From positions 32,001 to 96,000 of IMG/VR virus record IMGVR_UViG_3300010396_000006: a stretch of DNA of 64,000 nt, one strand, 5' to 3'. The number at the start of each line of letters is the position of its first letter. Within the stretch, counting starts at the first letter, position 1. Below are positions 1 through 64,000 of the stretch, piece by piece. The position numbers and the translations under genes were made by a program. Origin of the DNA: a virus. Below the pieces are notes generated by a model. That model was not told the DNA's origin. It did not search any database and was given only the letters and a program-made list of their open reading frames with translations.

Positions 1-2
1 GG

Positions 3-944
3 CCTGGCTGGTGTGTCGCATGTAACGACTTGAAACGACGATGGGGGTCAGGGAATGCGGATATTGAAATCGAATACTCATCTGAAGCCGCTCCCACTGG
101 ACCTACAGGTTCCTATCCTCAAATTCGTTTTGAGGATGATCATGGGAAATGGACATGGCCAGCCGTTCGAACGAACGAAGGAATTGCCTATCAGACGATC
201 ACTGATTTGAACGCATTGGTGCGAAAGATCGACGCCAATACGACGCGATACAATCGCAGTTATGAGGCATCAGGAGTCGCCGGGAAGATTCATGCCGCCG
301 ACAAGATCCGACAGGGCCAGCAGTATTTCCGACAGTACATCGGCGAAGGAAATTCCGTCTCGATCCTATGGAATCACAGCCAAGGCAAAGTAAACCTTCT
401 GGCCAAGTCGATGCCACAACTCAGGGAGATCATTGGCACGACGGGACGATTGCAGGTCAACTCGCCACGAGCGATCGGCTTACCGGTGAAAGAAATGGCT
501 CTCAACTATCAGTTGATAGGCAAAGATGTGAAGCTGAACATGGAACCGTTCACGGTTCTCGGATTGGTCGACAAAATCAGTCTCGACCAGTCGAACGTTG
601 TCAGGGATGAAACGCAAGTCGTTGGCAGTGGAGCAACGCCAGTTGGGATCATCGGCATTGATGATGCGTTGTTGCTGTACAACATTATCGCGATGTGTCG
701 TGATATCTTCGCGTTGCTTCATCCGAGCGCTGATTTGATGTTGCCAGATGAAATTGCGATGACAATCACTCTCAATGGCGATACATTCACGGTCGATTGT
801 GACAAGCCGATTAGTGCGAAACTCACTTGGCTGTTCAGCATGACGCTCGTAGTTCACAAAGTCACGGTCAGTCCATCAAATGTGCATCTTGACTTTGGAA
901 ATAGCAGCTACTGGGTCAAATCCAGGGATTTTTCAGTCGATTGA
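3..944 (+). CDS. 5'-truncated protein with thioredoxin-like CxxC motif
   Basis: Frame of ORF 30..944 is open to the window edge and reads PGWCVACNDLK; downstream SYPQIRF resembles the cis-Pro strand. Confidence 0.55.
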   Translation, partial: PGWCVACNDLKRRWGSGNADIEIEYSSEAAPTGPTGSYPQIRFEDDHGKWTWPAVRTNEGIAYQTITDLNALVRKIDANTTRYNRSYEASGVAGKIHAADKIRQGQQYFRQYIGEGNSVSILWNHSQGKVNLLAKSMPQLREIIGTTGRLQVNSPRAIGLPVKEMALNYQLIGKDVKLNMEPFTVLGLVDKISLDQSNVVRDETQVVGSGATPVGIIGIDDALLLYNIIAMCRDIFALLHPSADLMLPDEIAMTITLNGDTFTVDCDKPISAKLTWLFSMTLVVHKVTVSPSNVHLDFGNSSYWVKSRDFSVD

Positions 945-1657
945 AAATGGAACGTAGAAAATTCAAGGTGATCAATGGAATCAGAGTCGACGATCAATTC
1001 GTCGGATTCCGTAAAGGAAAGATCACTCTGCATGGCCATCGATTCAGGATTGGGAAAGAGACGTTCGTAGTCGCCGAATGTGACTGTGGAAATGCAAATG
1101 TTGTGTATTCCGTGACGATCACTCAGGCAAGAATCAAGGCCACATCTTGCGGCTGTGCGAAAATCGAGTTCCATCGTAAACGGCTCACGAAACATAGCAA
1201 CGCAATCAAAAATCATCGAACGCCAGAGTATCGAGCATGGGAATCACTTCAGCGACGTTGCTATGTGAAATCCGACAGTGCATACAAATACTACGGCAAG
1301 CGCGGAATTCGCGTGTTCTCTAAATGGCGAGGCAATGGAGGATTCCAGCGGTTTCTCGCCCATATTGGACCAAAGCCAAGCCATCGTCATTCCATCGATC
1401 GCATTGATGGGGAAAAAGGATACGAACCGGGCAATGTCAGATGGGCTGATCGTGTCACTCAATCGCAAAATCGTTCATGCGTAAAAAAGCTGAAATTTTA
1501 CGGGGAGACAAAAACGATTCGTGAATGGTCGGAAATTTCAGGAATTCCTACTTCCACGATAAGACGACGTCTTTTGAGCAATTGGCCGGAAAAACAAGCA
1601 GTTTGGGCTCCAATTTCTGACACTGGCTGTACTCGCTTGAAGGATGTCATTTACTGA
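941..1657 (+). CDS. HNH-type (homing) endonuclease-like phage protein
   Basis: CDCG, TPEYRAW..RC, YGKRGIRV, F..HIGPKPS..SIDRID...YEPGNVRWA...Q..NR, plus a C-terminal HTH-like segment. Confidence 0.8.
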   Translation: MKMERRKFKVINGIRVDDQFVGFRKGKITLHGHRFRIGKETFVVAECDCGNANVVYSVTITQARIKATSCGCAKIEFHRKRLTKHSNAIKNHRTPEYRAWESLQRRCYVKSDSAYKYYGKRGIRVFSKWRGNGGFQRFLAHIGPKPSHRHSIDRIDGEKGYEPGNVRWADRVTQSQNRSCVKKLKFYGETKTIREWSEISGIPTSTIRRRLLSNWPEKQAVWAPISDTGCTRLKDVIY

Positions 1658-1724
1658 CATTGCGGCTTTCCTGTAGACTGATCTCGTTCGCGTTCTGCTC
1701 GTTCCCTTTCAGGACTCTCAAATC

Positions 1725-2276
1725 ATGGACTCAATTAATCGACGTGGAATTCTCGGAGTCATCATCGCGGCTCTGTTTGCTCCGCTTGTGAAGATCGCAT
1801 CGGCCTCAACCGTCGCCAAGCCAAAGCGAAAACTCAAAATTACCTATGAGAAAATTGCGGATGGCGGATGGCTTGGGAAAGTTGTCGGGTCAGAAAAAGA
1901 TCTGATCGCGTTTTATGAGGCATGGAAAACCTCAATGTGGCCTGAGTGGAGAACGGACGCCTCGGATCACGGACGTAATGAATACGAGAAATACAAATCG
2001 CAAATCGCCGAAGGATTGTGTGGACTGTTCTGGCTCGGCTTTAAATCGGAGGACTGGCTTGTCAGATCGTTTGGCGATGCCGTTGAATCCTGTTGGGATA
2101 GATGCGATAGCGTTGAACCGATGCCGGACGAAGTCTGCCGTCGTCATGGTATTTCACGAGCTACCGGAACTAGGACCTGCGGATTAATGTCGTATTGGAC
2201 AGACGAGACGGAACTTCTGAAAGAATGGCGAGTGATTGAAAAGGTTCGCCACGGTAAAAATCAGGCCAATTGTTAA
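1725..2276 (+). CDS. Hypothetical protein with twin-Arg-like hydrophobic leader
   Basis: AGGA RBS; NRRGILGVIIAALFAPLV leader. Confidence 0.7.
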   Translation: MDSINRRGILGVIIAALFAPLVKIASASTVAKPKRKLKITYEKIADGGWLGKVVGSEKDLIAFYEAWKTSMWPEWRTDASDHGRNEYEKYKSQIAEGLCGLFWLGFKSEDWLVRSFGDAVESCWDRCDSVEPMPDEVCRRHGISRATGTRTCGLMSYWTDETELLKEWRVIEKVRHGKNQANC

Positions 2277-2635
2277 TCAAGATCTGGACTGCAATCAACC
2301 AATCTGCTCAAATCCCGTTCATCAGGAGCGACTTCTGCAAAGTCTTTCAATCTGATCAGGAAAAACCTGACGAATAGGCTATCCCGTTCAGTTGCAAGAA
2401 ATGTGGAAAACCACGTAGCCTTTTTGCGTGGCGTCGACTCAGTCTTTCATTGATTTTGGAACGATCGATGCCCAATCCATTCCTAGACGTTGTTTCACGC
2501 AAACGCGAGGGTATCATGGCATCACACGTTCTGAATTCGTTTACCGACTCCCATGAATGGACGTTCCGTCATCAAACAGCCGCGGTCAAGCCGGTTCGGC
2601 GGAATCACCACAACGTAATTCACAACAGGGATTTC

Positions 2636-3079
2636 ATGATGAAAGCCTGCCTCTTGCTCGTGGTGTTGCTCGCAACCGATGCGAGTGCCGTAACAGCCGC
2701 AATCGAGACCCGCGATACAATGTGGTCTGATTTAGCGGCTGCCTCATTCGGCGGCACGATGGGTGTGCTGGTTGGCATTTCTCAATATCGTGGTTCGTGG
2801 CGTCCGCAAGATCTCCCCGGACTCGGCCAGGAACTGATGGGAAACTTCTGCTTGGCAATCGTCGGCGGCATCTGGCTGGCTCGGTTGCTGGCTCCTTGGT
2901 TCTTGCAAAAGGCTGATGTCTATTGGATCTGGGCAACGTCTGCGGCCATGTGCATCGGCGGCATGATTGTCGTGAAGACGGTGATTCAGTATCTGCCTGA
3001 ATGGGTATTGGGGGCCATGAACATCAATCGAAAGCCGGCGGTTCCTGTCGTGCCGGAGATGCCCAAAAGTGACGTTTGA
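2636..3079 (+). CDS. Multi-pass membrane protein, holin-like
   Basis: 3-4 hydrophobic helices and a charged C-terminus; RBS before ATG 2636. Confidence 0.5.
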   Translation: MMKACLLLVVLLATDASAVTAAIETRDTMWSDLAAASFGGTMGVLVGISQYRGSWRPQDLPGLGQELMGNFCLAIVGGIWLARLLAPWFLQKADVYWIWATSAAMCIGGMIVVKTVIQYLPEWVLGAMNINRKPAVPVVPEMPKSDV

Positions 3080-3177
3080 TGGATGATCTTCCATTCGCCG
3101 TGAAGCTGATTTTGTGCTGTCTTGCGGGGATGGCTGGCGGTGCTTTGATGATTGCGATCTTCGGTGATCGGTTGTAA
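3079..3177 (+). CDS. 32-aa single-TM protein (not in ORF track)
   Basis: TGATG overlap with upstream gene; MDDLPFAVKLILCCLAGMAGGALMIAIFGDRL. Confidence 0.5.
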   Translation: MDDLPFAVKLILCCLAGMAGGALMIAIFGDRL

Positions 3178-3253
3178 ACAGATTGCCGTTAAACATTTGA
3201 TGCGATAAACTCGCCCGTGAACGGATTCCACTCCCTCACGGGCGAGTTGCATT

Positions 3254-6200
3254 ATGACTGGCGTAACGGCTCCCGATCGTTTCAATGGTGGCGAAGAGGT
3301 CCTATTTCCGCCAGATCAAGGGACTGTCGGTCAAGCGATGGTATCGCTTGGGAATGGCCAATCCGCTTGGCAAGACGTTGGAACTGTCCGATCTGTGGCA
3401 GTCGCCACGGCCAACGGATTCACCGGAGTCTCCAGCGGCGGACCTAATCCCGTTCTGACGCTAACCTATCAACTGACGGCTCCCGGACCGTCAACGCTGG
3501 GCGGCGTGAACTCGATTGCGGCCGTGTCCCATCAGTGGATCAGTTCGATCACCACTGCCGGCCAGCCGATTCTGACTCAGCCCGCCTTTGCGGATATCGC
3601 TGGGCTGGGGTCCATGGCGCAGCAAAGTGCCGCATCGGTGGCCATCACGGGCGGTTCGATCACTGGAATGCCATCGCCAGTGAACGCCAGCGATGTTGTG
3701 ACAAAAGCTTATTGCGATGCGATGACGTCCAATCTCTCGCAGAAAAACGCCTGTCTGGTGGCGACGACAGCACAACTGACAGCAACCTACAACAATGGTT
3801 CCAGTGGTGTCGGGGCGACACTGACGAATTCTGGATCTCAGGCCGCATTGTCGATTGACAGTGTTGTGTTGCCATTGAATGCCCGAGTGCTGGTAAAAGA
3901 TCAAACCAGCAATACATTCCAAAACGGTATCTTTTCGCTCACGAACCAAGGCAGTGGTTCAACGAACTGGGTATTGACGCGAACATCTGATTTTGACGGG
4001 TCCATCGGACCAAATGGAGGAATCACCGCTGGTTCGTATACGGTGATTCAATCAGGATCAGTCAACGCCGGTACGCTCTGGGTTGAGACAGGCGAAGGGC
4101 CATTTACGGTCGGTACGACGCCAATCCTATTTACGAAATTGTCAGCGGCGAGCCAGACTCTAACGCTCACTGGCGATGTGACCGGAACCGGCGCAGCATC
4201 GATTGCAGTGACAGTCACTCAGATCAATGGGGTGGCATTGGGCAATACGGCAGCGACGGCCGGTCATCTGCTGATTGGGAGTGGCACGAATTGGGCCTCC
4301 CAGACGGTTGGCGGCGACGGAACATTGAACAGTTCCGGTTCGCTGACAATCACAAAAACCAATGGCGTCAATTTCACGAGTGCAGCAACGACGGCCATCG
4401 GCACAAGCGGGGCAACAATTCCGCTTCTCAATGCTGAAAATACATGGTCGGCCCAACAGGATTACACAACCGGCGTATCGTTGACGTCCGGTCATGCGTT
4501 GCTGCTGAACGGATCAGCCGACCAGAACTGGCGGCTTGGTCTCGGCATCAATGCCTATACCGTCACGACAGTCGGATCAACAACGTCGATTCAGGTTGTT
4601 TATGGATCAGGATCAAGCGGACCCGATGGAATGGCATTTGGTCCCACGGGCGGATCGTCAACGCTGGAACTTCGTGGTGATGACAATTCGGCCTACTTCC
4701 GCGGTCCGGTTCGGATGGCGAATTATTCGACCGGAGTTGCTCAGTTCGATGGATCAGGCAATCTGAGCAGCGGTCCCTATGCGGCATCCGCAGCGACATT
4801 ACTGGGATCTGTTCTGAATTCCACGGTTGTCACATCGTCGCTGACATCGGTCGGAACGATCGGAACGGGAACTTGGCAGGGCAGTGTTGTCGCCGGTCAA
4901 TACGGGGGAACCGGCGTTGCAAATACCGGACTCACGCTGACTTTGAGCGCCAACAATGCCGTTTCCTCCTGGGCAATCACCGGCAACGCTGTTGCGTCTG
5001 TCTCACCGATCCAAATCACGGGAACAATCTTCTCTGGGACGAATGCCGTCCCCTACATGCTGATCTCGCCCACGGGGACGACACTGACGTTTCCGTGGAG
5101 TTCGCTCGGAACGATGCTGGCGGCAAATCTCAGTGCAGGATTTGTCGGCGATTACCTAAATCTCCGACGTAGCGGTCAAACATCTCCAGATTTCATTTTT
5201 AGCAGTACGGGAGCAATTACCTACGGTGGAAATCTGGTCTCGAAAGTGCCGTTCAATCAATTCAACGATAGCGTTGGCCTGGGCGTTCTCTCATTCGATG
5301 CCAATTATGTCTGGGGATTTAGGAACTCAACGCTCGGACCTAATGAACTCCGGGTCTATGGAACCTATTCGAATGGGGCGAACTACGAACGTCTGGTCAT
5401 TCGCACGGCGGCAGGGACGCATACGATCGGAACCGAGAATGCTGGAACCGGCGTTGCTCGCGCTCTGAACATCGAGACAGCCGGCACGACAGCCATCGCA
5501 ATCGATACTTCGCAAAATGTGTCTGTCTCATCTCTGACGGCCTCTCGCCCAGTCGGAACTGATGGATCGAAGAATCTCGTCAGCTTGACAATCACGGGGA
5601 CTGGGGCCGCCGTCCTGTCTACGGGACCAACGCTCACAAATCCCATCGTTGGAACCCAATCACCCGGAGACAATTCTACCAAAGCGGCGTCTACGGCTTA
5701 CGTCGCGACGGCCGTCTCAAATGCGGCCTACACGTTGCCAATCGCAAGTACATCGATTCTGGGCGGCGTGAAAGTCGATGGCACGACGATCACGATTAAT
5801 GGCAGCGGGGTAATCAGTTCGACTGGAGGCGGTTCAGGAACGGTTACAACGATCTCCGTGACGGCCAATAATGGAATCACGCAATCTGTCTCGAATCCGA
5901 CCACGACACCAAACATCACGCTCGGACTCGGCAATATCACTCCGACGTCGGTCTCAACCGGAACAGTGACGCTCACAGGGACATTGGCGCTCAAGAACGG
6001 TTCGAATGCCAATATCCTGAATCTGCAAGCCGGAGTAACGGCCAGCACCATCACATTCACACTGCCAACGGCCGATGGAACGGTCGGCCAAACTCTCATC
6101 ACAGACGGTTCACAGAATTGGTCATTTGGAACTCTCTCAGTGGCTGGCGGCGGAACAGGGGCCATGACACTGACGGGATTGGTGAAAGGCAACGGAACTT

Positions 6201-8449
6201 CCGCGTTCACATCCGCCACGGCGGGAACCGACTATTCCGCCGGAACGAGCGGATTAACAACTGGGATTCTGAAAAGCACAACATCAACAGGGGTCTTGTC
6301 GATCGCGACGGCTGGTGATTTTCCGACGCTCAATCAGAATACAAGCGGACAAGCGGGAACCGTTGCGACGATTTCCGGTCTGATCGTTCAAGGCTCGAAT
6401 ATCATGATTACCGGGTCTGGCACATCCGGCAGTCCGTATTCCATTGCGGCAAGTGGAAGCGCGAATCCGACGTTCGATACTTTGACGAGCGGGACGAACA
6501 CAACAGCGGCAATGCTGGTTGGGACTGGTGCAAGCCTCGGCACGACCGGAACAGGAACGATCGCTGCGACAACAGTTGTCACGAATGCCAATCTCTCGGG
6601 AGTGGTCACAAGCGTCGGCAATACAACCTCGTTTGGATCGTTCACGTCAGCAACACTTGCAGCCGCTTTGAGCGATGAGACGGGAACGGGAGCGGCGGTC
6701 TTCGCGACATCCCCTACGCTGGTCACTCCAATCCTGGGGACGCCGACATCCGGCAATCTAGCCAACTGCACATTTCCGACACTGAATCAGAATACAACTG
6801 GTAATGCTGCGACGGTCACAACGAATGCAAATCTTTCGGGTGTCGTGACGAGTGTTGGCAATACGACATCATTCGGATCATTCATATCTGGGACATTGCG
6901 AGCGGCAATCACGGATTCGACTGGGACTGGCGCTGCGGTATTCGGGACATCACCAGCATTAAGCGGGACAGTTCTTCTCAGTTCTCAAGTAAAATTCAGT
7001 AGTCCTGCCAGTGGCGTGTTAATGCTCGCCAACTTTGCTGCAACAGGATTCACGGGAATTCAATATGGATCGGCAACAGCCGCTAATACGGCTGGATCGA
7101 ACGTCACTGAAACCGCCAGCTTGAGTACAGGAACCGGGGTTGCTGGAACGCTGGGCGTTGTGACGGGATTCGCAGGTGTCTCACAAGCCACGACAGTGAC
7201 AGTGACGATTGCAAATCCAGCGGTATTCTCTCTGACGGCCCACGGATTCGTTCCCGGTTCATCATTCACATTGACGACGACGGGAGCATTGCCAACCGGA
7301 TTGGCGACGGCCACAACGTACTATGTCATCGCGACTGGATTAACAGCGAATGCATTCCAAGCTTCTGCCACTCCAGCCGGTTCAGCAATCGTTACGACAG
7401 GATCTCAGTCGGGAACGCATACGCTGACATCGACGACAACTGTCCAGAATCCCGGTGCAACAATCGCGACATGGGGTCCATCAGCCAATACAGGTTCCCA
7501 AGCAATCAACTTGCTGAATCTTGCTCAAGTCTGGAATACCTCGTCATCCGTGACGGCCATCCTGATGAATATCACGATGGTCGCTGCTGGCGGTTCCAGT
7601 AATCTGATGGATCTGCAAGTCGGCGGTTCGTCAATGTTCAAAGTATCGACCGGCGGTAATATCACTAGTCTTGCGCTGACAACCAATACTTGGAATAACT
7701 CGAACGGGACTGTCTCGATCTGGCAAGGAGCAGCGAGTTCTAACAACGCAACATTCATGGTTGCTGCGACGACTCCGATCATGCGATGGGCTACATCGAC
7801 ATCGGCATCGTTCGGAATTAAGCGATCTGGAACGACGGCGGCGTTCCGTCTTGCTGACGACTCGGCTGATGCTCCAATTACAGCCGCGGCAGCAACCTTT
7901 AGCGGAACTGTCAATAATACGACCCTGACCGCATCCAATATCGTGATGACGGATGGATCGAAGAATCTCACCAGTCTCGCCACGTTGACAGTCAGCAATG
8001 GGGGGACCGGCGTTGCGACACTGACAGGGATTGTCAAAGGGAATGGAACGAGTGCATTCTCGGCAGCGACGGCTGGAACAGATTTTGTCGCACCGGGTAC
8101 TGTTACGGCTTTCACGGCTCAGCAGTATTTCGCTGAACAAACTCTGATCGATGCCTCGACCATCACATGGAATGCGAACACGCAACAGGCGGCATTCGTG
8201 CTACTGACGAGTGCTGTCGGATCAACCCGTGTACTGGGCTTCCCGTCAAATATTCAAGCGGGAGCAACTTACACGATTGTCATCAAGCAAAGTTCCACCG
8301 GATCAAATGCGATCACTTATGGGGCCGGATATCTGTTTCCTGGCGGAACAGCTTTTGTTCTCAGTACAGCCAACAATGCGATTGATGTGCTGACATTCGT
8401 CTGTCATGGCAGCAATTTGCTCGGCGTTGGCCAAAAGGCATTCGCATAA
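3254..8449 (+). CDS. Long tail fibre / receptor-binding protein (1731 aa)
   Basis: T/G/S/A-rich beta repeats, RVLVKDQT...NGIF..W.LTR module, GGTG and YTLPIA..LGGVK fibre motifs, C-terminal Q.STG...LSTANNAIDVL domain. Confidence 0.85.
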   Translation: MTGVTAPDRFNGGEEVLFPPDQGTVGQAMVSLGNGQSAWQDVGTVRSVAVATANGFTGVSSGGPNPVLTLTYQLTAPGPSTLGGVNSIAAVSHQWISSITTAGQPILTQPAFADIAGLGSMAQQSAASVAITGGSITGMPSPVNASDVVTKAYCDAMTSNLSQKNACLVATTAQLTATYNNGSSGVGATLTNSGSQAALSIDSVVLPLNARVLVKDQTSNTFQNGIFSLTNQGSGSTNWVLTRTSDFDGSIGPNGGITAGSYTVIQSGSVNAGTLWVETGEGPFTVGTTPILFTKLSAASQTLTLTGDVTGTGAASIAVTVTQINGVALGNTAATAGHLLIGSGTNWASQTVGGDGTLNSSGSLTITKTNGVNFTSAATTAIGTSGATIPLLNAENTWSAQQDYTTGVSLTSGHALLLNGSADQNWRLGLGINAYTVTTVGSTTSIQVVYGSGSSGPDGMAFGPTGGSSTLELRGDDNSAYFRGPVRMANYSTGVAQFDGSGNLSSGPYAASAATLLGSVLNSTVVTSSLTSVGTIGTGTWQGSVVAGQYGGTGVANTGLTLTLSANNAVSSWAITGNAVASVSPIQITGTIFSGTNAVPYMLISPTGTTLTFPWSSLGTMLAANLSAGFVGDYLNLRRSGQTSPDFIFSSTGAITYGGNLVSKVPFNQFNDSVGLGVLSFDANYVWGFRNSTLGPNELRVYGTYSNGANYERLVIRTAAGTHTIGTENAGTGVARALNIETAGTTAIAIDTSQNVSVSSLTASRPVGTDGSKNLVSLTITGTGAAVLSTGPTLTNPIVGTQSPGDNSTKAASTAYVATAVSNAAYTLPIASTSILGGVKVDGTTITINGSGVISSTGGGSGTVTTISVTANNGITQSVSNPTTTPNITLGLGNITPTSVSTGTVTLTGTLALKNGSNANILNLQAGVTASTITFTLPTADGTVGQTLITDGSQNWSFGTLSVAGGGTGAMTLTGLVKGNGTSAFTSATAGTDYSAGTSGLTTGILKSTTSTGVLSIATAGDFPTLNQNTSGQAGTVATISGLIVQGSNIMITGSGTSGSPYSIAASGSANPTFDTLTSGTNTTAAMLVGTGASLGTTGTGTIAATTVVTNANLSGVVTSVGNTTSFGSFTSATLAAALSDETGTGAAVFATSPTLVTPILGTPTSGNLANCTFPTLNQNTTGNAATVTTNANLSGVVTSVGNTTSFGSFISGTLRAAITDSTGTGAAVFGTSPALSGTVLLSSQVKFSSPASGVLMLANFAATGFTGIQYGSATAANTAGSNVTETASLSTGTGVAGTLGVVTGFAGVSQATTVTVTIANPAVFSLTAHGFVPGSSFTLTTTGALPTGLATATTYYVIATGLTANAFQASATPAGSAIVTTGSQSGTHTLTSTTTVQNPGATIATWGPSANTGSQAINLLNLAQVWNTSSSVTAILMNITMVAAGGSSNLMDLQVGGSSMFKVSTGGNITSLALTTNTWNNSNGTVSIWQGAASSNNATFMVAATTPIMRWATSTSASFGIKRSGTTAAFRLADDSADAPITAAAATFSGTVNNTTLTASNIVMTDGSKNLTSLATLTVSNGGTGVATLTGIVKGNGTSAFSAATAGTDFVAPGTVTAFTAQQYFAEQTLIDASTITWNANTQQAAFVLLTSAVGSTRVLGFPSNIQAGATYTIVIKQSSTGSNAITYGAGYLFPGGTAFVLSTANNAIDVLTFVCHGSNLLGVGQKAFA

Positions 8450-9120
8450 TGTTTTCATTTCCCGTAGCTCATTGGTCCGCACCTGCTGCTACCGGTATCT
8501 CTTTCGGTCGAAATGCGACAGGGAGTATCACTGGGACAAACACCAACTATACGGTTGGATTCTCTGGGGGAGCTTCTGCTGCTGGAACATGGGTTGTTGC
8601 AGTAATTCAAGATGTGGATACTGGCCAAGCAACGATTTCCGGCGGTTCGGCCTGGACAAAGGCGGCTGGCGGACAAGATGTCGGGAGCGGATATTCGGCG
8701 AGATGTTATTACAAGAAATGCGGTGCGAGCGAGCCATCAACATACACAGTCACCTACGCCGGTTCATCAAAATCAGATGCGAATTGTGTCACCATCTTCG
8801 AGGTCCTGGGAGCCAATGCAACAAATCCTGACGACATCCAAGTAACGTCGAATACGGCAACGCCACATTCTGTCACGTCATCGGCTACCACTGACTGCGT
8901 TGTCTTGGTCGCCGCCGATTCACAAATGACCGGGGCCGGATTCACTCCTCCAACTGGATACACGGCTCAAGGAAATATTGAAGTGGCGAATGGGACAACA
9001 TTCCTACTGACAGCAATCGCCGCCAAACTGAATGTAGGAGCCGGAACGATTTCACCGGGAGCGTGGGGCAGTCCCGAGACGTCAGCCGACTTCCTTTGGA
9101 CGATCGCGTTTAAGTTATGA
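8449..9120 (+). CDS. Tail-fibre-associated beta-rich protein
   Basis: Overlaps the fibre stop codon; beta-sandwich-like composition. Confidence 0.6.
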   Translation: MFSFPVAHWSAPAATGISFGRNATGSITGTNTNYTVGFSGGASAAGTWVVAVIQDVDTGQATISGGSAWTKAAGGQDVGSGYSARCYYKKCGASEPSTYTVTYAGSSKSDANCVTIFEVLGANATNPDDIQVTSNTATPHSVTSSATTDCVVLVAADSQMTGAGFTPPTGYTAQGNIEVANGTTFLLTAIAAKLNVGAGTISPGAWGSPETSADFLWTIAFKL

Positions 9121-9683
9121 ATAACATTCAAGAAATCATCGCAGAACATCAGAAGTGGATTGCTGATCCATCAAAGGGAAAACGTGGCAAGTTGAAATGC
9201 TGCGACCTATCAGGGTTGGATCTATCGACAGTTGATGTCCGTGGAATTGATTTGTCTCATGCGGTCCTCGCCAATTGCAAGCTTCCGGCCAATTGTCGAT
9301 CGGTCAAGTTAGTTTGTGCCAGGGGACCGTTGTCTCTCAGCGGTCATGACATCTCGGGTGCAAATTTCGAAAAAATGGATTTGGAATCAATCGATCTGAT
9401 CGGTGCAATTTGGAACGCGACGATTATCAATCAAGTGTCGGGCTGGATCATTCGCGATGGATACTGGGCATTCGCAACCAACGCATTCGTACAAATCGGT
9501 TGCATGACAAAAACAATGGCCGAATGGGAAACGATCGGCGGAACTCGCGAGTCTTTGATGGTGTTGCACCAAGAACAATCAAACATCGATCTGGATTTAA
9601 CATGGTCATGGTGGGAAACTCACAAGAAAACGATTCGCGATTGGTACTCTTCTCAGATTGTCGATTCCAAAATATCTGGCTAG
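9117..9683 (+). CDS. Pentapeptide-repeat protein
   Basis: HQKW..GKR, CDLSG/LDLST/IDLSH/AVLAN repeats, QIGC...EW C-terminal motif. Confidence 0.75.
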   Translation: MNNIQEIIAEHQKWIADPSKGKRGKLKCCDLSGLDLSTVDVRGIDLSHAVLANCKLPANCRSVKLVCARGPLSLSGHDISGANFEKMDLESIDLIGAIWNATIINQVSGWIIRDGYWAFATNAFVQIGCMTKTMAEWETIGGTRESLMVLHQEQSNIDLDLTWSWWETHKKTIRDWYSSQIVDSKISG

Positions 9684-9731
9684 ACTGCCAGTCGCTTTGA
9701 GCCTCTCCATTCTTCACAAAGGGAATTTACT

Positions 9732-10103
9732 GTGGCAGAAAAAATTACTGTTGATTTCGGTGTGACCGCTCTGAACTTCGATGGGAAGCCATTGGACTTC
9801 CCGACCGGAACTCGGAACCCGCAAACCGGTCAGCCCGACGTTGAAAGCAAGACTCTAGCATGGTGGCTGGCCAATAATATTCTCGCTGGGAAAACTGACG
9901 GCCCGGCAATGACAATTCTTCCCTGGATGTTCCGCCTCGGGGAAGTGCCGCCAGCACCATTGGAATTGAGCGTTGCCGACTATGATTTGCTCGACAGCAT
10001 CGTCGATAAATCAGGAACCGCATTGCTGCTCCGTGGACAAGTTCAAAAACTCATGAGTGATGCCCGCGCCGCATCAAAGGCGGCTGAAGCCAAGAAAGAT
10101 TGA
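9732..10103 (+). CDS. Hypothetical protein, possible fibre assembly chaperone
   Basis: Position after the fibre module; small helical protein. Confidence 0.5.
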   Translation: MAEKITVDFGVTALNFDGKPLDFPTGTRNPQTGQPDVESKTLAWWLANNILAGKTDGPAMTILPWMFRLGEVPPAPLELSVADYDLLDSIVDKSGTALLLRGQVQKLMSDARAASKAAEAKKD

Positions 10104-10104
10104 C

Positions 10105-10881
10105 ATGGCGAACAAGTACCTTCAGGACAACATCCCAAACGGGAATGGCACGCTGACATCAAACGTCTATGACTTCAATGGGAACCTGTTGAATGTGTCA
10201 GGACCGTTGTCCTGGGTACAGTTCGGCGACAATCCATCGAATCGGCGGGCGCTCATGACAGACCCCGCAACGGGAACCTGTCGCGTCGTTCAATATCGGA
10301 ATGGTGGAGAATTTGCGAATTGGAAAGTCGATTTCCCGGCAGTTGAGACAGCCGGCGTCTACTCTTTACAAGAGTCTCCTACGGCCGCAGAGACGGCTGT
10401 CAAAGTCGGGAAAATTCAGGTCCAACCGGTCCTTGCCATCAATACTCAACAGGCGAGAGCGGCATTGAGTCCGTTGACGCTGGGGATTGTTCGCGGCGAT
10501 TTCTACGCGCAAGCACTTCCCGGAGCGCTTGGAACGATTGTCGGCCGAAGCGGACTCACGCTCACGGCAAAAGAAACGTGGCTCACGCAGCAACCGGGTG
10601 ATACGGATTCTCAGGCCACGTTCCAGATCACCGAAGCCGGTGGACTGATCATTCTCAACGGTTCCACATCTGGAATCCAAAGCAATTGGGCCAGTTTGGT
10701 TGTCACAGATGAGCAACAGGGAACAGCAATTCTGACGATGAAAGCGGATATGACATCACAACTCGGATTGCTCGATCTAACATGGGATGTGCAGGTTCAA
10801 ATGCCGAACGGCCCATCATCCCCAATTCTGAATGGCAGAGTCTCATTGGCGTCTGATGTGACTCAAAAGATCGTTGCCTGA
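10105..10881 (+). CDS. Virion structural protein with BppU-like C-terminal Ig-type domain
   Basis: VTDEQQGTAILTM..MT..L...WDVQV...G....ILNGRV...DVT pattern. Confidence 0.55.
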   Translation: MANKYLQDNIPNGNGTLTSNVYDFNGNLLNVSGPLSWVQFGDNPSNRRALMTDPATGTCRVVQYRNGGEFANWKVDFPAVETAGVYSLQESPTAAETAVKVGKIQVQPVLAINTQQARAALSPLTLGIVRGDFYAQALPGALGTIVGRSGLTLTAKETWLTQQPGDTDSQATFQITEAGGLIILNGSTSGIQSNWASLVVTDEQQGTAILTMKADMTSQLGLLDLTWDVQVQMPNGPSSPILNGRVSLASDVTQKIVA

Positions 10882-10901
10882 AATTTGCGCCATGAAATAG
10901 A

Positions 10902-10974
10902 AAAATCTAGTTGATTTTCCGAAATGATGTCGATAGAGTCAGATCACGCCGCTGATTCAGTAACATCGCGGTGA
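10902..10974 (+). promoter_or_regulatory. Promoter module: AAAATC-N5-GATTTT, TTGATT-17-TAGAGT, CAGTAAC-loop hairpin
   Basis: Seen directly; same module recurs at 31488, 34699 and 43247. Confidence 0.7.
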
Positions 10975-11005
10975 ACTTCTGAATCATTCTTGAAAGGAAA
11001 TCGCC

Positions 11006-11287
11006 ATGTCTTTCGTTCTTAAACTCATTTCTTGGCCATTCAAGATTGTATTCGGAATCAGTCCGTTCGCGGGAATCGTTGTTTCGATGATATTGGTGGC
11101 CTATTTGTCAAAATCCGGCGCGGAGGTTGTGGCAATGCATCGAGAAATGGCAGCCGCTGATGCGTGCGCTGAGCGAGAAAAACTCAGAGAAGATGAGAGG
11201 CGTCAGCAAGCATTGGACAATTGGCGACGGCGAGAAAACGAGACCCCCTCTTCTGATGATGGATATTCTGGATTGCATGATCGGTAG
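11006..11287 (+). CDS. Membrane-anchored hypothetical protein
   Basis: GAAAGGA RBS; N-terminal TM helix followed by coiled coil. Confidence 0.7.
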   Translation: MSFVLKLISWPFKIVFGISPFAGIVVSMILVAYLSKSGAEVVAMHREMAAADACAEREKLREDERRQQALDNWRRRENETPSSDDGYSGLHDR

Positions 11288-11298
11288 TTCACTGTAAG

Positions 11299-11877
11299 AT
11301 GAGACATCCTCAAGGAGTCAAGTCAGTGGCCGATTCATGGAACAACTGGGTAACCGAAAACATCCCCTATATCCGAAAGCAGTTGCTTTTAATCTGGGAT
11401 AAAGCGTGTTTTGTCCAGAAGAAAGAAAGCGAATTGGAAGATCGCTTGGCCATTGACGAGCAGAAAGAGCAGACCGAGCAGGCGATGTTGCAGGCTCAAA
11501 TCGACGAACTCAGTAAAAAGGTAGAAATTCTTATGACCGGACAAGCCGATTTCGCCGCCCAGCAAGCCGCCGTCGACGCGACGATGGATGCCTGTGCCAC
11601 ATTGCTTGGACAGACCGTGACGTTGCTGACTGGATTGGGATCTCTGATCATCGGACTGCAAACGACCGTGACCAATCTTCAGTCGCAAGCGACCGAAGGC
11701 ACGCAAGCGGATGCCGTATTCGAAGCCGCCGCCGTCGATCTCGGAACGCACAAAGCAACTCTGCAAACCGCCCTCGACAATGCTCAGGCCGCGCTCAATA
11801 CCGCCAGTTCGTTCGTTCCGCCGGCCCCACAAACCGATCCGAACGCTCCCGCAAACCAGAATCAATCGAGTACCTGA
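11299..11877 (+). CDS. Coiled-coil hypothetical protein
   Basis: Heptad-rich ORF. Confidence 0.6.
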   Translation: MRHPQGVKSVADSWNNWVTENIPYIRKQLLLIWDKACFVQKKESELEDRLAIDEQKEQTEQAMLQAQIDELSKKVEILMTGQADFAAQQAAVDATMDACATLLGQTVTLLTGLGSLIIGLQTTVTNLQSQATEGTQADAVFEAAAVDLGTHKATLQTALDNAQAALNTASSFVPPAPQTDPNAPANQNQSST

Positions 11878-11929
11878 ACGGTGCGCCCGGCCTAGATGCT
11901 GGGTGGCTTACTGGCTTCGGATGGCCAAG

Positions 11930-11970
11930 AATAGCGGGCTGAGAACTCTCCTCTTCAGCCCGCTATTTTC
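11930..11970 (+). terminator. Intrinsic terminator
   Basis: AATAGCGGGCTGA/TCAGCCCGCTATT stem followed by T-run. Confidence 0.7.
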
Positions 11971-11996
11971 ACATCGGTACATCGAATGGATTCGCC

Positions 11997-12356
11997 ATGA
12001 ACCCAAAGCGGGAATTGCTTCATCACCTTCATGCTGGCCGCTGTTTGTGGTGTAACTGCCAGACAAAGCTGGTTCGGCCAAAATGTTTTCACTCGCTTAA
12101 GGCGAATGCGTCAACGATCGATCATCTGATCAATAAGCTGGACAGGCCAGACCCGATGCAAGACGTGATCGTCAATGCCTGCAATCGTTGCAATGAGAGG
12201 CGTGGACGAGAGGCTACGCGGACTCAAACGGTTGAACAGCAGAAAGCACGGGTCGCGTTAGACAAAGCCCTGTATCAAGCATGGCTGGCTCGCAACGATG
12301 TTCGGATGGGAGCCGTTGACACAGATCGGGAAAAACAACAAAGGGCCACTGCATGA
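11997..12356 (+). CDS. HNH endonuclease
   Basis: CLWC...TIDHL...NACNRCNERRG. Confidence 0.8.
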   Translation: MNPKRELLHHLHAGRCLWCNCQTKLVRPKCFHSLKANASTIDHLINKLDRPDPMQDVIVNACNRCNERRGREATRTQTVEQQKARVALDKALYQAWLARNDVRMGAVDTDREKQQRATA

Positions 12357-12850
12357 CGTTCAAAGTCGGCGATTTGGTTGAATGCATCGATAAAGATGCA
12401 ATTCACGGCGTTGGGAATCGGTTCAATATTCTCGAAGTCAGTCCGGACGGCCTGCACATTCGGATCGACGGAACTGGGCTCTGGTTGAAATCCAGATTCA
12501 AGCTTATTGAACCTAGTGAGAAATCCAGAGGGCAGCTTGCATGTGAGGCATTCGCGGCCCGGCGAAGAATTTCCGGGCATGACTATAGCGGCTGGAACCA
12601 TCTGGATGTCAGCGAACAAGAGGCATGGGAAGCCGCCGCGATCGCAAATCGAGAGATTCCCTCTCAATCGATCACGAAAGAGGAACTGGACGTCGTCGCG
12701 GCATTGAAGAGTGCCTACAACGCATACCAGAAGCTTGATCAACGCGATGCCGATCAAGACGAGCATTTCCTACAGTCAATGGAAACATCTCTCCGGATCA
12801 TCACGTTCCGCATCGCCAAACGAGTCAACCCAGAAGTCTGGGGTGACTGA
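12353..12850 (+). CDS. Hypothetical protein (SH3-like N-terminus plus helical module)
   Basis: FKVGDLVECID; GQLACEAF..W..L...EQEAWEAAA. Confidence 0.65.
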   Translation: MTFKVGDLVECIDKDAIHGVGNRFNILEVSPDGLHIRIDGTGLWLKSRFKLIEPSEKSRGQLACEAFAARRRISGHDYSGWNHLDVSEQEAWEAAAIANREIPSQSITKEELDVVAALKSAYNAYQKLDQRDADQDEHFLQSMETSLRIITFRIAKRVNPEVWGD

Positions 12851-12884
12851 CAAAACCGAACCCCTTAAATCAAAGGGCAATTTT

Positions 12885-13571
12885 ATGACAGAAATCGACG
12901 TTAATACTCTGTTCGCAGTTGGGGCCACTGTTCATCCGAAGGAAACCGGATTTGGATTGATTGCAGGTATACCGTATGGAATCGTGACTGTGACGCCGGA
13001 ACCGACCGCACCGGGCGGCGCTGTTCTGACGCTCACGGGAATGGAGGCCGAAAAGCCATATTCACCGCATCTATTCATGGAATACGATCTGTGGCTCGCT
13101 GGAACCGAGAAGAAAAAGGCGGCAGACGCAAAACCAAAACTTCCCCCTATCCAAAAAATCGCGCAAGCGACTGGTTCACAACGATCCGTTGTGTTCGTCA
13201 AACTCGATACCGGTGTTTTCAAGGATGACCTATTCCCATCGATCCGAGCCGCAATTCAGCAGCAACTGATTGGATCATGCCTCGAAGGATGCGTGGTTAT
13301 TGTCTACTCGCAAGCTGAAATCGCGATCGTCAGCGAGCATGCCGAATCTGAGATCAAATCTGAATTCGACGAACCGTGGTATCCAATCTATAAATTCGAT
13401 GCGCCACAATGGGAACACGTGTGGGTTAGATGCGAAGATGGAACAACTCAACTGGCCTATTGCACGGGGGATGATGAGTTCATGACTCTCGAATCGAATA
13501 TCGCAGCGCCAGATCTGATCAACGAAGTCACTCACTGGTCTAAATTCATCAACAAGCAGTTCACGGAATAG
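12885..13571 (+). CDS. Hypothetical protein with DUF551-like C-terminus
   Basis: WYPI...P....VWV...VTHW pattern. Confidence 0.55.
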   Translation: MTEIDVNTLFAVGATVHPKETGFGLIAGIPYGIVTVTPEPTAPGGAVLTLTGMEAEKPYSPHLFMEYDLWLAGTEKKKAADAKPKLPPIQKIAQATGSQRSVVFVKLDTGVFKDDLFPSIRAAIQQQLIGSCLEGCVVIVYSQAEIAIVSEHAESEIKSEFDEPWYPIYKFDAPQWEHVWVRCEDGTTQLAYCTGDDEFMTLESNIAAPDLINEVTHWSKFINKQFTE

Positions 13572-13576
13572 ATCCG

Positions 13577-13813
13577 ATGGCCAAAATCGATCTGACCGAC
13601 TTAGAGCAGATCCGGACGTCATGCCCGGTCTGCCTGGGTCGAGTCCAGAACTGCAATCACTGCGGCAATACGGGAAGAGTCTCATTCAATTCGGATGCTG
13701 AATGGCTTTCGGCACGTCGACGAGTCATCACCGATGAACAGCGGCGACAGATGGACATGAGGCTCGGTCAACTGGCCGTTGTCGCCTATCTGACCGACGA
13801 ACTGTATCAGTGA
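13577..13813 (+). CDS. Small zinc-finger protein
   Basis: CPVC..CNHCGNTG. Confidence 0.6.
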   Translation: MAKIDLTDLEQIRTSCPVCLGRVQNCNHCGNTGRVSFNSDAEWLSARRRVITDEQRRQMDMRLGQLAVVAYLTDELYQ

Positions 13814-13822
13814 GGCTAATTC

Positions 13823-14110
13823 ATGCCGTTTCCTCAAATATCGCATCTGCAATTCAAAGTGCTGGCCTGCCTGATGAAAGGCGAGATGCACGGAAAGAAC
13901 ATTCGTCAAGCGATCGCGGCTGAAGGAGTGAAGCAGTCTAATCCAGCGTTCTACCAATTGATGGCCAGAATGGAGAAGGCTGATTACGTATCCAGCAGAT
14001 ATGACCAATCGATACACGATGGTATACCACTGACGGAATGCGTCTATCGTATCACCAAAACAGGCCAAAAGACGGCCGAGTCAACCATCGAATTCTACTC
14101 CGCCAAGTAG
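13823..14110 (+). CDS. PadR-like winged-helix regulator
   Basis: VLACL..GEMHG.NI...AFYQLMARME...YRITKTG. Confidence 0.75.
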   Translation: MPFPQISHLQFKVLACLMKGEMHGKNIRQAIAAEGVKQSNPAFYQLMARMEKADYVSSRYDQSIHDGIPLTECVYRITKTGQKTAESTIEFYSAK

Positions 14111-14116
14111 TTAGAC

Positions 14117-14146
14117 TTGACGCAACCCCAAATACCTGAATAGAGT
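14117..14146 (+). promoter_or_regulatory. Sigma70-like promoter for the packaging operon
   Basis: TTGACG-18-TAGAGT. Confidence 0.55.
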
Positions 14147-14158
14147 CTGCACATGTCC

Positions 14159-14250
14159 ACCTGAAAAGGTCCGACACAGAACTCCTGAAAAGGACTTCGC
14201 CAAAGAACTCCCGAAACGGACTTCAACAGCAAGGGAACTCCAGAAATGGA
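14159..14250 (+). repeat. Four (A/T)CCN-GAAA-NGG(A/T) mini-hairpin repeats
   Basis: Copies at 14159, 14183, 14209 and 14239; the last covers the ATG at 14246. Confidence 0.8.
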
Positions 14251-15073
14251 GGATAAGCTATCGTCTGCGGAGCGAAGGAAGCTCAGAAGGCAGTTAAAGG
14301 AACAAGGCGAATCAATACCCGCTGACCTAACGCCTAAGCCCAATCGTAAAGCCCATCTGGATAAACTCCCCAATACGGAAACAAAGACACCGAAGACGGA
14401 GAGTAAACCAAGGGGCCAAGCGAAGCCAAAGCCCAAAGCGAAAGCCAAGCCCAAGCCAAGAAAGACTGAGACAACACCGGCCGGTAATGAATCAGTCGAT
14501 CAACAGAACGAGACGGAACAACCCAAGCCAGTCACGGTAGAAGCGGTCCCCGCTCCCGAGTCTGAAATCTCACCCGAATCTGTGTCGGGGGGATGGGGGG
14601 ACGGTGGCAAATATGGTCCATCTGGTCTGACGAAAACGCACGAACAGCGGATGGTTGTCAGTTCATTCAATTGGCAAAACCGCAATCGATTCCCGCTGGA
14701 AAAGGCTGTTGACGAAAACCTGAAGATCGTTGATGCGGTTGATGGCAAGTCGGATGTCTATCAGGAAATCCTGACCACGACTGTCGAGATGATGAGATCG
14801 AAGTCGGCGAGGTCAAAGGGCATTGGATTGCGGGCCGGCGTTCAACTCGTGACGGCCGTGCAAAAAGACGACCATGCCAAGTTGAGGGCTGAACTGCGTC
14901 CGATGGTATTCACTCCTCCCTCCCCTGCGCCAGAGATGCCGGCTCCCGCAGTTCCGGCCCATGTCGACCAAAGCATGAACATCGATAACAGCCATCGCGT
15001 CGTGATCTTCAACATTCCGGATAACGGACGAGATCCACAATTGAAGGCGCAATTGACTGGGGCCGCTCAATGA
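14246..15073 (+). CDS. Putative terminase small subunit
   Basis: Overlaps the TerL start; ends with VVIFNIPDNGRD, a tail typical of TerS. Confidence 0.6.
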   Translation: MEDKLSSAERRKLRRQLKEQGESIPADLTPKPNRKAHLDKLPNTETKTPKTESKPRGQAKPKPKAKAKPKPRKTETTPAGNESVDQQNETEQPKPVTVEAVPAPESEISPESVSGGWGDGGKYGPSGLTKTHEQRMVVSSFNWQNRNRFPLEKAVDENLKIVDAVDGKSDVYQEILTTTVEMMRSKSARSKGIGLRAGVQLVTAVQKDDHAKLRAELRPMVFTPPSPAPEMPAPAVPAHVDQSMNIDNSHRVVIFNIPDNGRDPQLKAQLTGAAQ

Positions 15074-16797
15074 GTTCCGTTCTCGAACAGTACGGACCAA
15101 ATGCGACGATCGTAGGACCGCAACCGGGTCCCCAGACTCAGGCCATGCAGAGCGCTGCCGATATCGTGATCATGGGTGGGGCGAACGGAGGGGGCAAATC
15201 GCATTGGATTCTGCTCGAAGCAGCGCGTCATGCCCGAGTGCCAGGATATCGAGCTGTCGTGTTCCGGCGTGAATCGACTGATATCACTGACCCCGGCGGA
15301 CTCCAAGATACGTCGATGACGATCTATCCCCAGCTTGATGGATGGTTCCGATCCAACAAACTGGATTGGATATTCGATCCGGATGCTCGCATTTCATTCC
15401 GAGGACTGCCGCACGCCAAGGATGCTATCTCGTGGGATGGAAAAGAACTGGCGTTCATCGGCTTTGATGAATTGCAATTGTTCACCGAATTTCAATTCTG
15501 GTATCTGTTCAGCCGCATGAGGTCCAGTTGCGGCGTCAACCCCGTTATTCGAGCGACATGCAATCCCGTTCATGAGGAAGATCCGACCGGCGGATGGTTG
15601 AAGATCCTGATTGGCTGGTGGCTCAACTGGGAAACCGGGTTTCCAATTCCAGAGCGATCCGGGAAAGTGCGATGGTTCGTGCGGTTGAACAATGAACTTC
15701 ACTGGGGCGATTCCCGCGAAGAACTGATTGAGCGATTCACCGATCCGGACAGTAAAGAGGAAGGCCCAACCGTCTTTCCGATGTCGATCACGTTCATCCC
15801 GTCGAAGTTACGGGACAACCCGATACTGATGAACTCGTCGCCCCAGTATCGAGCCAGCTTGATGGCGTTGCCGGACTATCTGAAGAAACAGAAATACGAA
15901 GGCAACTGGAACGCGAAACTTCAGGCCGGAACATTCTTCAAGATTGGTGTGATGGGCCGCAAAGGTCAGATCATTCCGATAGAGGAACTGCCGGCGATCG
16001 GCCTACGTTATTGCCGTGCCTGGGATCTGGCATACACGGAAGGGGCTGGAGACTGGACCGTTGGTGACTTATTGGCGACTGATGGGAAAGGAACATTTTA
16101 TCTCATTGATCAAGTTCGTGGACAATGGGAATCAAGCAATCGCAATGATCGAATGTTGGCAGTCGCCGCTGACGATGAAGAGAAATACGGTCGAGTCAAG
16201 ATCTGCGTTCCACAAGATCCATCGGCCGGAACTGAAATTTGTGAGCGACTGCTGAAAATGTTTGCCGGTTATTGGGTTGTCGGTCGAAGGCCAATCAAGA
16301 ACAAGGCAGAGCGAGCGTCGGCTTATTCGTCGTCATTCAATGGCGGAAATGTGAAGTTCGTCAAAGCGCCATGGAATTCCGGATTGCTTCAACGAATGGA
16401 TTCATTCCCGACGAAAGATATCCCAGATGATGAGATTGACGCATCTGCGGACGCCTATGAAGAACTCAGAGGCCCATCGCCTGGGGGAGCAATGGCTGAT
16501 CAAAGTGCCGTTGCCAACCCGACAGAGAAGGAAAACGTCAATCCGTTCCGCGGGTTGCTGGAAAGCTATGTTCGCGAATTCTGGTCGACCATGTCGAAGA
16601 ATGAACCAACCTGTCCCGAGTGGAAGGGATCGTTGGCAAGATTCGTTGATGATGTCGGTGAGCGCCCAAGCGACGATCACAAACTCGCAAGACGCGATCG
16701 CAACGAACTATGGGGTCCAGCAAACTTCTACTGGCAACTGGGCGATGAACCGCCTCCACCGATCAAAAGAGGCTGGGGCAAGGCAATGGCGGATTGA
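15070..16797 (+). CDS. terL: Terminase large subunit
   Basis: PQPGPQ, Walker A GGANGGGKS, Walker B IGFDE, ATCNP, nuclease RAWDLA...DDEIDA. Confidence 0.95.
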   Translation: MSSVLEQYGPNATIVGPQPGPQTQAMQSAADIVIMGGANGGGKSHWILLEAARHARVPGYRAVVFRRESTDITDPGGLQDTSMTIYPQLDGWFRSNKLDWIFDPDARISFRGLPHAKDAISWDGKELAFIGFDELQLFTEFQFWYLFSRMRSSCGVNPVIRATCNPVHEEDPTGGWLKILIGWWLNWETGFPIPERSGKVRWFVRLNNELHWGDSREELIERFTDPDSKEEGPTVFPMSITFIPSKLRDNPILMNSSPQYRASLMALPDYLKKQKYEGNWNAKLQAGTFFKIGVMGRKGQIIPIEELPAIGLRYCRAWDLAYTEGAGDWTVGDLLATDGKGTFYLIDQVRGQWESSNRNDRMLAVAADDEEKYGRVKICVPQDPSAGTEICERLLKMFAGYWVVGRRPIKNKAERASAYSSSFNGGNVKFVKAPWNSGLLQRMDSFPTKDIPDDEIDASADAYEELRGPSPGGAMADQSAVANPTEKENVNPFRGLLESYVREFWSTMSKNEPTCPEWKGSLARFVDDVGERPSDDHKLARRDRNELWGPANFYWQLGDEPPPPIKRGWGKAMAD

Positions 16798-16857
16798 CAA
16801 CGAAAATCTTTATGATTACCGTTGACGCCGTTCAGTTTCACCTCAAAGGGTTGCGGC

Positions 16858-17475
16858 ATGACAGGCGAAGAATACGACTTTGCTGATCGAGCGCTCAGTT
16901 TCATGGGCCGTTTGGATGCGTTACAAGCCGCTCAGTCGGAATGGTCTCAGCGAACATTCGGGTCAGATGAGAAGAGAGGTCCCCGCGGCCCGTTGCTTCA
17001 TCTCGCCAAGGAGGCCGACGAAGCCGCTCAAGAGGAGGTCGGATCGGCCAAGCAACTGAAGGAATTCGGAGACGTATTCCTGTTGACCCTTGAGTCATTC
17101 CGGCGCGGAAAAAGAACGATCGATGAAGTTCTGGAAGCCGCAATTGCGAAGCATGCCGAAAACAGGCTTCGCGTATGGAATGTGATCGATGCGGAAGAAC
17201 CAATCTTCCACAAGAAAGAACCGTCGTTTCGGATCAAGCCACTCGAATGGCAGGATTCTCAGTTCGACGTCAATCTTAAAAGAGCCGAAACGATATTTGG
17301 ATTCTATTGGGTGCAATACAATCCGATGTTTGAAACCGATTTCGCCTGGGGATTTCATTTCCACGATTTCACCGATGAAGAACAGCACTGTTGCATGTCG
17401 TTTGATCAGGGTAAGCAACTCGCCTGGGAGAACTGGCAGGAACGAATCAAAAGCGCATTGATCGAGGCCGAGTGA
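16858..17475 (+). CDS. DUF550-like dATP/dGTP pyrophosphohydrolase (MazG-like) with C-terminal extension
   Basis: WSQRTFG...GPLLHLAKEADEA..EFGDVFLL...K.AEN..RVW. Confidence 0.75.
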   Translation: MTGEEYDFADRALSFMGRLDALQAAQSEWSQRTFGSDEKRGPRGPLLHLAKEADEAAQEEVGSAKQLKEFGDVFLLTLESFRRGKRTIDEVLEAAIAKHAENRLRVWNVIDAEEPIFHKKEPSFRIKPLEWQDSQFDVNLKRAETIFGFYWVQYNPMFETDFAWGFHFHDFTDEEQHCCMSFDQGKQLAWENWQERIKSALIEAE

Positions 17476-17771
17476 CGGCACTAATGCAGGAGACCGGAAT
17501 GAGTAAGAAGCTGGACCGAGATCTATACACAGTGATCAAAATCATCACGAATTTCTTGCCCGATGATGAATTGGGGCGGAAGATTGAAGGCGAATTGACT
17601 GATGTTCTTGAAAACACGAGATGGATTCCTCCAGAACTCCGATGGGAATCGTGGGGAGAACTGATGTCCTGCCTAGATCGCAATCTGACAGGAAAATTTG
17701 AGACAGAACCTGTTTGGGTTAAAGCGATCCAGTCTGTCTGTAATGACACAAAGTTCATTTTGGAAAGCTAG
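17472..17771 (+). CDS. Hypothetical protein
   Basis: Coupled ORF. Confidence 0.55.
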   Translation: MTALMQETGMSKKLDRDLYTVIKIITNFLPDDELGRKIEGELTDVLENTRWIPPELRWESWGELMSCLDRNLTGKFETEPVWVKAIQSVCNDTKFILES

Positions 17772-17830
17772 ACAAATGAAGCCGCTACTGAAATGGCTCA
17801 TTCAGTTATTGGGTAGTTCCAAGTCATGGG

Positions 17831-18385
17831 ATGACGAATGGGATTCATCGCTTGTTGACTGAACAATATCTTGAACTCAAAAGCCGTGTCGCGGCTGAAT
17901 ACAGTTCTGAAATCGAGTGGGCGGCAAATCTCAAGCTGTGCGCCGACTCGCTTCGATTCGCCTATGAAACGATCTGGGTCATTCTGAACGCCGGGATGAA
18001 GATGCAGGTTGCTCGACAGATCGAATCAAAGATCCTGCCGACACTGGCCAAAGGCGAATCGGCATCAATGGTATTCGGTCACAAACTGAAATGCCGGGCA
18101 ATTGATGATGTCTGGAAGAATCGAGTCAAACTGTTCAGCGAGTACCAATCGGCAAATGACAAGCTGGAATACCTCGAAACACTGCCGCACATTGGGCCGA
18201 TCACCAAATTCCATCTGGCTCGAAATCTTGGTTTAGACTTCTGCAAACCAGACCGTCACTTAGTTCGTATTGCAGGAGATGAGACGGCGTCAGTAATGTG
18301 TCAGCGGCTGGCGGACGCGACTGGCGATCGAATTGGCGTTGTTGATTGTGTGATCTGGCGAGCCGCAAATCTGGGGTGGGTGTGA
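17831..18385 (+). CDS. HhH-GPD / Ogg-like DNA glycosylase-fold protein
   Basis: HhH motif LETLPHIGPITKFHLARNLG followed by KPDRHLVR. Confidence 0.65.
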   Translation: MTNGIHRLLTEQYLELKSRVAAEYSSEIEWAANLKLCADSLRFAYETIWVILNAGMKMQVARQIESKILPTLAKGESASMVFGHKLKCRAIDDVWKNRVKLFSEYQSANDKLEYLETLPHIGPITKFHLARNLGLDFCKPDRHLVRIAGDETASVMCQRLADATGDRIGVVDCVIWRAANLGWV

Positions 18386-18386
18386 T

Positions 18387-18812
18387 ATGACAATCTTCGC
18401 CGCGCTCATAATCGGTCAGATGATCCAATTCCAATCAGACCGAGGCTACGCCGAATGCGTTGGAACAAAGGAACAAGTCGCCTCGTTCTACGTGACTTGG
18501 AAATTCTGCTGCGATCCAAATTGCCAAACGACCAACAAAGCTACCTGGGATAGATGGGATAAGCTGTGGGCCGATAATCTGTCAGAGACAATGCTGTTTC
18601 AGAATGACCGAGCGACACGGCTTGGAATCGCCAAGGCGGTCTTCTATCGCGGCTTGTGGGTGAGGTTCAGAGTTCGTATTGACCCGTTCGGATCGTTTTG
18701 GGTCTACTATTCACCGTGGGTCCATGTCGCGGCCACAATTGGTTTCCTGTTGGGTGTGATCTGGTGGCTGAAGCGAAGGATGAATCGTCAATGCAAAAGT
18801 TCGCCTGCCTGA
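18387..18812 (+). CDS. Membrane protein sharing a GxxxxxxxFYxxW domain
   Basis: C-terminal TM helix; similarity to ORFs 1725 and 30798. Confidence 0.55.
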   Translation: MTIFAALIIGQMIQFQSDRGYAECVGTKEQVASFYVTWKFCCDPNCQTTNKATWDRWDKLWADNLSETMLFQNDRATRLGIAKAVFYRGLWVRFRVRIDPFGSFWVYYSPWVHVAATIGFLLGVIWWLKRRMNRQCKSSPA

Positions 18813-18967
18813 AATGCGGCAACGTGCAAGAGATCAACAGCGAGGAAGAACACTCGGTCCGTTGCATCAAATGCAATCACGAAACAAAAGACGTACGGTC
18901 AATGGTGCGGTTGGACAGTTCAAAAGAGTTTCTGAAAAACTGGAAACCTGTCGAATATAAGGACTGA
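18791..18967 (+). CDS. Zn-ribbon protein
   Basis: CLKC..CIKC; RBS AAGGA. Confidence 0.55.
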   Translation: MQKFACLKCGNVQEINSEEEHSVRCIKCNHETKDVRSMVRLDSSKEFLKNWKPVEYKD

Positions 18968-19177
18968 TGATGCCCGTCAATGGACCGCCTCCCAGGGGAC
19001 AATACTGCGGACCGAGGCCGCTATCGCTGATTCCATATCCCACGTCACCGCCCGCGCCGCCAAAGCGGTATGTTCGAAGAGAACCGGAGCAACGCTGCGA
19101 ACCTCCAGCCGAGAAGCCAGACAATAGCTGGATGATCCTCGCCGGTCTGTTCGGCCTGCCGTTCTTATTCGGCAGTT

Positions 19178-19411
19178 GTGAAAATTCCTCAAGCGACGAA
19201 TGAGGCCAGCTTGAACGAACGGCAATACCCGCTGAATGTTCTCGCCATCGCGAAAGACGGTGAACGGTTCTTGTTCTTGTACGATGACGACAGTGTCGAG
19301 GAACTGATTCGCGTTCTTGGCCAATACGCCGCTGATACTGAACTCAACTTCTCATGGTATGACGCCGCCCTTCTGAGTAAGCGAATTAAAGATCGCCGAC
19401 CCGCCGATTGA
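19178..19411 (+). CDS. Small conserved protein resembling a planctomycete-specific family
   Basis: NVLAIAKDGERFLFLYDD...LGQYAADTELNFSWYDAALLSKRI (recognised from memory). Confidence 0.65.
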   Translation: MKIPQATNEASLNERQYPLNVLAIAKDGERFLFLYDDDSVEELIRVLGQYAADTELNFSWYDAALLSKRIKDRRPAD

Positions 19412-19427
19412 ATCTGTCAGTCCGCTA

Positions 19428-19560
19428 TTGCAAAAATCAGTAAGATTTCACAAGATGCCAATTAACCGATTGTTGGGCAATCGGACTTGATAGACGCGGC
19501 TTGTCTGTGTCGGCCTGTCGTAATACTGCCCAACGGTATTGCGACAGGCTTTTTCTTTTG
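19428..19560 (+). ncRNA. Candidate sRNA/attenuator with terminator
   Basis: TTGCAA-17-CAAGAT; hairpin 19466-19484; 14-bp terminator stem 19513-19549 followed by T-run. Confidence 0.5.
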
Positions 19561-19576
19561 ATCAAAGGGCAATCAG

Positions 19577-21325
19577 ATGACAGTCTATGGCAGTGTGTGC
19601 GTGAGTGTTCCAACCGGTCCATCGTCAACGAAAAGCTTCTCGTTTGGGGTCCCAGGCGAGATCGTGGATCGGATGTGTGCAAGACCGGATATTGAATGGG
19701 AACCCCAATTCAAGGCGATGGTCAACAAGGCAATCAACGGGCCACCGATCGAATCAGACAATAAGGAAGAACTGAAACCGCCATTCGTTTCCGGCCAGAA
19801 AGTGATCTGCGTTCTGAACAGCAAAAATCTCGGCGGATTGACTGTCGGTGAGGAATATACGATCTGGAGATGCTTGAAGGACTCGATGATGTCGAGCGGC
19901 TTCAAATGCGAACTCAAGGAAAAGATGGTGGGCCAGATGTATTGTGCATCGCTGTTCAAAGCGAAGTCGGAGTCTGGAAAACTGTCAAACGATGAACCAC
20001 CATTCCAAGTCGGCGATCATGTTGAGATGCTCAAAGAGAGAGATCAAAAACCAACCGGGGTTGCCAGTCTCGTAGTTACGGGCGTTCGTTCACCGGAGCA
20101 GATGGCGGGGCATTGGACGCTTCCAGGCGTCAAGGCAAACGAAGGTGAGTGGTTTGTGTCGTGCGATCCAAAATGCACTGCATGGGGACCGGCAGGATAT
20201 TTTCGCAAGGCGTTCTTACCGCCATTCGCAGTCGGTGAGGAAGTGTTGGCGAATTACAACTTTTGGTCTGACTTGAATACGCTGGCTTCTGCAATCCAGA
20301 TCCACGAGAACAAGCCATATCGAATTAGAGCAATCCAAAAGGAAGTCGACTGCAATTCCGGTTGGAAAGTCTGGGTGGAAGGACAGCAAGGCGGTTGCGA
20401 TGCGTCGAAGTTCAGGAAGATGGATTCAATCGGAGAACAAATACGAAAGTCGCTCGAAGGAACATATCGCAATGCCCAGGAACTTATTGATTTTGAAGTC
20501 GGCCATGAAGCGGCAATTGCGAGAACGAACTATTTCGCATATCACGGACCGTTCGAAAGCGGCGATTTGCGATGGGGCCAAGTCAATATTGGCGAAAGAC
20601 GTCGATGGTTGAACGCCGCGAAAGCTGTCGAAGCAATCGTGAAAGATTGTGACGAATTTCGTATCGCCAATTCGATCGAAGAACTGATCCAGCAGAACAG
20701 CGGACCGGAAGATCTGAACCTCGAAGCTGGCGTGAACAAACTGGAACTGGCGTTGCAGTGGGTGAAAGATCGGATTGTCCACGAAAAGGCGAAGATCGCA
20801 CCGCAACCGTTCCAAGTCGGAGAAGTAGTTCAGGCTGTTGAAAACGTGATGAGCGGAAACGGAAAAGGAACTGTCGCCGCTGGTTGTCATATCAAAGTAT
20901 CGGCCTGCGAACGACGCAACCCTGATATCTGTCCTTCAGGCTGGATCGTGTATGCCGAAGATTGTGACCACTGGGGCGGATTCGATTCAGCGAAGTTCAA
21001 GAAAGATCCGATTGTTAATCCGGTCTCGACAGATCAATGGAAATTGCCCAATTCAGGGACTGTCAAATTCAGTCCCATCATTAATCCAAAACCAGGACAG
21101 ATCCCCATCTACAGGGGTGATGGTCAAGTTGAATGGATTGATCTTCCGAAAGATCAAACAAGATCGATAGCGTGGGAATACAGAGTAACTCCATGTCTGG
21201 ATGTCATTGATGAAGGATTTGATTCTGGCGTTGTCGACAGATTGAATAACAGCGGTGAAATCGGCTGGGAATTTGTAGCGTTCACTCCTATGACAGGACG
21301 AGCCGTATTCAAGCGCAGGAAGTGA
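19577..21325 (+). CDS. Multi-module hypothetical protein with four PF.xG.xV (SH3-like) repeats
   Basis: PPFVSGQKV, PPFQVGDHV, PPFAVGEEV, QPFQVGEVV, each ending ..F(K/R)(A/K). Confidence 0.7.
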   Translation: MTVYGSVCVSVPTGPSSTKSFSFGVPGEIVDRMCARPDIEWEPQFKAMVNKAINGPPIESDNKEELKPPFVSGQKVICVLNSKNLGGLTVGEEYTIWRCLKDSMMSSGFKCELKEKMVGQMYCASLFKAKSESGKLSNDEPPFQVGDHVEMLKERDQKPTGVASLVVTGVRSPEQMAGHWTLPGVKANEGEWFVSCDPKCTAWGPAGYFRKAFLPPFAVGEEVLANYNFWSDLNTLASAIQIHENKPYRIRAIQKEVDCNSGWKVWVEGQQGGCDASKFRKMDSIGEQIRKSLEGTYRNAQELIDFEVGHEAAIARTNYFAYHGPFESGDLRWGQVNIGERRRWLNAAKAVEAIVKDCDEFRIANSIEELIQQNSGPEDLNLEAGVNKLELALQWVKDRIVHEKAKIAPQPFQVGEVVQAVENVMSGNGKGTVAAGCHIKVSACERRNPDICPSGWIVYAEDCDHWGGFDSAKFKKDPIVNPVSTDQWKLPNSGTVKFSPIINPKPGQIPIYRGDGQVEWIDLPKDQTRSIAWEYRVTPCLDVIDEGFDSGVVDRLNNSGEIGWEFVAFTPMTGRAVFKRRK

Positions 21326-21329
21326 CGCC

Positions 21330-21533
21330 ATGATCGATGTCACCGCAATCCAATGTCCAGAGTGCGATCATCTCCCATTGAAGATCATCCATCAGTCGGA
21401 AGAACAGATCGTCGCCAAATGTCGCAATTGCGGGAATGACTGGATCATCACGGTCAAGACGGTCGTTTTATCGGAGTCGGAAATTGAGGCCGGACAAGAT
21501 GATGCTGTTGAAATCACAGACATGCCGTTCTGA
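21330..21533 (+). CDS. Zn-ribbon protein
   Basis: CPEC..CRNC. Confidence 0.6.
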   Translation: MIDVTAIQCPECDHLPLKIIHQSEEQIVAKCRNCGNDWIITVKTVVLSESEIEAGQDDAVEITDMPF

Positions 21534-21560
21534 GAGGGAGAGTGAATCATCTGCGACGAA

Positions 21561-21839
21561 ATGAGTTCCGAAGAACGCTACGCCATGCATGAGGATATGG
21601 CGGATAAAATCACCGATGCATGCGCCGAATTGTTCCCCGAAGATGGAATGTGTGCTGATGTTTTATTCGCGTTGCTGACGGCTGCGTCATGGGGAGCGTT
21701 ATTTCTCATTGATATGCCGCCGGATCAAAAACAAAGGTTCGTTAATAACGGCGTCGTGCCGGAACTCGTTGCCACCGCTTCATGTGCGATACGAGAACGA
21801 TTAGAAAAGATGCGTGTTGCTGACAATAGCCGAAACTAA
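21561..21839 (+). CDS. Hypothetical helical protein
   Basis: ORF lies within the operon. Confidence 0.55.
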   Translation: MSSEERYAMHEDMADKITDACAELFPEDGMCADVLFALLTAASWGALFLIDMPPDQKQRFVNNGVVPELVATASCAIRERLEKMRVADNSRN

Positions 21840-21854
21840 ATGAGGAGTGAATTA

Positions 21855-22574
21855 ATGGGAACGCAAGTTTGGAATGTGGCATCGCTGCTCGTCATGACGT
21901 CTATGTTCATTGGCTTGGCGACAATGCTCTATCGAGCATTCCGTCATCAACCGGACGTGAAGACTCCAGAAGATCCATACGGATTCGGTTGCAAGCCAAC
22001 GCCGATTCAATTGAGAGTCCTGAAATCAACGGCTGACATCGTGATCTATTGCGGGCCTGCTGGATCTGGAAAGAGCATGCTGATGCGAATGGCCGCAATG
22101 ATGCGAGCCAGGTTGTATCCGTCACAGCCTATCCTCACGTTCTGGTTTCAGCAGCGAGAAACGTGGGAAATGTTGGACAAGCACATTCCGTCAATTCGCG
22201 TGATCGGCCTCAAAGGCATCAATGAGGCTTGTGATCAATTTGCGGGAGTTGCGGCCCACACGATTTGCATCGACGGGATTGACTGGATCAGGGAAGAGTC
22301 GTTCTGGTTTCTGCTGTCGCGGTTGCGATCGAACGATTCGAACGTCAATCCGCAAATGTTCTGCTCAATGGATCGTCTTACAGATCCAAAGCCGCTATGG
22401 CTCGCAAAGCTGGTGAAGCATTGGGAGGAACCAGCAGACGGAATCGGCATTCGTGGAAAGCGGAATGGAATCCGTCACTTCCAAAGGATTGACGGCAATT
22501 TGCATCTTGTGGATATCACAAAGCATGATGCGTTGCTCAGCAAGCCGATCTCGATCGAATACATCCAAGGATGA
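21855..22574 (+). CDS. Membrane-anchored degenerate terminase ATPase-domain paralog
   Basis: Colinear similarity to the TerL N-terminal half; Walker A GPAGSGKS; N-terminal TM helix; GAGGAG RBS. Confidence 0.75.
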   Translation: MGTQVWNVASLLVMTSMFIGLATMLYRAFRHQPDVKTPEDPYGFGCKPTPIQLRVLKSTADIVIYCGPAGSGKSMLMRMAAMMRARLYPSQPILTFWFQQRETWEMLDKHIPSIRVIGLKGINEACDQFAGVAAHTICIDGIDWIREESFWFLLSRLRSNDSNVNPQMFCSMDRLTDPKPLWLAKLVKHWEEPADGIGIRGKRNGIRHFQRIDGNLHLVDITKHDALLSKPISIEYIQG

Positions 22575-22624
22575 CTAATCAGGGCACGATGCCATCATCA
22601 AACCAATAACAGGAGAATCACAAG

Positions 22625-22981
22625 ATGGGATTAGCGAGACGATGGATGCGCAAAGTCGAACACAAATTTGCCGATCAATTTCAGGAAGGGGAATTCTTCG
22701 ACAAACGACAGAAACACGCCAAGCCGCAAGTATTCAACACTCGGATCTACTTCCAAGATCCAGAATCGGAATGCGTTCAAGTGTCTCGGATCATGGGAAC
22801 CACGTCTGTTGCTCATCGCCTCAAAGGCCACATGGACCGCAACCCGACATGTCGAATCTTGCAGGTGAAGAACACGCCTCATAAACGATGGACAAAGCCA
22901 GAACATCCTCTGGTCGCTCGCCGCAAGATGGCAAAGGCCAGAGCTGAAAGGCTCAAGCGTCAAATCCCGGTCAAGAGATAA
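22625..22981 (+). CDS. Basic hypothetical protein
   Basis: AGGAG RBS. Confidence 0.6.
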   Translation: MGLARRWMRKVEHKFADQFQEGEFFDKRQKHAKPQVFNTRIYFQDPESECVQVSRIMGTTSVAHRLKGHMDRNPTCRILQVKNTPHKRWTKPEHPLVARRKMAKARAERLKRQIPVKR

Positions 22982-23059
22982 TCGTTACCGGTCCGTGAAT
23001 GGGTAATTGTGCCGCCAAGTTTTAAATACTCCTACGAATGTTCAAGAAAGGCTGATTTG

Positions 23060-23536
23060 ATGCCGGAGAATTTGACGATCGAGCAGAAGGCCACTAACAA
23101 CGACACATTCCGCCACATTGAACGGGTGAGAAATCTGATCAATACTTGCGTGACGGATCTACTTCGACGGGGAGAAAGACACGATCAAACGAAACTGGAA
23201 TCACCAGAGGTTGAACTGTTCACAGAATTCACGCCAAAGTTGGCTGAGTGTACTTACGGAAGCGCCGAGTACGAGGGATTCCGGAAAGCAATGGGGCCGG
23301 CGCTCGCTCACCACTATGCGAACAATTCGCACCATCCAGAGCATTGGAAGAATGGCATTGACGACATGAGCCTGCTGGACATTGTCGAAATGTTGTGTGA
23401 CTGGAAAGCAGCGAGTGAACGCCATAACGATGGAAACATCCGGAAGTCGATCACGATCAATGCCGACCGATTCAAGATGTCGCCGCAGTTGGTGAAGATT
23501 CTGGAAAACACAGCCGACTTGCTGTTCTCAGATTGA
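23060..23536 (+). CDS. DUF5662-like HD-fold protein
   Basis: HIERV..HDQTK..HHYANNSHHPEHW..EMLCDW.AA. Confidence 0.75.
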   Translation: MPENLTIEQKATNNDTFRHIERVRNLINTCVTDLLRRGERHDQTKLESPEVELFTEFTPKLAECTYGSAEYEGFRKAMGPALAHHYANNSHHPEHWKNGIDDMSLLDIVEMLCDWKAASERHNDGNIRKSITINADRFKMSPQLVKILENTADLLFSD

Positions 23537-23594
23537 GACCGCTGGCAATGTGCTGACGGCAAACAGACCGTAACTCAAGTTTCAGGAGAAATCA

Positions 23595-23888
23595 GTGAAT
23601 TCAAGACCATTGGCCGATCAGGTGATCATCAAGCGAGATGACGCCGAAAAAGTGACTCAGGGAGGAATCCACCTGCCGGATCGAGCGCAGAACGTCCCGC
23701 GAAAAGGAACTGTCCTCGCCGCAGGACCTGGGCGACTTCTGGACAACGGAACCCGCGGAGAAATGGAACTGAAAGCCGGGGATCGAGTCTATTTCTCAGC
23801 TTACGGCGTTCAGGAAGTGGAGATTGACGACGAAAAAGTCATCATCTGCCGGGAGGCGGATGTGTTAGCGGTGATCGAATCTGAGTGA
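23595..23888 (+). CDS. groES: Co-chaperonin GroES (Cpn10)
   Basis: RPLADQVIIK...TQGGIHLPD.A...GTVLAAGPG...GDRV.F..Y...READVLAVI. Confidence 0.9.
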   Translation: MNSRPLADQVIIKRDDAEKVTQGGIHLPDRAQNVPRKGTVLAAGPGRLLDNGTRGEMELKAGDRVYFSAYGVQEVEIDDEKVIICREADVLAVIESE

Positions 23889-23925
23889 TCTGCCGTCGCA
23901 AAGCCCTGTCTGATATCGATTTCCA

Positions 23926-23967
23926 AGGCTGAGTTGACTATTTTGTTGACTCAGCCTCTTTCGTTTT
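23926..23967 (+). terminator. Intrinsic terminator after groES
   Basis: AGGCTGAGTTGAC/GTTGACTCAGCCT stem followed by T-rich tail. Confidence 0.65.
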
Positions 23968-23976
23968 CAGGCAAGG

Positions 23977-26900
23977 ATGTCACAAATCATGAGCCGACGC
24001 CGCAACCGCAACCGTCGCGTTGAGAACTATCGCAAGAATTCGGATCGGGTTGTTGAGCATCCAAATGTTCCGGCCCCCGAACTGAACGACTCCCAAATCA
24101 AGTCGATGGCGTCTCAGATGCGGGCGGCTCTGGCCGGAAGCTTCGGCGGCGCTCAAGTCACGAATCACCGCGAAGAAGCTCTCCACTATGAGGGCAATAG
24201 CTACGTCAATATCGCGGCCATCTGCGCCCAAATGATGATGGTGACGATAACAGCCTATGTCGACGGATCGAACCAGCTTCGACAGCAGTCGGTCCGGAAG
24301 TCGCTGCGAGGTCTCGTCGGAAGCCGATGGAAGTCTCAATATGGGGTTGATGAGGCATCGTCGAAGCAACTCGAATCAGACCATTACCTGATGCGATTGC
24401 TGTCGAAGCCAAATCCGCACGAACCGGGCAGCATGTTCCGGTATCGGCAAACTCTTCAACTCAGGCTCACTGGAGGTGCGTTCCTGTGGAACGTCCCAAA
24501 TATCAACGGCCGGACGTGCGAACGGTACGTCATCCCCACCACATGCCTGACGCCGGTCTATCCAGACAACACGTTGCCGTACGGTGGTTATCGCGTTCAA
24601 CCAAACTGTATGCGATGGATTCCACTGGTTGACGATGGATTCGTGATCGGGACCCCGGCCCTGATGCGAGTGTTGGGCATGATCATTGATGCCCGAGAAA
24701 TCCAAAAGGTTGGCTATCCACATCCGATCTGGCTGGATGACTTCCAAAGCCCGATGTCTGCTGGCGCTCAGTGGGTCGATGCCGAACGATCGATCAACAT
24801 CGCACGGGCAATGGGCATCAGCCGCGGCATGAATCCGAGCGGTTTCCTTGAACTATCCAAAGAATACATGGGCATCGAACAAGATGCGCTGAACATCACT
24901 CAGCGGAAACTCGATCGACAATATGGCGGCGTCAACAACACGGGCAAGGTCATTGCCGTGGCTCCCGATACCAAGTTCACCGGATACGATCGAAGCCCGA
25001 AAGACATGGAATACCATGAAGGGTACTTGGATCACCGGGAAGCGAATCAGTCTCTACACGGCGTTCATCCGATCATCACTGGCGGACAGCCCCCCGGCGC
25101 ATACGCGGCCTACTACGCCGCCATGCGAGCATTCGACAACAACACGTTGACTCCCATTTGTGACATGCTGGCGGAATCAGACACGTTCCACATTGCACCG
25201 CAATTCGGCGAAGGGATCACGATCGAGATCGAGCCAAAGCCGATCAACGATGAGGACGAACTGAATTCACGTCTCCAGGTCGATGGTCAATTGGGGATCA
25301 TCAAGGTCAATGAAGCGCGAGCATTGCGAGGAATGCCGCCATTGGACGGAGCGCAAGGAGAAAAGCTGTGCGGACCGACTTCAAAGGATAAGGTTGGTCA
25401 GGATCAAGACAGCGACAATCCATCCAAGCCGAAGAAACCAAAGCAGTCTGGCGATGCGCCGTCAACTCCCGAGGTCCAAGAAGCCGAACAAGCGGACGTC
25501 CCCAAGGCTCCCGAAAATCCCATCGTCGGCAAGAGTGAATCAAAATCACTTCAAGCCGCAATGGAAGGGATGAAGGAGGCGGACGAAGACTACATTCAAG
25601 AAATAGTTGCCAAGGCGTTGGATTCGCGACTGAAGGCGATGCAACCTGCCGAGAAGCCAAAGCGGAAGTATTCCTCGACGCAGTTTGATCTGCCTGCCGG
25701 TCTCGCCGAAAAAGTGCAGGAGATGGCAGCCCTGATCAATCCGGCCGATCTCGCATCGGATGGAATCGAAGAAAATCCGCACGTGACTTGCTTGTACGGG
25801 CTGACCGAAGAATCACCCAATGATGTCAAGAAAGCCGTCAAGGGAATCTCGGCCGGTCCGATCGTTCTTGAATCGCTGTCGTTGTTCCCGGCTGGTGACA
25901 AGCTTGCTCAGCATGGCGGCGAACAGTTCGACGTTTTGAAGATCAGCATCGGCGGAAAGTTCATTCACGAGATTCACAATGCGATCGCAGAATCGTGCGA
26001 GTATGAAACCGATTATGCCGACTATTCTCCTCACTGTACGATCGCCTACTTGAAGCCGGGAAAAGGCCGCAAGTATGTGACGATGAACAATCCAGTGGAT
26101 GGGATGACGTTCATTCCTGACAAGCTGATCTTCAGTAGCAAAAACCGAACGGTCTCGGCAATTCGATTGAGCGTTCTGAAATCAGTCGAAGAACAACCAT
26201 CAGAAGCTCAGATTACTGCCGGCAATTACAAAAAAGATCACATCACAATTCAGGGGCTAAGGATCTCAATCGAAAATCCGAAAGGATCTGTTCGAAGTGG
26301 TCGTGACGATGATGGCAATGAGTGGTCAACGAAAATGCGGAATGATTACGGCTACATCAAAGGAACGAAATCAGATTCCGATGGTGATCACATTGATGTC
26401 TTCGTTGGGCCAAATCCAAGTTCAGAATTGGTGTTCGTAATTGATCAGGTCAATCCGCAAAGCGGGCAACATGACGAACACAAATGCATGTTGGGATTCG
26501 ATTCGAAAGATCAAGCGAAGTCTGCCTATCTCGAAAACTATTCCAAGGGTTGGAAAGGCTTCGGCGGCATTACTCCAATGCACATGGATCAATTCAAGGA
26601 ATGGCTAGACAGCGGAGATTCATCAAAAGGAATCGCGAGAAAATCTCTCACGGCAGCATTCTCCGAATCAGAAATGAAGGGCCACAATCCAATCAGCGAC
26701 ATCCAAGCCATTGGAAAGAGACTCGCTGAATCCGATTGTGGAATGCCCGGATACGGTCAGATCTTTATCAAGGAAAACGGATCTGGCCAAGCATGGTATG
26801 TCGGTGGCGACGGAGATGAACGAGGATTCGATAAGACTGTCATTCAAGAACTGAAGAAAGTCACGGGGATTGACGAAGTTCGTTATGAGTCTGAATCGTT

Positions 26901-29900
26901 CCCGCCCGATGGGGAAGGATGGATTCAGGTCTATCCGAAAGTGTCGAAGCGTAAATCTCTCGGCATGTCCGAAGGGATCGGGTCAGATGGAGGATTCGCC
27001 GTCGCTTCCGAAGACGAACGATGCCCAAAATGTCCCAAATGCGGATCACGGGAAACGCATCATGCTAGAACTGATGGCACAGGGAACGCGATCTGTAGCA
27101 ATTGCAAATCAATTTTCACTGATCCTGATTATGGAAAACAGAAATCAGTTTCGTTTCCATCGTCAGAAGTCGTACCGGGCAACAACGGCCATCAATTCCC
27201 CAAGAACACATTGATTCTTGGTGGGGATCAAGTTCTGATGCCACCAGAGTCAGAACTCAAATCCAAATGGATCACGATTCATCCTGGGGGAGACAAAGAC
27301 GCAACTGGCATTCACATCCTGATTGACGAAGACGGCGAAATCAAAGGCGGTCCGGCCGAACTGCGAGACAAAGGCATCCGCAAGATGTCTGACTTCGGGA
27401 AAGAAGACCTGAAGCCAGTCAAACCAAAAGACAATCACGAGAAGGCCGCATTCAACGCCAGCAAGCGAGCCGATCAAGCATCCGCCGATGCTAAAGAGTC
27501 GGGCGACCTGTTCGACCATATTGCGGCTAAAGAAGCCCACATGCACGCCGCAGCCCATCACAGCAAAGGCGGCAATGAAGATCAGGCGTCATATCACAGA
27601 AAGGCGGCTCAACAGCACGGTTCAGCCGCGACACCAACGGCTCCAGCGTCAAACGGACAACTGAGCGACGAAAAGATCATCCAGGCAATGAAGCCATCCG
27701 TTGATCGCAGCGGCATGGTTGAGGCCGAAGAACTGCGATCGATGCCAGAATTCGCTGGGATGTCGAAAGAGAAATTCGACCAACGAATGATGGACATGGC
27801 CAAAGTTGATCAGCCGGGCGGACCGAAGGTCTCGTTGCACCGATACGACCGAGCCGAATCGCTGTCAGCGGACGATAAAAAAAAGATGATCTTCGATCCG
27901 GATGCGCCGGCACGATTCGAAGATGGACAAAAGGGAGCGTATTACAATGCGGTCTCCATCCGCAAATCGTTGTCAGAAATGAAATCGCATTGGATTACGA
28001 TCCATCCTCATGGCGATGAGCATGATGGAACGCACGTTTTGATCGATGGAGAAGGGAATATCGAAGGCGGTCCCGAAGGACTGGCGAAACGTGGGATTCA
28101 CAAGCTGTCCGACTTTGGGAAAGGCGGCGAATCAGCAGACAAACCACACGAAACCCGTGAAGAGTGGGCGAAGAGACATTCCGATGCCGCCGATCATTGG
28201 TTACATGGAGTGAACAATGATCTGGCAGCCGTGCATCAAGAACACGGCGACTTGATCACAAAAAAGCACATGACGGACAGCTTTCGAAATCACGTCAATA
28301 CCGGAAGAATGACCCCAGATCAATATGAGGATCATGTTTCTAAGGGAACCATTCTCGGTGGACACGATTACGAACGCGCTCAGCATGTCGAGCAGAAAAT
28401 CCATGAGATCAAAAATCGTCCGCTAACTGTCCCGGAGCCAGATGGAAAGCATCCATACGTTGAACCGCCCGCCAAGCCGCCGGAAGAAAAGCCAGAAATC
28501 CGACCAGACATCGACGCTCCGATCAGCAAGAAAGACACGCCTCGCGAAACGGCGGCAAAGCAAAAGAAGATTGACGATGATTATGCGTTTGCTCGCAATT
28601 CATCCATCCCGAATGTCGGCGAAGATGTTGCCGATTCGGCTCGTCACAAGCGAAATGCTTGGCGTGGATTGGAAGATGCGGAATCCAATGGAACCGCCGA
28701 ATCAATGGTGACTCGTGATAATCTGCTCAAGGCCGAACCGCACAACTTGATGTCTCATGCCGGAAAACATCCACTGACATCACTGGCCATGCATTACGCG
28801 ATGAGATCGTTCCCAGCGAAACCATCCAGCAATCGCGAAGTGGCCAATGCCAGCGATCGGAAGGACTATCACGAAGCGTATCAGAGCATCAAAGCAAAAG
28901 CCGAGCATCTGGCGGAAACAGAATCCGATCCACGGGCAGCCGCAGAGAAGCTACGAGAACACGTCGGCAATCATCTGAAGGGATTGAGGGAGCGGAAGAT
29001 TCCCGGACCCACAATTCCCGTGGCCGATCGATACAACAAGACCGCGAACAATTTGGTTGGAATGCACAAGGCGTTACGATTCGCCAGCTACGGCCGACCA
29101 TCGGCAAATAGCGTTCATGGCAAGATGGAAGAGTTCTCAAAGGCGATGGCCGGGAAATATGGACTTCCAGAAAAGTATGAACCTGAAGCGGCCAAGCAAT
29201 TCGCCTCCCATATTGAGACTCACGCCAAGGACATTATTGACGGGAAATCGCTTCCACAGTCATTTGGCATTAAGGGAGAAAAGAAAAACGAATTTAATCC
29301 TGCCGATCGATACGTCAAGCATGCTGAACGAGCCGGGGGCAAGGATGTCAGTCACCAAACCGCAACGGGAGTCTCGGCGGCAAACTCCGTCGTAAACGAC
29401 TTCGGGATGCGTGGCGTCCAATGGGGTAACAGCGTCACTGACGACGAACGCCATCATCACGCTGCCAAGGTTGTCGAAGCGTTGACCGATCTGGCCGATA
29501 CTCTCGGCATCAAGCCGGCTGATCTCAGTCTCGGCGGAAAGCTGGCCTTGGCCATTGGCGCTCGCGGTAAGGGAACTGCCTCGGCTCATTACGAACCGCA
29601 TACCCAGGCCATCAACCTGACGCGGGCCAGCGGAGTCGGTACTCTCGCCCATGAGTGGGGACACGCCTTTGATCATTCACTGGAGAATTTCGCGAATCGT
29701 GCGACGAGTGCGGTCTATCACAGCGAAAACTATCGATCCAGTCCGGCAATGCAAAAGCTGACATCCGATTTCCGATCATCGGGATTCACGAATCGAATTC
29801 ATAGTGAGGTTCGTGATATGGTGCGTCAGGGCCTGATGTCGAAAAAGAAAGCGGAATACTGGCTATCAACCAGAGAACAATTCGCCCGTTGCTTCGAGAG

Positions 29901-30684
29901 TTATGTTCAACACAAGCTGGCTGACACGAATCAGAAGAATACGTATCTTGCTGGTCTGATTTCGGACGGCGGCTTGTGGCCGACCAAGGAAGAAACGGCC
30001 AAGATGGCCCCCGCTTTTGACAGTCTGTTCGCTGAATTCCGCAAACAAAAGTATGGAAGCGAAAATCGGATTGATCAGTCTCGATCGGAAATCAAATCGG
30101 CAGTCTTGGATTTGGTTGGTCAATCCGTCTTTAAATCGTCGCGATGGATCACAATCCATCCGCACGGTGAAGACGCGAAAGGCGTCCATATCCAGATCAA
30201 TGACGACGGCGAGATCCTGTCAGGTCCCGCACATCTTCGCGACAAGGGAATTACCCACATGGGGGATTTCGCGAAGCGGGGAAGCAATCAAGCGGCCGTG
30301 GACGAACTGAAGCCTCACGCTCTCGAATTCCTGACCGAGCAACACAAGCTGAGAGAACATCACAAAGCCGAAGCTCGCAAACTGACTGGCAAGAATGCCG
30401 GCAATCTGGCGATGTCGGAAAACAGCTATCACGATCATTCGGATGCTCATCGATTCGAGACCGCCGCTCGCACATTCGCCCGAGAGAATCCCGATGCTGG
30501 ATTGAATCCAGATGCTCACGACACGCCGGCCAAAGTCTGGGAGCTAATCCGGGAGGGCAAGAAGAAAGCCCCGCTGATCAATTCGAAGGAAGTCCACGAG
30601 ACAGCCAGAGCCTGGGTGAAGAATCACCGAACGAAGCGTGCGCCGGTAGGCACATACGAACACGATTCCGATTGGAACTTCTGA
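23977..30684 (+). CDS. Portal protein fused to polyvalent effector domains (2H phosphoesterase, InPase, Zn ribbon, 3x WITIHP repeat, LPD1 metallopeptidase)
   Basis: HK97-type portal motifs (LLSKPNP, L.LTGGAF, NEAR...MPPL); HVT/HCT; AGNYKK..ENPKGS.R.G..DGDHIDVF..DEHKCMLGF; GVQWGN..GARG..AHYEP..LAHEWGHAFD..FAR.FE.YV. Confidence 0.9.
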   Translation: MSQIMSRRRNRNRRVENYRKNSDRVVEHPNVPAPELNDSQIKSMASQMRAALAGSFGGAQVTNHREEALHYEGNSYVNIAAICAQMMMVTITAYVDGSNQLRQQSVRKSLRGLVGSRWKSQYGVDEASSKQLESDHYLMRLLSKPNPHEPGSMFRYRQTLQLRLTGGAFLWNVPNINGRTCERYVIPTTCLTPVYPDNTLPYGGYRVQPNCMRWIPLVDDGFVIGTPALMRVLGMIIDAREIQKVGYPHPIWLDDFQSPMSAGAQWVDAERSINIARAMGISRGMNPSGFLELSKEYMGIEQDALNITQRKLDRQYGGVNNTGKVIAVAPDTKFTGYDRSPKDMEYHEGYLDHREANQSLHGVHPIITGGQPPGAYAAYYAAMRAFDNNTLTPICDMLAESDTFHIAPQFGEGITIEIEPKPINDEDELNSRLQVDGQLGIIKVNEARALRGMPPLDGAQGEKLCGPTSKDKVGQDQDSDNPSKPKKPKQSGDAPSTPEVQEAEQADVPKAPENPIVGKSESKSLQAAMEGMKEADEDYIQEIVAKALDSRLKAMQPAEKPKRKYSSTQFDLPAGLAEKVQEMAALINPADLASDGIEENPHVTCLYGLTEESPNDVKKAVKGISAGPIVLESLSLFPAGDKLAQHGGEQFDVLKISIGGKFIHEIHNAIAESCEYETDYADYSPHCTIAYLKPGKGRKYVTMNNPVDGMTFIPDKLIFSSKNRTVSAIRLSVLKSVEEQPSEAQITAGNYKKDHITIQGLRISIENPKGSVRSGRDDDGNEWSTKMRNDYGYIKGTKSDSDGDHIDVFVGPNPSSELVFVIDQVNPQSGQHDEHKCMLGFDSKDQAKSAYLENYSKGWKGFGGITPMHMDQFKEWLDSGDSSKGIARKSLTAAFSESEMKGHNPISDIQAIGKRLAESDCGMPGYGQIFIKENGSGQAWYVGGDGDERGFDKTVIQELKKVTGIDEVRYESESFPPDGEGWIQVYPKVSKRKSLGMSEGIGSDGGFAVASEDERCPKCPKCGSRETHHARTDGTGNAICSNCKSIFTDPDYGKQKSVSFPSSEVVPGNNGHQFPKNTLILGGDQVLMPPESELKSKWITIHPGGDKDATGIHILIDEDGEIKGGPAELRDKGIRKMSDFGKEDLKPVKPKDNHEKAAFNASKRADQASADAKESGDLFDHIAAKEAHMHAAAHHSKGGNEDQASYHRKAAQQHGSAATPTAPASNGQLSDEKIIQAMKPSVDRSGMVEAEELRSMPEFAGMSKEKFDQRMMDMAKVDQPGGPKVSLHRYDRAESLSADDKKKMIFDPDAPARFEDGQKGAYYNAVSIRKSLSEMKSHWITIHPHGDEHDGTHVLIDGEGNIEGGPEGLAKRGIHKLSDFGKGGESADKPHETREEWAKRHSDAADHWLHGVNNDLAAVHQEHGDLITKKHMTDSFRNHVNTGRMTPDQYEDHVSKGTILGGHDYERAQHVEQKIHEIKNRPLTVPEPDGKHPYVEPPAKPPEEKPEIRPDIDAPISKKDTPRETAAKQKKIDDDYAFARNSSIPNVGEDVADSARHKRNAWRGLEDAESNGTAESMVTRDNLLKAEPHNLMSHAGKHPLTSLAMHYAMRSFPAKPSSNREVANASDRKDYHEAYQSIKAKAEHLAETESDPRAAAEKLREHVGNHLKGLRERKIPGPTIPVADRYNKTANNLVGMHKALRFASYGRPSANSVHGKMEEFSKAMAGKYGLPEKYEPEAAKQFASHIETHAKDIIDGKSLPQSFGIKGEKKNEFNPADRYVKHAERAGGKDVSHQTATGVSAANSVVNDFGMRGVQWGNSVTDDERHHHAAKVVEALTDLADTLGIKPADLSLGGKLALAIGARGKGTASAHYEPHTQAINLTRASGVGTLAHEWGHAFDHSLENFANRATSAVYHSENYRSSPAMQKLTSDFRSSGFTNRIHSEVRDMVRQGLMSKKKAEYWLSTREQFARCFESYVQHKLADTNQKNTYLAGLISDGGLWPTKEETAKMAPAFDSLFAEFRKQKYGSENRIDQSRSEIKSAVLDLVGQSVFKSSRWITIHPHGEDAKGVHIQINDDGEILSGPAHLRDKGITHMGDFAKRGSNQAAVDELKPHALEFLTEQHKLREHHKAEARKLTGKNAGNLAMSENSYHDHSDAHRFETAARTFARENPDAGLNPDAHDTPAKVWELIREGKKKAPLINSKEVHETARAWVKNHRTKRAPVGTYEHDSDWNF

Positions 30685-30797
30685 TTCATCAATAGCCAGA
30701 CAGTTGCGGAATCTCTAAGATTTCTGCGATTGATCTGGTCCCGTTGATGGAGCATGAAGATGATTCAACGCATGCAAGAAAGGTTTTCAAAATGGAG

Positions 30798-31478
30798 ATG
30801 AATCGACGCTCACTACTCGGAATGATCCTTGGTTCGGCTTGCTCGTTATTATTGCCAACTAAGTCGATATCCGCTGGTTTGAAGTCACTGGAAATTCCGG
30901 TCGATGCGAACGGCATCCCAATTCACTGTTATGTCTGGAACGTGCCAAACATCAACGGCCGGACGTGCCAGAGACATATTATTCCTGTCGACGATCTTGC
31001 ATTGATTAAAGCGAATACGGAGTTGCCTTATAGTGGGTATCGTATCAGCCAATCCCCCAATCGATGGGCATCCATGCCGCTTTATGGGGAAAGCCCGGTT
31101 GAAAATCCATCATTGCGAGTCGCTGGATATATCATTGATGACAGGCAAGTAGAACGAATCTCTCCATCGAATCCATTTCGGCTGAAGTTGCTTTACCATC
31201 ATGACGTCGAGGTATGCTTTATTGACGGGTCTGCCGATGACTCGATCGCCTTCTATCTCGCATGGCAAAGATGCCGCCAAACTCCATCGCAAGAATCGGA
31301 GTTGCGAAAACATTTAGCGAATGGCGACGGCATTGCGATTGGCTTTCGCAAATCAAATTTGATGTCTTTTGTGGCAATCAACCAAGCGGTTATGGACTGC
31401 GGTGTCCCATGCTTTGAGACAGACAAAATGACAGAAAGCGAAAATCGATGCACGCGGACGTATGCTCACGTCAGCTAG
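30798..31478 (+). CDS. Twin-Arg-like leader + portal-derived fragment + FYxxW domain
   Basis: MNRRSLLG; WNVPNINGRTC identical to the portal. Confidence 0.75.
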   Translation: MNRRSLLGMILGSACSLLLPTKSISAGLKSLEIPVDANGIPIHCYVWNVPNINGRTCQRHIIPVDDLALIKANTELPYSGYRISQSPNRWASMPLYGESPVENPSLRVAGYIIDDRQVERISPSNPFRLKLLYHHDVEVCFIDGSADDSIAFYLAWQRCRQTPSQESELRKHLANGDGIAIGFRKSNLMSFVAINQAVMDCGVPCFETDKMTESENRCTRTYAHVS

Positions 31479-31487
31479 GGAATCGCA

Positions 31488-31573
31488 AAATCTTACTGAT
31501 TTCAGTTGACATCCTTGCCGATATCTGGATAGCATTCTGAACATGTGAGCGGGTTGAACCAGTAACTCCCCGC
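31488..31573 (+). promoter_or_regulatory. Promoter module: AAATC-N5-GATTT, TTGACA-18-TAGCAT, CAGTAAC-loop hairpin
   Basis: Seen directly. Confidence 0.75.
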
Positions 31574-31610
31574 GAAATTCTCTTGTTCCTGCTATCAGAA
31601 GGTGCGACGT

Positions 31611-31994
31611 ATGGCAACGAAAAATGGTCCCGAGAATATGTCTGAGTACATCCGAGGATTGTTGAAAAGCGATCCAAGTCGAACGATGTCGAATGTGGTC
31701 GAGTGTCTGGCCGAAGACTATCCAGGCTACAAGGCCAACAAAGGAAGCCTGTCGGTCGGCTTTTACACGATGCGAAAGAAGCTCGGTATCACGTCAGGGC
31801 GCAAGGCTCGCGGCAAGTCACAACGGAAGCCGATCAAGGTTCATCGACCAGTATCCATTCGTGGAGGGACGATAACCGGAGTCCGTCTTTCAATCGATCA
31901 TCTGGCGTCTGCCGCAAAGTTCGTCGGTGAAGTCGGCGGGTTCAAAGCCGCGATTGAATCCGTCAAGCAAGTCCAGACGGTTCAGGTTCGCTGA
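31611..31994 (+). CDS. Basic putative DNA-binding protein resembling a planctomycete family
   Basis: NMSEYIRGLL...; C-terminal L.SAAKFV.EVGG..AA. Confidence 0.6.
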   Translation: MATKNGPENMSEYIRGLLKSDPSRTMSNVVECLAEDYPGYKANKGSLSVGFYTMRKKLGITSGRKARGKSQRKPIKVHRPVSIRGGTITGVRLSIDHLASAAKFVGEVGGFKAAIESVKQVQTVQVR

Positions 31995-32010
31995 TCATTG
32001 GTTGGTTGTG

Positions 32011-32038
32011 ATGGAGCAAGGAGGCTCCATTTTCTTTT
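32011..32038 (+). terminator. Intrinsic terminator
   Basis: ATGGAGC/GCTCCAT stem followed by TTTCTTTT. Confidence 0.6.
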
Positions 32039-32050
32039 GGAGAGATTCGA

Positions 32051-33416
32051 ATGTCGGATGATCTATTCCGCATCAATCCAAATGCATTCGACGATCCAGC
32101 GTTGGCGGCATGGCGTGACGAACTGATCAAAGTCGGGCCGATGCGAGTCGGGCTGCCAATCAAAACAGAAAGTGAAACCATGCCGAAATATGCATACAGA
32201 GCATCCAGCGGTGACTGTGAAATCGGGCATCATGTGACATGCGATCAGGACAAGGTGATCAGCCATGTCGTAAGCATGGTTCGACATTCGCGTTATCCAG
32301 ATCGATCAGACGCCATTGAGATTCACAACGATTCTACCGGGGAACACATCTGCATCTTGGCGTTCCACAAATCGCGGGTGATTGCGATCTATCCGAATTG
32401 CGTAACGACTTGGGCCAACGGATCAGAGTTATCTCTTAAATTGTTGGACGAACCAGTATCAGTCGATGCCAAATTCCACGACAACCGCATTGGGCAAAAG
32501 TGCTGGTATTATGTCTATGATTTCAAAGCCAGAGCCGCCGGCCCGTGGCTTCAAGGGTTCCTTCGCATGTGGGGAACCGACTTCATAGAGTTCGAAAGTG
32601 GTACTGGATTGTTTCCGATTGCCGTGATCGAGGATGATGAAACCGGAAAGTGTTGTTCTGTTCCGGTGGATCAAGTTCATTTCTCAGCAACAAAGCCAGA
32701 AAACGAGACGCCATGAACAAGGAACAGCGGGACGCATTGAAAGAAAAGATCGAAGAATTCGATGATCGAGAGAGGCGAATCGCGATCATCAAAGAAATCT
32801 TTCGACAATGCGAAGGTTCATCGCATTGCATGCACCTCAAGGATATGACGGATTTCTTGCGTGAGTGTGCGCCGGAGGAATCGGTCATGTTGGCCGTAGT
32901 CGCCTTGCGTCCGATTCTCCAGGCGATCTTGGAACGCGACATCAAGGCGATTCAGGAACTCCGTCCGGAACTCTGAAAGGCGGATTGCAGGATGCTCAAT
33001 CGTTTACTCGCATGGTTCAGGCTGAATGGATCGAAAATCGGAACCTATTCTGAGTTTGAAGATTGCTGGCTCGGCTATTATGGAAAGCCGATTTATGAGC
33101 CACCGGCCATGATCGAAGCCGCAAAACAGCAGATCATCGACCGAGACGGCACAATCAACGAGATTCGCAATCTGTATGGATTGCCGTCATTGATCCAATT
33201 TGAAAGGCCTTATTCGTCATGTGGGACCGAGATCGCATCAGACAAGCCGCAATGAAGCTCTGTCGCATCCGTGGCCTCAATCCGAACGAAGTGATCCAGG
33301 CCGCATGCCCAGAGATTGAGAACGACAAGAACGTCTATATGTGGGAATCGGTCGTTGGTGAGATCCGCCGAGCCGTGGAAGTTCAGGAAGCAATCGAGTT
33401 CGCGAAAGGCCTGTAA
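32051..33416 (+). other. Four hypothetical genes (32051-32716, 32713-32976, 32992-33255, 33252-33416)
   Basis: Tightly packed ORFs with ATGA overlaps. Confidence 0.6.
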
Positions 33417-33450
33417 CTCAATTGCGTCATCTAAAACAGGAAAGATTCCA

Positions 33451-34125
33451 ATGTACGAACGATTCACGGATCGGGCCGCGAAAATAATGCAATTGGCCAA
33501 TCAAGAAGCCCAGCGATTCAATCATGAATACATCGGGACCGAACATATTCTGTTGGGACTCGTGAAAGAGGGTTCAGGTGTTGCGTCAAACGTCTTGAGA
33601 AATCTGGACATCGACTTACGCAAGATCCGCTTGGAAGTTGAAAAGATGGTCGGAAGCGGTCCCGATATGATCACAATGGGAAAGCTGCCTCGGACGCCAG
33701 GGGCGAAGCGGGTTGTTGAACTGGCGATCGAGTCCGCGAATGCACTCGGGACAAATTACGTCGGGACCGAACATCTGTTGCTTGGTCTGATCGGCGAGAG
33801 TGAAGGCATTGCGTTCCAAGTGTTGCAGAAACTTGGTGCTACAAATGACAAGGTGATTGCCGAGTGGGAATCGCTGATGGGCCAGACAGCGCCCGGCAGA
33901 TCAACAAAGCCAGTTCGGGAACCACTGGCGTTTGTTTTCGCGAATTATCCCCAAGCGTACGTTCCGATATTCGATACGCCGCGGAGCATGCCTCCGGTCA
34001 TGGAGGAAGTGATCACGATTCTCGGCGTGTCCATGTGGAACGGTCGGGAATGGGTCTCGCGCTTCGGTGCCAAATGCGACCAGAAGTTGATCAAATGGTG
34101 GATACCGTTGTTCAATGTGGTTTGA
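33451..34125 (+). CDS. Stand-alone ClpC N-terminal (Clp repeat) domain fused to an unrelated short C-terminus
   Basis: MYERFTDRA.KIMQLANQEAQRFNHEYIGTEHILLGL...YVGTEHLLLGL; no AAA+ domain. Confidence 0.9.
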   Translation: MYERFTDRAAKIMQLANQEAQRFNHEYIGTEHILLGLVKEGSGVASNVLRNLDIDLRKIRLEVEKMVGSGPDMITMGKLPRTPGAKRVVELAIESANALGTNYVGTEHLLLGLIGESEGIAFQVLQKLGATNDKVIAEWESLMGQTAPGRSTKPVREPLAFVFANYPQAYVPIFDTPRSMPPVMEEVITILGVSMWNGREWVSRFGAKCDQKLIKWWIPLFNVV

Positions 34126-34148
34126 TCGTCGCGTCGAAAGGATTGGTG

Positions 34149-34603
34149 ATGCGCAAATACATCGTATGGAGGCGAAAGAACGATCAGGCCAAATGCACAA
34201 AGACCGGGCATGACGTCAAGGCCCTGACGCAATCCGAGGCCGACACGAAGATGAGGCGAATGCTTCAGAACCTGGGCGAAGTGGCTCAGTTGATCGCAAG
34301 ACCAGTCGGTGTCGATCCGAACGACAAGTAAATCGGAAAATCATGCAACCGATCGAACTCAGAATTGCCGTCGTCCTCGCCGCATGCGATTCGCCATACA
34401 GTTATGGCTACATCGACACAAAATGGTATGGGTCAAATCGATTCCGCCAAGGCATGCGATACTTTTGGAAGTTCACGAATAATGGCTGGCGGTTCATCAG
34501 TCGATTTCGAGCCGCTGATTCAATGCAAACACGGAAGCTGCCTGAGTGGCAAAAGAACTCGCACGATCGGAGGTACGTCAGACTGCCATCGACGTATGGT
34601 TAG
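34149..34603 (+). other. Two small hypothetical genes (34149-34331, 34343-34603)
   Basis: Packed ORFs. Confidence 0.5.
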
Positions 34604-34641
34604 CGACAAGACAACTGTCTCCAGAAAGTGATTCTCCGTGG

Positions 34642-34679
34642 CAGACCGCTCGACCCACTAGCGAGCGGTCTGTTTCATT
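34642..34679 (+). terminator. Intrinsic terminator
   Basis: CAGACCGCTCG/CGAGCGGTCTG stem followed by TTTCATT. Confidence 0.6.
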
Positions 34680-34698
34680 GGTCGAAAAGAAATTATAG

Positions 34699-34810
34699 AA
34701 ATCTTTTTGATTTTCCGATAAAATCGACGCCTCGATCTTGAATAGGAAAATCTTTCTGATTATCATCGGCCCATCGCAACGCGACTGATGACAGTAACCA
34801 TCAGAAACGC
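34699..34810 (+). promoter_or_regulatory. Promoter module: two AATC-N5-GATT sites, TTGAAT-17-TATCAT, CAGTAAC-loop hairpin
   Basis: Seen directly. Confidence 0.75.
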
Positions 34811-34846
34811 TGATTCTTGCGAAGAGATCTCTGAAGGAATTCGACT

Positions 34847-35593
34847 ATGTCTGAATCAACTCTCATTCTGCATCGTGGGGCCAAGATCGTCAGCCGTGAA
34901 CAAGTGGCCGCTGTGCCTCTGATCGAATCGACCGATACCTATTTTCCGACGCCACATATCGAAGTCTTGGAAACCGCAGAGCGAACATTGAAGACCGCTG
35001 GATTCGAAATCAGCAAAAGCCAGTTGGCCTTGAGTGCTGACGGAGCCAGATTCTTCGGTACACTGGATCTGCAAAGTTCGATCGTCGAAGGCGTCTCGCT
35101 GGCGATAGGCGTTCGCAACTCGATCGACAAGATGTTCCCGATCTCCCTGACGGCCGGCTCCCGAGTGTTCGTTTGTGACAATCTGGCCTTCAGTTCAGAA
35201 ATCTATGTGGCCAAGCGTCACACGAAGTTCGGGAAACTGCGATTCGACGAAGGGATTGCGAAATCGATGCAATCGCTCGGTCAGTTCAAGCAACTAGAAG
35301 CGAAGCGGATCGAGCATTACCAAGCCTGTGAGATGACCGATCATCAGGCTGAATCATTCCTGTTGCGAGCGTATGAAGCCGAGATCCTGACTCACTTCAC
35401 GTTGCCAACCGCGATCAAGGAATGGCGCAAGCCGAGTCATGAGGAATTCGCCAAGCGAAATGCGTGGTGTGCTTTCAACGCGATCACGGAAAGTCTGAAG
35501 GTACGACAGAGCAATCCTCAGAAGTTCGCTGGCCTGACGATGAAGCTATACGGGTTGCTTGATTCGACGGTCGGATTCAGTACTGCGATCTAG
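34847..35593 (+). CDS. DUF932-family phage/plasmid protein
   Basis: TYFPTPH..RFFG..IGVRNS.D...AG.RVFVCDNL.F...RHT...W..FNA.TE. Confidence 0.8.
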   Translation: MSESTLILHRGAKIVSREQVAAVPLIESTDTYFPTPHIEVLETAERTLKTAGFEISKSQLALSADGARFFGTLDLQSSIVEGVSLAIGVRNSIDKMFPISLTAGSRVFVCDNLAFSSEIYVAKRHTKFGKLRFDEGIAKSMQSLGQFKQLEAKRIEHYQACEMTDHQAESFLLRAYEAEILTHFTLPTAIKEWRKPSHEEFAKRNAWCAFNAITESLKVRQSNPQKFAGLTMKLYGLLDSTVGFSTAI

Positions 35594-35674
35594 TCGCGGC
35601 CTGCTGCTCTCCCCGCTCAATTGTGGGCGGGGACTGTTGTGCGCCGAAAGACAATCTTGAACGGAGAGAACACA

Positions 35675-37255
35675 ATGCCGCGAATCTACTCATCTGCCAA
35701 TGATCCGCTCGACTTCTGCAAACGATGCTTTCCAAAAACCGAATCCGCCGCCGAGAAGAAATACGCTCAAGACGGACCGGGTCCGGACAATCGTGGCAAT
35801 TGTTTCACCTATGATGCTGATCATCCGCCCTATGAATGCGAAGATTACAGGTGCCACAAATGCAACAAGCTTCTGACCGAGGTCGATAATTACACCCAAA
35901 GCTGAGTGATCCTTGCAAAGCGAATGGTGTCAGTATTGACGAACATGGAAAGGTTCGTAGGACTGGAGACATCCAAATTATGATCAAACGCATTACGGTA
36001 CAGGATGAATCGGAACGCTGCGGCTATTGTGGCTCGAAGTGTTCTCAGGGCGAAATCATGTGGCGAGACGATCAGACTGGCGCTGTCGGTTGCAGTCGTC
36101 GTTGTTGCGTGGATGCCGCCGGAGCTAAAACCCAAGTCATCCATCGTCAGCAATTAATCAGCGGACTCGGCCCAACGTATTCGCTTCTGGTCGGGAATTG
36201 ATATCCTGTTGAGGCATTGAACCATGTCACCGGCGGCAGGGGAGTGGCGAAATATACTCCCCTGCCGCTCCCGCCTCTCAAAAGGAATTGAACTCGATGA
36301 AAGTGATTGAAACACTCACGCTCGAACAGAATCAGCAACTGGCGTTAATGCTCAAGATGACGGCTGCTATCTCAACGCGGTTCTCAGAGTTCGAATCGAC
36401 CGAACAGCAGATGATCGAAACGCTCGTTCTGAGCGGCATCAGTGGTCTGATCGGCCTTGGTTCAAACACGGAGATTCACAATCAGACCATTCGAAGCGGA
36501 GCGTTGTTTCGAATCTATGATGAAGTGATGTCGCTGGTGAAAGAGCGGATTGAGGCCGCGATCTTCGAGGCGACACCGCTGGACACGTCAACAGAAATAT
36601 CGACCATTTCATCTTTAGAAACAAGGGCCGGCTAATGGGCAGATCTGCACAGATCATATTGAAGTCAACCCGACGATCGGCATCGGCCGTTATCGGCCTG
36701 CTGGATCTTCTGGGAATGTTTTGTCGATCTGAAAAGGAGTTATTGACTTCGTCGACAGTCTTGCTGATTTCGGAGATATGCGCATCCCTGGAACTGCCTC
36801 TCGAACTCATGAAGGGGAAATTGACCGATCCAGACGTCGTCGATCGTATGGCCAACGATATATTTGAATTCGCAAAAGAACGGATTGAGAAAGAGGCCAG
36901 ACAGGCAACATCCAGCAATTGATTCGGAACGTGGACAGTTCCGACTGAGGGTTAATTGATGTGCAACTTCGTCCAGTTTGTTCGGTGGCACAACTGCACT
37001 GAATCTGAGTCGCTGGAGCTGTGGCAGCATCTGGGAACGAGGAGATTTTTGAAGATGATGAAAGATGGTCCTCCAAAGGCTGAAGTGATTGCCGGTGTCT
37101 GCCCGAATTGCGGGGAGAAATTCGCTGAGTTGAAAGACGGCAAGATTCCAACCCACGACTTTCCCCGGCCGTGCCGAGCAGTGTGCCGAGGGTCTAATCA
37201 ACAGCCGCGGCATCCCGACGACAAGTCGCTGTTGTGGTGCGATGGTGGCCAATAA
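35675..37255 (+). other. Five small hypothetical genes, several Cys-rich; 36297-36635 and 36635-36922 look like tandem paralogs
   Basis: CxxC pairs; shared ..KERIE C-terminal helix. Confidence 0.55.
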
Positions 37256-38415
37256 CTGCGGGTAATGACTGAGTTCTGACGGCTGTTTTGACGGAACATT
37301 TCGCATTCTGTGAGGAGGAATGATCGGTGAGACAGGTTGTTGACCGAATTACCTGCGATGACTGCGGTCGAGTCTACGAATTTGAGGCACTACGTACCGG
37401 CACGTCGCCCATCATCGCTCGATTTGATTCTCTCACGGAATGGCTAAAGCGACTCGGTTGGAATTGCCGGCCAATGGAAAACAGCCGATTTGCGTTTGAA
37501 GACAAGTGTCCCGACTGCATCCAGAGAAAGTGAATGGAGGATTGATGCGTTTTTTGGCGGCATTCTGGGGATCATTTGCAGTCGGTTTTTTGGGCTGCAT
37601 GGCGTGGCTGTATTTCAGTCTTTTTGACTCATCTGATCCGTCGTGGACAGACAGCTTCGGCTTCGGCGTGATTCTGATCTGCCCATTGGCAGGCGTGGCC
37701 CTCGGGGTAATTGCGACGGCCGTCGATCTGGTCGCCGTCGTTGCTTCGAAGTATTCGAGGAGAGGCTAAATGGATGACAAAAGGGTCGTGCGATTACTTG
37801 GGTTCTTGATGATTGGTTTGGCGATAGTCGCCGCAGCAACTTGCAGCAGTGGCGGATTCTCGGGAGGAACGTCCGGGCGGCTGAATAGGACGGCAATTTG
37901 GCCCGGCGGATTCGATCCGGGCAAGACGTGTCTTCCGTAACGACGCAACTAATCAGGTTCTATGAAGGGAGTGCGAACGTCGGCCACTTGGGCGGAATAC
38001 GTGTGGTGGTGAGGGATCAGTCCATTGAGCACGTCGCGAACTTCAATAATCGACCCAGAGACGTGACAGGCCGGAGAGACGGCCAATTTGAATTCATGTC
38101 CCGACCTGGGAGGGGAAGAGCGATGAGTCTCACGGCGTTGGAAAAATGCGATATTCGAAAATCGAACGCGGAGAGGATTCGCACCTTGTGGAGGGCGATG
38201 ACGCCAGTCCAGGGAGAGCAGCGAGTCATCTACCAATGTGGCGACTGCAAGAAATTGTTCGGCCGTCGCTTCGTTCCGTATGGCCTTGGCTACGGGCTTA
38301 CTGTTGGGTCGTGCGTATGCCAGTTGACTGGTCATCGTCCGATGCATGAAGTCGCTTCAAAGAATCCGTAGACGATAGCTGTTTGGTTCTGCGATCGGTT
38401 TTAGAGGGTAACTGA

Positions 38416-38859
38416 ATGATCAAATCCATTCCGAATATGCCGAAGCAAACCACGCCCACGAACTGCTTTTCGGCGTGTCTTGCGTCCGTCCTGGGCTGCT
38501 CGATCGAGAATGTTCCGTCAGGTGCCGACGGCGCGTCGTGGGATTGGGACGCCGTTCAACTGTGGCTTGCTGCCGAATTCGGTCTCCAGTTGCTGGAAGT
38601 GACATTCGGCGAAGGCGGGACGATCTATCCGATACCGGTTCGCGTGCCGTGCATCATTACTGGAAATTCGCCGCGTGAGTGCGTTACCGGTCGGCACGCC
38701 GTTGTGGCTGAAGCGATTGGTCTGGATGGATTCTGCGTGATCCACGACCCGCACGCGTCTAACGATGGACTGGATGGCGAGCCGACGCATGCGTGTTTCT
38801 TCGTTCCGATCAAGGTGACGGACGTATTCATGCACGAGCGAGAAAATGTTGAGCGGTAA
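38416..38859 (+). CDS. Peptidase C39-like (papain-fold) protein
   Basis: QTTPTNCFSACLASVLG...HAVV...IHDP. Confidence 0.6.
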   Translation: MIKSIPNMPKQTTPTNCFSACLASVLGCSIENVPSGADGASWDWDAVQLWLAAEFGLQLLEVTFGEGGTIYPIPVRVPCIITGNSPRECVTGRHAVVAEAIGLDGFCVIHDPHASNDGLDGEPTHACFFVPIKVTDVFMHERENVER

Positions 38860-38884
38860 ATTTCGCATTCTGATTGGAGGATTG

Positions 38885-47601: not shown

Positions 47602-49026
47602 ATGAGCAGTCTTGCACCAAACCTTATCGACTCGCTGAATGCATTTGATGAGTACCGAGGTGCAGGACGGTTCTACAGACTGAAGTCCAGCGACGGTCAA
47701 GATGCTCTCGCCCTAGACAGAGTTCTTACGAGATCTTCGATTGACCCGACCCGGATGTATGTTCAAGCCGTTGTTAGCAACACAAATCCCGACGATGTCG
47801 GCGATATCCTGCAACCAAGAGGGTTTGATCTCAGTCGCTACGAATTGAATCCAGTTTGGCTTTGGGAACACGGATTAGATCCGGCCATCCCGTTGCCAAT
47901 CGCCAGCGCGGAAGGGCCTGACGGTCGACTTGATTTGCAGATCAGCGAAACGGAAGTCACAGCCGGTTCCTACTTCTCGCAAAGCTACCCTGCCGCAGTC
48001 CAGATTTTTCAACTGATCGATGAAGGAATTATCCGGTCCGTCAGCGTTAGGGAAAAGCCTCTCGTCACTCCTCGACAAGTTTTGAAGTCAGGTCAGTGGG
48101 TCAACATCGTTGATCGGTGTTTACTCGAAGAGATCAGTTGGTGCCGTATGGGCGTCAACATGACGGCTGTTCGCAAATGCCTTGATCGAAACAGACTCGA
48201 CGGTCGGCCAATTCTCGAACCAATTTTCAAATCCTTGTCCGCTTGTGTGCCGCGTCAATCGAAACCCGGAATCGGATGGAAGTCAAAAATGCGAATGCCA
48301 AACGACATGGATGACGACGGCGAAACAAAAGATGTGACCGCAGCGGAGCAAGCCAAATTGTCAGCCAAAAAATCAGCCGACGCGGATGGCAAGGAAAAAG
48401 ACGCCGAAACGAAGCCTGCTGATGAAGTCGCGACGGGCGATGCAGACGGACCAACGCCGGAACCTGAAAGCATGGACCCAAGCCAGCGCCCACTCGGCAG
48501 CCAGATCCTGAAGTCGATGCATCAAGGCATCAAGGACGTTTGTAAAGCGGCGGAATCCTGCACCGGACCCATGCTCGAACATGAAGGCGTCAAGAAAGAC
48601 GCGACCGACATGTGCGGCGAATTGCGGTCTCATCTGAAATCGCTCGAAGGTTCGCACGCCAAACACTATCCGAAAATGAAATCCGACCTGAAGTCGGACG
48701 ACATGGATGATGAAGGCGGTGACGATGAAGGCGGCGATGACTCCGCGATGAAGTCGTTCTTGGCTCTGTCGGTCTCGCATCAACGATCCGTGGGCGGCGT
48801 CACATATCGCCTCAAATCACTGCTGTCCGAGGCCAACATCACTCCAGACCAAAAGCGAATCATCAACAGCGATGTCAAGTTCCTTGAACGTCTGGAATCA
48901 GAATCAGAATCGCTGCACAAATCACAATTGAAATCCAAGTCCGCCAATTCGGAACCTGAATTGACTGCCGAGCAGTTGAAGGAAGCCGAAGAACTGATGG
49001 CGAAACTCAGTCCCGCAAAATCTTAA
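47602..49026 (+). CDS. HK97-type prohead protease with long C-terminal scaffold-like region
   Basis: D.VGDIL.P.G..NPVWLWEH..GIIRSVSV..LEEISW. Confidence 0.88.
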   Translation: MSSLAPNLIDSLNAFDEYRGAGRFYRLKSSDGQDALALDRVLTRSSIDPTRMYVQAVVSNTNPDDVGDILQPRGFDLSRYELNPVWLWEHGLDPAIPLPIASAEGPDGRLDLQISETEVTAGSYFSQSYPAAVQIFQLIDEGIIRSVSVREKPLVTPRQVLKSGQWVNIVDRCLLEEISWCRMGVNMTAVRKCLDRNRLDGRPILEPIFKSLSACVPRQSKPGIGWKSKMRMPNDMDDDGETKDVTAAEQAKLSAKKSADADGKEKDAETKPADEVATGDADGPTPEPESMDPSQRPLGSQILKSMHQGIKDVCKAAESCTGPMLEHEGVKKDATDMCGELRSHLKSLEGSHAKHYPKMKSDLKSDDMDDEGGDDEGGDDSAMKSFLALSVSHQRSVGGVTYRLKSLLSEANITPDQKRIINSDVKFLERLESESESLHKSQLKSKSANSEPELTAEQLKEAEELMAKLSPAKS

Positions 49027-49108
49027 GTCGAGCGTTTTGTTTTTGATTGTGGCCGAATGGCCAGGATGGTTTCAGTAAGCCCACGATCCCCAGGAAGGTT
49101 GATTCAAC

Positions 49109-50482
49109 ATGCCCGCTCCCACATCTGCCGAACTTCTCGAAATGAGCAAAACCGCAATTCAGCGAGCTGAAAAGGCTGAATCGGCGTTGAAGTCGTTGCA
49201 AGACAAAGTCGAAGCGACTCCGTCCATTCATGCCCACGGTTCGCGCGACAATGGCGCTGAAGGCTGGTGGGAAGAAGCCGGTGCGGATTCACCGGAACTG
49301 ACGATGCTTTCCGGCTATCAAGGCCGTGTTCCGCAGGCGAGTCCGTCTCGTGGTTCCATGAAAAAGTCGATGTCGATTCTGAAATCGATCGGCTATCGCC
49401 CGGCCGGCCGTCAGGTCAGCACATTCAAATCGATCTCCGACTGGATTCGCCAGGGGATGCAAAAGGACGGCGAAGGGACCGCCAAGTTCCGCGACAACAT
49501 GTATGCCCACATGAAGGAATACGATTCCCAAATGAAGGCATTGGGAATGTCGGAAGGCATCGCGTCTGACGGCGGATTCGGTGTGATTCCCGAATTCAAC
49601 CTGAAGATTCACGAGCATCTTTACAGCAACAACATCCTTTCCCGCACGGACGGCTATACCGTCACCGGGAACAACATGGCGTTTCTGGCGAATGCCGAAA
49701 CCAGCCGCGTCACCGGCAGTCGAGCCGGGGGTATCCAAGGCAATTGGGTGGGTGAAGGTGGAACTTATTTGCCATCCAAGCCAACCGTCCGTCAGATCAA
49801 TCTGCGTTTGCAGAAACTGCAAGTGCTGGTCTATCTGACCGACGAATTGATCAATGACAATTCCATCGCGCTCGAACAATACGTGATGCGGAAGGCGTCC
49901 GAGGAATTCGCTTGGCTGATTGCTGATGCCATCTTCAACGGCAATAACGTCGGCAAACCGCTGGGAATCCAGAATGCCCTGTCGCTGCTGGCAATCGCCA
50001 AGGAAAGCGGTCAGGCCGATACGACCATCGTCGCTCAGAACATCATCAAGATGCAGAATCGGCTGTTCGCACCATACATGCAGAATGCATCGTGGTTCGT
50101 GAACCAAGACACGATTCAGCAGTTGATGCAACTCACCTTGGCAACCGGAACCTATTCCGGCCAACTGGTCTACCAACCGCCAACCGGGCTGGCTGGTCTG
50201 CCATACGGTACGCTCGGCGGTCGACCCGTCGAACCGATCGAATTCGCCAAAACGCTGGGGACTCAAGGCGATATCACGCTGGCCGATCTCAGCCAAGTGT
50301 TGTCGATCAGCAAAGGCGGAATCGAACAGGCCACGTCAATGCACGTCGCGTTCTTGACCGACGAAATGGCGTTGCGGTTCACGATGCGTATGAACGCGAT
50401 GCCGTGGGAAAACAGCCCGATCACCCCAGCCAACGGAACGAACACCCAATCGTCATTCGTCACCTTGGCTAGCCGTCCATAG
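49109..50482 (+). CDS. Major capsid protein (HK97 fold) with ~143-aa delta domain
   Basis: DGGFGVIPE, WVGEG, TDELI.D, I.NG..VGKPLGI, TL.GRPV, DEMALRF..R. Confidence 0.95.
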   Translation: MPAPTSAELLEMSKTAIQRAEKAESALKSLQDKVEATPSIHAHGSRDNGAEGWWEEAGADSPELTMLSGYQGRVPQASPSRGSMKKSMSILKSIGYRPAGRQVSTFKSISDWIRQGMQKDGEGTAKFRDNMYAHMKEYDSQMKALGMSEGIASDGGFGVIPEFNLKIHEHLYSNNILSRTDGYTVTGNNMAFLANAETSRVTGSRAGGIQGNWVGEGGTYLPSKPTVRQINLRLQKLQVLVYLTDELINDNSIALEQYVMRKASEEFAWLIADAIFNGNNVGKPLGIQNALSLLAIAKESGQADTTIVAQNIIKMQNRLFAPYMQNASWFVNQDTIQQLMQLTLATGTYSGQLVYQPPTGLAGLPYGTLGGRPVEPIEFAKTLGTQGDITLADLSQVLSISKGGIEQATSMHVAFLTDEMALRFTMRMNAMPWENSPITPANGTNTQSSFVTLASRP

Positions 50483-50545
50483 TTCTTTTGGTTGTGGAAG
50501 AATCTCAGTCTCAGTCGGCGGTTTAACCGCAACGGAAAGAAAACC

Positions 50546-51055
50546 ATGATTGCAGCCCAGAACGCCGAATTCCTCGAATACAACGATATCGTTCCGGCAT
50601 TCGTGCCGATCGATATGGAAACGGGGGCGAACAACGGCCAGTGGATCAATATGAAGTTCATCGAGCGTCTGGTCTGCGTCCTGTTCAAGGCGGCTGGCAC
50701 GGCGAGCGACGATCCGGTCTTCACGCTGAAGCAGGCCCTGACGAGTTCGGGCGGAACTCCCAAGGCGCTGAACTTCACGCGAATCCGACAAAAGATTGGT
50801 GCGATCGCATCGACCAATCAATGGACGATCATCACCCAGGCCGCTGCCGGGACGTATACGCCAACGTCCGCGGCGAGTCAGGCAGTGATTGCCGTTGAAG
50901 TCGGTGCACACATGCTGGACGTCAACAACAATTACAACTACGTGCAAATGTCGATTCCTGACACGGGTTCGGCAGGCGCTCAATTGGGTTGCGGTTTCTA
51001 TATCGCTGCCGGCCTCAAGTACGCTCAGTCAATCTGTCCGAACCTGCTGGCTTAA
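50546..51055 (+). CDS. Putative head decoration protein
   Basis: Immediately follows MCP; beta-rich. Confidence 0.55.
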   Translation: MIAAQNAEFLEYNDIVPAFVPIDMETGANNGQWINMKFIERLVCVLFKAAGTASDDPVFTLKQALTSSGGTPKALNFTRIRQKIGAIASTNQWTIITQAAAGTYTPTSAASQAVIAVEVGAHMLDVNNNYNYVQMSIPDTGSAGAQLGCGFYIAAGLKYAQSICPNLLA

Positions 51056-51080
51056 TCGTCAGTTGGCTAGTTGAAAATAC

Positions 51081-51113
51081 GCGGGCTGATTGGTTTCAGC
51101 CCGCTTCTCTCTT
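51081..51113 (+). terminator. Intrinsic terminator
   Basis: GCGGGCTGA/TCAGCCCGC stem followed by pyrimidine run. Confidence 0.55.
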
Positions 51114-51137
51114 GCTCGAATTTGCGAAGGTTCCATT

Positions 51138-52293
51138 ATGGCCGAGAACGAAACCGCAGTTGTCGACAGCGATGAATCACCAAGGGGTAAAGGCAAGAAG
51201 CCGTCCAAGGGCAAGACCATTAGTCACGCTCGCGACATCTTCACGGCCACCATCGCTCATCACGGCGGCACGACGAGTCCCGAAGGCTTGGCGATGCAAT
51301 GCTTCGTCTACGCGGCGGCGTTCGAGAAGGCGGAAGGGCAGTTTCAAAACGACACGCTGATTCTGCCACCAAAAATCGACGTCTTCGACATTGCCCATGC
51401 GCCCAATCTGCCGGAAACCCATCCGACCAATATGGTGTCCCAAAAATACGGCAAGATCGAAGACATCTTGGAAACGATGGACGATCTGTCGAAGCTGGAT
51501 CGGACCGACTGGGGCAAGGCGTCATCGGACACCGTTCTGTATCCGAAGCGGAAATGGACGCGGCCGATGATCAACCAAGCCGAACAATTGTTTCCCGGCG
51601 TGTTGACGCGGGCCGAACGATTGAAAAAGGCTCAACAGGAAGTCGACGAACAAGCCGCGGAAACCAAAGCCGCGGCCTCGAACTGATCGGTTGATTCCGG
51701 TCTGATGGCGTTGAATTGACCAAGAGGAAATCCTGCAAAGCGAGTTGATCATGGTTGAAGTGAAATCCGAGGCCGATGCGGTTGTCGTTCCGCCTCCAAA
51801 GTCACTCGGTCAAATCGCCTATGAGGCATGGTGTGCCGTTCACGACGGCGCTCAGATGAGTCAGTTCGGGCATCCCGCTTGGTCGGTCACAGACGACAAT
51901 GGGATTGTGAGAAACAACCCCGCGTTGCCGTCAATTGTGCGTTTGTCATGGGAAGCCGCTGCGATCGCTGTGCAGGATGCGGAAAAGCCGACAACGACTC
52001 TTCAAGACGTCTCGCCTCATCAAGCGGTTGTGTCCGTCAGCGAAGACCTGAAGGCCAAAGCGGACGCCTTGAAAGTGGCGATGAAAGCCACAATCGAAGT
52101 TCCGGAAGTCCCCGTGACGATCGAGCCATCTAAGCCGGCAGATCATCAGGCCGTTGTTACGGCGAGCGAAGATCTGAAGTCCAGCGCCGACGCAATGAAG
52201 GCCGCGGCTGAATCGGCTCCGTCCGAAACGCCGCCGGCTGAAAAACCCGCGGTGTCCGCTCCGTCCCGTCCGGGTGCGTCAACGCTCAATTGA
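51138..52293 (+). other. Two hypothetical genes (51138-51686, 51745-52293)
   Basis: ORFs; the second has an internal HQAVV..SEDLK repeat. Confidence 0.6.
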
Positions 52294-52311
52294 GGGAGGA
52301 TCTGAACTCCT

Positions 52312-52965
52312 ATGAGCTTGACGACCGTTGACTACGTGAAGGGTCTGGCTGGTCCGACTCTGAACGCGACTGACACGCAACTTGAATCGTTGATCGCCGG
52401 CACGTCGGCGCACATCGAACAGGTATTGCACCGCACGATCTGGAAAAAGACCTACACCGAATATCTGACGGGTGACAATAGTTCGGTTCTGCAACTTTCG
52501 AACTGGCCAGTCATTTCCGTATCCCGCGTCAATTTTGATGACGATGGGAACTTCGGACAAACGGCAGGATCATTCGATCCGTCGAAAGATCTGGTTGCCG
52601 GATCAGACTATTGCATCCTGGCCGGCGAAAGGGGCATTGGCTCGACTGGCCAATTGAAGCGAATCAACTTCGTCTGGCAGAACAACCATGTCTGGTCGCC
52701 GGGAAAAGTGGCGATGCAACCGAGTCCGCCTCGGGGCAACATTCTGGTGATTTATACGGCAGGATTTGCGCCAGTTCCGATGGATATTCAGTATGCCGCG
52801 GCAATGGCCATCATTCGAGCAGTGGCCGGGATTCCAACAGGCGGGGCATTCCAATCGGCATCGTATGAGGATGGCTCGGTCTCAATGATCAATCCAAACG
52901 ATTTGACTTCGCTGATCGGTTCAGTGGAACGAATTATTGCTGGTCGAAAAGTTCCCGTAGTGTGA
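52312..52965 (+). CDS. Head-tail adaptor (HK97 gp6 / SPP1 gp15-like)
   Basis: LTTVDYVK..D.QLESLI...IE..L.R..PV.SV..YTAGF..VP.DI. Confidence 0.85.
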   Translation: MSLTTVDYVKGLAGPTLNATDTQLESLIAGTSAHIEQVLHRTIWKKTYTEYLTGDNSSVLQLSNWPVISVSRVNFDDDGNFGQTAGSFDPSKDLVAGSDYCILAGERGIGSTGQLKRINFVWQNNHVWSPGKVAMQPSPPRGNILVIYTAGFAPVPMDIQYAAAMAIIRAVAGIPTGGAFQSASYEDGSVSMINPNDLTSLIGSVERIIAGRKVPVV

Positions 52966-52975
52966 ATGGTGAAAC

Positions 52976-53338
52976 TTGTTCACAAGAGCGATGGCAACGG
53001 CGATTCGAGGTCTGGTGATCCCAGAACGGGGACCCGCCACGATCACGATGAACCCGAACAATTCGTCAATCACAGTCACGGTAACAGTTGAGGGTTGCTG
53101 GATTAAACCGATCAAGAGCGGATTGCAACGTTATGGTCAAATGAATGTCCAGGCCGATCAGACATTGGTCAAAGTTCCGGCGGAAGGATTGAACCCAACG
53201 GGTGCGACAAACTATCAGATTCGAACCGGCGATCTCATTGTCTTCAACGGACAAACCTACAACGTGACCGCGGCGGGGACGACAGTCAAAACGGTTCTGA
53301 CTGTTTGGGAATGCGTCTGCAAATTGGTGATCCAATAA
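52976..53338 (+). CDS. Head closure (stopper) protein
   Basis: Position and size; GD.IV..G.TY.V. Confidence 0.6.
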   Translation: MFTRAMATAIRGLVIPERGPATITMNPNNSSITVTVTVEGCWIKPIKSGLQRYGQMNVQADQTLVKVPAEGLNPTGATNYQIRTGDLIVFNGQTYNVTAAGTTVKTVLTVWECVCKLVIQ

Positions 53339-53787
53339 TGTTCAAATCAATCGCATTACCAATGGTCCGAGGGGGCCGCATCAAGTGCATGACCCCCGAC
53401 GAAATCAAAAGTTTCGCGGAAGTGTCGCAATCGATTCAGGACAAAGAAGGTGTCTCGAAAAAAGAAGCGGATGCGATGGCCGCGGCGGCTGGTCGGCGAG
53501 ATCTCGGTCAAGCGGAAATGACCCGCCGAAGCGAGGAAGGCCGCAAGGAAAGCGAATCCAAATCGGCTGTCACAACGCAAGAACTCGAAGATACCGGCGG
53601 ATTGGTTGTCGGTTCCGAATTGGACATGGCCATTCAAGATCTGTCCGACGTGATGTCCGGTCTGTCGACTGTTGATATGGATGACGTGATGAAGTTCATC
53701 CAATCGGAGATTCCCAAGCGAGCGACGTTTAAGGCCAATTCTGTCAAAAAATCGGCTGACACCGATGTTCAAAATCTGGATGAGTAA
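53338..53787 (+). CDS. Lys-Ser-punctuated small protein
   Basis: TAATG overlap; four KS sites. Confidence 0.6.
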   Translation: MFKSIALPMVRGGRIKCMTPDEIKSFAEVSQSIQDKEGVSKKEADAMAAAAGRRDLGQAEMTRRSEEGRKESESKSAVTTQELEDTGGLVVGSELDMAIQDLSDVMSGLSTVDMDDVMKFIQSEIPKRATFKANSVKKSADTDVQNLDE

Positions 53788-53795
53788 ACCTGATC

Positions 53796-54287
53796 ATGGC
53801 CGGGATTTCCAATCATTTTGATACGATGACTTTCATCAAGTCCATCGTGGATGGTCTGGAATTGCCGGGCATCATGGGTTCGTTGATTCAGGAAATTCCT
53901 GAATACCAAGACGCACAAATCGCACCGCTGACGTTGCCGTTTATCTCGATTGCGCCGTGGGGAACTGAGGATCTGAATTCCGATCCGAAAACGCCAGTTG
54001 ATAAGGATTCCGTTTTCTATCCGACAACCGTGATCATCTTCGGAAAAGTCGTGACAGGTGACGGATTCCTAGCAGCATTCGAACAACGGCTTGGTTGGCG
54101 ACAATGCATCCGTCGCAACCTGAATAACCGTCGCATTCCGGGATTGACGCAAAACTGGAATCTGGTCGTCAAACCGGGCAATATCGTCGCTCCTGGGATT
54201 CGTTACGACAGGGTAGCATTCATGTCATCCATGATCGTTCAAGCGAAGTTCCAAGAACCGAGGGAGACGCCGTGGGGAACTCCTTAG
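53796..54287 (+). CDS. Putative tail terminator
   Basis: Position; LPFISI motif. Confidence 0.55.
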   Translation: MAGISNHFDTMTFIKSIVDGLELPGIMGSLIQEIPEYQDAQIAPLTLPFISIAPWGTEDLNSDPKTPVDKDSVFYPTTVIIFGKVVTGDGFLAAFEQRLGWRQCIRRNLNNRRIPGLTQNWNLVVKPGNIVAPGIRYDRVAFMSSMIVQAKFQEPRETPWGTP

Positions 54288-54796
54288 ACGATCTGGAATC
54301 AATGGTTGGCAGGGTCCAGACGGCTTTAGAACAGGCTGATTATTCCAGCGAGATGAAAGGGACCGCCGACTATTTGCGAGTGATTCATGCTGAATACTTC
54401 GCCGACGAAACGGGACCGAGCGGTGAAAAATGGACGCCGTGGTATTTTAAGCGTCCGGGAGCATCGGCGGATCACAAGACTCTGGACGATACGGGCCGGT
54501 TGAAAGAGTCTGTGATTGGAACCAGTAGCGAACACATTGAAGACATTTCGGCAAAATCATTGATCTGGGGAACATCGGTCCCTTACGCATGGCAGCATGA
54601 GATTGGCGGCAAGTTCACTGTTGAGGAATTCCTGATCGGCAAAAGAGGGCAAACGAAGCATCCTGGCGACACTATCAATTTGCCAAAACGTGAGTTTATT
54701 GGTATTAATACGGATCATGTGGATGCGATTGTTGGCACAATAGCTGACGCGGCGCAGGCAGTCGTTTTAGATGCGATTGATGGGAAGGGACTCTGA
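54272..54796 (+). CDS. Virion morphogenesis (Mu gpG-like) protein
   Basis: F..E.GP.G.KW..L.DTGRLK.S..GT.V.YA..HE.GG..LPKR.FIG. Confidence 0.85.
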   Translation: MGNSLDDLESMVGRVQTALEQADYSSEMKGTADYLRVIHAEYFADETGPSGEKWTPWYFKRPGASADHKTLDDTGRLKESVIGTSSEHIEDISAKSLIWGTSVPYAWQHEIGGKFTVEEFLIGKRGQTKHPGDTINLPKREFIGINTDHVDAIVGTIADAAQAVVLDAIDGKGL

Positions 54797-54798
54797 TC

Positions 54799-55428
54799 AT
54801 GCATATCGACGCCTGCCATGTTGTGGCCAAGTGGAATCCAGATGGCGTCGAGGGGTTTACGCTCATGGCAACCCGCTGGGTTGGCCATTCTGATCCCGTC
54901 GAACAGGCTGCCGAAGGAACGCCATCGGTCACAAAGGGGCCGTTCTATTCACATCAGGAAGCGATTGACTACGCGAAGTCGTGGAAGGACGCCGAGAAGC
55001 CGCCGCCGATTCCGCCTCACCAGCCACTGGAAATCAACGGTTGTTCTGTGACCGCAGAAGTCTGCGAAACCGCTCCCGATGGCTATCAGTCGAGCGTCAG
55101 CCGCGAAATCACCGAGACAGGCGAAGTTCCAGCCGGATCACCCGAGGGGACGCCATCGCCGGTGACAATAAGGAAGATCACGCAAGGGCCATTTGATTCG
55201 GCAGAGGCTGCGGTTGCCTATGCTCATTCATGGGAAGATCCGGAGCATCCACCTGCGATGCCGGTGAAGTCATCGAGTGAACCGCCAAAACAAGAATCCA
55301 AGCCTGATGGCGATACGAAACCGATCAAGCCGCCGCATACCGAATCAGACGATGGGAAGTCGGCCGATCAACCGGATACCGGTGAGCAGGCCGAAGTCAC
55401 GACAACGGGCGAAAAAGCCGCTCAGTAA
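54799..55428 (+). CDS. Hypothetical protein with a duplicated GPF.S...A..YA.SW.D module
   Basis: Internal repeat. Confidence 0.6.
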   Translation: MHIDACHVVAKWNPDGVEGFTLMATRWVGHSDPVEQAAEGTPSVTKGPFYSHQEAIDYAKSWKDAEKPPPIPPHQPLEINGCSVTAEVCETAPDGYQSSVSREITETGEVPAGSPEGTPSPVTIRKITQGPFDSAEAAVAYAHSWEDPEHPPAMPVKSSSEPPKQESKPDGDTKPIKPPHTESDDGKSADQPDTGEQAEVTTTGEKAAQ

Positions 55429-55496
55429 TTGATTGGCAACAAAACGGATTTTGAATCGCCGCACAGATGATGCGGCATTGTTAGGGAGTCTCGGCC

Positions 55497-56354
55497 ATGA
55501 CCGAATCAATGGGCTATGCATGTGGCGTGAGCGTCGGATCGAATCCGATCGCGTTCCTGTCTCACAGCATCAAAGAAACTCGTCCCGTCATCAATGATGA
55601 AAGTCTACGCGGAACTCGCACGCGACCCAGTGAACGACTCCGGCAGGGAAATATCTCGGTTGCCGGCGCACTGAAGTTGCAACCGACTCCCGTTGAACTG
55701 GGAGAGATTCTGAAGTTCCTGTTGAACTCAGCATCGGCATTGACGCTGACAGATGCAATGCAGGACGTGACGGTCGTCACCAATACGCCAGCCGCAACAG
55801 CAACATTTCTCGGCCGATTCACGAAAGGCACGTTCAGTTGCGCTCCGGGTGAGAAGCTGGATCTGGATCTCGATTTCATTGGCAAGACCTGCACCATGAC
55901 AGGCGGAGCCGCCGCCAGTGCGACAGATCTGACGACGGCCGGTTATGTGATGTACGATCTCGGCAGTGGCGTCACGATTGACGGCGTGGCCTATGCAATC
56001 GATCGATTCGCGTTGTCAATCGACAACAAGATCAAACCGACTTACATGATGGGTCAGACTGCCACGGATCTGGAACCGACAGACCGAGTCATCATGTTGA
56101 GTATTGAAACGAAATACACGGCAACTGAAGCCGGCCTCTTGACGCTCAACCAGACGGGTCCGACCATCGGAGCGCCGATCACGGCTTCGCTCGCATTCAC
56201 CAACGGTTCGAATTCGATCACGTTCACGTTCGGAGCCTTGGCCGCAACCAGCGAGACGGTTATCGTTCCAGGCCGCGATCACCTACGTCAGCCGTTGAAC
56301 TATCAGGCTTATGGAATTTCGACCACAAAAGAAATGATCACAACCAACGCTTAA
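55497..56354 (+). CDS. Tail tube (major tail) protein
   Basis: Position before the chaperone and tape measure genes; beta-rich; F.LSIDN motif. Confidence 0.75.
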   Translation: MTESMGYACGVSVGSNPIAFLSHSIKETRPVINDESLRGTRTRPSERLRQGNISVAGALKLQPTPVELGEILKFLLNSASALTLTDAMQDVTVVTNTPAATATFLGRFTKGTFSCAPGEKLDLDLDFIGKTCTMTGGAAASATDLTTAGYVMYDLGSGVTIDGVAYAIDRFALSIDNKIKPTYMMGQTATDLEPTDRVIMLSIETKYTATEAGLLTLNQTGPTIGAPITASLAFTNGSNSITFTFGALAATSETVIVPGRDHLRQPLNYQAYGISTTKEMITTNA

Positions 56355-56412
56355 TCCCGGTCCCAACGGACAAGACGCCGCTGCGGACTCCTCAATGTGG
56401 ATTGAACCGACG

Positions 56413-56676
56413 CTATTTCGATTGGCGTCCATCGAAATCGTCATCGTCGACAATTTCGACACCGGATTCCGGCACATATGCCGTGACGGTCCCGTTACCC
56501 AGGGCATGCACCAAATCGCGGTAGCTGTCGGCCAAACGAACCAGATGCATGGCAAGAAGACGTTCGATCGGCGTTGATGACTCGCTGGCGACGATTTTAT
56601 TGAGTTCGACGCAAAAGTCTGGTGGTAAACCAGTTGCATCGGCTTCAAGATGAAACTTGTGGAATTTCATTCCCAT
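56413..56676 (-). CDS. Lone minus-strand hypothetical gene
   Basis: Fills the + strand gap; AAGGG RBS; protein-like composition. Confidence 0.5.
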   Translation of the reverse strand: MGMKFHKFHLEADATGLPPDFCVELNKIVASESSTPIERLLAMHLVRLADSYRDLVHALGNGTVTAYVPESGVEIVDDDDFDGRQSK

Positions 56677-56748
56677 AGATTGGCCCTTTTGTGTGAGTGG
56701 CAACATTCATTGTAGTGTTCGGAAAATCAAAAAGAAAGAAAAATTGAG

Positions 56749-57560
56749 ATGGCGACTTACATCGAAGACGGGTTTACGCGGAATGATGGATATTTGGCGG
56801 CAGCCCCAAAGGAGAAAAACGGCGAGATTCTCTATGACGCCGTTCGGTTCTCTTACCGTCCATGCACACGACTGGAACTGCTGAAACACGATGCCGCAAT
56901 GGCCGTGGCATTGGCGGACCAGTACACAAACACCGAGGCGAGAGAAAAGGCCGACAAGATTTCTTGTCAGTTGATTATCAGCAAGCTGGTTTCGTGGGAC
57001 ATCAAAAATAGCAAAGGCGTCGTCCCCATTACCGAGCATTCCCTGCATCGGATTAACGAACTGGTTTTCCAAGCGATCGACAGTATCATCCGCGGCCGAC
57101 AGGTCAGCGACCCGATTCCCGGTGAAGAGAAAAAGCCATCCGATGAGGCGCAGCTAAAAAACTCCGATACGGTCTCGAACTCCTGATTCTGAATCAGAAA
57201 GTCGCAGACCGAGATTGTGGTGTTTGTCAGAAATGGCAGTTTGACGAAAAGACGGGATTGCGGACAAAAAATCTCAAAGGCGATCCAGAACTCCGTCACT
57301 TTGGTTGCCCGCCGCCATGTCGAACGAGAATCGGTTGTGCGAAAGGAACTCCCGAAAATCCAAAATCATTGAGTGAGGAAAATCAGATTTGTTTCCAGCA
57401 CTTCAAGGAGTGCAAAGTAACCGGTCACTGGCCGGATGACGCGGTTGTCAGACGAAACGCGGCTGTGATTCAGGAAGTGATCGACGACTGCGAAAAATTC
57501 CAGTTGGTGTCATTCCGTAAACGGATGATTGAAATTGGTGAGGCTTTGATTCATGCCTGA
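56749..57560 (+). CDS. Tail assembly chaperone G / GT with programmed -1 frameshift
   Basis: A AAA AAC at 57156-57162; the -1 frame is open into ORF 57258-57560; lies just before the tape measure gene. Confidence 0.85.
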
Positions 57561-59808
57561 CGACGTCACTAAAGAAGTGTCCATTAAGGTTTCTGTTGTC
57601 GATGGCAACATGAAGCTTGGACCGATCGATACGACCGCGGCGATGGCATCCATCAAATCGGTTAGTGATGCGTACGCTGCTGCATTGAATCAGACGTCAT
57701 CATTTAGCGGAACGGGATCATTCTCGGTTGGTGCGCCCGGTTCATCCGGGGCGATGTCTGGAAGTATGTTCCATACGGCTCGTGTCCGTCGTGGCAACAT
57801 GGCCGGCTCGACAATGGCTCAGCAAATTGCCCAGCAGGCGATGGAAGCCGGCGGCGCTCAGAATGATCTTGATGATTATTTCGCGTCTCAGGGAGCCATC
57901 TATCCGACGGCGGCAGAGAAAAAGAAGCGGATGGCCGCGGCGGTAGAAGCCCAGAAGCAACGAGACGCTTCTCACAAAGCCTACGTGGACGCCGAAAAGA
58001 AGGCACGGGCCGACAAGGAAAAAGAGCAACAGTCCACAATGGATCAGTTCGTGGCTCGGGCTGTCCAGCAAACCAATAAGGAGAAAAAAGCCAATCTCGC
58101 CAAGATGAAGGGCGGTTCAGGAGCAGATACGACTGGCGATATCGAACGGCAGGCAGCAGCGTTCGGACATGCGGCGACTTCGGCTCTGTACTTCGCCAAA
58201 GGATTGGCGTTAGTTGCCACTTCGTCCGATGAAGAAACCGCGTCCATGATTAAGACCGTGGTGGCCATTCAAGGCTACATGGACATGGCTCGTGGAGCAA
58301 CTTCACTCGCTACCCAATTGGCCGCGGCACACAAAGCATCAGCCGCGGCATCTGCTGCTGGTTCTGCATCTGGAGCCGGGGGCGCGGCTGGTGGAGCATT
58401 GGCCGGAATCGGGACCGTTGCGTCTGCTGGATTCCTTGCCGCCGCAGCAGCCATCGGAACGGCAATAGCGGCATTGGTGGCGTGGCGGACGTATGTGATT
58501 GAGACGCGGCGTGTTACCGAATCTTATTACGACATGCTGATCGGGAAGTCGACAGCGGCGGCTGAGGCAACTTCTCGTGGTTCGTCGATTCAATCAAGAC
58601 ATCTGGCGCGGATGACTGCGATCAACGAACTGATCTCCAGTTCGGGGCAAGAGGCTCGCCGGAGCCTGACGAACATCAGCGGACGCGAAGCCACTGAATC
58701 CGGGGCGAGAGCCTATGAACACGACATGAATCTGTCGCCTGAATTGAAACATCTGCATCGTCAGCGTCTGGAAAACTCTCAGCGATTCTCCGAGACGCAA
58801 GGGGCATTGTCAGACCGGCTGACGACGCTGCGAGGTCGGCGAGGAGATATTGAAAAAGGATTGGCGGCAGAAGCCGAGAACCGTCAGCGAATGGCGGCAT
58901 CGCGAGCCAAGGAACAGGAAGCGATGCGGAGACAGCAAAGCAGTCTTCTGCAAAACGCTGGCGCATCCTATCCAACAGTCGGGTATCGCGGCATTACATC
59001 GGCCGTCCGTGGGTTCTTCCGTGGCGATCCTAATCTCGGCATGGGCGAATTGATCAATGGTCGGATGACTTTGACGACGGCCCAACGTGAAAAACACGCC
59101 GAATTGGATGCCAAGATTAAAGGCAGTCAGGCGGCGGGAGCATCCGAGCAAGACGAGAGTGCTCGCAAGACCGTCGAACTTTCAAAAGAGCGGCTTCAGA
59201 ACGAACAGGAAACACTTCGAGTTCTGGCCGAGCAAAACAAGTCGGTCCGCGAATATCAGAACGAGACTCACAAGATCGTTCAACAAGTGAAGGAAAAACA
59301 AAAGTCATTCGAAATCGGGGCCGGCTCCGAAAACTTCGGTTCTCAAAATCGTAAGCTGATGATTCAGGAAAAACACGATCGAATCGTTGCCCGGAAAGCT
59401 AAGAATAAACGTGAAGGGCGAGACGAATGGGAGGGCGTCGAAGAGTTCACCCAAGAAGAAATTCAATTGACCGGTCACGATGACGCTGCGTCCATCAGCA
59501 CGGAGGCCCAGGCACAGCGGACGGCTCGAAAGAGCGGTCGCCGTAGCAGGGCACAAGACGAAGATCATCTTGCTATCGCAGAAGCGGAACAAGCCAAAGC
59601 GGACGCATTGCCGACGCAACCGGGGAAGGCTGCCATTGGCAAAAGCGGCGATGACATCAGAAAGATGGGCGAGGAATTGGCACAGGCCGCAAAAGATGCT
59701 CTCAACCTCGAAGAATACACAAACACCGTCAAGCAGAAGTTCGACGAATTAAAAGAGGAAATCCAACATTACATCGTGCAGATCCAGACGTGGAGTCCCC
59801 AGCTTTGA
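57553..59808 (+). CDS. Tape measure protein
   Basis: Ala/Gln-rich helical protein with a hydrophobic central part; follows the chaperones. Confidence 0.8.
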   Translation: MPDDVTKEVSIKVSVVDGNMKLGPIDTTAAMASIKSVSDAYAAALNQTSSFSGTGSFSVGAPGSSGAMSGSMFHTARVRRGNMAGSTMAQQIAQQAMEAGGAQNDLDDYFASQGAIYPTAAEKKKRMAAAVEAQKQRDASHKAYVDAEKKARADKEKEQQSTMDQFVARAVQQTNKEKKANLAKMKGGSGADTTGDIERQAAAFGHAATSALYFAKGLALVATSSDEETASMIKTVVAIQGYMDMARGATSLATQLAAAHKASAAASAAGSASGAGGAAGGALAGIGTVASAGFLAAAAAIGTAIAALVAWRTYVIETRRVTESYYDMLIGKSTAAAEATSRGSSIQSRHLARMTAINELISSSGQEARRSLTNISGREATESGARAYEHDMNLSPELKHLHRQRLENSQRFSETQGALSDRLTTLRGRRGDIEKGLAAEAENRQRMAASRAKEQEAMRRQQSSLLQNAGASYPTVGYRGITSAVRGFFRGDPNLGMGELINGRMTLTTAQREKHAELDAKIKGSQAAGASEQDESARKTVELSKERLQNEQETLRVLAEQNKSVREYQNETHKIVQQVKEKQKSFEIGAGSENFGSQNRKLMIQEKHDRIVARKAKNKREGRDEWEGVEEFTQEEIQLTGHDDAASISTEAQAQRTARKSGRRSRAQDEDHLAIAEAEQAKADALPTQPGKAAIGKSGDDIRKMGEELAQAAKDALNLEEYTNTVKQKFDELKEEIQHYIVQIQTWSPQL

Positions 59809-59823
59809 CGGATCAAAGACGCT

Positions 59824-60585
59824 ATGGCAGCTAGTACGCAATTTTTCTACGGTGACTTCTTGCATCAGGACAAATCCACGAACTTCAACGGGATTCAGCG
59901 GAATCTCGTATTGGGGCCGAACGGACGCGCCTATCTGATGCAAGAGACGTGGAATGTCTTGGCTCGCTGGATTGATTTGCAAGGCGGTGGGGCTGACGAA
60001 CTCCAAGGTTATCTGGGTGAGATGCGACAAGCCTATTCGCGGAATGGGCAACCTTGCGGATTCGCCGGCACGAACTGGCTTATGGACCCCGCTAGATCAG
60101 TTGGGGGACCAGTCGTTCTTGGTCAGCCAGGTCATTCGATGCTACGCGGCGTCGACGGTATCAACTATCTCGAAGTCACCGTTGCGATTCAGAATACAAC
60201 GCTATTCCAAGATTCCTATCCGGGAGCATCGCCAGGAACTTTGACGTCCTTTGAGGAAACAACCTCGTTTACAGACAATGCCGGACTGCCGATCTTCGTT
60301 GAGCGAATTCCGCAGAATGGTCTGCCGATACTGCAACAGGTCTCGACCAATTCATGGTACTTCGGAACGCAAGCCGGATCGGCGACATCGACAGTAACTT
60401 GGCCATCACCTGCGGCGGCTTTATTTCCAGGGGCGGCGAGAACTTCAGGGAATGCTGCTCAGGGCGTCACCTACAAGAGTCCAAAAATGATCCGTGGCGT
60501 GCCAGTCGAATATACGACGACTTGGAAGTACGAATACATTTCCGCAACACCGTTCCTCAGCCAACTGCCAAATACTCAAGGATAA
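59824..60585 (+). CDS. Putative distal tail protein
   Basis: Position after TMP. Confidence 0.5.
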   Translation: MAASTQFFYGDFLHQDKSTNFNGIQRNLVLGPNGRAYLMQETWNVLARWIDLQGGGADELQGYLGEMRQAYSRNGQPCGFAGTNWLMDPARSVGGPVVLGQPGHSMLRGVDGINYLEVTVAIQNTTLFQDSYPGASPGTLTSFEETTSFTDNAGLPIFVERIPQNGLPILQQVSTNSWYFGTQAGSATSTVTWPSPAAALFPGAARTSGNAAQGVTYKSPKMIRGVPVEYTTTWKYEYISATPFLSQLPNTQG

Positions 60586-60588
60586 GCG

Positions 60589-61845
60589 ATGACAGTCAAA
60601 CGATGGCTCGGCGCTGCAAATGCGGTCAATGATCTCTGGACAATCTCCCTGTCAGGGACCGTGATCAGCCAGACGTATACTCTGACGATCAACGGCAAAT
60701 CACTGGCCTATGCCGCCAGCGGGACCGATACCGTCAATTCGATTTTGACGGCGATTGTGGCCGCATGGAATTCACTGACGGCTCCGGTTCCACCGCCGGA
60801 GTTTCAGGAACTGACCGCAACGGCATTCCCGGTCGCCGGGCCATTCACCACAATTCAACTCAAAGGTGACGTGGCAGGCAATCCGACATTGCCGTCTGTG
60901 GCCACCAGCGGCGGCGCAACATTCTCGATTGCCAACACGACTCCGGCCACGGGTCCCAATGACTTCGCGAATGCGCAAAACTGGTCTGGCGGTGTCGCTC
61001 CAGTCAATGGCGATACGCTGGTCTTTGATAATGGTTCAGTGGCTTGTCTGTTCAATCTGTCGACGACATTGACTGGCATCACGGTGATTGTGAATCCAGG
61101 ATTCACCGGCACGATTGGACTGCCACTGATCAACACCAATTCACCGACGAGCTATGCCGAATATCGTACGACGTCGCTCACGCTGGTTGGCGGCACAGCG
61201 ACAATCAACGGTCCCGCATTGCAACGGTTCAATATTGCCTTTGGGGCCAATACGTCGACGGTTCGTATCATGGGAACCGGAAGCCGTCTGGACCGTTACA
61301 CTCCGGTTGTGTTGATCACTGGCGGCAATGGTTCCAGTGAACTCGATATGACCAAGGGTGATGCGGGGTTGGCGTTCTATCTCGGCACAACCGCAAACTT
61401 CCCGACAATCAAGACCGGATTTCTCAACAACGCGACAACCGATGTCAGCTTGATCTGCGGGCCGGGGACAACGCTAGGAACGATCAGTCAAAACGGTGGC
61501 AACATCACATTCCAAAGCGCGGCGACAACAGCCAATCTTGGACAAGCCGGCGGCTCGATGACGATTCAAGACGGATCGGCAACAACTCTCAATGCCTTGA
61601 ACGGCACGGTCTACCAAAACACGACTGGCACAATTGGAACGGCCAATCTCTACAACTCCGCAACGCTGAACTGCGACGGGGACCCGCGTAGCAAAGCGAT
61701 CACGACGCTGAATGTCTTCTCGTCATCGGTGACGGTGATCGACAATCAGAGAACGGTCAACAGCGGCACGATCACGGCTGTCATGGACAACCTGACCGGC
61801 TTCAACATTCAACATGGCGGTTCAACTTCTCTCGTCATCACGTAA
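60589..61845 (+). CDS. Tail structural protein with beta-helical C-terminus
   Basis: T/G/N-rich; NWSGG..P..GD.LVF. Confidence 0.6.
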   Translation: MTVKRWLGAANAVNDLWTISLSGTVISQTYTLTINGKSLAYAASGTDTVNSILTAIVAAWNSLTAPVPPPEFQELTATAFPVAGPFTTIQLKGDVAGNPTLPSVATSGGATFSIANTTPATGPNDFANAQNWSGGVAPVNGDTLVFDNGSVACLFNLSTTLTGITVIVNPGFTGTIGLPLINTNSPTSYAEYRTTSLTLVGGTATINGPALQRFNIAFGANTSTVRIMGTGSRLDRYTPVVLITGGNGSSELDMTKGDAGLAFYLGTTANFPTIKTGFLNNATTDVSLICGPGTTLGTISQNGGNITFQSAATTANLGQAGGSMTIQDGSATTLNALNGTVYQNTTGTIGTANLYNSATLNCDGDPRSKAITTLNVFSSSVTVIDNQRTVNSGTITAVMDNLTGFNIQHGGSTSLVIT

Positions 61846-61851
61846 TGAACT

Positions 61852-63660
61852 ATGACAACAATTAACTTTGGCGCATGGGAATATCCCGGTATCCAAGTGT
61901 ATGACTCCGTTCGATTCACGGACGTCAGCGGGATCTCGCCATCGGTTTGCGTCGTGCGAGTCTTTCCGCAATACGGCTGGCCTGATCGCATTGGTGACAT
62001 GGTTTTCACCTACAACGCGAATCAGATCGTGATTCCCGGATGCACAATCGACAATGCCTCGTTCCAGCGAAACAGCGGCGGAAAAATTGTCAGCGTCCGC
62101 ATTCTGGACTCACGCTGGCGATGGGCCTACGGTCAAATCACGTTGCGAGCCAATGTCCGACTGCCGAATAACTTCGTTGATCCATTGCATGAGAAGACGC
62201 CACAAGAGATCGCGACACTCTGTTTCATTGCGATGGGGGAAACAAGTTTCGACGTCTCGGCATTGCCATCGGATGCCCGGCCCGATATCGACTGGGAATC
62301 GGAAAATCCCGCTCAGTGTCTGGCACAGATGTGCGATGACCTGGGCTGTCGGATTGTGCCGCGCAGGTCTGATGCAACCTGGGTGATCTGCCAGACGGGC
62401 GTCGGAAATCCCTTACCGGATAATCTTCCGTATCAAGACGGCGGCGATGGCATCGACCCGAAAGAGATTCCTGATTTTCTCCAGATTGTGACGGCTCCCG
62501 TGAACTATCAGGTCGCTTTGCCGATGGAACCGATCGGTCGTGACTTAGATCAATCGTGGCTTCCGGCGCAGGAACTTAGCTACTGTCCGAATCCAGATAA
62601 TACCTATGACGTGGCTTACGGGTATGGGTTGGAACCGTCGACGATGTGCAACCTCAGCAATACGCGGGTTTTGCAAGCGGACGGAACGGCTGTTAGCGCC
62701 CGCGAAATCGCCCGTACCTATCTCTATCGCTCGTGGAGGATCAAGACGCCGTTTTCGAATGGACAGCGACTCATCCTTGGTTTCCCGACCATGTATATCA
62801 ACGGATACGATGGTTACGTCTGCCGCAAGCAGATCATCCTGACCGACAAGTTAGCTCAGTGCTACACCGATGAACGCGGCGAGATTCATCCCCGGCCGGC
62901 CTATATGTTCGGCGAATTTGAATCCCGCGTCTCACCGCAGATCAATTATCCGCCGGGAACACGCATCGACTATCAATCACCCAACGTCGACAAGTATCCC
63001 GAGGAACGGAGTTCCTTCAATCTGAATGCCGATCCACTGGATACGGACCGCTCGATCGTCACGACGTCCAGGCAAATGACGTTCATCACAAAGAACATCG
63101 CACAGCCAGATGGCACGACACGAACTCGATATGACTTCGCGAAACTGTTCTACGTTTGTGCGATCCAGATCCGAGACCCCGACACATGGCAACCGATCCG
63201 TTATTTCCGTTTCCGACAGATCAGCGACAGTCCGAATCCTGATCCGACCAACGTCGCTACGATCGTCAAGAACGACATTCAGCCGTGGTTCATCAATCTC
63301 TACAACCCGGACGGAACATGGTCATCGAATACCAACAACAGCGATGACGTGAATAATCAATGCGATTACTACCTTGATCAGATTCAGCAGACGTTCATGA
63401 CGATCTCAACGCAAACGCGAACCTATATCGGCCTATTCCCGATCGACATGGACGGAGCGATTCAACAGGTGACGTACGAGATCGGCAAGCAAGGCACAAA
63501 CACGATCGCGTCGAACGGCACGGAACATAATTTCGACATTCCAACGTATGCCGAACGGCGACAGCGCGACGGTCGTCACAACATTCAGCAGAAGTTGCGA
63601 TTGAAGGCCGAAATTGAATCCCGGCGTCAAGCCACGAAAGGCACGTTCAACACGTTGTAA
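61852..63660 (+). CDS. Putative tail tip / baseplate hub protein
   Basis: Position; ILD.RWRW, L..MCD..G motifs. Confidence 0.55.
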   Translation: MTTINFGAWEYPGIQVYDSVRFTDVSGISPSVCVVRVFPQYGWPDRIGDMVFTYNANQIVIPGCTIDNASFQRNSGGKIVSVRILDSRWRWAYGQITLRANVRLPNNFVDPLHEKTPQEIATLCFIAMGETSFDVSALPSDARPDIDWESENPAQCLAQMCDDLGCRIVPRRSDATWVICQTGVGNPLPDNLPYQDGGDGIDPKEIPDFLQIVTAPVNYQVALPMEPIGRDLDQSWLPAQELSYCPNPDNTYDVAYGYGLEPSTMCNLSNTRVLQADGTAVSAREIARTYLYRSWRIKTPFSNGQRLILGFPTMYINGYDGYVCRKQIILTDKLAQCYTDERGEIHPRPAYMFGEFESRVSPQINYPPGTRIDYQSPNVDKYPEERSSFNLNADPLDTDRSIVTTSRQMTFITKNIAQPDGTTRTRYDFAKLFYVCAIQIRDPDTWQPIRYFRFRQISDSPNPDPTNVATIVKNDIQPWFINLYNPDGTWSSNTNNSDDVNNQCDYYLDQIQQTFMTISTQTRTYIGLFPIDMDGAIQQVTYEIGKQGTNTIASNGTEHNFDIPTYAERRQRDGRHNIQQKLRLKAEIESRRQATKGTFNTL

Positions 63661-63668
63661 ATTGAACT

Positions 63669-64000
63669 ATGAGTGACTTAGCGCCAGTTCGCGGAGTGAT
63701 GATTCAGAACGATTCGGGGATGAACATTCCACCGAATTCGGTCGTTGTTGTGACGTTCGTAGAATACACGACTGGAGACGCAAACAACGATCCGGAAGTG
63801 ATCCATCATGTCACGCAATACAGCGGACAAAGCGGGAATTTTCTCGTTACGGGCGATACAGACATTCCGGCAGGGGCAACTGGCGGCACATCAGGTGACG
63901 CTGAAGAAACTCCGCGTGCGTCGCTATCGAGAGCCTATTCCGACTCATTCATCTATGTGGCAATTGACCCCGGTGTCGCGGTTCCTACTGCTGGAGAACA
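63669..64000 (+). CDS. 3'-truncated tail-associated protein
   Basis: Open frame MSDLAPVRGVMIQNDSG... running to the window end. Confidence 0.6.
   Translation, partial: MSDLAPVRGVMIQNDSGMNIPPNSVVVVTFVEYTTGDANNDPEVIHHVTQYSGQSGNFLVTGDTDIPAGATGGTSGDAEETPRASLSRAYSDSFIYVAIDPGVAVPTAGE

What the first reader, a model, noticed from the sequence alone, without database searches (positions are those of the whole stretch)
21855..22574. Membrane-anchored, Walker-B-mutated copy of the terminase ATPase domain
Seen: colinear with TerL (SAADIVIMGGANGGGKS vs STADIVIYCGPAGSGKS; FWYLFSRMRS vs FWFLLSRLRS; VRWFVRLNNELH vs IRHFQRIDGNLH; PMSITFI vs PISIEYI). It stops before the nuclease domain, Walker B DE has become DG, and a TM helix is added; the ORF is intact with a strong RBS. 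Known: Avs STAND NTPases detect terminase. Inference: a decoy for terminase-sensing immunity, or a packaging inhibitor of competing phages.
Basis: partly seen in the sequence, partly recalled or inferred. Interest (0 to 1): 0.78.

Follow-up and report, generated by a model that had tools for sequence, protein, structure and literature searches.

The report
Membrane-anchored dead terminase ATPase copy
An uncultured 106-kb soil phage carries, besides its normal DNA-packaging motor gene, a second intact gene that copies only the motor's ATP-binding core, has lost the residues needed to burn ATP and has gained a membrane anchor. Such truncated terminase copies are a known but unexplained oddity of phages, and the anchor is the new twist.

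Summary
ORF 21855-22574 (+) encodes a 239-aa protein with an N-terminal transmembrane helix and a cytoplasmic domain homologous to the TerL ATPase core: 28% identity to the phage's own TerL (E 5e-14), TerL family phrog_979 (E 1e-15), profile-profile 99.7%.

It keeps the Q motif and the P-loop. It lacks the Walker B Glu (D-G), a 30-residue segment holding an Arg invariant in TerLs, the C-motif Asn-Pro, the lid and the nuclease. No nuclease remnant lies downstream, and codon use is native.

Among about 15 billion proteins there is one true homologue (45% identical). It also has the membrane helix, the D-G and an intact P-loop, so the gene is maintained, not decaying.

The general kind is already known but unexplained. 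"Truncated large terminases" occur in Rak2-like phages (CBB_274) and phiM12. CHA_P1 gp165 and T4 vs.8 are further examples. This scan has met such copies on other DNA before. This one arose separately, and only this pair has a membrane anchor.

The Avs-decoy idea is untested. Published assays show that isolated TerL ATPase domains and vs.8 trigger Avs2 and Upx rather than block them.

My best reading is a hydrolysis-dead, probably ATP-binding TerL mimic that holds a TerL-binding partner at the membrane. The partner is unknown.

The parts
21843..21847 (+). Ribosome-binding site AGGAG, 7 nt before the ATG at 21855
   Evidence: Read directly from the sequence. The database form of the protein (P0002, 239 aa) starts at 21855.
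21855..22574 (+). CDS of the membrane-anchored TerL-ATPase-like protein. It is 239 aa from 21855; the longest ORF from 21840 gives 244 aa (P0001), whose numbering is used here.
21867..21932 (+). Transmembrane helix, P0001 residues 10-31. It has an uncharged N flank and an Arg/Lys-rich C flank, so the predicted topology is N-out/C-in with the ATPase-like domain in the cytoplasm.
   Evidence: KD19 maximum is 1.87 here and 2.55 in the homologue P0003. The AF2 model has a helix at 8-34. Only these two of 54 TerL-family proteins have such a segment.
22008..22010 (+). Gln57, the retained adenine-binding Q-motif residue
   Evidence: Nearly invariant across the 47-sequence alignment
22053..22076 (+). 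Walker A P-loop GPAGSGKS (residues 72-79), intact
   Evidence: Also intact (GxxxxGKT) in P0003.
22119..22139 (+). Site of the roughly 30-residue deletion relative to TerLs (around residues 94-100). It removes the F-R-R...P-G-G segment with the invariant Arg (R66 of the own TerL).
22260..22277 (+). Walker B strand T-I-C-I-D-G (residues 141-146). The Asp is kept and the catalytic Glu is replaced by Gly.
   Evidence: The same D-G is found in P0003.
22359..22376 (+). Degenerate C (coupling) motif, residues 174-179. The TerL Asn-Pro is replaced by Asp-Arg.
   Evidence: N165 is invariant in 40 TerLs.
22446..22562 (+). Block best conserved between the two family members (residues 203-241, about 65-75% identical against 44% overall). 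It is a candidate partner-binding surface.
15070..16797 (+). The phage's full-length TerL (575 aa, ATPase plus nuclease domains)
   Evidence: Terminase_6N and Terminase_6C; phrog_979 E 1.5e-121
19512..19550 (+). Strong terminator-like hairpin (17-bp stem plus T run) at the upstream edge of the transcription unit that holds the gene
23926..23957 (+). Terminator-like hairpin (13-bp stem) at the downstream edge of the unit, just before the portal-fusion gene

Best explanation
The gene encodes a bitopic inner-membrane protein. A single N-terminal helix anchors a stripped-down copy of the terminase large-subunit ATPase core on the cytoplasmic face.

The copy keeps what is needed to hold a nucleotide (Q motif, P-loop Lys-Ser, Walker B Asp). 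It has lost what is needed to hydrolyse one and to couple hydrolysis to DNA movement: the Walker B Glu, the invariant Arg, the C-motif Asn, the lid and the nuclease. It therefore cannot be a packaging motor.

The mechanism I commit to is mimicry with sequestration. Probably locked in an ATP-bound-like state, the protein offers the surface of a TerL ATPase domain and holds at the membrane whatever normally recognises that surface.

Shown: homology, fold, motif losses, membrane helix, intactness, and conservation in one distant homologue.

Inferred: topology, nucleotide binding without hydrolysis, action by binding, and the identity of the partner. The partner could be a part of the phage's own packaging or prohead machinery, a host terminase sensor, or a rival phage's component (see the rival explanations).
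For: - Homology and fold.
- Motif state.
- No nuclease remnant.
- Native GC and codon use, so not a recent import.
- The P0001/P0003 pair shares the membrane helix, the intact P-loop, the D-G and the truncation point at 44-45% identity. The two form a clade (SH-aLRT 99) on a long stem, apart from all TerLs.
- The membrane helix is unique to this pair among 54 TerL-family proteins. It is absent from T4 vs.8 and CBB_274.
- Precedent that stand-alone TerL-ATPase-like proteins are bound by proteins that recognise TerL: vs.8 with EcAvs2 (PMC13601566).
Against:
- Nucleotide binding is inferred from motifs only.
- An Asp three residues after the Walker B Asp in P0001 (I-D-G-I-D) sits where some TerLs have the Glu of D-Q-L-E, so residual catalysis is not excluded. 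P0003 has Asn there.
- One of three database records of this gene (P0056) carries a 1-nt frameshift.
- With only two family members, conservation arguments are thin.
Confidence: 0.55

Rival explanations
1. Version A of the partner: the phage's own packaging or assembly apparatus. The dead ATPase domain docks to TerL, to the small terminase or to the portal. It either tethers prohead initiation or packaging to the membrane, or keeps TerL or the portal idle until proheads are ready.
For: - The gene lies in the late morphogenesis region, on the same strand, between terL (15070-16797) and the portal-fusion gene (23977-30684).
- It sits in a terminator-bounded unit that ends with a phage GroES.
- Truncated TerL paralogues in other phages sit right next to terL: CBB_274 (PMC5259590) and CHA_P1 gp165, two genes upstream of terL. 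That points to a packaging-linked role for the class.
Against: - It is not adjacent to terL, and it is only 28% identical to the own TerL, with no special affinity to it in the tree.
- It lacks the lid subdomain.
- Its immediate neighbours are orphan small genes.
- No complex prediction was possible.
Confidence: 0.25
2. Version B: a decoy or sink for host sensors that recognise the TerL ATPase domain (Avs1-3, Upx). It binds them at the membrane so that they do not fire productively.
For: - EcAvs2 and Upx recognise the ATPase domain alone, independent of catalysis.
- EcAvs2 contacts the TerL-bound ATP, so a P-loop-intact, hydrolysis-dead domain could be a tight ligand.
- vs.8, Ksap1 and Ksap2 occupy the same pocket, and the authors speculate an anti-defence origin (PMC13601566).
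- A membrane anchor is a plausible way to sequester a cytosolic sensor.
Against: - In every published case the ATPase domain or mimic activates the sensor. None of the anti-Avs proteins described in the paper read on anti-defence proteins derives from TerL.
- The host and its defence repertoire are unknown.
- There is no PADLOC or other family match.
- The deletion and motif changes could equally abolish recognition.
- The gene seems co-transcribed with late genes rather than early.
Confidence: 0.18
3. Version C: a weapon against co-infecting phages or satellites. A membrane-bound dominant-negative TerL fragment poisons or titrates a foreign packaging component.
For: - Membrane localisation is typical of superinfection-exclusion proteins (established knowledge).
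- Interference with packaging by binding terminase subunits is known for satellites (my own knowledge, not checked here).
Against: - Small terminases and TerLs of rival phages are too diverse for one mimic.
- The location among late genes fits exclusion poorly.
Confidence: 0.08
4. It is still an enzyme: a membrane-bound ATPase that uses a non-canonical catalytic carboxylate.
For: - The P-loop, the Q motif and the Walker B Asp are intact.
- P0001 has Asp148 at the position of the Glu in the D-Q-L-E variant seen in several full-length TerLs.
Against: - P0003 has Asn at that position.
- The invariant Arg and the C-motif Asn are both missing.
Confidence: 0.07
5. A decaying remnant of a terL duplication with no function.
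For: One database record of the gene has a frameshift (P0056). The branch is very long.
Against: - Two intact ORFs at 45% identity share a gained membrane helix and the same truncation point.
- The truncation is clean, with no nuclease debris.
- There is a good RBS and native codon use.
Confidence: 0.03

Closest known systems
[quoted passage not shown]
   Same: A stand-alone gene of about 235 aa that copies only the TerL ATPase core, co-resident with a full terL. It is catalytically degenerate (Walker A Lys lost, Walker B D-S) and its function is unknown.
   Different: CBB_274 abuts terL, has no membrane helix (KD19 maximum 1.49) and has lost the P-loop Lys. The window's protein is 5 kb from terL in another unit, is membrane-anchored and keeps the P-loop. 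It has a separate origin (T4-type versus this TerL clade).
Pseudomonas phage CHA_P1 gp165 (UniProt V5JWI7; PAK_P3-like Nankokuvirus), an unannotated truncated TerL paralogue
   Same: It is 272 aa and comes from a TerL clade close to this phage's TerL. It is 28% identical to its own TerL (E 4e-22), was the fourth-best viral structural match to the model, and has lost the C-motif Asn-Pro.
   Different: It keeps the Arg-Arg segment and the Walker B D-E, has no membrane helix, and lies two genes upstream of terL. It is only 25% identical to the window's protein (E 6e-5).
Phage T4 vs.8 (PMC13601566)
   Same: A stand-alone 219-aa TerL-ATPase-like protein encoded away from the terminase genes. Its function is unknown, and it is the one member of this kind with any experimental read-out.
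   Different: It has intact Walker A and B and is soluble. It shows no detectable sequence similarity to the window's protein. It triggers EcAvs2 toxicity rather than blocking it.
TerL ATPase domain (Pfam Terminase_6N; solved examples P74-26 4zni, D6E 5oe8, HK97 6z6d, Sf6 4idh, T4 gp17 2o0h)
   Same: Same fold and colinear motifs.
   Different: The catalytic Glu, the invariant Arg, the C-motif Asn, the lid and the nuclease are absent, and a membrane anchor is added.

Membership tests
Functional large terminase (TerL, Terminase_6N + Terminase_6C) | ATPase core homologous to the TerL N-domain | tested here: met
   BLASTP E 5e-14; phrog_979 E 1.3e-15; hhalign 99.7%; VIA Z 11.6 to P74-26 TerL
Functional large terminase (TerL, Terminase_6N + Terminase_6C) | Walker A GxxxxGK[ST] and the Q motif | tested here: met
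   GPAGSGKS and Gln57
Functional large terminase (TerL, Terminase_6N + Terminase_6C) | Catalytic Glu of Walker B (D-E, or the D-Q-L-E variant) | tested here: not met
   P0001 has I-D-G-I-D and P0003 has I-D-G-L-N
Functional large terminase (TerL, Terminase_6N + Terminase_6C) | Invariant Arg after strand 2 (R66 of the own TerL) and the C-motif Asn (N165) | tested here: not met
   The Arg lies in a 30-residue deletion, and the Asn-Pro is replaced
Functional large terminase (TerL, Terminase_6N + Terminase_6C) | C-terminal RNase H-like nuclease domain | tested here: not met
   The protein ends at the last ATPase strand. No Terminase_6C match and no remnant by tblastn.
Functional large terminase (TerL, Terminase_6N + Terminase_6C) | Reaches the Pfam Terminase_6N gathering score | tested here: not met
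   Only sub-threshold AAA_22 and NACHT P-loop matches were listed
Truncated large-terminase paralogues (informal class: CBB_274, phiM12 gp17.2, CHA_P1 gp165, T4 vs.8) | Separate intact ORF covering only the TerL ATPase core, in a genome that also has a full-length terL | tested here: met
Truncated large-terminase paralogues (informal class: CBB_274, phiM12 gp17.2, CHA_P1 gp165, T4 vs.8) | Common descent with a described member | tested here: not met
   No similarity to vs.8. Similarity to gp165 (E 6e-5) is no closer than to ordinary TerLs. The pair is on its own branch. So this is the same kind, arisen separately.
Truncated large-terminase paralogues (informal class: CBB_274, phiM12 gp17.2, CHA_P1 gp165, T4 vs.8) | Adjacency to terL (true of most members, not of vs.8) | tested here: not met
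   5 kb downstream of terL, beyond the terminator at 19512-19550
Anti-Avs / terminase-sensor decoy | Binds the sensor domain of Avs1-3 or Upx without activating it, and rescues TerL-triggered toxicity | not testable with these tools
This needs the co-expression assay of PMC13601566.
Known anti-phage defence or exclusion proteins (PADLOC models) | Match to a defence-system protein model | tested here: inconclusive
   No PADLOC family at E 0.01 or below. Absence from a library does not exclude the role.

The most novel reading that the evidence does not exclude
A natural 'ATP-trap' terminase mimic tethered to the membrane, which captures terminase-sensing immune receptors (Avs1-3 or Upx type) and keeps them from assembling productively. 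This would be the first decoy derived from the very protein the sensors detect, and a functional explanation for at least one lineage of the enigmatic truncated terminase paralogues.
Probability: 0.13. Interest if true: 0.85.

Novelty: new variant of a known kind. Interest (0 to 1): 0.45.

Why it matters
Truncated, often catalytically dead copies of the terminase ATPase recur in unrelated phage lineages: Rak2-like, phiM12, PAK_P3-like, P1-like according to this scan's earlier notes, and T4 vs.8. Nobody knows what they do.

The 2026 finding that vs.8 is recognised by Avs2 links the class to immunity for the first time.

This member adds a clear mechanistic constraint. It is nailed to the membrane, it keeps the nucleotide-holding residues, and it has lost the hydrolysis residues. 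That is what one expects of a protein that works by binding and sequestration.

It is small, is predicted to fold confidently, and could be tested directly in the published E. coli co-expression assays. That makes the question 'trigger, decoy or packaging regulator?' experimentally approachable even though the phage is uncultured.

Tried and rejected
The DNA and neighbours of P0003, P0006 and P0007 could not be fetched, so there is no dN/dS and no synteny.
No co-fold with TerL, the putative small terminase, the portal or Avs could be made.
- tblastn of the protein against 50,697 phage records gave no match.
- Scans of IMG/VR with P0001, P0003, P0006 and the 582-aa neighbour found nothing related.
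- The metagenome scan returned only ordinary TerLs.
- The genome scan found nothing.
- 71 phage loci that share the neighbouring DUF5662 gene hold no homologue of P0001, P0058, P0059 or P0060.
- A homologue search with the upstream 92-aa gene found only itself.
- P0006 (215 aa, D-Q-L-E, same deletion, no anchor) and P0007 (314 aa, D-N) looked like family members. They do not group with the pair in the tree, and P0007 is much closer to ordinary TerLs. I treat them as separate truncated TerL-like proteins or fragments.
- Foldseek against PDB ranked generic RecA/KaiC P-loops first. The exhaustive aligner put TerL ATPase domains on top, but tied with helicases.
- Sequencing runs: no RNA holder is listed. 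The only full holder is probably the source sample.
- A second soil run (X2) holds a relative whose flanking genes lay at 85-95% DNA identity. Nothing was laid across 21614-23274 at 80% or more, and its contigs are tiny and shallow. This is evidence neither of absence nor of hypervariability.
- Host identification through the phage GroES was not diagnostic: 50% identity or less, to several phyla.
- No PurZ was found, so the MazZ-like gene does not indicate a 2-aminoadenine genome.
- Literature searches for a TerL-derived Avs decoy or a terminase 'pseudo-ATPase' found none.

Full report
**Setting.** The window is bases 32001-96000 of a 105,647-bp IMG/VR virus record. The record has direct terminal repeats and is rated 100% complete. 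Nearly all genes are on the + strand. The sequence was found in soil metagenome runs.

The phage is distant from anything cultured. Its TerL (window 15070-16797, 575 aa; Terminase_6N plus Terminase_6C, phrog_979 E 1.5e-121) is at most 38-39% identical to known phage terminases.

**The observation.** ORF 21840-22574 (244 aa, P0001) most plausibly starts at the ATG at 21855. That start is preceded by AGGAG with 7-nt spacing, and the database form of the protein begins there.

The similarity is not chance:
- BLASTP against the own TerL gives 28% identity over 205 residues, E 5e-14.
- The PHROG TerL family phrog_979 matches at E 1.3e-15.
- A profile of the two-member family aligns to a profile of 40 TerLs with probability 99.7%, E 1.8e-26. 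The alignment is colinear from the Q motif to the last strand of the ATPase core.

An AlphaFold2 model built on a 47-sequence alignment has mean pLDDT 82.9. It shows a long N-terminal helix (residues 8-34), a low-confidence linker, and an alpha/beta P-loop domain.
- An exhaustive structural comparison puts the TerL ATPase domains of P74-26 (Z 11.6) and D6E (Z 11.5) first. HK97, Sf6, T4 gp17 and phi29 gp16 follow at Z 10-10.6, statistically tied with SF1/SF2 helicases and PhoH.
- Against predicted viral structures the top matches are terminases (E 1e-12).
- The ESM Atlas structural neighbours are all TerLs (TM 0.66-0.70 on the query).
- Foldseek on PDB alone gave only generic RecA/KaiC matches.

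**What is kept and what is lost.** Kept:
- the adenine-binding Gln57;
- the P-loop GPAGSGKS;
- the Walker B Asp145;
- the F-W..S-R-x-R-S helix.

Lost:
- The Walker B Glu. P0001 reads I-D-G where the own TerL has F-D-E-L.
- About 30 residues after the Walker A helix. This segment includes an Arg that is invariant in 40 TerLs (R66 of the own TerL).
- The Asn-Pro of the C motif (N165 is invariant).
- Everything after the last core strand, that is the lid, the linker and the nuclease.

tblastn with the whole TerL finds no trace of a nuclease domain anywhere else in the genome, so the truncation is clean.

One caveat for the 'DE to DG' argument: seven full-length TerLs of this clade read D-Q-L-E. 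P0001 has an Asp at the position of that Glu, but its homologue has Asn there.

GC content and codon usage are typical of the phage.

**The membrane helix.** Residues 10-31 are hydrophobic (Kyte-Doolittle 19-residue maximum 1.87). The N flank is uncharged and the following stretch is Arg/Lys-rich. By the positive-inside rule this gives N-out/C-in, with the P-loop domain in the cytoplasm (topology is inferred).

Any in-frame start that would skip the helix would also remove the P-loop.

**Relatives.** A word-indexed search of 5.8 billion cluster representatives found only the protein itself. An exhaustive HMMER search of 1.84 billion representatives found one true homologue, P0003 (270 aa, 45% identity, E 1.7e-39). 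Beyond it came only ordinary TerLs from E 1e-8.

P0003 comes from a 1.6-kb Logan contig. It has a stronger N-terminal hydrophobic segment (2.55), an intact GxxxxGKT, the same deletion, the same D-G and nearly the same end point.

The two proteins form a pair (SH-aLRT 99) on a stem of 3.6 substitutions per site. They sit outside all TerLs, with no special link to the phage's own TerL. So whether the gene began as a duplicate of the resident terL or was imported is unresolved.

Identity peaks at 65-75% in residues 203-241. This may mark a binding surface.

Two intact ORFs at this divergence, sharing a gained feature, argue for purifying selection.

Two other short proteins do not group with the pair and are probably separate cases or fragments:
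- P0006: 215 aa, same deletion, D-Q-L-E, no anchor.
- P0007: 314 aa, D-N.

Among the 54 TerL-family proteins gathered, only P0003 besides P0001 has an N-terminal hydrophobic segment.

**Context.** The gene sits in a unit bounded by two strong terminator-like hairpins, at 19512-19550 and 23926-23957. The unit contains, in order:
- an orphan 582-aa gene;
- a 67-aa zinc-ribbon-like gene;
- an orphan 92-aa gene with its own hydrophobic segment;
- the TerL-like gene;
- an orphan basic 118-aa gene;
- a DUF5662 gene;
- a phage GroES.

terL lies 5 kb upstream in the preceding unit. The portal follows immediately, as the N-terminus of a 2,235-aa polyvalent protein with Phage_portal, InPase and LPD1 domains. 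The gene therefore lies in the late, morphogenesis part of the genome but among orphan accessory genes.

None of the 71 IMG/VR phage loci that share the DUF5662 gene holds a relative of it or of its small neighbours.

**What is known.** The general phenomenon is not new.
[quoted passage not shown] It calls this unusual (PMC5259590). I read CBB_274: 235 aa, P-loop Lys lost, Walker B D-S, no membrane helix.
- The viral fold search led me to CHA_P1 gp165, an unannotated 272-aa TerL paralogue two genes upstream of terL in a PAK_P3-like Pseudomonas phage. It has intact Walker A and B but a lost C motif.
- Evans et al. 2026 (PMC13601566) describe T4 vs.8 as a stand-alone TerL-ATPase-like protein with intact Walker motifs that is toxic with EcAvs2.
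- It also shows that EcAvs2 reads the TerL-bound ATP through a bridging ATP. The authors leave the function of vs.8 open and suggest an anti-defence origin.

vs.8 has no detectable similarity to the window's protein. gp165 is no closer to it than ordinary TerLs are.

Earlier notes of this scan list several more truncated or dead TerL copies on other DNA. They gave me the lead to the CBB paper, which I checked.

**Interpretation.** A motor function is excluded by the missing nuclease, lid, Arg, Glu and C motif. Retention of the nucleotide-holding residues in both members, together with loss of the hydrolysis residues, is the signature of a pseudo-ATPase that binds but does not turn over. It resembles a laboratory Walker B 'trap' mutant.

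Tethered to the membrane by a short linker, such a domain most simply works by mimicry and sequestration. It would hold at the membrane something that recognises the TerL ATPase surface. I put 0.55 on this general mechanism.

The partner is open. My estimates are:
- the phage's own TerL, small terminase or portal, as a regulator or membrane tether (about 0.25). This is favoured by the genomic position and by the terL-adjacency of most other truncated copies.
It is favoured by the vs.8-Avs2 precedent and by the logic of the anchor, but every tested mimic so far is a trigger, not a blocker.
- a rival phage's packaging component (about 0.08).

Residual catalysis (0.07) and neutral decay (0.03) are unlikely.

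**Verdict.**
- Observation: confirmed.
- Novelty: a new, separately evolved variant of a known but unexplained kind. It is distinguished by its membrane anchor, by the combination of an intact P-loop with lost hydrolysis residues, and by its location away from terL.
- Limits: only two family members are known and there is no functional evidence. That keeps the score moderate.

Noticed in passing
window 23977-30684: The portal protein is the N-terminal domain of a 2,235-aa polyvalent protein. It carries Phage_portal at residues 129-452, inorganic pyrophosphatase InPase at 743-877, LPD1 at 1955-2024, and a weak 2'-5' RNA ligase-like stretch. Another agent of this scan has already reported on it.
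   Followed up: partly
window 16822-17475 and 17831-18385: Just after terL lies a dATP/dGTP pyrophosphohydrolase (PF04447, MazZ-like). It is followed by a protein matching the PADLOC model 'OGG' at E 8.5e-37. No PurZ (PF00709) is in the genome, so this is probably not a 2-aminoadenine genome. It may be a different nucleotide-pool or DNA-modification module.
   Followed up: partly
window 15070-16797 (TerL residues 515-555): The TerL has a roughly 100-residue C-terminal extension beyond the nuclease domain, with a weak HNH-endonuclease-like match (phrog_3377, E 1.4e-4).
   Followed up: no
window 21561-21839: The orphan 92-aa gene ends one base before ORF position 21840. It has its own hydrophobic segment (residues 34-52, KD19 1.90), so it may be a second membrane protein working with the TerL-like protein. 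A related phage in another soil run has a diverged homologue starting at the same place.
   Followed up: partly
window 22240-22260 (P0056): One of three database records of this gene is a 157-aa form that changes frame after residue 135. This is consistent with a 1-nt loss in a G run. It could be an assembly error or a natural knockout variant.
   Followed up: no
window 19740-19996: In a second soil metagenome (run X2) a related phage has 15 other letters in place of 255 nt of the 582-aa gene. Its DNA is otherwise 85-95% identical in the 582-aa gene, the 67-aa gene, the DUF5662 gene, GroES and the portal start.
   Followed up: no
L095:36858-37676 (Pseudomonas phage CHA_P1 gp165): A cultured PAK_P3-like phage has an unannotated 272-aa truncated TerL paralogue two genes upstream of terL. 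Walker A and B are intact and the C motif is lost. It could serve as a tractable model for this class of proteins.
   Followed up: partly
alignment A4 (P0005, P0008, P0021, P0023, P0037, P0040, P0055): Seven full-length TerLs of this clade have Walker B D-Q-L-E instead of D-E-L-x. This suggests a shifted catalytic Glu in a subgroup of otherwise normal terminases.
   Followed up: no
P0010: One TerL homologue carries a large insertion directly after the P-loop Lys, apparently an intein in the Walker A motif.
   Followed up: no

What the first reader, a model, noticed from the sequence alone, without database searches (positions are those of the whole stretch)
25531..30140. Portal polyprotein punctuated by Lys-Ser sites: candidate prohead-protease-released capsid cargo system
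Seen: each recognisable domain boundary in the 2235-aa portal fusion has a K-S dipeptide at or near it: GKS/SKSL (25531/25543, after the portal), LKSV (26179, 2H|InPase), RKSL (26641), RKSL (26953), QKSV (27142), LKSK (27259), RKSL/MKSH (27964/27982), IKSA/FKSS (30094/30133). KS also occurs 4 times in the capsid delta domain and not at all in the mature capsid, and 15 times (my count) in the protease, mostly in its scaffold-like tail. Known: HK97 protease cuts its capsid protein at Lys103-Ser104 and digests the delta domain and itself. Inference: the portal carries a string of effectors into the prohead, where the protease frees them as separate proteins for ejection. Caveat: a few KS sites also fall inside domains (TKSD, AKSA, CKSI, GKSL) and in the portal N-terminus.
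Basis: partly seen in the sequence, partly recalled or inferred. Interest (0 to 1): 0.92.

Follow-up and report, generated by a model that had tools for sequence, protein, structure and literature searches.

The report
Portal-fused cargo polyprotein with protease sites
The only portal gene of this 105-kb phage is fused to a chain of anti-defence-type enzyme modules, and the module starts carry Lys-Ser signals like those where the phage's head protease is predicted to cut the coat protein, so the portal probably carries cargo into the head and the protease cuts it loose.

Summary
Raw K-S is not enriched in the polyprotein (18 vs 13.2 expected, p=0.11). What is non-random is position and context.

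- Across eight related portal fusions, K-S is the dipeptide closest to homology-block ends: 3-fold enrichment, rank 1 of 137.
- S-x-x-K-[SA] occurs 14 times vs 2.2 expected in the polyprotein, 7 vs 0.7 in the protease and 5 vs 0.3 in the capsid. In the other 64 ORFs it is 9 vs 8.5.
- Polyprotein residues 993-1009 copy the capsid scaffold/mature junction at 14 of 17 residues, with nine synonymous DNA differences. That junction resembles HK97's K103|S104-L-G. All eight relatives in the alignment and one further prophage fusion keep this copy.
- The 474-aa neighbour of the capsid gene has an assemblin/T4 gp21 fold (Z 10.2) plus a tail. In 109 homologues K-S is 2.7-fold enriched.
- Six of the eight fusions lack the embedded metallopeptidase motif.

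Best reading (about 0.6): the head protease cuts the portal-anchored polyvalent protein into separate cargo proteins. This is a new variant of known polyvalent proteins and of T4 or giant-phage cargo processing. Cleavage and ejection are untested.

The parts
23977..24333 (+). Portal N-terminal extension, aa 1-119, with K42|S, K108|S and K119|S
   Evidence: 3 of its 4 lysines are followed by Ser (0.43 expected). S105, R107, K108 and K119 are invariant in 8 fusions and are also present in the unfused portal in L018.
24334..25545 (+). Portal core, aa 120-523; contains no K-S
   Evidence: PF04860 matches aa 129-452, E 2e-22. It is the only portal gene in the complete 105,647-bp genome.
25546..25635 (+). 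Helical connector, aa 524-553, bounded by SESK|SL and SRLK|AM
   Evidence: K553 is invariant in 8 fusions, and K-[SAT] is kept at the position of 523. K553|A scores 5.26 on the site profile.
25636..26181 (+). 2H phosphoesterase module, aa 554-735, ending SVLK|SV
   Evidence: PF13563 2e-06, LigT 7e-04, Acb1 9e-04. It is the only confident part of the AF2 model, pLDDT>70 for about aa 562-732. Homology blocks end at 723-732.
26182..26643 (+). InPase module, aa 736-889, ending ARK|SL
   Evidence: PF18823 matches aa 743-877, E 1e-57. Blocks end at 887/893.
26644..26955 (+). Module of unknown fold, aa 890-993, ending SKRK|S
   Evidence: Shared with P0014 as a block spanning 900-1068 at 58% identity. 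No Pfam hit.
26953..27003 (+). Copy of the capsid scaffold/mature junction: K993|SLGMSEGIGSDGGFAV
   Evidence: 14/17 identical to capsid K143-V159, with 9 synonymous codon differences. Also picked up by the genome search. Present in all 8 fusions and in L011.
27004..27261 (+). Zn-ribbon (aa ~1018-1049) and connector, with QK|SV (1056) and ELK|SK (1095)
   Evidence: Zn_Ribbon_TF 3.8e-05. A Zn-ribbon follows the capsid-junction copy in the relatives.
27262..27984 (+). Cargo module 1, aa 1096-1336: WITIHP domain plus helical region, ending SIRK|SLSEMK|S
   Evidence: First of three internal repeats of the form K-S-x-WITIHP...GP...SDFGK. No Pfam or Atlas match.
27985..30135 (+). Cargo module 2, aa 1337-2053: WITIHP domain, large region, HEWGH zincin-like motif (aa 1892) and LPD1, ending SEIK|SA and SVFK|SS
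   Evidence: LPD1 PF18796 3e-15; Zn_peptidase_2 0.0015, below cut-off. Block 1332-2050 is shared with P0012.
30136..30684 (+). Cargo module 3, aa 2054-2235: WITIHP domain plus C-terminal domain
   Evidence: Blocks 2047-2233 and 2026-2235 are shared with P0013 and P0011.
47602..49026 (+). Head maturation protease (aa ~45-215) fused to a K-S-rich scaffold-like tail
   Evidence: AF2 pLDDT 89.9. Best structural match is T4 gp21 (Z 10.2, rmsd 2.9 A over 126 residues), followed by herpesvirus proteases at Z 6.6-4.6. H90 and S148 are invariant in 54 homologues. 15 K-S vs 3.8 expected. It is the only such gene in the genome.
49109..50482 (+). HK97-fold major capsid protein: scaffold (delta) part aa 1-143, predicted junction SQMK143|A144LGMSEG
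   Evidence: PF05065 7e-38. Conservation with other capsids starts at aa 141-146. K143|A is the best-scoring K-[SA] on a profile built from other phages' protease tails (5.93). HK97 has FNK103|SLGSD.

Best explanation
The phage's single portal protein is made as a 2235-aa precursor. Its C-terminal extension is a polyvalent protein: 2H phosphoesterase, InPase, Zn-ribbon, three WITIHP-led modules, and a zincin-like motif plus LPD1. Established portal structures place the C-terminus facing the head interior, so the extension should lie inside the prohead. That would load twelve copies of each module. The co-assembled assemblin-fold protease already removes the capsid scaffold domain at K143|A144 and digests its own tail. 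It would then cut after Lys in K-[S/A/T] sites, preferred context S-x-L/M/R-K|S-L/M/F, at the module junctions. This would free about eight separate proteins and leave a portal core of about 45 kDa. The released proteins would leave with the DNA at infection. Shown here: the architecture, the site statistics, their conservation, the protease fold and the junction copy. Inferred: cleavage, which sites are used, release and ejection.
For: (1) S-x-x-K-[SA] counts: polyprotein 14 vs 2.2 expected, protease 7 vs 0.68, capsid 5 vs 0.32; none of 20,000 shuffles reaches any of these. The other 64 ORFs of the window have 9 vs 8.5. (2) K-S is the dipeptide most associated with homology-block ends in 8 fusions: 92 observed vs 30.9 expected. 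(3) Three unrelated module starts are always preceded by K-[SAT]: 12/12 WIT domains, 9/9 junction copies and 15/15 RDxxG[KR][WF] motifs, against a background of 0.18. (4) The junction copy K|SLGMSEGIGSDGGFAV matches the capsid K|ALGMSEGIASDGGFGV and resembles HK97's K103|SLGSD. It is kept at protein level, not DNA level (PMC10275583). (5) The protease fold matches T4 gp21 at Z 10.2, with invariant His and Ser. (6) In 109 homologous protease-tail proteins K-S is 736 vs 271 expected, while S-K is 211. The tail-site logo shows P4 Ser, P2 Leu/Met and P2' Leu/Met/Phe. A profile built from these picks the capsid junction as the best site and ranks polyprotein K-S sites above those of other ORFs (Mann-Whitney p=0.007). 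(7) K108, K119 and K553 are invariant in 8 fusions of 42-54% identity. (8) HExxH is absent from 5 of the 8 fusions, and in a sixth (P0013) it is only a chance-like HENAH. (9) There is one portal gene and one protease gene in the complete genome. (10) Precedent: P2 gpO, a protease-scaffold fusion, is held to cleave the capsid protein, itself and the portal gpQ (PMC7552001).
Against: There is no protein-level evidence. Total K-S in the polyprotein is not enriched (p=0.11). The S-x-x-K-S refinement was noticed on these same proteins. The P4-Ser preference is weak in two relatives (G001 4 vs 1.5; P0015 2 vs 1.6). In the WIT and RDxxGKW modules the K-S sits at a fixed distance from the conserved core, so it could simply be part of those domains. 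The hydrophobic P2/P2' pattern also fits amphipathic helices. Sites 519, 889, 1056 and 2053 score at or below zero on the profile. The 1200-aa model was too poor (pLDDT 45.8) to show that the sites lie in exposed linkers, except around the 2H domain. In relative G001 the capsid junction has one more residue between Lys and GMS than its polyprotein copy.
Confidence: 0.6

Rival explanations
1. Self-processing by the embedded zincin-like metallopeptidase (HEWGH, aa 1892), as proposed for polyvalent proteins in general. The K-S sites would be unrelated to the head protease.
For: HEWGH plus a weak Zn_peptidase_2 hit (E 0.0015), followed by LPD1. Iyer et al. 2017 propose that MPTase domains release the domains of polyvalent proteins (PMC5512222).
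Against: Of the eight related fusions only ours and P0012 carry HEWGH, yet all keep the K-S-led junctions and the capsid-junction copy. The same motif fills the capsid scaffold domain and the protease tail, which have no reason to be MPTase substrates.
Confidence: 0.08
2. There is no cleavage between modules. The K-S-led motifs are structural N-terminal edges of recombining modules, or docking motifs for scaffold or protease. The whole 245-kDa chain stays on the portal, and the capsid-like segment inserts among capsid N-arms around the portal vertex.
For: K-S lies at a fixed distance from the WIT and RDxxGKW cores. Total K-S is not enriched. N4 vRNAP and phi24B gp47 are reported as large packaged proteins, with N4 vRNAP packaged unprocessed (PMC5512222; bioRxiv 10.64898/2026.04.10.717836).
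Against: This does not explain why three unrelated module types and the capsid's mature N-terminus all begin just after K-[SAT]. It also does not explain why the motif is 4-fold enriched in the protease tail of this phage and 2.7-fold in 109 homologues while S-K is not. Nor does it explain why a profile from those tails picks the capsid junction.
Confidence: 0.17
3. Limited processing only. The protease trims the portal N-terminus (K108/K119) and cuts at the capsid-like site K993, perhaps also at K523/K553. The remaining cargo stays as one or two large proteins.
For: The invariant or best-scoring sites are 108, 119, 553, 993 and 1330. The N-terminal pair exists even in an unfused portal. P2 portal gpQ is cleaved during maturation (PMC7552001).
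Against: WIT-domain starts are always K-S-led, in 12 of 12 cases across nine proteins. Blocks shuffle precisely at 735, 889, 1095, 1336 and 2053.
Confidence: 0.15

Closest known systems
Polyvalent proteins of phages and conjugative elements (Iyer, Burroughs, Anand, de Souza, Aravind 2017, PMC5512222)
   Same: A large multi-effector polypeptide with LPD1, InPase, 2H and a zincin-like domain, fused to a head-incorporation domain. Portal fusions of 2H and InPase are described there (e.g. BcepF1.124). Predicted to be packaged and injected, with an explicit analogy to viral polyproteins.
   Different: That paper assigns release to embedded MPTase domains; assemblin-like peptidases are considered only when fused at the C-terminus. 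Here the candidate enzyme is the separate head protease, the junctions carry a definable site shared with capsid and protease, one junction copies the capsid maturation site, and most relatives have no MPTase.
T4 internal proteins/Alt cut by gp21, and ejection proteins of giant phages phiKZ/SPN3US cut by gp175/gp245 (PMC9026906, PMC10052503, PMC5694885)
   Same: The head maturation protease trims cargo proteins inside the prohead, and the cargo is later ejected with the DNA. The protease belongs to the same fold family (Z 10.2 to T4 gp21).
   Different: In those systems targeting uses short N-terminal propeptides that bind the scaffold core, on separate gene products. Here targeting would be by covalent fusion to the portal, giving a fixed 12 copies, and a single chain is cut many times after Lys. 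From my own knowledge (not checked here), those systems cut after Glu.
HK97 gp4 protease and gp5 capsid precursor
   Same: HK97-fold capsid with an N-terminal scaffold domain and a junction K|S-L-G (HK97 K103|S104; PMC10275583). K-S occurs only in the scaffold part of the capsid and in the C-terminal part of the protease, in both phages.
   Different: HK97's portal (gp3, 424 aa) carries no cargo. The protease here has no Pfam S78 hit and carries a tail of about 260 aa.
P2 gpO (protease-scaffold fusion) and portal gpQ; herpesvirus assemblin-scaffold precursor
   Same: An N-terminal serine protease is fused to a scaffold tail that it cleaves. In P2 the portal is also cleaved during maturation (PMC7552001). 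From my own knowledge (not checked here), herpes assemblin cuts before Ser (Ala|Ser).
   Different: These involve only short trimming of structural proteins, with no effector cargo on the portal.
MuF/SPP1 gp7-type head proteins and MuF polymorphic toxins (PMC5576092)
   Same: Effector domains ride into the capsid on a portal-associated anchor.
   Different: The anchor there is a portal-binding protein present in 1-2 copies, not the portal itself. That paper describes no processing.

Membership tests
Polyvalent protein (Iyer et al. 2017) | Several unrelated effector-type domains in one polypeptide of a phage or conjugative element | tested here: met
   2H (PF13563), InPase (PF18823, 1e-57), Zn-ribbon and LPD1 (PF18796) in one 2235-aa ORF of a phage genome.
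Polyvalent protein (Iyer et al. 2017) | Presence of LPD-type domains and a head-incorporation anchor (portal or MuF) | tested here: met
   LPD1 E 3e-15. Phage_portal matches aa 129-452, E 2e-22.
Polyvalent protein (Iyer et al. 2017) | Embedded MPTase (zincin) domain that would process the protein | tested here: inconclusive
   HEWGH at aa 1892 with only a sub-threshold Zn_peptidase_2 hit (18.6 bits against a cut-off of 27). Absent from 6 of 8 relatives. Activity cannot be tested here.
Assemblin / phage prohead serine protease fold (HK97 gp4, T4 gp21, herpes proteases) | Characteristic fold | tested here: met
   AF2 model pLDDT 89.9. VIA-align: T4 gp21 5jbl Z 10.2 (rmsd 2.9 A, 126 aa), HCMV 6.6, VZV 6.4, KSHV 4.6; the next unrelated match is 3.8. 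Foldseek's top hits are the same families but weak (E 0.01-0.03).
Assemblin / phage prohead serine protease fold (HK97 gp4, T4 gp21, herpes proteases) | Conserved catalytic His and Ser | tested here: inconclusive
   H90 and S148 are invariant in 54 homologues. Their superposition on the catalytic residues of gp21 was not checked, and activity cannot be tested.
Pfam Peptidase_S78 (HK97-type prohead protease) | Match to the family profile | tested here: not met
   No Pfam hit at E<=5 and no PDB sequence hit. There is only a 20-aa BLAST similarity to HK97 gp4 (E 0.068). It works like this family but is not filed as a profile member.
HK97-type capsid precursor with N-terminal scaffold (delta) domain | HK97-fold capsid domain preceded by a removable N-terminal domain, junction after Lys | tested here: met
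   PF05065 7e-38 over aa 196-440. Cross-phage conservation begins at aa ~141-146. The junction K143|ALG compares with HK97 K103|SLG. Actual removal of the domain cannot be tested.
T4-type capsid-targeting-sequence cargo system | Short N-terminal propeptide on separate cargo genes that binds the scaffold core and is removed by the protease | not tested
   Cargo here is covalently joined to the portal, and no separate CTS-bearing genes were sought. This is a functional analogy only.

The most novel reading that the evidence does not exclude
Schlesneria-type phages use a general 'cut-after-Lys' cargo code. Any module placed behind the portal, or behind a second head protein such as P0008, and preceded by K|S is loaded in fixed copy number and released by the head protease. 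The new N-termini created by cutting (S-x-WITIHP..., SFNPxxxRDxxGKW..., SLGMSxGxGxDGGF...) would themselves be functional tags. For example, the capsid-N-arm look-alike could dock cargo under the shell near the portal, and the small WITIHP domain could act as a leader for exit through the tail. This would be a natural, modular and engineerable protein-delivery system distinct from the T4 CTS.
Probability: 0.2. Interest if true: 0.85.

Novelty: new variant of a known kind. Interest (0 to 1): 0.68.

Why it matters
How polyvalent proteins are packaged and separated into working enzymes has only been guessed at, with embedded metallopeptidases as the usual suggestion. This locus offers a concrete, testable alternative with predicted scissile bonds. 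The portal would be the loading anchor, the head maturation protease the releasing enzyme, and a copy of the capsid's own maturation site one of the handles. If confirmed, it would explain how a phage delivers fixed doses of several anti-defence enzymes (a 2H/Acb1-like phosphoesterase, InPase and others) ahead of gene expression. It would extend the substrate range of HK97/assemblin-type proteases from structural proteins to effector polyproteins. It would also give a simple rule, fusion to the portal behind a K|S-L site, for loading foreign proteins into phage heads.

Tried and rejected
- Plain K-S enrichment in the polyprotein was rejected as evidence (18 vs 13.2, p=0.11).
The capsid and protease partners of P0010-P0015 could therefore not be fetched.
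- Pairing of portal fusion, capsid and protease rests on this phage, G001, one Dongia-labelled MAG contig and Schlesneria prophages.
- IMG/VR scans with the portal found nothing. Scans with the capsid found one relative.
- AF2 of aa 1-1200 with an 8-row alignment gave pLDDT 45.8. It is usable only for the 2H domain, so exposure of the sites is not shown.
- Pfam at E<=5, PDB sequence search, ESM Atlas and a 'shorter proteins' search gave nothing for the WITIHP domain or for modules 890-993, 1096-1336 and 2054-2235. Pfam and the PDB sequence search likewise gave nothing for the protease.
- MAFFT misplaced the HK97 junction in a 3-way capsid alignment. That comparison rests on direct reading of the sequences.
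- Co-variation between each phage's capsid junction and its polyprotein copy was considered. The Lys-to-GMS spacing agrees in two phages (this one and L011/L027) and disagrees in G001, which is too few cases to count.
- Complex prediction was not used, because enzyme-substrate pairs are outside its useful range.

Full report
**What is there.**

The window is bases 32001-96000 of a complete 105,647-bp virus record with direct terminal repeats.

ORF 23977-30684 (+) encodes 2235 aa. Its domains are:
- Phage_portal, aa 129-452 (E 2e-22).
- A 2H phosphoesterase, aa ~576-728, with weak LigT and Acb1 hits.
- InPase, aa 743-877 (E 1e-57).
- A Zn-ribbon, aa 1018-1049.
- Three copies of an undescribed ~50-aa 'K-S-x-WITIHP...GP...SDFGK' domain, at aa 1096, 1337 and 2054.
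- An HEWGH zincin-like motif at aa 1892, followed by LPD1, aa 1955-2024.

This is a portal-anchored 'polyvalent protein' in the sense of Iyer et al. 2017, who already list portal fusions of 2H and InPase (PMC5512222). It is the only portal gene in the genome.

The capsid gene (49109-50482) is HK97-fold (PF05065, 7e-38). The 474-aa gene just upstream of it (47602-49026) has no Pfam or PDB sequence match. Its first 221 aa fold confidently (pLDDT 89.9). The model is closest to T4 gp21 (Z 10.2, rmsd 2.9 A over 126 residues), followed by herpesvirus proteases (Z 6.6, 6.4 and 4.6). The next unrelated hit scores 3.8. H90 and S148 are invariant in 54 homologues. It is the only such gene in the genome. 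Like P2 gpO and the herpes precursor, it is a protease with a long tail.

**Checking the observation.**

The total number of K-S in the polyprotein is not significant: 18 vs 13.2 expected, p=0.11. The protease has 15 vs 3.8, twelve of them in the tail. The capsid has 4, all within the first 107 aa, and none in aa 144-457. The portal core (aa 120-518) also has none.

**Is the placement more than chance?**

Four lines of evidence bear on this.

*Homology-block ends.* I collected seven related portal fusions. One comes from IMG/VR (G001, 1454 aa). Six come from the protein database (P0010-P0015; 1305-1810 aa, 42-54% identical in the portal part, with different cargo sets). In all-against-all BLAST, 92 of 246 internal block ends lie within 8 aa of a K-S, against 30.9 expected. 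K-S ranks first of 137 dipeptides, and the runners-up (SV, LK, SL, LG) are its neighbours in the motif. In our protein the blocks begin or end at about 559, 723-732, 887-900, 1068, 1094, 1332 and 2047-2053. These lie next to K553, K735, K889, K1056, K1095, K1330/1336 and K2040/2053.

*Sequence context.* Twelve of the 18 K-S sites have Ser at P4.
- S-x-x-K-[SA] occurs 14 times in the polyprotein (2.2 expected).
- It occurs 7 times in the protease (0.68 expected).
- It occurs 5 times in the capsid (0.32 expected). All five are in the scaffold part, and one is the predicted junction SQMK143|A144.
- In the other 64 ORFs of the window it occurs 9 times vs 8.5 expected.
- No shuffle out of 20,000 reaches any of the three enriched counts.

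I noticed this refinement on these same proteins, so I looked for an independent source.

*An independent profile.* The protease domain has 1026 relatives.
- In 109 of them, each from a different 50%-identity cluster, K-S is 736 vs 271 expected. That is third of all dipeptides, behind two active-site motifs. S-K is 211.
- Around 494 tail K-S sites, P4 is Ser (3.2-fold), P2 is Leu/Met, and P2' is Leu/Met/Phe.
- A profile built from those sites excludes this phage. It gives its highest capsid score to K143|A144 (5.93) and negative scores to the two K-A in the mature capsid.
- It ranks polyprotein K-S sites above the K-S of other ORFs (Mann-Whitney p=0.007).

*Module starts.* Three unrelated conserved module starts are always preceded by K-[SAT], against a background of 0.18:
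- 12 of 12 WIT domains.
- 9 of 9 capsid-junction copies.
- 15 of 15 'RDxxG[KR][WF]' motifs.

K108, K119 and K553 are invariant in the eight fusions, within otherwise variable stretches.

**The capsid-junction copy.**

Polyprotein aa 993-1009 (K|SLGMSEGIGSDGGFAV) match capsid aa 143-159 (K|ALGMSEGIASDGGFGV) at 14 of 17 positions. There are nine synonymous codon differences, so the match is kept by selection on the protein and is not a recent duplication. The genome search found the same match unprompted.

Conservation among capsids starts at this point. HK97, whose capsid gene encodes a 103-residue scaffold domain (PMC10275583), reads FNK103|S104LGSDADSAG. All eight relatives in the alignment and the L011 fusion keep 'K-[ST]-x-(x)-G-[ML]-[SN]...G..GG[FM]' followed by a Zn-ribbon. 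This is the strongest single argument that the enzyme cutting the capsid also recognises the polyprotein.

**Mechanism proposed.**

Established portal structures place the C-terminus towards the head interior. A C-terminal extension would therefore be enclosed when the shell assembles around the portal, giving twelve copies of each module. That amounts to about 2.3 MDa of cargo, a few per cent of the volume needed for a 105-kb genome (my estimate).

The protease is co-assembled through its tail. It would cut after Lys at the junctions, digest the capsid scaffold domain and digest itself. This would leave a portal core of about 45 kDa (aa 120-523) and free proteins of roughly 3-80 kDa. Free, smaller proteins are easier to pass through the tail channel and can act at different targets.

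The steps shown are architecture, statistics, conservation and fold. Cleavage, release and ejection are inferred.

**Rivals.**

- *The embedded zincin-like domain as the processing enzyme.* This is the published proposal for polyvalent proteins. It is unlikely to explain the K-S pattern, because only two of the eight fusions have HEWGH, and because the same motif fills the capsid scaffold and the protease tail.
- *No cleavage.* This remains possible. In the WIT and RDxxGKW modules the K-S sits at a fixed distance from the core and could be part of the domain. The hydrophobic P2/P2' pattern also suits amphipathic helices.
- *Limited cleavage at a few sites.* This also remains possible.

The N-terminal pair K108/K119 is present in an unfused 473-aa prophage portal too (L018). 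It therefore concerns portal maturation and not cargo release. P2 offers a precedent for portal trimming by a protease-scaffold fusion (PMC7552001).

**Context.**

Related portals, capsids (59-64% identical) and proteases occur as prophages in Schlesneria (Planctomycetota) genomes and MAGs, and on one contig binned as Dongia. The Schlesneria prophage fusions are about 1000 aa (portal plus InPase or other modules). They use K|A or K|T at the capsid junction (HFK|AIQGMSE) and have K-[ST] before their 'F-[DE]-x-[SN]-[KQ]-[HY]-[PK]-RDxxG[KR]F' motifs.

**Novelty.**

The following are already known:
- Polyvalent proteins and their portal fusions.
- The idea that they are processed like polyproteins.
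- Cargo trimming by head proteases in T4, phiKZ and SPN3US.

I found no paper in the searches run that proposes the following:
- The separate head protease as the releasing enzyme for a portal-anchored polyvalent protein.
- A definable site shared with capsid and protease.
- The conserved capsid-junction copy.

I rate this a new variant of a known kind, of good but not exceptional interest. It gives exact, cheap experimental predictions.

Noticed in passing
window 30744-31478 (+): The ORF directly after the portal gene (244 aa) has a signal/Tat-like N-terminus (RRSLLGMILGSACSLLLP) followed by a diverged copy of portal aa 168-253 (42% identity, E 8e-19). It is a partial portal paralogue with an export signal and might be a decoy for portal-sensing defence. 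It is analogous to the dead terminase copy noted earlier in this genome.
   Followed up: partly
window 41249-42742 (+): A 497-aa protein that hits the C-terminal part of a PHROG portal family (phrog_2662, E 8e-08). It contains AFK|SFNPNEPRAKDGRWMSGG at aa ~302-325, the same K-S-led module-start motif as the portal cargo of relatives. It may be a second head protein carrying a protease-released module.
   Followed up: partly
polyprotein aa 1096-1145, 1337-1386, 2054-2104 (window 27262-27411, 27985-28134, 30136-30288): An undescribed ~50-aa domain, 'WITIHPxGD..G.H.LID..G.I..GP..L...GI...SDFGK', is repeated three times and occurs 1-2 times in seven of the eight other portal fusions examined (none in P0015). 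It is always the first element of a module. No Pfam, Atlas or short-protein match was found. AF2 suggests a small beta domain.
   Followed up: partly
relatives P0010, P0012, P0014, P0015, G001 (L005), L011-L017; window 42150-42220: A widespread motif, 'K-[SAT]-[FWYH]-x5-6-R-D-x-x-G-[KR]-[WF]-x-x-G' (in Schlesneria prophages 'K[ST]F[DE]ESKHPRDxxGKF'), opens many cargo modules, 15 of 15 with the Lys at a fixed distance. Its role is unknown.
   Followed up: partly
window 33316-34125 (+); L005:343-1191: A protein with two ClpA/ClpC N-domain-like repeats (EYIGTEHILLGL...). A homologue lies just upstream of the portal in the relative G001. It might interact with host Clp machinery.
   Followed up: no
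L017, L018 (Schlesneria sp. T3-172 chromosome), L012-L016: Related prophages in Schlesneria genomes indicate a planctomycete host. One strain carries two such prophages, one with a 977-aa portal-InPase fusion and one with a plain 473-aa portal.
   Followed up: partly
window 53305-53787 (+), 12711-13571 (+), 19577-21325 (+): Three other ORFs carry two S-x-x-K-[SA] motifs each, against 0.24-0.37 expected. The 160-aa ORF at 53305 has 4 K-S vs 1.3 expected. They may be further protease substrates among head or neck proteins.
   Followed up: no
relatives G001 (L005:1234-5598) and P0015: Cargo sets differ between relatives. G001 ends in what looks by eye like a kinase-type domain (HLGNWMV...LIDHGLAF); this was not tested against any profile. 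P0015 carries acetyltransferase-family hits (PF13673/PF13508). P0010, P0014 and P0015 carry arrays of short helical repeats (NEILxKHG). This indicates fast module shuffling.
   Followed up: no

Follow-up and report, generated by a model that had tools for sequence, protein, structure and literature searches.

Why would a phage protein fused to a portal carry the same short module three times, each time right after a Lys-Ser (KS) site? This WITIHP module, of around 45-50 residues, is named here the W domain. An earlier note on this DNA had proposed that cleavage leaves each downstream cargo with the module at its new N-terminus, as expected of an ejection or targeting leader. We analyzed the copies present in the window, i.e., the whole stretch of 64,000 nucleotides of phage DNA, and their relatives in other phages and prophages.

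Three W domains in a portal-fused polyprotein

The three copies lie in a single long protein, with the following parts:

23977..30684, + strand: portal-fused polyvalent protein of 2235 aa, translated as a single ORF, with Pfam, PHROG and NCBIfam matches
27250..27405, + strand: WITIHP module 1 (W#1), aa 1092-1143, with E-L-K-S-K before it (Lys at nt 27259)
27406..27972, + strand: cargo segment c1, aa 1144-1332, with C-terminal I-R-K-S-L-S-E-M-K-S
27973..28125, + strand: WITIHP module 2 (W#2), aa 1333-1383, with E-M-K-S-H before it
28126..30123, + strand: cargo segment c2, aa 1384-2049, with a HEWGH metallopeptidase-like region and LPD1
30124..30279, + strand: WITIHP module 3 (W#3), aa 2050-2101, with S-E-I-K-S...V-F-K-S-S-R before it
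30280..30681, + strand: cargo segment c3, aa 2102-2235, formed by a helical, conserved domain (about 130 aa)

From its N-terminus, the polyprotein comprises a portal part (aa 129-452, Pfam Phage_portal, E 2e-22), a weak 2H phosphoesterase (aa 600-695, E 2.2e-4, under the Pfam cut-off), an InPase (aa 743-877, Pfam, E 1.4e-57), a Zn-ribbon (aa 1018-1049), and then W#1, c1, W#2, c2 (HEWGH zincin and LPD1), W#3 and c3. The 2H, InPase and Zn-ribbon units have KS sites at their flanks and lack a W domain. The whole is a phage-type polyvalent protein in the sense of Iyer et al. 2017. It has at least two effector-type domains, from among the InPase, LPD1, the sub-cut-off 2H and the HEWGH zincin-like region, and it is linked to packaging by the portal fusion, with capsid, MuF and scaffold-like genes in the same window.

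The three copies described earlier are real, positions 27259, 27982 and 30133 being the Lys of K-S-K-W, K-S-H-W and K-S-S-R-W, and each is indeed followed by a different, unrelated domain, since pairwise BLASTP comparisons of c1, c2 and c3 revealed no similarity. Segment c1 has no family match and no relative among the 149 W-domain clusters described below. In c2, LPD1 is clear (PF18796, aa 1955-2024, E 5.8e-14 in Pfam), an NCBIfam CLCA_X-like match falls under the cut-off, and this type of unit directly follows a W domain in at least six further proteins. Segment c3 matches no known fold, and its type of domain stands immediately after a W domain in more than 20 further proteins.

The W domains are 47-49% identical in pairs over 69 aa and 61-63% over a 52-aa core, with 22 positions invariant across the three. 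Their nucleotide identity is 54-65%, and over half of the identical residues are encoded by different codons (14/27, 17/30 and 13/21 in the three pairs). Hence, the copies are not recent DNA duplicates, and the protein sequence is the level that is conserved. Neither the rest of the window nor the rest of the 105,647-bp phage genome has a further copy.

A domain family at the head of variable cargo

A profile built from the three copies identified 149 protein clusters at E<=1e-3, of which 34 at E<=1e-10, among 1.84 billion representatives, and the similarity as judged from sequence is far above chance. The clusters hold 227 instances of the domain, with one to six per protein. In 95 of the 149 proteins, no more than 60 aa separate the first W from the N-terminus; the last W is as close to the C-terminus in only 17. 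This search was the check that the earlier note had called for, and it placed W N-terminal to variable segments, including in portal and MuF fusions, with the probable maturation motif of the lineage just before it, rather than at random positions in non-virion proteins. W is thus almost certainly a real domain family that marks the N-terminal edge of cargo units.

The family is absent from Pfam and NCBIfam: the three copies had no Pfam match at E<=10 and no NCBIfam match. The sole profile match was to PHROG phrog_25904, of unknown function, at positions 19-56 of its 416. The comparison sets W apart only from those of the 40 LPDs that are in Pfam, and it may be an LPD from outside Pfam, e.g., the phage-only LPD4. 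Polyvalent proteins and their proposed processing were already known.

The AlphaFold model has three beta-strands and then a short helix-turn-helix, and the fold is the same whether W is modelled alone (pLDDT 74) or with c3 (83-88); the residues preceding W have low confidence in both models (pLDDT about 60). With the query model at a pLDDT of only 74, the best Foldseek match in the PDB had an E of 2.1 and the best VIA-align Z was 3.3 across 48,161 chains. There was no PDB sequence match. The family has no invariant candidate catalytic residue, as both His vary. Its mean net charge is 0.06 per 45 aa, and its flanks are slightly basic, at about +1 per 25 aa. The sequence is kept across prophages of many bacterial phyla and is retained in portal-fused relatives that are merely 37-49% identical to the 2235-aa protein.

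In portal- or MuF-linked polyvalent proteins, two to six W domains are located between the units. Elsewhere, separate genes inside head-assembly modules begin with W, some of them in tandem with a W at the start of each (loci L090, L089, L092, L074 and L094). Fusions to portals and stand-alone genes are more frequent than fusions to MuF, and W genes often lie 3' of the MuF gene, whose stop codon overlaps their start codon. The Pfam families found alongside W are structural (Phage_portal, Portal_Mu, Phage_portal_3 and Phage_Mu_F) or of other types (InPase, LPD1, LPD3, 2H, ART-PolyVal, ADPrib_exo_Tox, PBECR1/3, ddrB-ParB, Zeta_toxin, SNF2 and DUF5710). One subtype matched 221 IMG/VR loci with the gene order TerL-portal-MuF-[W protein]-small head protein-capsid protein. 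A DUF2213 protein, labelled head maturation protease in PHROGs, is headed by W in 14 of 55 IMG/VR proteins. An example from a cultured phage is ORF61 of the Morganella phage Mecenats66, a 1371-aa protein with W at aa 16-60 whose gene lies between those of the minor head protein and the prohead protease; its annotation is 'helicase', but it is more likely a virion-delivered, DarB-like protein. Our literature search found no proteomic data for any W-carrying phage.

What follows W is very diverse, with 77 similarity clusters and 63 singletons among 202 segments, and fusion and fission of W-led units are frequent. In the near-identical IMG/VR phages L010 versus L018 and L020, the first 81-95 aa, which comprise the leader and W, are 89-94% identical, and the similarity ends where the differing cargo starts.

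The motif upstream of W follows the probable maturation motif of each lineage

All three sites before W are [L/M/F]-K-S, which is narrower than plain KS. This tripeptide occurs 1.24 times per 1000 aa in the other 143 genes of the phage, and arithmetic from this background rate puts the chance of three such sites within four residues of the Trp below about 1e-6. To interpret the motif, the following features are also needed:

26953..27003, + strand: copy of the capsid maturation site in the polyprotein, R-K-S-L-G-M-S-E-G-I-G-S-D-G-G-F-A, a near match to M-K-A-L-G-M-S-E-G-I-A-S-D-G-G-F-G of the capsid protein
41249..42742, + strand: MuF-like minor head protein, extended at its C-terminus, with KS at aa 260 and 302 and without W
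47602..49026, + strand: 474-aa protein immediately 5' of the capsid gene, conserved over an N-terminal domain of about 215 aa and acidic in its C-terminal half
49109..50482, + strand: HK97-family major capsid protein, 4/4 KS within the N-terminal 107 aa

The 474-aa protein has 15 KS where 3.8 are expected, of which 11 are [LMFIVW]KS. The density of this motif is 23.2 per 1000 aa in this scaffold-like protein and 6.6 in the capsid protein, exclusively in its delta region, against 1.24 in other genes. We infer that the 474-aa protein is a prohead protease-scaffold fusion; it has no match in Pfam, the PDB or annotated proteases. The capsid protein is probably matured after Lys143.

The motif before W differs between lineages: this phage has [LMF]KS, a large IMG/VR group has A[MQ]D, and a third lineage has E-x-Y-[AS]. 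In each, the same motif is also enriched in scaffold-like proteins and capsid-protein N-termini. In the IMG/VR group, the strict A[MQ]D motif lies 3-5 residues ahead of W at about half of the loci. Its density per 1000 aa is 4.7-5.5 in DUF2213 proteins, 2.7 in capsid proteins (28/28 sites at aa 19-59), 1.6-1.7 in portal and MuF, where the sites cluster at aa 33-63, and about 0.25 in TerL and other genes; these counts cover few lineages with simple in-house gene calls and motif definitions. In AQD lineages, this tripeptide is also present in DUF2213 proteins or at the N-terminus of portal or MuF. There is no A[MQ]D in the four head proteins of the phage studied here. In the third lineage (L097), the 533-aa protein encoded after the W gene has six E-x-Y-[AS] motifs; one more lies where portal and InPase join, and the motif also stands 13-16 aa ahead of W. 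Mecenats66 has a scaffold-like ORF64 with 6-7 x-K-S sites, M-M-K-S-L-T at about aa 31 of the capsid protein, and M-I-K-A-S in the leader of ORF61.

The motif before W thus co-varies with that of the scaffold and capsid proteins. Hence, the earlier proposal that W becomes a new N-terminus is well supported in silico as far as position and motif are concerned, and its cleavage step is a prediction from sequence. We consider a cut just upstream of W probable.

What the W domain may do

The explanation we favour joins the W-marked cargo edge, the cleavage and a docking role, and as a whole we give it a probability of roughly 0.45. W stands at the N-terminal end of proteins, or parts of proteins, that tailed phages would take into the capsid. 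Three of these units (W with c1, W with the zincin/LPD1, and W with c3) are fused behind portal-2H-InPase-Zn-ribbon in the present phage, and the head-maturation protease would cut after the Lys of [L/M/F]-K-S, leaving each W domain 1-3 residues from a fresh N-terminus. In relatives, the same units are separate genes with a short, putatively cleavable leader ahead of W, located between the portal/MuF and the protease/scaffold/capsid genes, or they are fused to portal, MuF or DUF2213 proteins. W itself may be a non-catalytic docking handle that ties the cargo non-covalently to a conserved partner at the portal vertex, be it the portal, MuF or the DNA end; this docking would load the stand-alone units and hold the released fragments in place for an early exit with the DNA. 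Taken separately, the docking role is a tentative proposal. It depends on a role after cleavage, because a unit joined to the portal needs no loading handle. As KS-flanked units without W share the polyprotein, W is needed neither for cleavage nor, presumably, for the delivery of every cargo. The domain has no net positive charge, which does not speak for DNA binding. It is doubtful that W and a protease-cleavable leader suffice for the portal-vertex loading and host delivery of any attached protein; if they did, W would be the capsid counterpart of a secretion-signal domain, and the motif before it would reveal the specificity of the maturation protease straight from sequence.

The leader of the earlier note would have the cleaved-out, N-terminal W engage the portal/tail channel or the tape-measure protein and lead the cargo from the capsid into the cell. 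It would fit the place of W at or near the predicted new N-terminus of every W-led unit, its retention in portal-fused units, where a pure loading signal is redundant, and the host-acting types of cargo (zincin/LPD1, SNF2 helicase, ParB-like, ADP-ribosyltransferases and nucleases). However, the 2H and InPase of the same polyprotein need delivery too and, like the Zn-ribbon, have no W, whereas the DUF2213 protease/scaffold-like proteins, whose injection is not expected, are W-headed. Both facts argue against a simple obligatory leader and, with a predicted folded beta-domain being no obvious threading leader, we regard this role as unlikely.

The diversity of the cargo, its abrupt divergence after a conserved leader and W in L010 versus L018/L020, and the frequent fusion and fission of the same units would also suit a module comparable to a pre-toxin domain: a constant stretch for cargo swapping by recombination that doubles as a stable cap against trimming by the maturation protease and has no binding partner. 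We think this rather improbable as the main role, given that the three copies of this phage, at 54-65% nucleotide identity, are unable to recombine with one another, and that conservation across many phyla points to a function at the protein level; such a role can coexist with docking or with a leader. Lastly, W could act after injection by bringing DNA-directed cargo (helicase, ParB-like nuclease, zincin/LPD1 and ADP-ribosyltransferases) to the incoming DNA or entry site, with small-molecule cargo exempt. This matches the lack of W on the nucleotide-degrading 2H and InPase, whereas the W-led units are of other kinds, the slightly basic flanks and the predicted helix-turn-helix in the C-terminal half (which may resemble a helix-hairpin-helix motif), but it is very unlikely for a domain that is not basic itself, matched no solved DNA-binding fold in the PDB searches above and also heads DUF2213 head proteins.

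Comparison with known systems

In HK97, the capsid protein gp5 is cleaved between Lys103 and Ser104. The capsid protein here is of the same family, its predicted mature N-terminus is A-L-G-M-S-E after a Lys, and the polyprotein sites are Lys-Ser. Unlike in HK97, the protease is matched by no library, and cleavage of a portal fusion at many sites is a prediction. The capsid targeting sequence of T4 internal proteins is an N-terminal peptide, about 10 residues long, which the prohead protease removes. W resembles it as an N-terminal element on proteins that would be loaded into the prohead and later injected, with prohead-protease cleavage, but W, at about 45 aa, is predicted to be a folded domain and would be retained on the mature cargo, because it lies downstream of the predicted cut. 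The short leader ahead of W in stand-alone genes is the nearer analogue.

Pre-toxin domains of polymorphic toxins (PT-VENN, PT-TG and others), according to what Zhang et al. reportedly described in 2012, mark the point of cassette exchange and sometimes of processing. W is likewise a conserved module directly N-terminal to variable cargo. It differs in having no sequence relationship to them (no Pfam match), in being repeated up to six times per protein, and in a processing site that precedes rather than follows it; its contexts are phage head modules and capsid-loaded proteins instead of secreted toxins.

Temperate phages have MuF polymorphic toxins in which MuF and the toxin are directly linked, and a term search of the article describing them gave no mention of a linker, central domain or cleavage (Jamet et al. 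2017, PMC5576092). Both systems place variable effectors on a head-assembly protein encoded beside the portal gene, and W genes often follow MuF, but W units are mostly portal-fused or stand-alone and less often fused to MuF. The units of polyvalent proteins were proposed to be proteolytically released and delivered with the DNA, with processing ascribed mainly to the metallopeptidase that such a protein itself carries (Iyer et al. 2017, PMC5512222). The 2235-aa protein shares with them the portal fusion, 2H, InPase, metallopeptidase-like region and LPD1, whereas its predicted cut sites match the probable head-maturation motif.

Significance

To our knowledge, the selection of proteins that are packed in the capsid and co-injected with DNA is understood at the level of mechanism in only a handful of cases, the T4 internal proteins and P1 Dar among them. 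The W domain provides a sequence marker for capsid-loaded cargo in prophages of many phyla and in one cultured phage. It predicts mature N-termini, the tripeptide cut by the maturation protease of each phage, and unannotated genes for injected proteins. Many of the proteins following W have no known family and are therefore candidate anti-defence effectors. If W is sufficient for loading or delivery, it would offer a handle to engineer phages carrying chosen proteins. If it is not, it still delimits the units of polyvalent proteins and corrects annotations such as the 'helicase' of Mecenats66.

A portal-fused polyprotein with three copies of a short domain

The window spans bases 32001-96000 of its virus record, which is a complete genome of 105,647 bp with terminal repeats. 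We found that one large ORF of the window encodes a portal protein fused to several other domains and to three copies of a domain of about 45 aa, the WITIHP module (hereafter W). Its features, identified by translation (the ORF) and by library search (the domains other than W), are the following:

23977-30684, + strand: polyprotein ORF, 2235 aa
aa 129-452: Phage_portal
aa 600-695: 2H phosphoesterase, weak match
aa 743-877: InPase
aa 1018-1049: Zn-ribbon
aa 1092-1143: WITIHP module 1
aa 1333-1383: WITIHP module 2
aa ~1865-2024: HEWGH zincin-like region and LPD1
aa 2050-2101: WITIHP module 3

By the definition of Iyer et al. 2017 (PMC5512222), the product is a polyvalent protein of the phage type. 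The earlier note had placed a different, unrelated domain after each repeat; the start coordinates that it gave for the repeats are exact when the ORF is translated, and the segments following the three modules (c1, c2 and c3) are indeed unrelated to each other.

The three W copies are 47-63% identical at the protein level, with 22 invariant positions. As their DNA identity is only 54-65%, with different codons for over half of the residues that they share, they are old copies kept by selection on the protein. Their synonymous divergence rules out a recent duplication or a repeat artefact as their origin. No further copy was found in the whole genome.

Elsewhere in the window, the only match to a large terminase is in a 244-aa ORF (21840-22574) and is limited to positions 255-344 of the 642 of the profile; a 582-aa ORF (19577-21325) had no match. 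This phage may have a terminase that is split or interrupted, or one that has diverged strongly. A second giant ORF (3254-8449, 1731 aa) lacks W and matches nothing in Pfam or PHROGs. At 33316-34125 there is a phage protein with two repeats of Clp_N (PF02861, E 4e-33) but no ATPase; Clp_N is the substrate- or adaptor-binding domain at the N-terminus of Clp ATPases.

W is a widespread domain

Searches with W gave no match in Pfam at E<=10 and none in NCBIfam; its sole library match was near the N-terminus of the profile of PHROG phrog_25904, a family of unknown function. A profile built from the three copies retrieved 149 clusters at E<=1e-3 among 1.84 billion representative proteins, and one round of iteration on the matched proteins gave 227 instances (one copy in 99 proteins, two in 32, three in 14, four in 4 and six in 1). 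W is a widespread domain absent from the Pfam and NCBIfam catalogues, although it may already bear an LPD number in Iyer et al. 2017 (PMC5512222). Its conserved core is W-[IV]-T-x-x-P/G-x-G ... G-x-[HP]-V-x-[IV]-[DN]-x-x-G-x-I-x-x-G, followed by either P-x-x-L-x-x-K-G-I-x-x-L-S-D-F-G-K or M-G-G-K-F-N-G-K. The His of WITIHP and that of G-x-H are both replaced in many members. Since neither is invariant, we rejected a catalytic role as unlikely. DNA binding, judged by charge, is unsupported, the mean net charge being about 0.

An AlphaFold model of W (85 sequences, pLDDT 74) has three strands and two short helices. The same fold was obtained when W was modelled jointly with c3 (pLDDT 83-88), and in this model the last helix of W is continuous with the first of c3's long helices. 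Neither model matched a PDB structure (for W, best Foldseek E 2.1 and best VIA-align Z 3.3), a profile search with W found nothing among PDB sequences, and the ESM Atlas gave no usable match. In BFVD the W model had only weak matches, to a Bacillus phage SP-15 protein and a DUF5710 protein, which are probably members of the W family.

W at the start of proteins in head modules

The profile search agrees with the place on the N-terminal side of cargo that the earlier note proposed: of the 149 proteins, 95 have their first W starting no more than 60 aa from the N-terminus, and only 17 have a copy equally close to the C-terminus. W is accompanied by families typical of the polyvalent proteins of phages, namely three portal families, MuF, InPase, LPD1, LPD3, 2H, ADP-ribosyltransferases, PBECR nucleases, ddrB-ParB, zeta toxin, SNF2 helicase and DUF5710. 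Their order varies, as in the database proteins P0007 (Portal-2H-W-c3-like-W-cargo), P0009 (InPase-W-c3-like-W-cargo) and P0019 (W-...-InPase). The zincin/LPD1 segment (c2) follows W in at least six proteins, and c3 directly follows it in more than 20 others, one of which is a stand-alone protein of 222 aa. The commonest partner of W, c3 (30280-30681 of the window) is a helical domain about 130 aa long; it is strongly conserved, with invariant Glu, Asp and Arg and the motif ...D-P-D-A-H-D-T-P-A-K-V-W-E-L-I-R-E-G-K; its part of the model has pLDDT >90 over most of its length and no family or fold match.

Gene contexts were drawn from IMG/VR and genome scans, with genes in the fetched loci called simply as longest ORFs. 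One W subtype alone is present in 221 IMG/VR loci; it also occurs in genomes labelled Pasteurellaceae, Desulfovibrionaceae, Muribaculaceae, Clostridia, Planctomycetes, Enterobacter, Nitrosomonas and others. Most often, the genes of 59 dereplicated IMG/VR loci run TerL-portal-MuF-[W protein]-small head protein-capsid protein. Of 81 proteins, about 65 have W at aa 8-48 and about 12 have it directly behind a portal domain, and 14 of 55 IMG/VR W proteins are DUF2213 proteins headed by W (head maturation protease in PHROGs). Several loci have adjacent separate genes, each starting with W (three genes in L090; also L089, L092, L074 and L094), an unfused arrangement that corresponds to the polyprotein of the window. 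In L012 (9206-11761) and L014 (9185-12334), the leader M-N-T-Q-Q-R-A-I-L-S-K-A-R-R-L-L-A-M-D occurs twice per protein, first before a unit starting E-W-D-E-S-K-H-P-R...G-x-F and then before W. The W-D-E-x-K-H-P-R unit is possibly another junction module, analogous to W.

Genome scans with the window's own subtype yielded only five weak loci in viral and five in metagenome collections, and a scan with the alignment of one W subgroup yielded none. By tblastn, the third W copy with c3 had no match in cultured phages, and the IMG/VR subtype had none in plasmids; the latter result comes from one low-sensitivity query and is no proof that conjugative elements lack the subtype.

Among cultured phages, Morganella phage Mecenats66 carries W at aa 16-60 of ORF61 (L098; OL614104.1, 35164-39279; 1371 aa), annotated as a "helicase". 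This gene lies inside the head module: on one side is the minor head protein, the stop of which overlaps the ORF61 start, and on the other the prohead protease. A DarB-like protein packaged in the virion is a likelier identity for ORF61 than a replication helicase. The corresponding protein in Bordetella phage PHB04 bears the same annotation. We found no virion proteomics for either phage. Another cultured phage with W is Vibrio phage 1.112.O, in gene 26.

Three motifs precede W in different lineages

In the window's phage, [L/M/F]-K-S precedes all three W domains, two to four residues from the Trp. The density of [LMFIVW]KS per 1000 aa is 3.1 in the polyprotein vs 1.24 in the other 143 genes. 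It is 6.6 in the HK97-family capsid protein, with all sites in the first 107 aa, and 23.2 (11 sites) in a 474-aa protein encoded directly upstream of the capsid gene (47602-49026, + strand), where KS occurs 15 times vs 3.8 expected. Given its position, its conserved motifs containing His and Ser and its KS-rich acidic tail, the latter is a candidate protease-scaffold fusion. It matched nothing in the PDB, either as single sequence or as profile, its 6 homologues have no precomputed Pfam family, and it has no similarity to the annotated prohead protease of Mecenats66.

HK97 gp5 is cleaved between Lys103 and Ser104, ahead of S-L-G-S-D. The capsid protein of the window's phage has M-K-A-L-G-M-S-E-G-I-A-S-D-G-G-F at aa ~142, and the polyprotein has R-K-S-L-G-M-S-E-G-I-G-S-D-G-G-F at aa 992. 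By resemblance to the HK97 cut, the former is likely a maturation site and the latter its copy. A MuF-like protein (41249-42742 of the window) ends in an extension of about 240 aa that belongs to no known family and comes after Y-K-S-L and F-K-S-F sites; this extension may be further cargo, without W.

The earlier note had seen a KS site ahead of each repeat of the window. The Lys-Ser pattern recurs in Mecenats66, where the predicted cut in ORF61 would follow M-I-K, about 8 residues ahead of the Trp; other lineages carry A[MQ]D or E-x-Y-[AS] instead. In the IMG/VR group, A-M-D (16 loci) or A-Q-D (at least 12) lies three to five residues before W. Per 1000 aa, A[MQ]D reaches 4.7-5.5 in DUF2213 proteins, 2.7 in capsid proteins (28/28 sites at aa 19-59) and 1.6-1.7 in portal and MuF proteins (clustered at aa 33-63), vs about 0.25 in TerL and all other genes. 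Where A-Q-D precedes W, the lineage also has it at the N-terminus of portal or MuF, or within DUF2213 proteins. None of the four head proteins of the window's phage contains A[MQ]D, and [LMFIVW]KS is not enriched in IMG/VR head proteins. In L097 the third motif, E-x-Y-[AS], lies 13-16 aa ahead of each W; the 533-aa protein encoded after the W gene has it six times, and the portal-InPase junction has it once. Within the 25 aa before W in the 149 clusters, this motif class is enriched five-fold and [LMFIV]KS three-fold. We give this co-variation the most weight. Because each of the three motifs is common to head-maturation substrates and to the stretch before W, we infer from the sequences that this stretch is a head-maturation site; the three motifs would otherwise be hard to explain.

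Several A[MQ]D motifs are present in the C-terminal halves of DUF2213 proteins (IMG/VR loci L009-L088). This arrangement resembles a protease-scaffold fusion degraded at maturation, and A[MQ]D may define the sites that members of this poorly characterised family cleave.

A possible role for W in the head

W appears dispensable for cleavage, since KS is found without it at the portal|2H, 2H|InPase and InPase|next junctions and at the copy of the capsid site. It is also unlikely to be specific to one protease, as it occurs with at least three motifs and both with DUF2213 proteins and with the differing scaffold-like protein of the window. Moreover, W is retained in portal-fused relatives only 37-49% identical overall to the polyprotein, which suggests that it is useful even where the cargo is already joined to the portal.

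The earlier note had proposed an ejection or targeting leader; that W is purely an ejection leader seems unlikely to us. A module for cassette exchange or insulation, to which the breakpoints directly after W point, is somewhat less probable still. We consider a host-side localisation domain improbable. Among these readings we tentatively favour (probability about 0.35) a docking handle, because W seems unneeded for cleavage, is unlikely to be protease-specific, is kept on portal fusions and heads DUF2213 proteins. Such a handle would work inside the head, at the portal vertex.

What the first reader, a model, noticed from the sequence alone, without database searches (positions are those of the whole stretch)
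30798..31478. Portal fragment grafted into an unrelated protein right after the portal gene
Seen: ~80 aa match the portal (WNVPNINGRTC identical; LPY.GYR; RV.G.IID.R...P). DNA at 30936-30968 vs 24487-24519 is 31/33 identical and both changes are synonymous. The fragment sits between an RR-type leader and a FYxxW domain shared with ORF 1725. Known: Avs4 recognises portal. Inference: a portal mimic or decoy that pairs with the terminase mimic.
Basis: partly seen in the sequence, partly recalled or inferred. Interest (0 to 1): 0.75.

Follow-up and report, generated by a model that had tools for sequence, protein, structure and literature searches.

The report
Secreted orphan protein carrying portal piece
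A soil phage, probably of Planctomycetes, has copied an ~86-residue piece of its own portal protein into a small orphan gene with an export signal; the copy is real and apparently unique, but it looks like an exported accessory protein, not a cytoplasmic immune decoy.

Summary
ORF 30744..31478 (likely start ATG 30792 or 30798) has three parts:
- a twin-arginine-type signal peptide;
- an ~86-aa copy of residues 168-253 of the phage's own 2235-aa portal fusion protein (37/88 identical, E 8e-19), including a 33-nt patch that is 31/33 identical with only synonymous changes;
- a Cys-rich C-domain weakly but non-randomly similar to ORF 1725, which carries the same kind of leader.

The copied piece is the beta-rich part of the first wing segment. 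It ends just before the stem helix and contains no stem, clip or crown. A tree places it as sister to the phage's own portal (96/89), on a branch about 14 times longer. It therefore looks like an old internal duplication followed by fast divergence.

Nothing comparable turned up elsewhere. A search of 1.84 billion representative proteins returned only full portals, and 32 related phage or prophage loci each have one copy, inside the portal gene.

The decoy reading is not supported. The protein is predicted to be exported. It lacks the stem and clip that EcAvs4 binds. No binding could be shown.

A second partial paralog (TM helix plus a TerL ATPase domain with a dead Walker B) sits 1.4 kb upstream of the portal, which keeps a small chance for a paired self-mimic role. 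Earlier notes of this scan describe partial head-gene copies in other large phages.

The parts
30744..31478 (+). ORF244: whole open frame (244 codons from TTG 30744; stop 31476-31478). Orphan chimeric gene, the last gene of the portal transcription unit.
   Evidence: The in-frame codon-usage score is 0.11, against -0.35 and -0.38 out of frame. Genome genes score 0.25 +/- 0.07, minimum 0.106. The only full-length match in 5.8 billion clusters and 1.84 billion representatives is itself.
30776..30800 (+). Probable translation start: SD-like AAGAAAGG (30776-30783), then ATG 30792 and ATG 30798.
   Evidence: Read from the sequence. ATG 30792 lies 8 nt after the GG of the SD-like site.
30792..30875 (+). 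Twin-arginine-type signal peptide: n-region MEMNRR, h-region SLLGMILGSACSLLLP, c-region TKSISA, predicted cleavage before G29 (numbered from ATG 30792).
   Evidence: Sequence reading. Hydrophobicity peak 2.02 with an RR motif. The leader resembles that of ORF1725 beyond all 2000 shuffles. No TAT-signal HMM hit, so the assignment rests on pattern only.
30927..31184 (+). Portal-derived module (ORF244 aa 62-147): copy of the beta-rich part of the portal's first wing segment.
   Evidence: E 8e-19. AF2 pLDDT is 78-96 over model residues 31-125. The secondary-structure elements match those of portal 167-246 one for one. Seven of the top 9 hits in VIA-align wide are portals, aligned at their residues ~86-190 (Z 3.8-4.9).
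30936..30968 (+). 33-nt patch (WNVPNINGRTC), 31/33 identical to 24487-24519.
31185..31475 (+). Cys-rich C-terminal domain with the IAFY.AW motif; a distant paralog of the mature part of ORF1725.
   Evidence: score 47 against shuffles 25.9 +/- 4.6; 3 of 2000 reach it. The AF2 model here is low confidence (pLDDT 50-66). No family in Pfam, PHROGs, NCBIfam or PADLOC.
24478..24735 (+). Parental segment: aa 168-253 of the portal domain of the 2235-aa portal-polyvalent fusion protein (gene 23977..30684).
   Evidence: Phage_portal 129-452; HK97 portal 8CEZ, E 3e-14. The segment lies between helix 151-165 and stem helix 264-282.
1725..2276 (+). ORF1725: 183-aa orphan with the same NRRxxLG leader (cleavage ASA|S), followed directly by the IAFY.AW domain. 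It shows the presumed recipient architecture without the portal insert.
31506..31535 (+). Promoter-like site (TTGACA-18-TAGCAT) just downstream of ORF244. It marks the start of the next unit. None was found between the portal gene and ORF244.

Best explanation
ORF244 is a real, lineage-specific chimeric gene. An ~86-residue structural unit of the phage's own portal, the beta-rich (SH3/Tudor-like) part of the first wing segment, was duplicated. It was inserted between the signal peptide and the mature domain of a small secreted Cys-rich protein of the ORF1725 type. The copy then diverged about 14 times faster than the portal itself. The gene is probably transcribed late, with the portal gene. 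The twin-arginine-type leader would send the pre-protein across the inner membrane (Tat or Sec), where it would be cleaved after SISA. That would release a ~200-aa protein in the periplasm or envelope of a Planctomycete-type host. There the former portal piece would serve as a binding or scaffold module for an accessory function such as superinfection exclusion, receptor masking or envelope remodelling. Shown here: the gene anatomy, the homology, the origin from the phage's own portal lineage, the identity of the copied subdomain, and its uniqueness. Inferred: expression, export and the envelope role.
For: - Homology and boundaries.
- Sister to the phage's own portal, support 96/89. Ten derived states are shared (PNINGRTC, LPY.GYR, RW and others). 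Terminal branch 5.18 against 0.36.
- The copied unit is a discrete subdomain. Its strands and helix match the portal model one for one, and portal structures top the structural search at the homologous residues. Its position before the stem helix matches the wing-stem-clip-stem-wing-crown order described for T4 gp20 (PMC4493910).
- Coding: the frame is open for 244 codons although third positions are saturated. Both indels against the portal are multiples of three. Codon usage is coding-like in frame 0 in all three segments.
- Export: the RR motif, h-region and small -3/-1 residues are canonical. This leader type occurs only in ORF244 and ORF1725 in the genome. The mature parts are 3.5% and 3.9% Cys against a genome mean of 1.5%.
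- Recipient architecture: ORF1725 has the same leader joined directly to the homologous domain.
- Host clade: the nearest portals in cellular genomes are in Schlesneria (Planctomycetota) assemblies, two of them in one complete chromosome.
- Precedent: truncated, diverged paralogs of head genes exist in large phages, e.g. SPN3US gp117 (PMC5694885).
Against: - No signal-peptide predictor was available and no TAT-signal HMM matched, so export is a pattern-based inference.
- There is only one genome, so neither conservation nor selection can be measured.
- Residues nearly invariant in portals are not retained significantly better than variable ones (12/24 against 21/64, p 0.11). Purifying selection on the fold is therefore not demonstrated.
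- The AF2 confidence for the fragment leans on an alignment made of portals.
- The codon-usage score is at the low end of the genome's genes.
- No envelope function is indicated by any homology.
- A second partial paralog, of TerL, lies near the portal. That is not explained by an envelope role.
Confidence: 0.55

Rival explanations
1. Immune decoy. ORF244, alone or together with the membrane-anchored dead TerL-ATPase copy at 21840..22574, mimics a surface of the portal that host sensors recognise (Avs4, Avs11, RAZR-like, SpbK-like). It would soak up or mislocalise the sensor, so the real portal goes undetected.
For: - The only two substantial intragenomic paralog pairs among 151 ORFs involve TerL and the portal, the two classic Avs targets (the third hit is a 23-aa motif).
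- Both copies are partial, very diverged, orphan, carry an added N-terminal hydrophobic segment and flank the portal gene.
- ORF244 appears to be co-transcribed with the portal.
- At least one defence system, RAZR, assembles around the outer circumference of portal rings. T7 gp8 escape mutations lie at 192/223/227 (PMC13017515), so a sensed portal surface other than the clip is known.
- Fast divergence fits an arms race.
Against: - The predicted signal peptide puts the portal-like module outside the cytoplasm, while the TerL-like copy is predicted to face the cytoplasm. The two would sit on opposite sides of the membrane.
- The fragment lacks the stem and clip that EcAvs4 and SpbK bind (PMC12847820).
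- It is unique to one genome.
- No known anti-defence or defence family matches.
- A fragment that binds an Avs sensor could just as well trigger it.
Confidence: 0.1
2. Evolutionary debris. ORF244 would be a chance chimeric frame left by illegitimate recombination next to the portal gene. It would be drifting and have no function, whether expressed or not.
For: - It is an orphan confined to a single genome.
- Its branch is very long.
- Half of the portal-invariant residues are lost, with no significant enrichment of retention at conserved sites.
- Its codon-usage score is at the bottom of the genome's range.
- Earlier notes of this scan read some similar head-gene leftovers in another phage as ordinary duplication and loss (unchecked).
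Against: - At 54% nucleotide identity and saturated third positions, a drifting sequence would be expected to have collected stops and frameshifts. Here 244 codons stay open, and the indels against the portal are in frame.
- The architecture is orderly: a complete signal peptide, a complete structural subdomain with exact boundaries, and a complete paralogous domain.
- Frame 0 is clearly coding-like against the other two frames in each of the three segments.
Confidence: 0.2
3. Assembly modulator or interference factor. The wing-like module would bind portal subunits, capsid or scaffold. It could tune this phage's own procapsid initiation at the membrane (as T4 gp40 assists portal assembly there), or poison the portal rings of competing related phages.
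For: - The wing is the part of portals that contacts the capsid, and T4 portal assembly starts at the inner membrane with the phage protein gp40 (PMC4493910).
- The gene lies directly after the portal gene in the same unit.
- It has a membrane-targeting N-terminus.
Against: - The predicted topology (N-in, bulk outside, and probably cleaved) separates the module from cytoplasmic assembly.
- No relative of this portal clade has such a gene.
- Half of the invariant portal residues are lost.
Confidence: 0.1

Closest known systems
Cryptic truncated paralogs of head-morphogenesis genes in large phages (SPN3US gp117, 201phi2-1 gp206 and PhiPA3 gp143, paralogs of the prohead protease; PMC5694885)
   Same: A strongly diverged, truncated second copy of an essential head gene kept as an intact frame in the same large phage genome; function unknown.
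   Different: Those paralogs are conserved across a group of related phages and stand alone. ORF244 is unique to one genome. It copies only one subdomain of the portal and is grafted between a signal peptide and an unrelated domain.
HK97-family phage portal proteins (Pfam PF04860; HK97 gp3 8CEZ, RcGTA portal 6TBA)
   Same: The 86-aa module is homologous to the beta-rich part of the first wing segment, and the same secondary-structure elements are predicted.
   Different: ORF244 has no stem, clip, tunnel loop, long wing helix or crown, and no Pfam match. It cannot form a portal ring or channel.
Tat/Sec-exported small phage accessory proteins acting in the envelope (e.g. the T5 Llp lipoprotein that masks the receptor FhuA; from general knowledge)
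   Same: Small phage-encoded protein with an N-terminal export signal and no role in the virion. This is a plausible working analogy.
   Different: There is no sequence or structural relation. No receptor or partner is known. The late, portal-linked position is unlike the early expression of many exclusion genes.
Portal-sensing defence systems and their ligand surfaces (EcAvs4, Avs11, SpbK, RAZR; PMC12847820, PMC13017515, bioRxiv 10.64898/2026.01.04.697583)
   Same: They show that portal surfaces are immune targets, which is the premise of the decoy idea. RAZR binds the ring's outer circumference.
   Different: I found no phage-encoded portal decoy described in the papers searched. ORF244 lacks the stem and clip used by Avs4 and SpbK, and it is predicted to be exported.

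Membership tests
Phage portal protein, HK97 family (PF04860) | Full wing-stem-clip-stem-wing-crown fold that can form a dodecameric channel | tested here: not met
   Only portal residues 168-253 are represented. The portal model shows that the stem helix starts at 264 and the clip, long wing helix and crown lie beyond it. ORF244 continues instead into an unrelated domain.
Phage portal protein, HK97 family (PF04860) | Significant match to the family profile | tested here: not met
   ORF244 has no Pfam or PHROG hit, while the parent scores 1e-23 to PF04860. Homology of the fragment to portals is nevertheless significant.
Twin-arginine (Tat) signal peptide | Z-R-R-x-phi-phi motif, moderately hydrophobic h-region of 12-20 aa, and a c-region with small residues at -3/-1 (often also a basic residue) | tested here: met
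   N-R-R-S-L-L; a 16-aa h-region ending in Pro; c-region T-K-S-I-S-A before Gly. ORF1725 has N-R-R-G-I-L ... K-I-A-S-A|S.
Twin-arginine (Tat) signal peptide | Recognition by a trained model (TIGR01409 / PF10518 or TatP/SignalP), or shown export | tested here: inconclusive
   No HMM hit at E up to 1-10, but short signal models rarely pass HMMER's filters. No signal-peptide predictor was on hand, and export cannot be tested here.
Decoy of Avs4-type portal sensors | [quoted passage not shown] | tested here: not met
   Stem and clip are absent; only the beta part of wing segment 1 is present. Whether that part overlaps the 'part of the wing' contacted by EcAvs4 could not be checked. No coordinates could be handled, and the original Avs4 paper is not in the held library.
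Decoy of Avs4-type portal sensors | Located in the same compartment as the sensor (cytoplasm) and binds it | not testable with these tools
   Sequence features predict export. Binding to a host sensor cannot be tested because the host and its sensors are unknown.
Cryptic partial paralogs of head genes (SPN3US gp117 type) | Diverged, truncated paralog of an essential head gene in the same genome, with an intact frame | tested here: met
Cryptic partial paralogs of head genes (SPN3US gp117 type) | Conserved among related phages | tested here: not met
   None of the 32 related loci, and none of the 1.84 billion representatives, has a second or stand-alone copy. The relatives available are distant, with portals 31-47% identical.

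The most novel reading that the evidence does not exclude
ORF244 and the 244-aa protein at 21840..22574 (TM helix plus a TerL ATPase domain in which the Walker B Glu is Gly) would form a pair of membrane-targeted 'self-mimics' of the two phage proteins most widely sensed by STAND/Avs immunity. They would have evolved to bind, sequester or mislocalise portal and terminase sensors of a Planctomycete host. That would be the first phage-encoded structural-protein decoys against pattern-recognition immunity.
Probability: 0.08. Interest if true: 0.85.

Novelty: new variant of a known kind. Interest (0 to 1): 0.4.

Why it matters
The case shows how a phage can build a new accessory gene from its own structural parts. 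A single, cleanly bounded subdomain of an essential virion protein was inserted into a secreted protein and then evolved very fast. If the module works in the envelope, it is a clear example of exaptation of a portal subdomain. If it instead acts on portal sensors, together with the dead TerL copy, it would be a new class of anti-defence protein. It could then be tested directly with known portal-sensing systems. As things stand it is one orphan gene in one uncultured soil phage, so its general importance is limited.

Tried and rejected
- **The look-up of encoding contigs:** Related loci came from the search for related loci instead.
- **Complex prediction** (portal 60-470 with mature ORF244): no verdict, score 0.00. 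This is not evidence either way.
- **Sequencing runs:** no RNA holder is listed. The single DNA holder is probably the source sample.
- **Foldseek of the ORF244 model against PDB:** nothing at E <= 0.001. Portals appear only among weak hits.
- **ESM Atlas search for the C-domain:** no usable hit. The Atlas's own model has pLDDT 0.30.
- **Family libraries:** Pfam, PHROGs, NCBIfam and PADLOC give nothing for ORF244 or ORF1725.
- **Direct homolog searches:** tblastn against 50,697 phage records found nothing. A pattern scan of IMG/VR with ORF244 found nothing. ORF1725 and the TerL-like ORF are also orphans in their length range.
- **Avs4 structure paper:** not in the held library by DOI or by the PMC id I tried. 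The interface is quoted second-hand from PMC12847820.
- **Retention at portal-invariant columns:** not significant, p 0.11.
- **Read-through or frameshift extension of the portal protein:** rejected. ORF244 is in a different frame, 60 nt after the portal stop, and has its own SD-like site and ATG.
- **Assembly artefact:** rejected. The copies are only 54% identical in DNA, and a second assembler reproduces the locus.
- **Foreign origin of the fragment:** rejected by the tree and the shared derived states.
- **Lipoprotein signal (LGSAC):** considered and thought unlikely, because Gly sits at -3 and the h-region before the Cys is short.
- **w18387 as a third family member:** similarity is weak, p about 0.013. 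Left open.

Full report
**Setting.** The window is bases 32001-96000 of a 105,647-bp IMG/VR virus contig with direct terminal repeats, rated complete. Almost all genes lie on the + strand. The gene at 23977..30684 encodes a 2235-aa protein. Its first ~460 residues are an HK97-type portal: Pfam Phage_portal E 1e-23, and the AF2 model matches the HK97 portal 8CEZ at E 3e-14. The rest is a polyvalent-protein tail with 2H-phosphoesterase-like, InPase and LPD1 domains. The nearest portals in cellular genomes are in Schlesneria (Planctomycetota) assemblies, at 41-46% identity. The only public run holding this DNA is a soil metagenome. The host is therefore probably a Planctomycete; that is an inference.

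**The observation.** ORF 30744..31478 follows the portal stop by 60 nt, in another frame. BLASTP aligns its residues 62-147 with portal residues 168-253: 37/88 identical, E 8e-19. Bases 30936-30968 and 24487-24519 are 31/33 identical and both changes are synonymous. Elsewhere the two copies are 54% identical in DNA and 39% at third positions, which is saturated. The patch keeps 9 of 11 codons, while the rest keeps about what codon usage predicts. That is marginal once the post-hoc choice is allowed for. It could be chance or a short conversion tract.

A second assembler reproduces the locus exactly from the same run. Together with the low DNA identity between the copies, this rules out an assembly artefact.

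**Is it a gene?**
- The frame is open for 244 codons despite the saturation.
- Both indels relative to the portal are in frame.
- Codon usage is coding-like in frame 0 and not in the other frames for each of the three segments, although the score is at the low end of the genome's genes.
- An SD-like AAGAAAGG precedes ATG 30792 by 8 nt.
- No promoter-like site lies between the portal gene and the ORF. One (TTGACA-18-TAGCAT) follows it at 31506-31535. The ORF is therefore probably the last gene of the portal unit.

**Anatomy.**
1. *Leader.* The sequence MEMNRRSLLG..., a 16-aa h-region ending in Pro, and TKSISA before Gly form a canonical twin-arginine-type signal peptide. In the whole genome only this ORF and ORF1725 combine an RR motif with an N-terminal hydrophobic stretch. 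The two leaders resemble each other beyond all 2000 shuffles.
2. *Portal-derived module.* In the AF2 model of the portal, the parental segment consists of four strands, a short helix and two strands (167-246). It lies between helix 151-165 and the first stem helix 264-282. The ORF244 model has the same elements at the corresponding positions, with pLDDT 78-96. In a search that does not rely on Foldseek, seven of the nine best chains are portals, aligned at their residues ~86-190 (Z 3.8-4.9). SH3/Tudor/integrase-CTD-like barrels come next. These Z values are low, and the model's confidence leans on an alignment made of portals. I take this as agreement with the sequence homology, not as independent proof. 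Given the domain order of portals (T4 gp20: wing 70-254, stem 255-278 ...; PMC4493910), the module is the beta-rich part of the first wing segment. Stem, clip, tunnel loop, long wing helix and crown are absent.
3. *C-domain* (aa 148-244). It is modelled poorly and matches no family. It aligns with the mature part of ORF1725 through the IAFY.AW motif and two Cys positions. The score is 47 against 25.9 +/- 4.6 in shuffles, with 3 of 2000 reaching it. In ORF1725 the same leader is joined directly to this domain. ORF244 therefore looks like an ORF1725-type protein with a portal piece inserted exactly between signal peptide and mature domain. Both mature proteins are Cys-rich (3.5% and 3.9% against 1.5% genome-wide), which fits extracytoplasmic proteins.

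**Origin.** I aligned the ~90-aa region from 27 related portals with ORF244 and the phage's own portal. ORF244 and the own portal form a clade (UFboot 96, SH-aLRT 89). The ORF244 branch is 5.18 substitutions per site against 0.36 for the portal. Ten states are shared by the two and differ from the family consensus: N-I-N and R in PNINGRTC, both Tyr in LPY.GYR, the Trp in RW, and others. Seven positions show ORF244 keeping the consensus where the portal has since changed. The fragment therefore comes from this phage's own portal lineage. The duplication is not recent, and the copy has evolved much faster. Long-branch effects cannot be excluded, but the shared derived motifs agree with the tree.

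**Distribution.**
- HMMER against 1.84 billion representatives gave 14 hits: ORF244 itself, 12 long portals matched at the homologous place, and one repeat artefact.
- The word-indexed search of 5.8 billion clusters in the 134-427-aa range found only the query.
- Thirty-two loci with related portals (IMG/VR, Schlesneria genomes, JGI metagenomes; ~400 kb) each match ORF244 once, inside the portal gene. None contains an ORF1725-like domain.

These relatives are distant (31-47% portal identity). The statement is 'unique among what is available', not 'recent'.

**The decoy idea.** Published work shows portals are sensed by several systems.
- SpbK binds the clip (same paper).
- RAZR forms a ring around the outer circumference of portal rings (PMC13017515).
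- Avs11 also senses portal (bioRxiv 10.64898/2026.01.04.697583).

ORF244 lacks stem and clip, is predicted to leave the cytoplasm, and occurs in a single genome. I found no described portal decoy in the papers searched. I therefore put the decoy reading at about 10%.

Two facts keep it alive. First, the all-against-all comparison of 151 ORFs finds only two substantial paralog pairs, and they involve TerL and the portal. Second, the other copy (21840..22574) is built in the same style. It is 244 aa long, has an added TM helix, and contains a TerL ATPase domain only, 27-28% identical to this phage's TerL and to relatives' TerLs. Its Walker B reads IDG where TerLs have FDE, and it is an orphan. 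By the positive-inside rule its ATPase-like domain would face the cytoplasm, while ORF244's module would be outside. The two would not act in the same compartment.

**Precedent.** Truncated, diverged paralogs of head genes in large phages are documented, for example SPN3US gp117 and its homologs, paralogs of the prohead protease (PMC5694885). Earlier notes of this scan report similar partial head-gene copies in two other large phages (AI notes, unchecked). ORF244 differs in two ways: it copies only one subdomain, and that subdomain is grafted into a secreted protein.

**Verdict.** The most likely reading (about 55%) is an exported, fast-evolving accessory protein made by domain shuffling from the phage's own portal, with an unknown role in the envelope. 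The rivals are non-functional debris (20%), an immune decoy (10%) and an assembly or interference factor (10%). The finding is a new variant of a known kind, and its interest is moderate.

Noticed in passing
window 21840-22574 (+): A 244-aa orphan consisting of an N-terminal TM helix (aa ~10-31, positive residues after it) and a diverged copy of the TerL ATPase domain only. It is 27% identical over 205 aa to this phage's TerL at 15070..16797, and 28% to a relative's TerL. PHROG 979 scores E 1e-15. Walker A is kept, Walker B reads IDG instead of FDE, and there is no nuclease domain. In relatives TerL sits directly upstream of the portal; here ~7 kb of other genes, including this ORF, lie between them.
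   Followed up: partly
window 23977-30684 (+): A giant 2235-aa portal fused to a polyvalent-protein tail: 2H phosphoesterase-like ~600-695, InPase 743-877, a zinc ribbon ~1018-1049 and LPD1 1955-2024. The related portals found by HMMER are also long fusions of 469-2231 aa.
   Followed up: partly
window 1725-2276 (+) and 18387-18812 (+): ORF1725 is a 183-aa orphan with a canonical RR signal peptide and a Cys-rich domain that shares the IAFY.AW motif with ORF244. The 141-aa ORF at 18387 has a similar VASFYVTWK motif, but the similarity is weak (p about 0.013).
   Followed up: partly
window 31506-31575 (+): A promoter-like site TTGACA-18-TAGCAT, followed by a GCGGG...CAGTAAC...CCCGC hairpin, just upstream of the gene at 31602.
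   Followed up: no
window portal aa 990-1012 (about 26944-27012) vs ORF 49109-50482 aa 140-162: A 23-aa stretch of the portal fusion is 70% identical to a stretch of the 457-aa protein at 49109..50482 (BLASTP E 0.001). It is the third and only other intragenomic match.
   Followed up: no
window 23009-23888 and 33316-34125 (+): The phage encodes a DUF5662 protein, a GroES co-chaperonin (Cpn10, E 5e-28) just upstream of the portal, and a protein with two Clp_N domains.
   Followed up: no
L018 and L019 (Schlesneria sp. T3-172 chromosome NZ_CP172346.1): One complete Schlesneria chromosome carries two separate loci encoding portals of this clade (41% identity each), which suggests two related prophages.
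   Followed up: no
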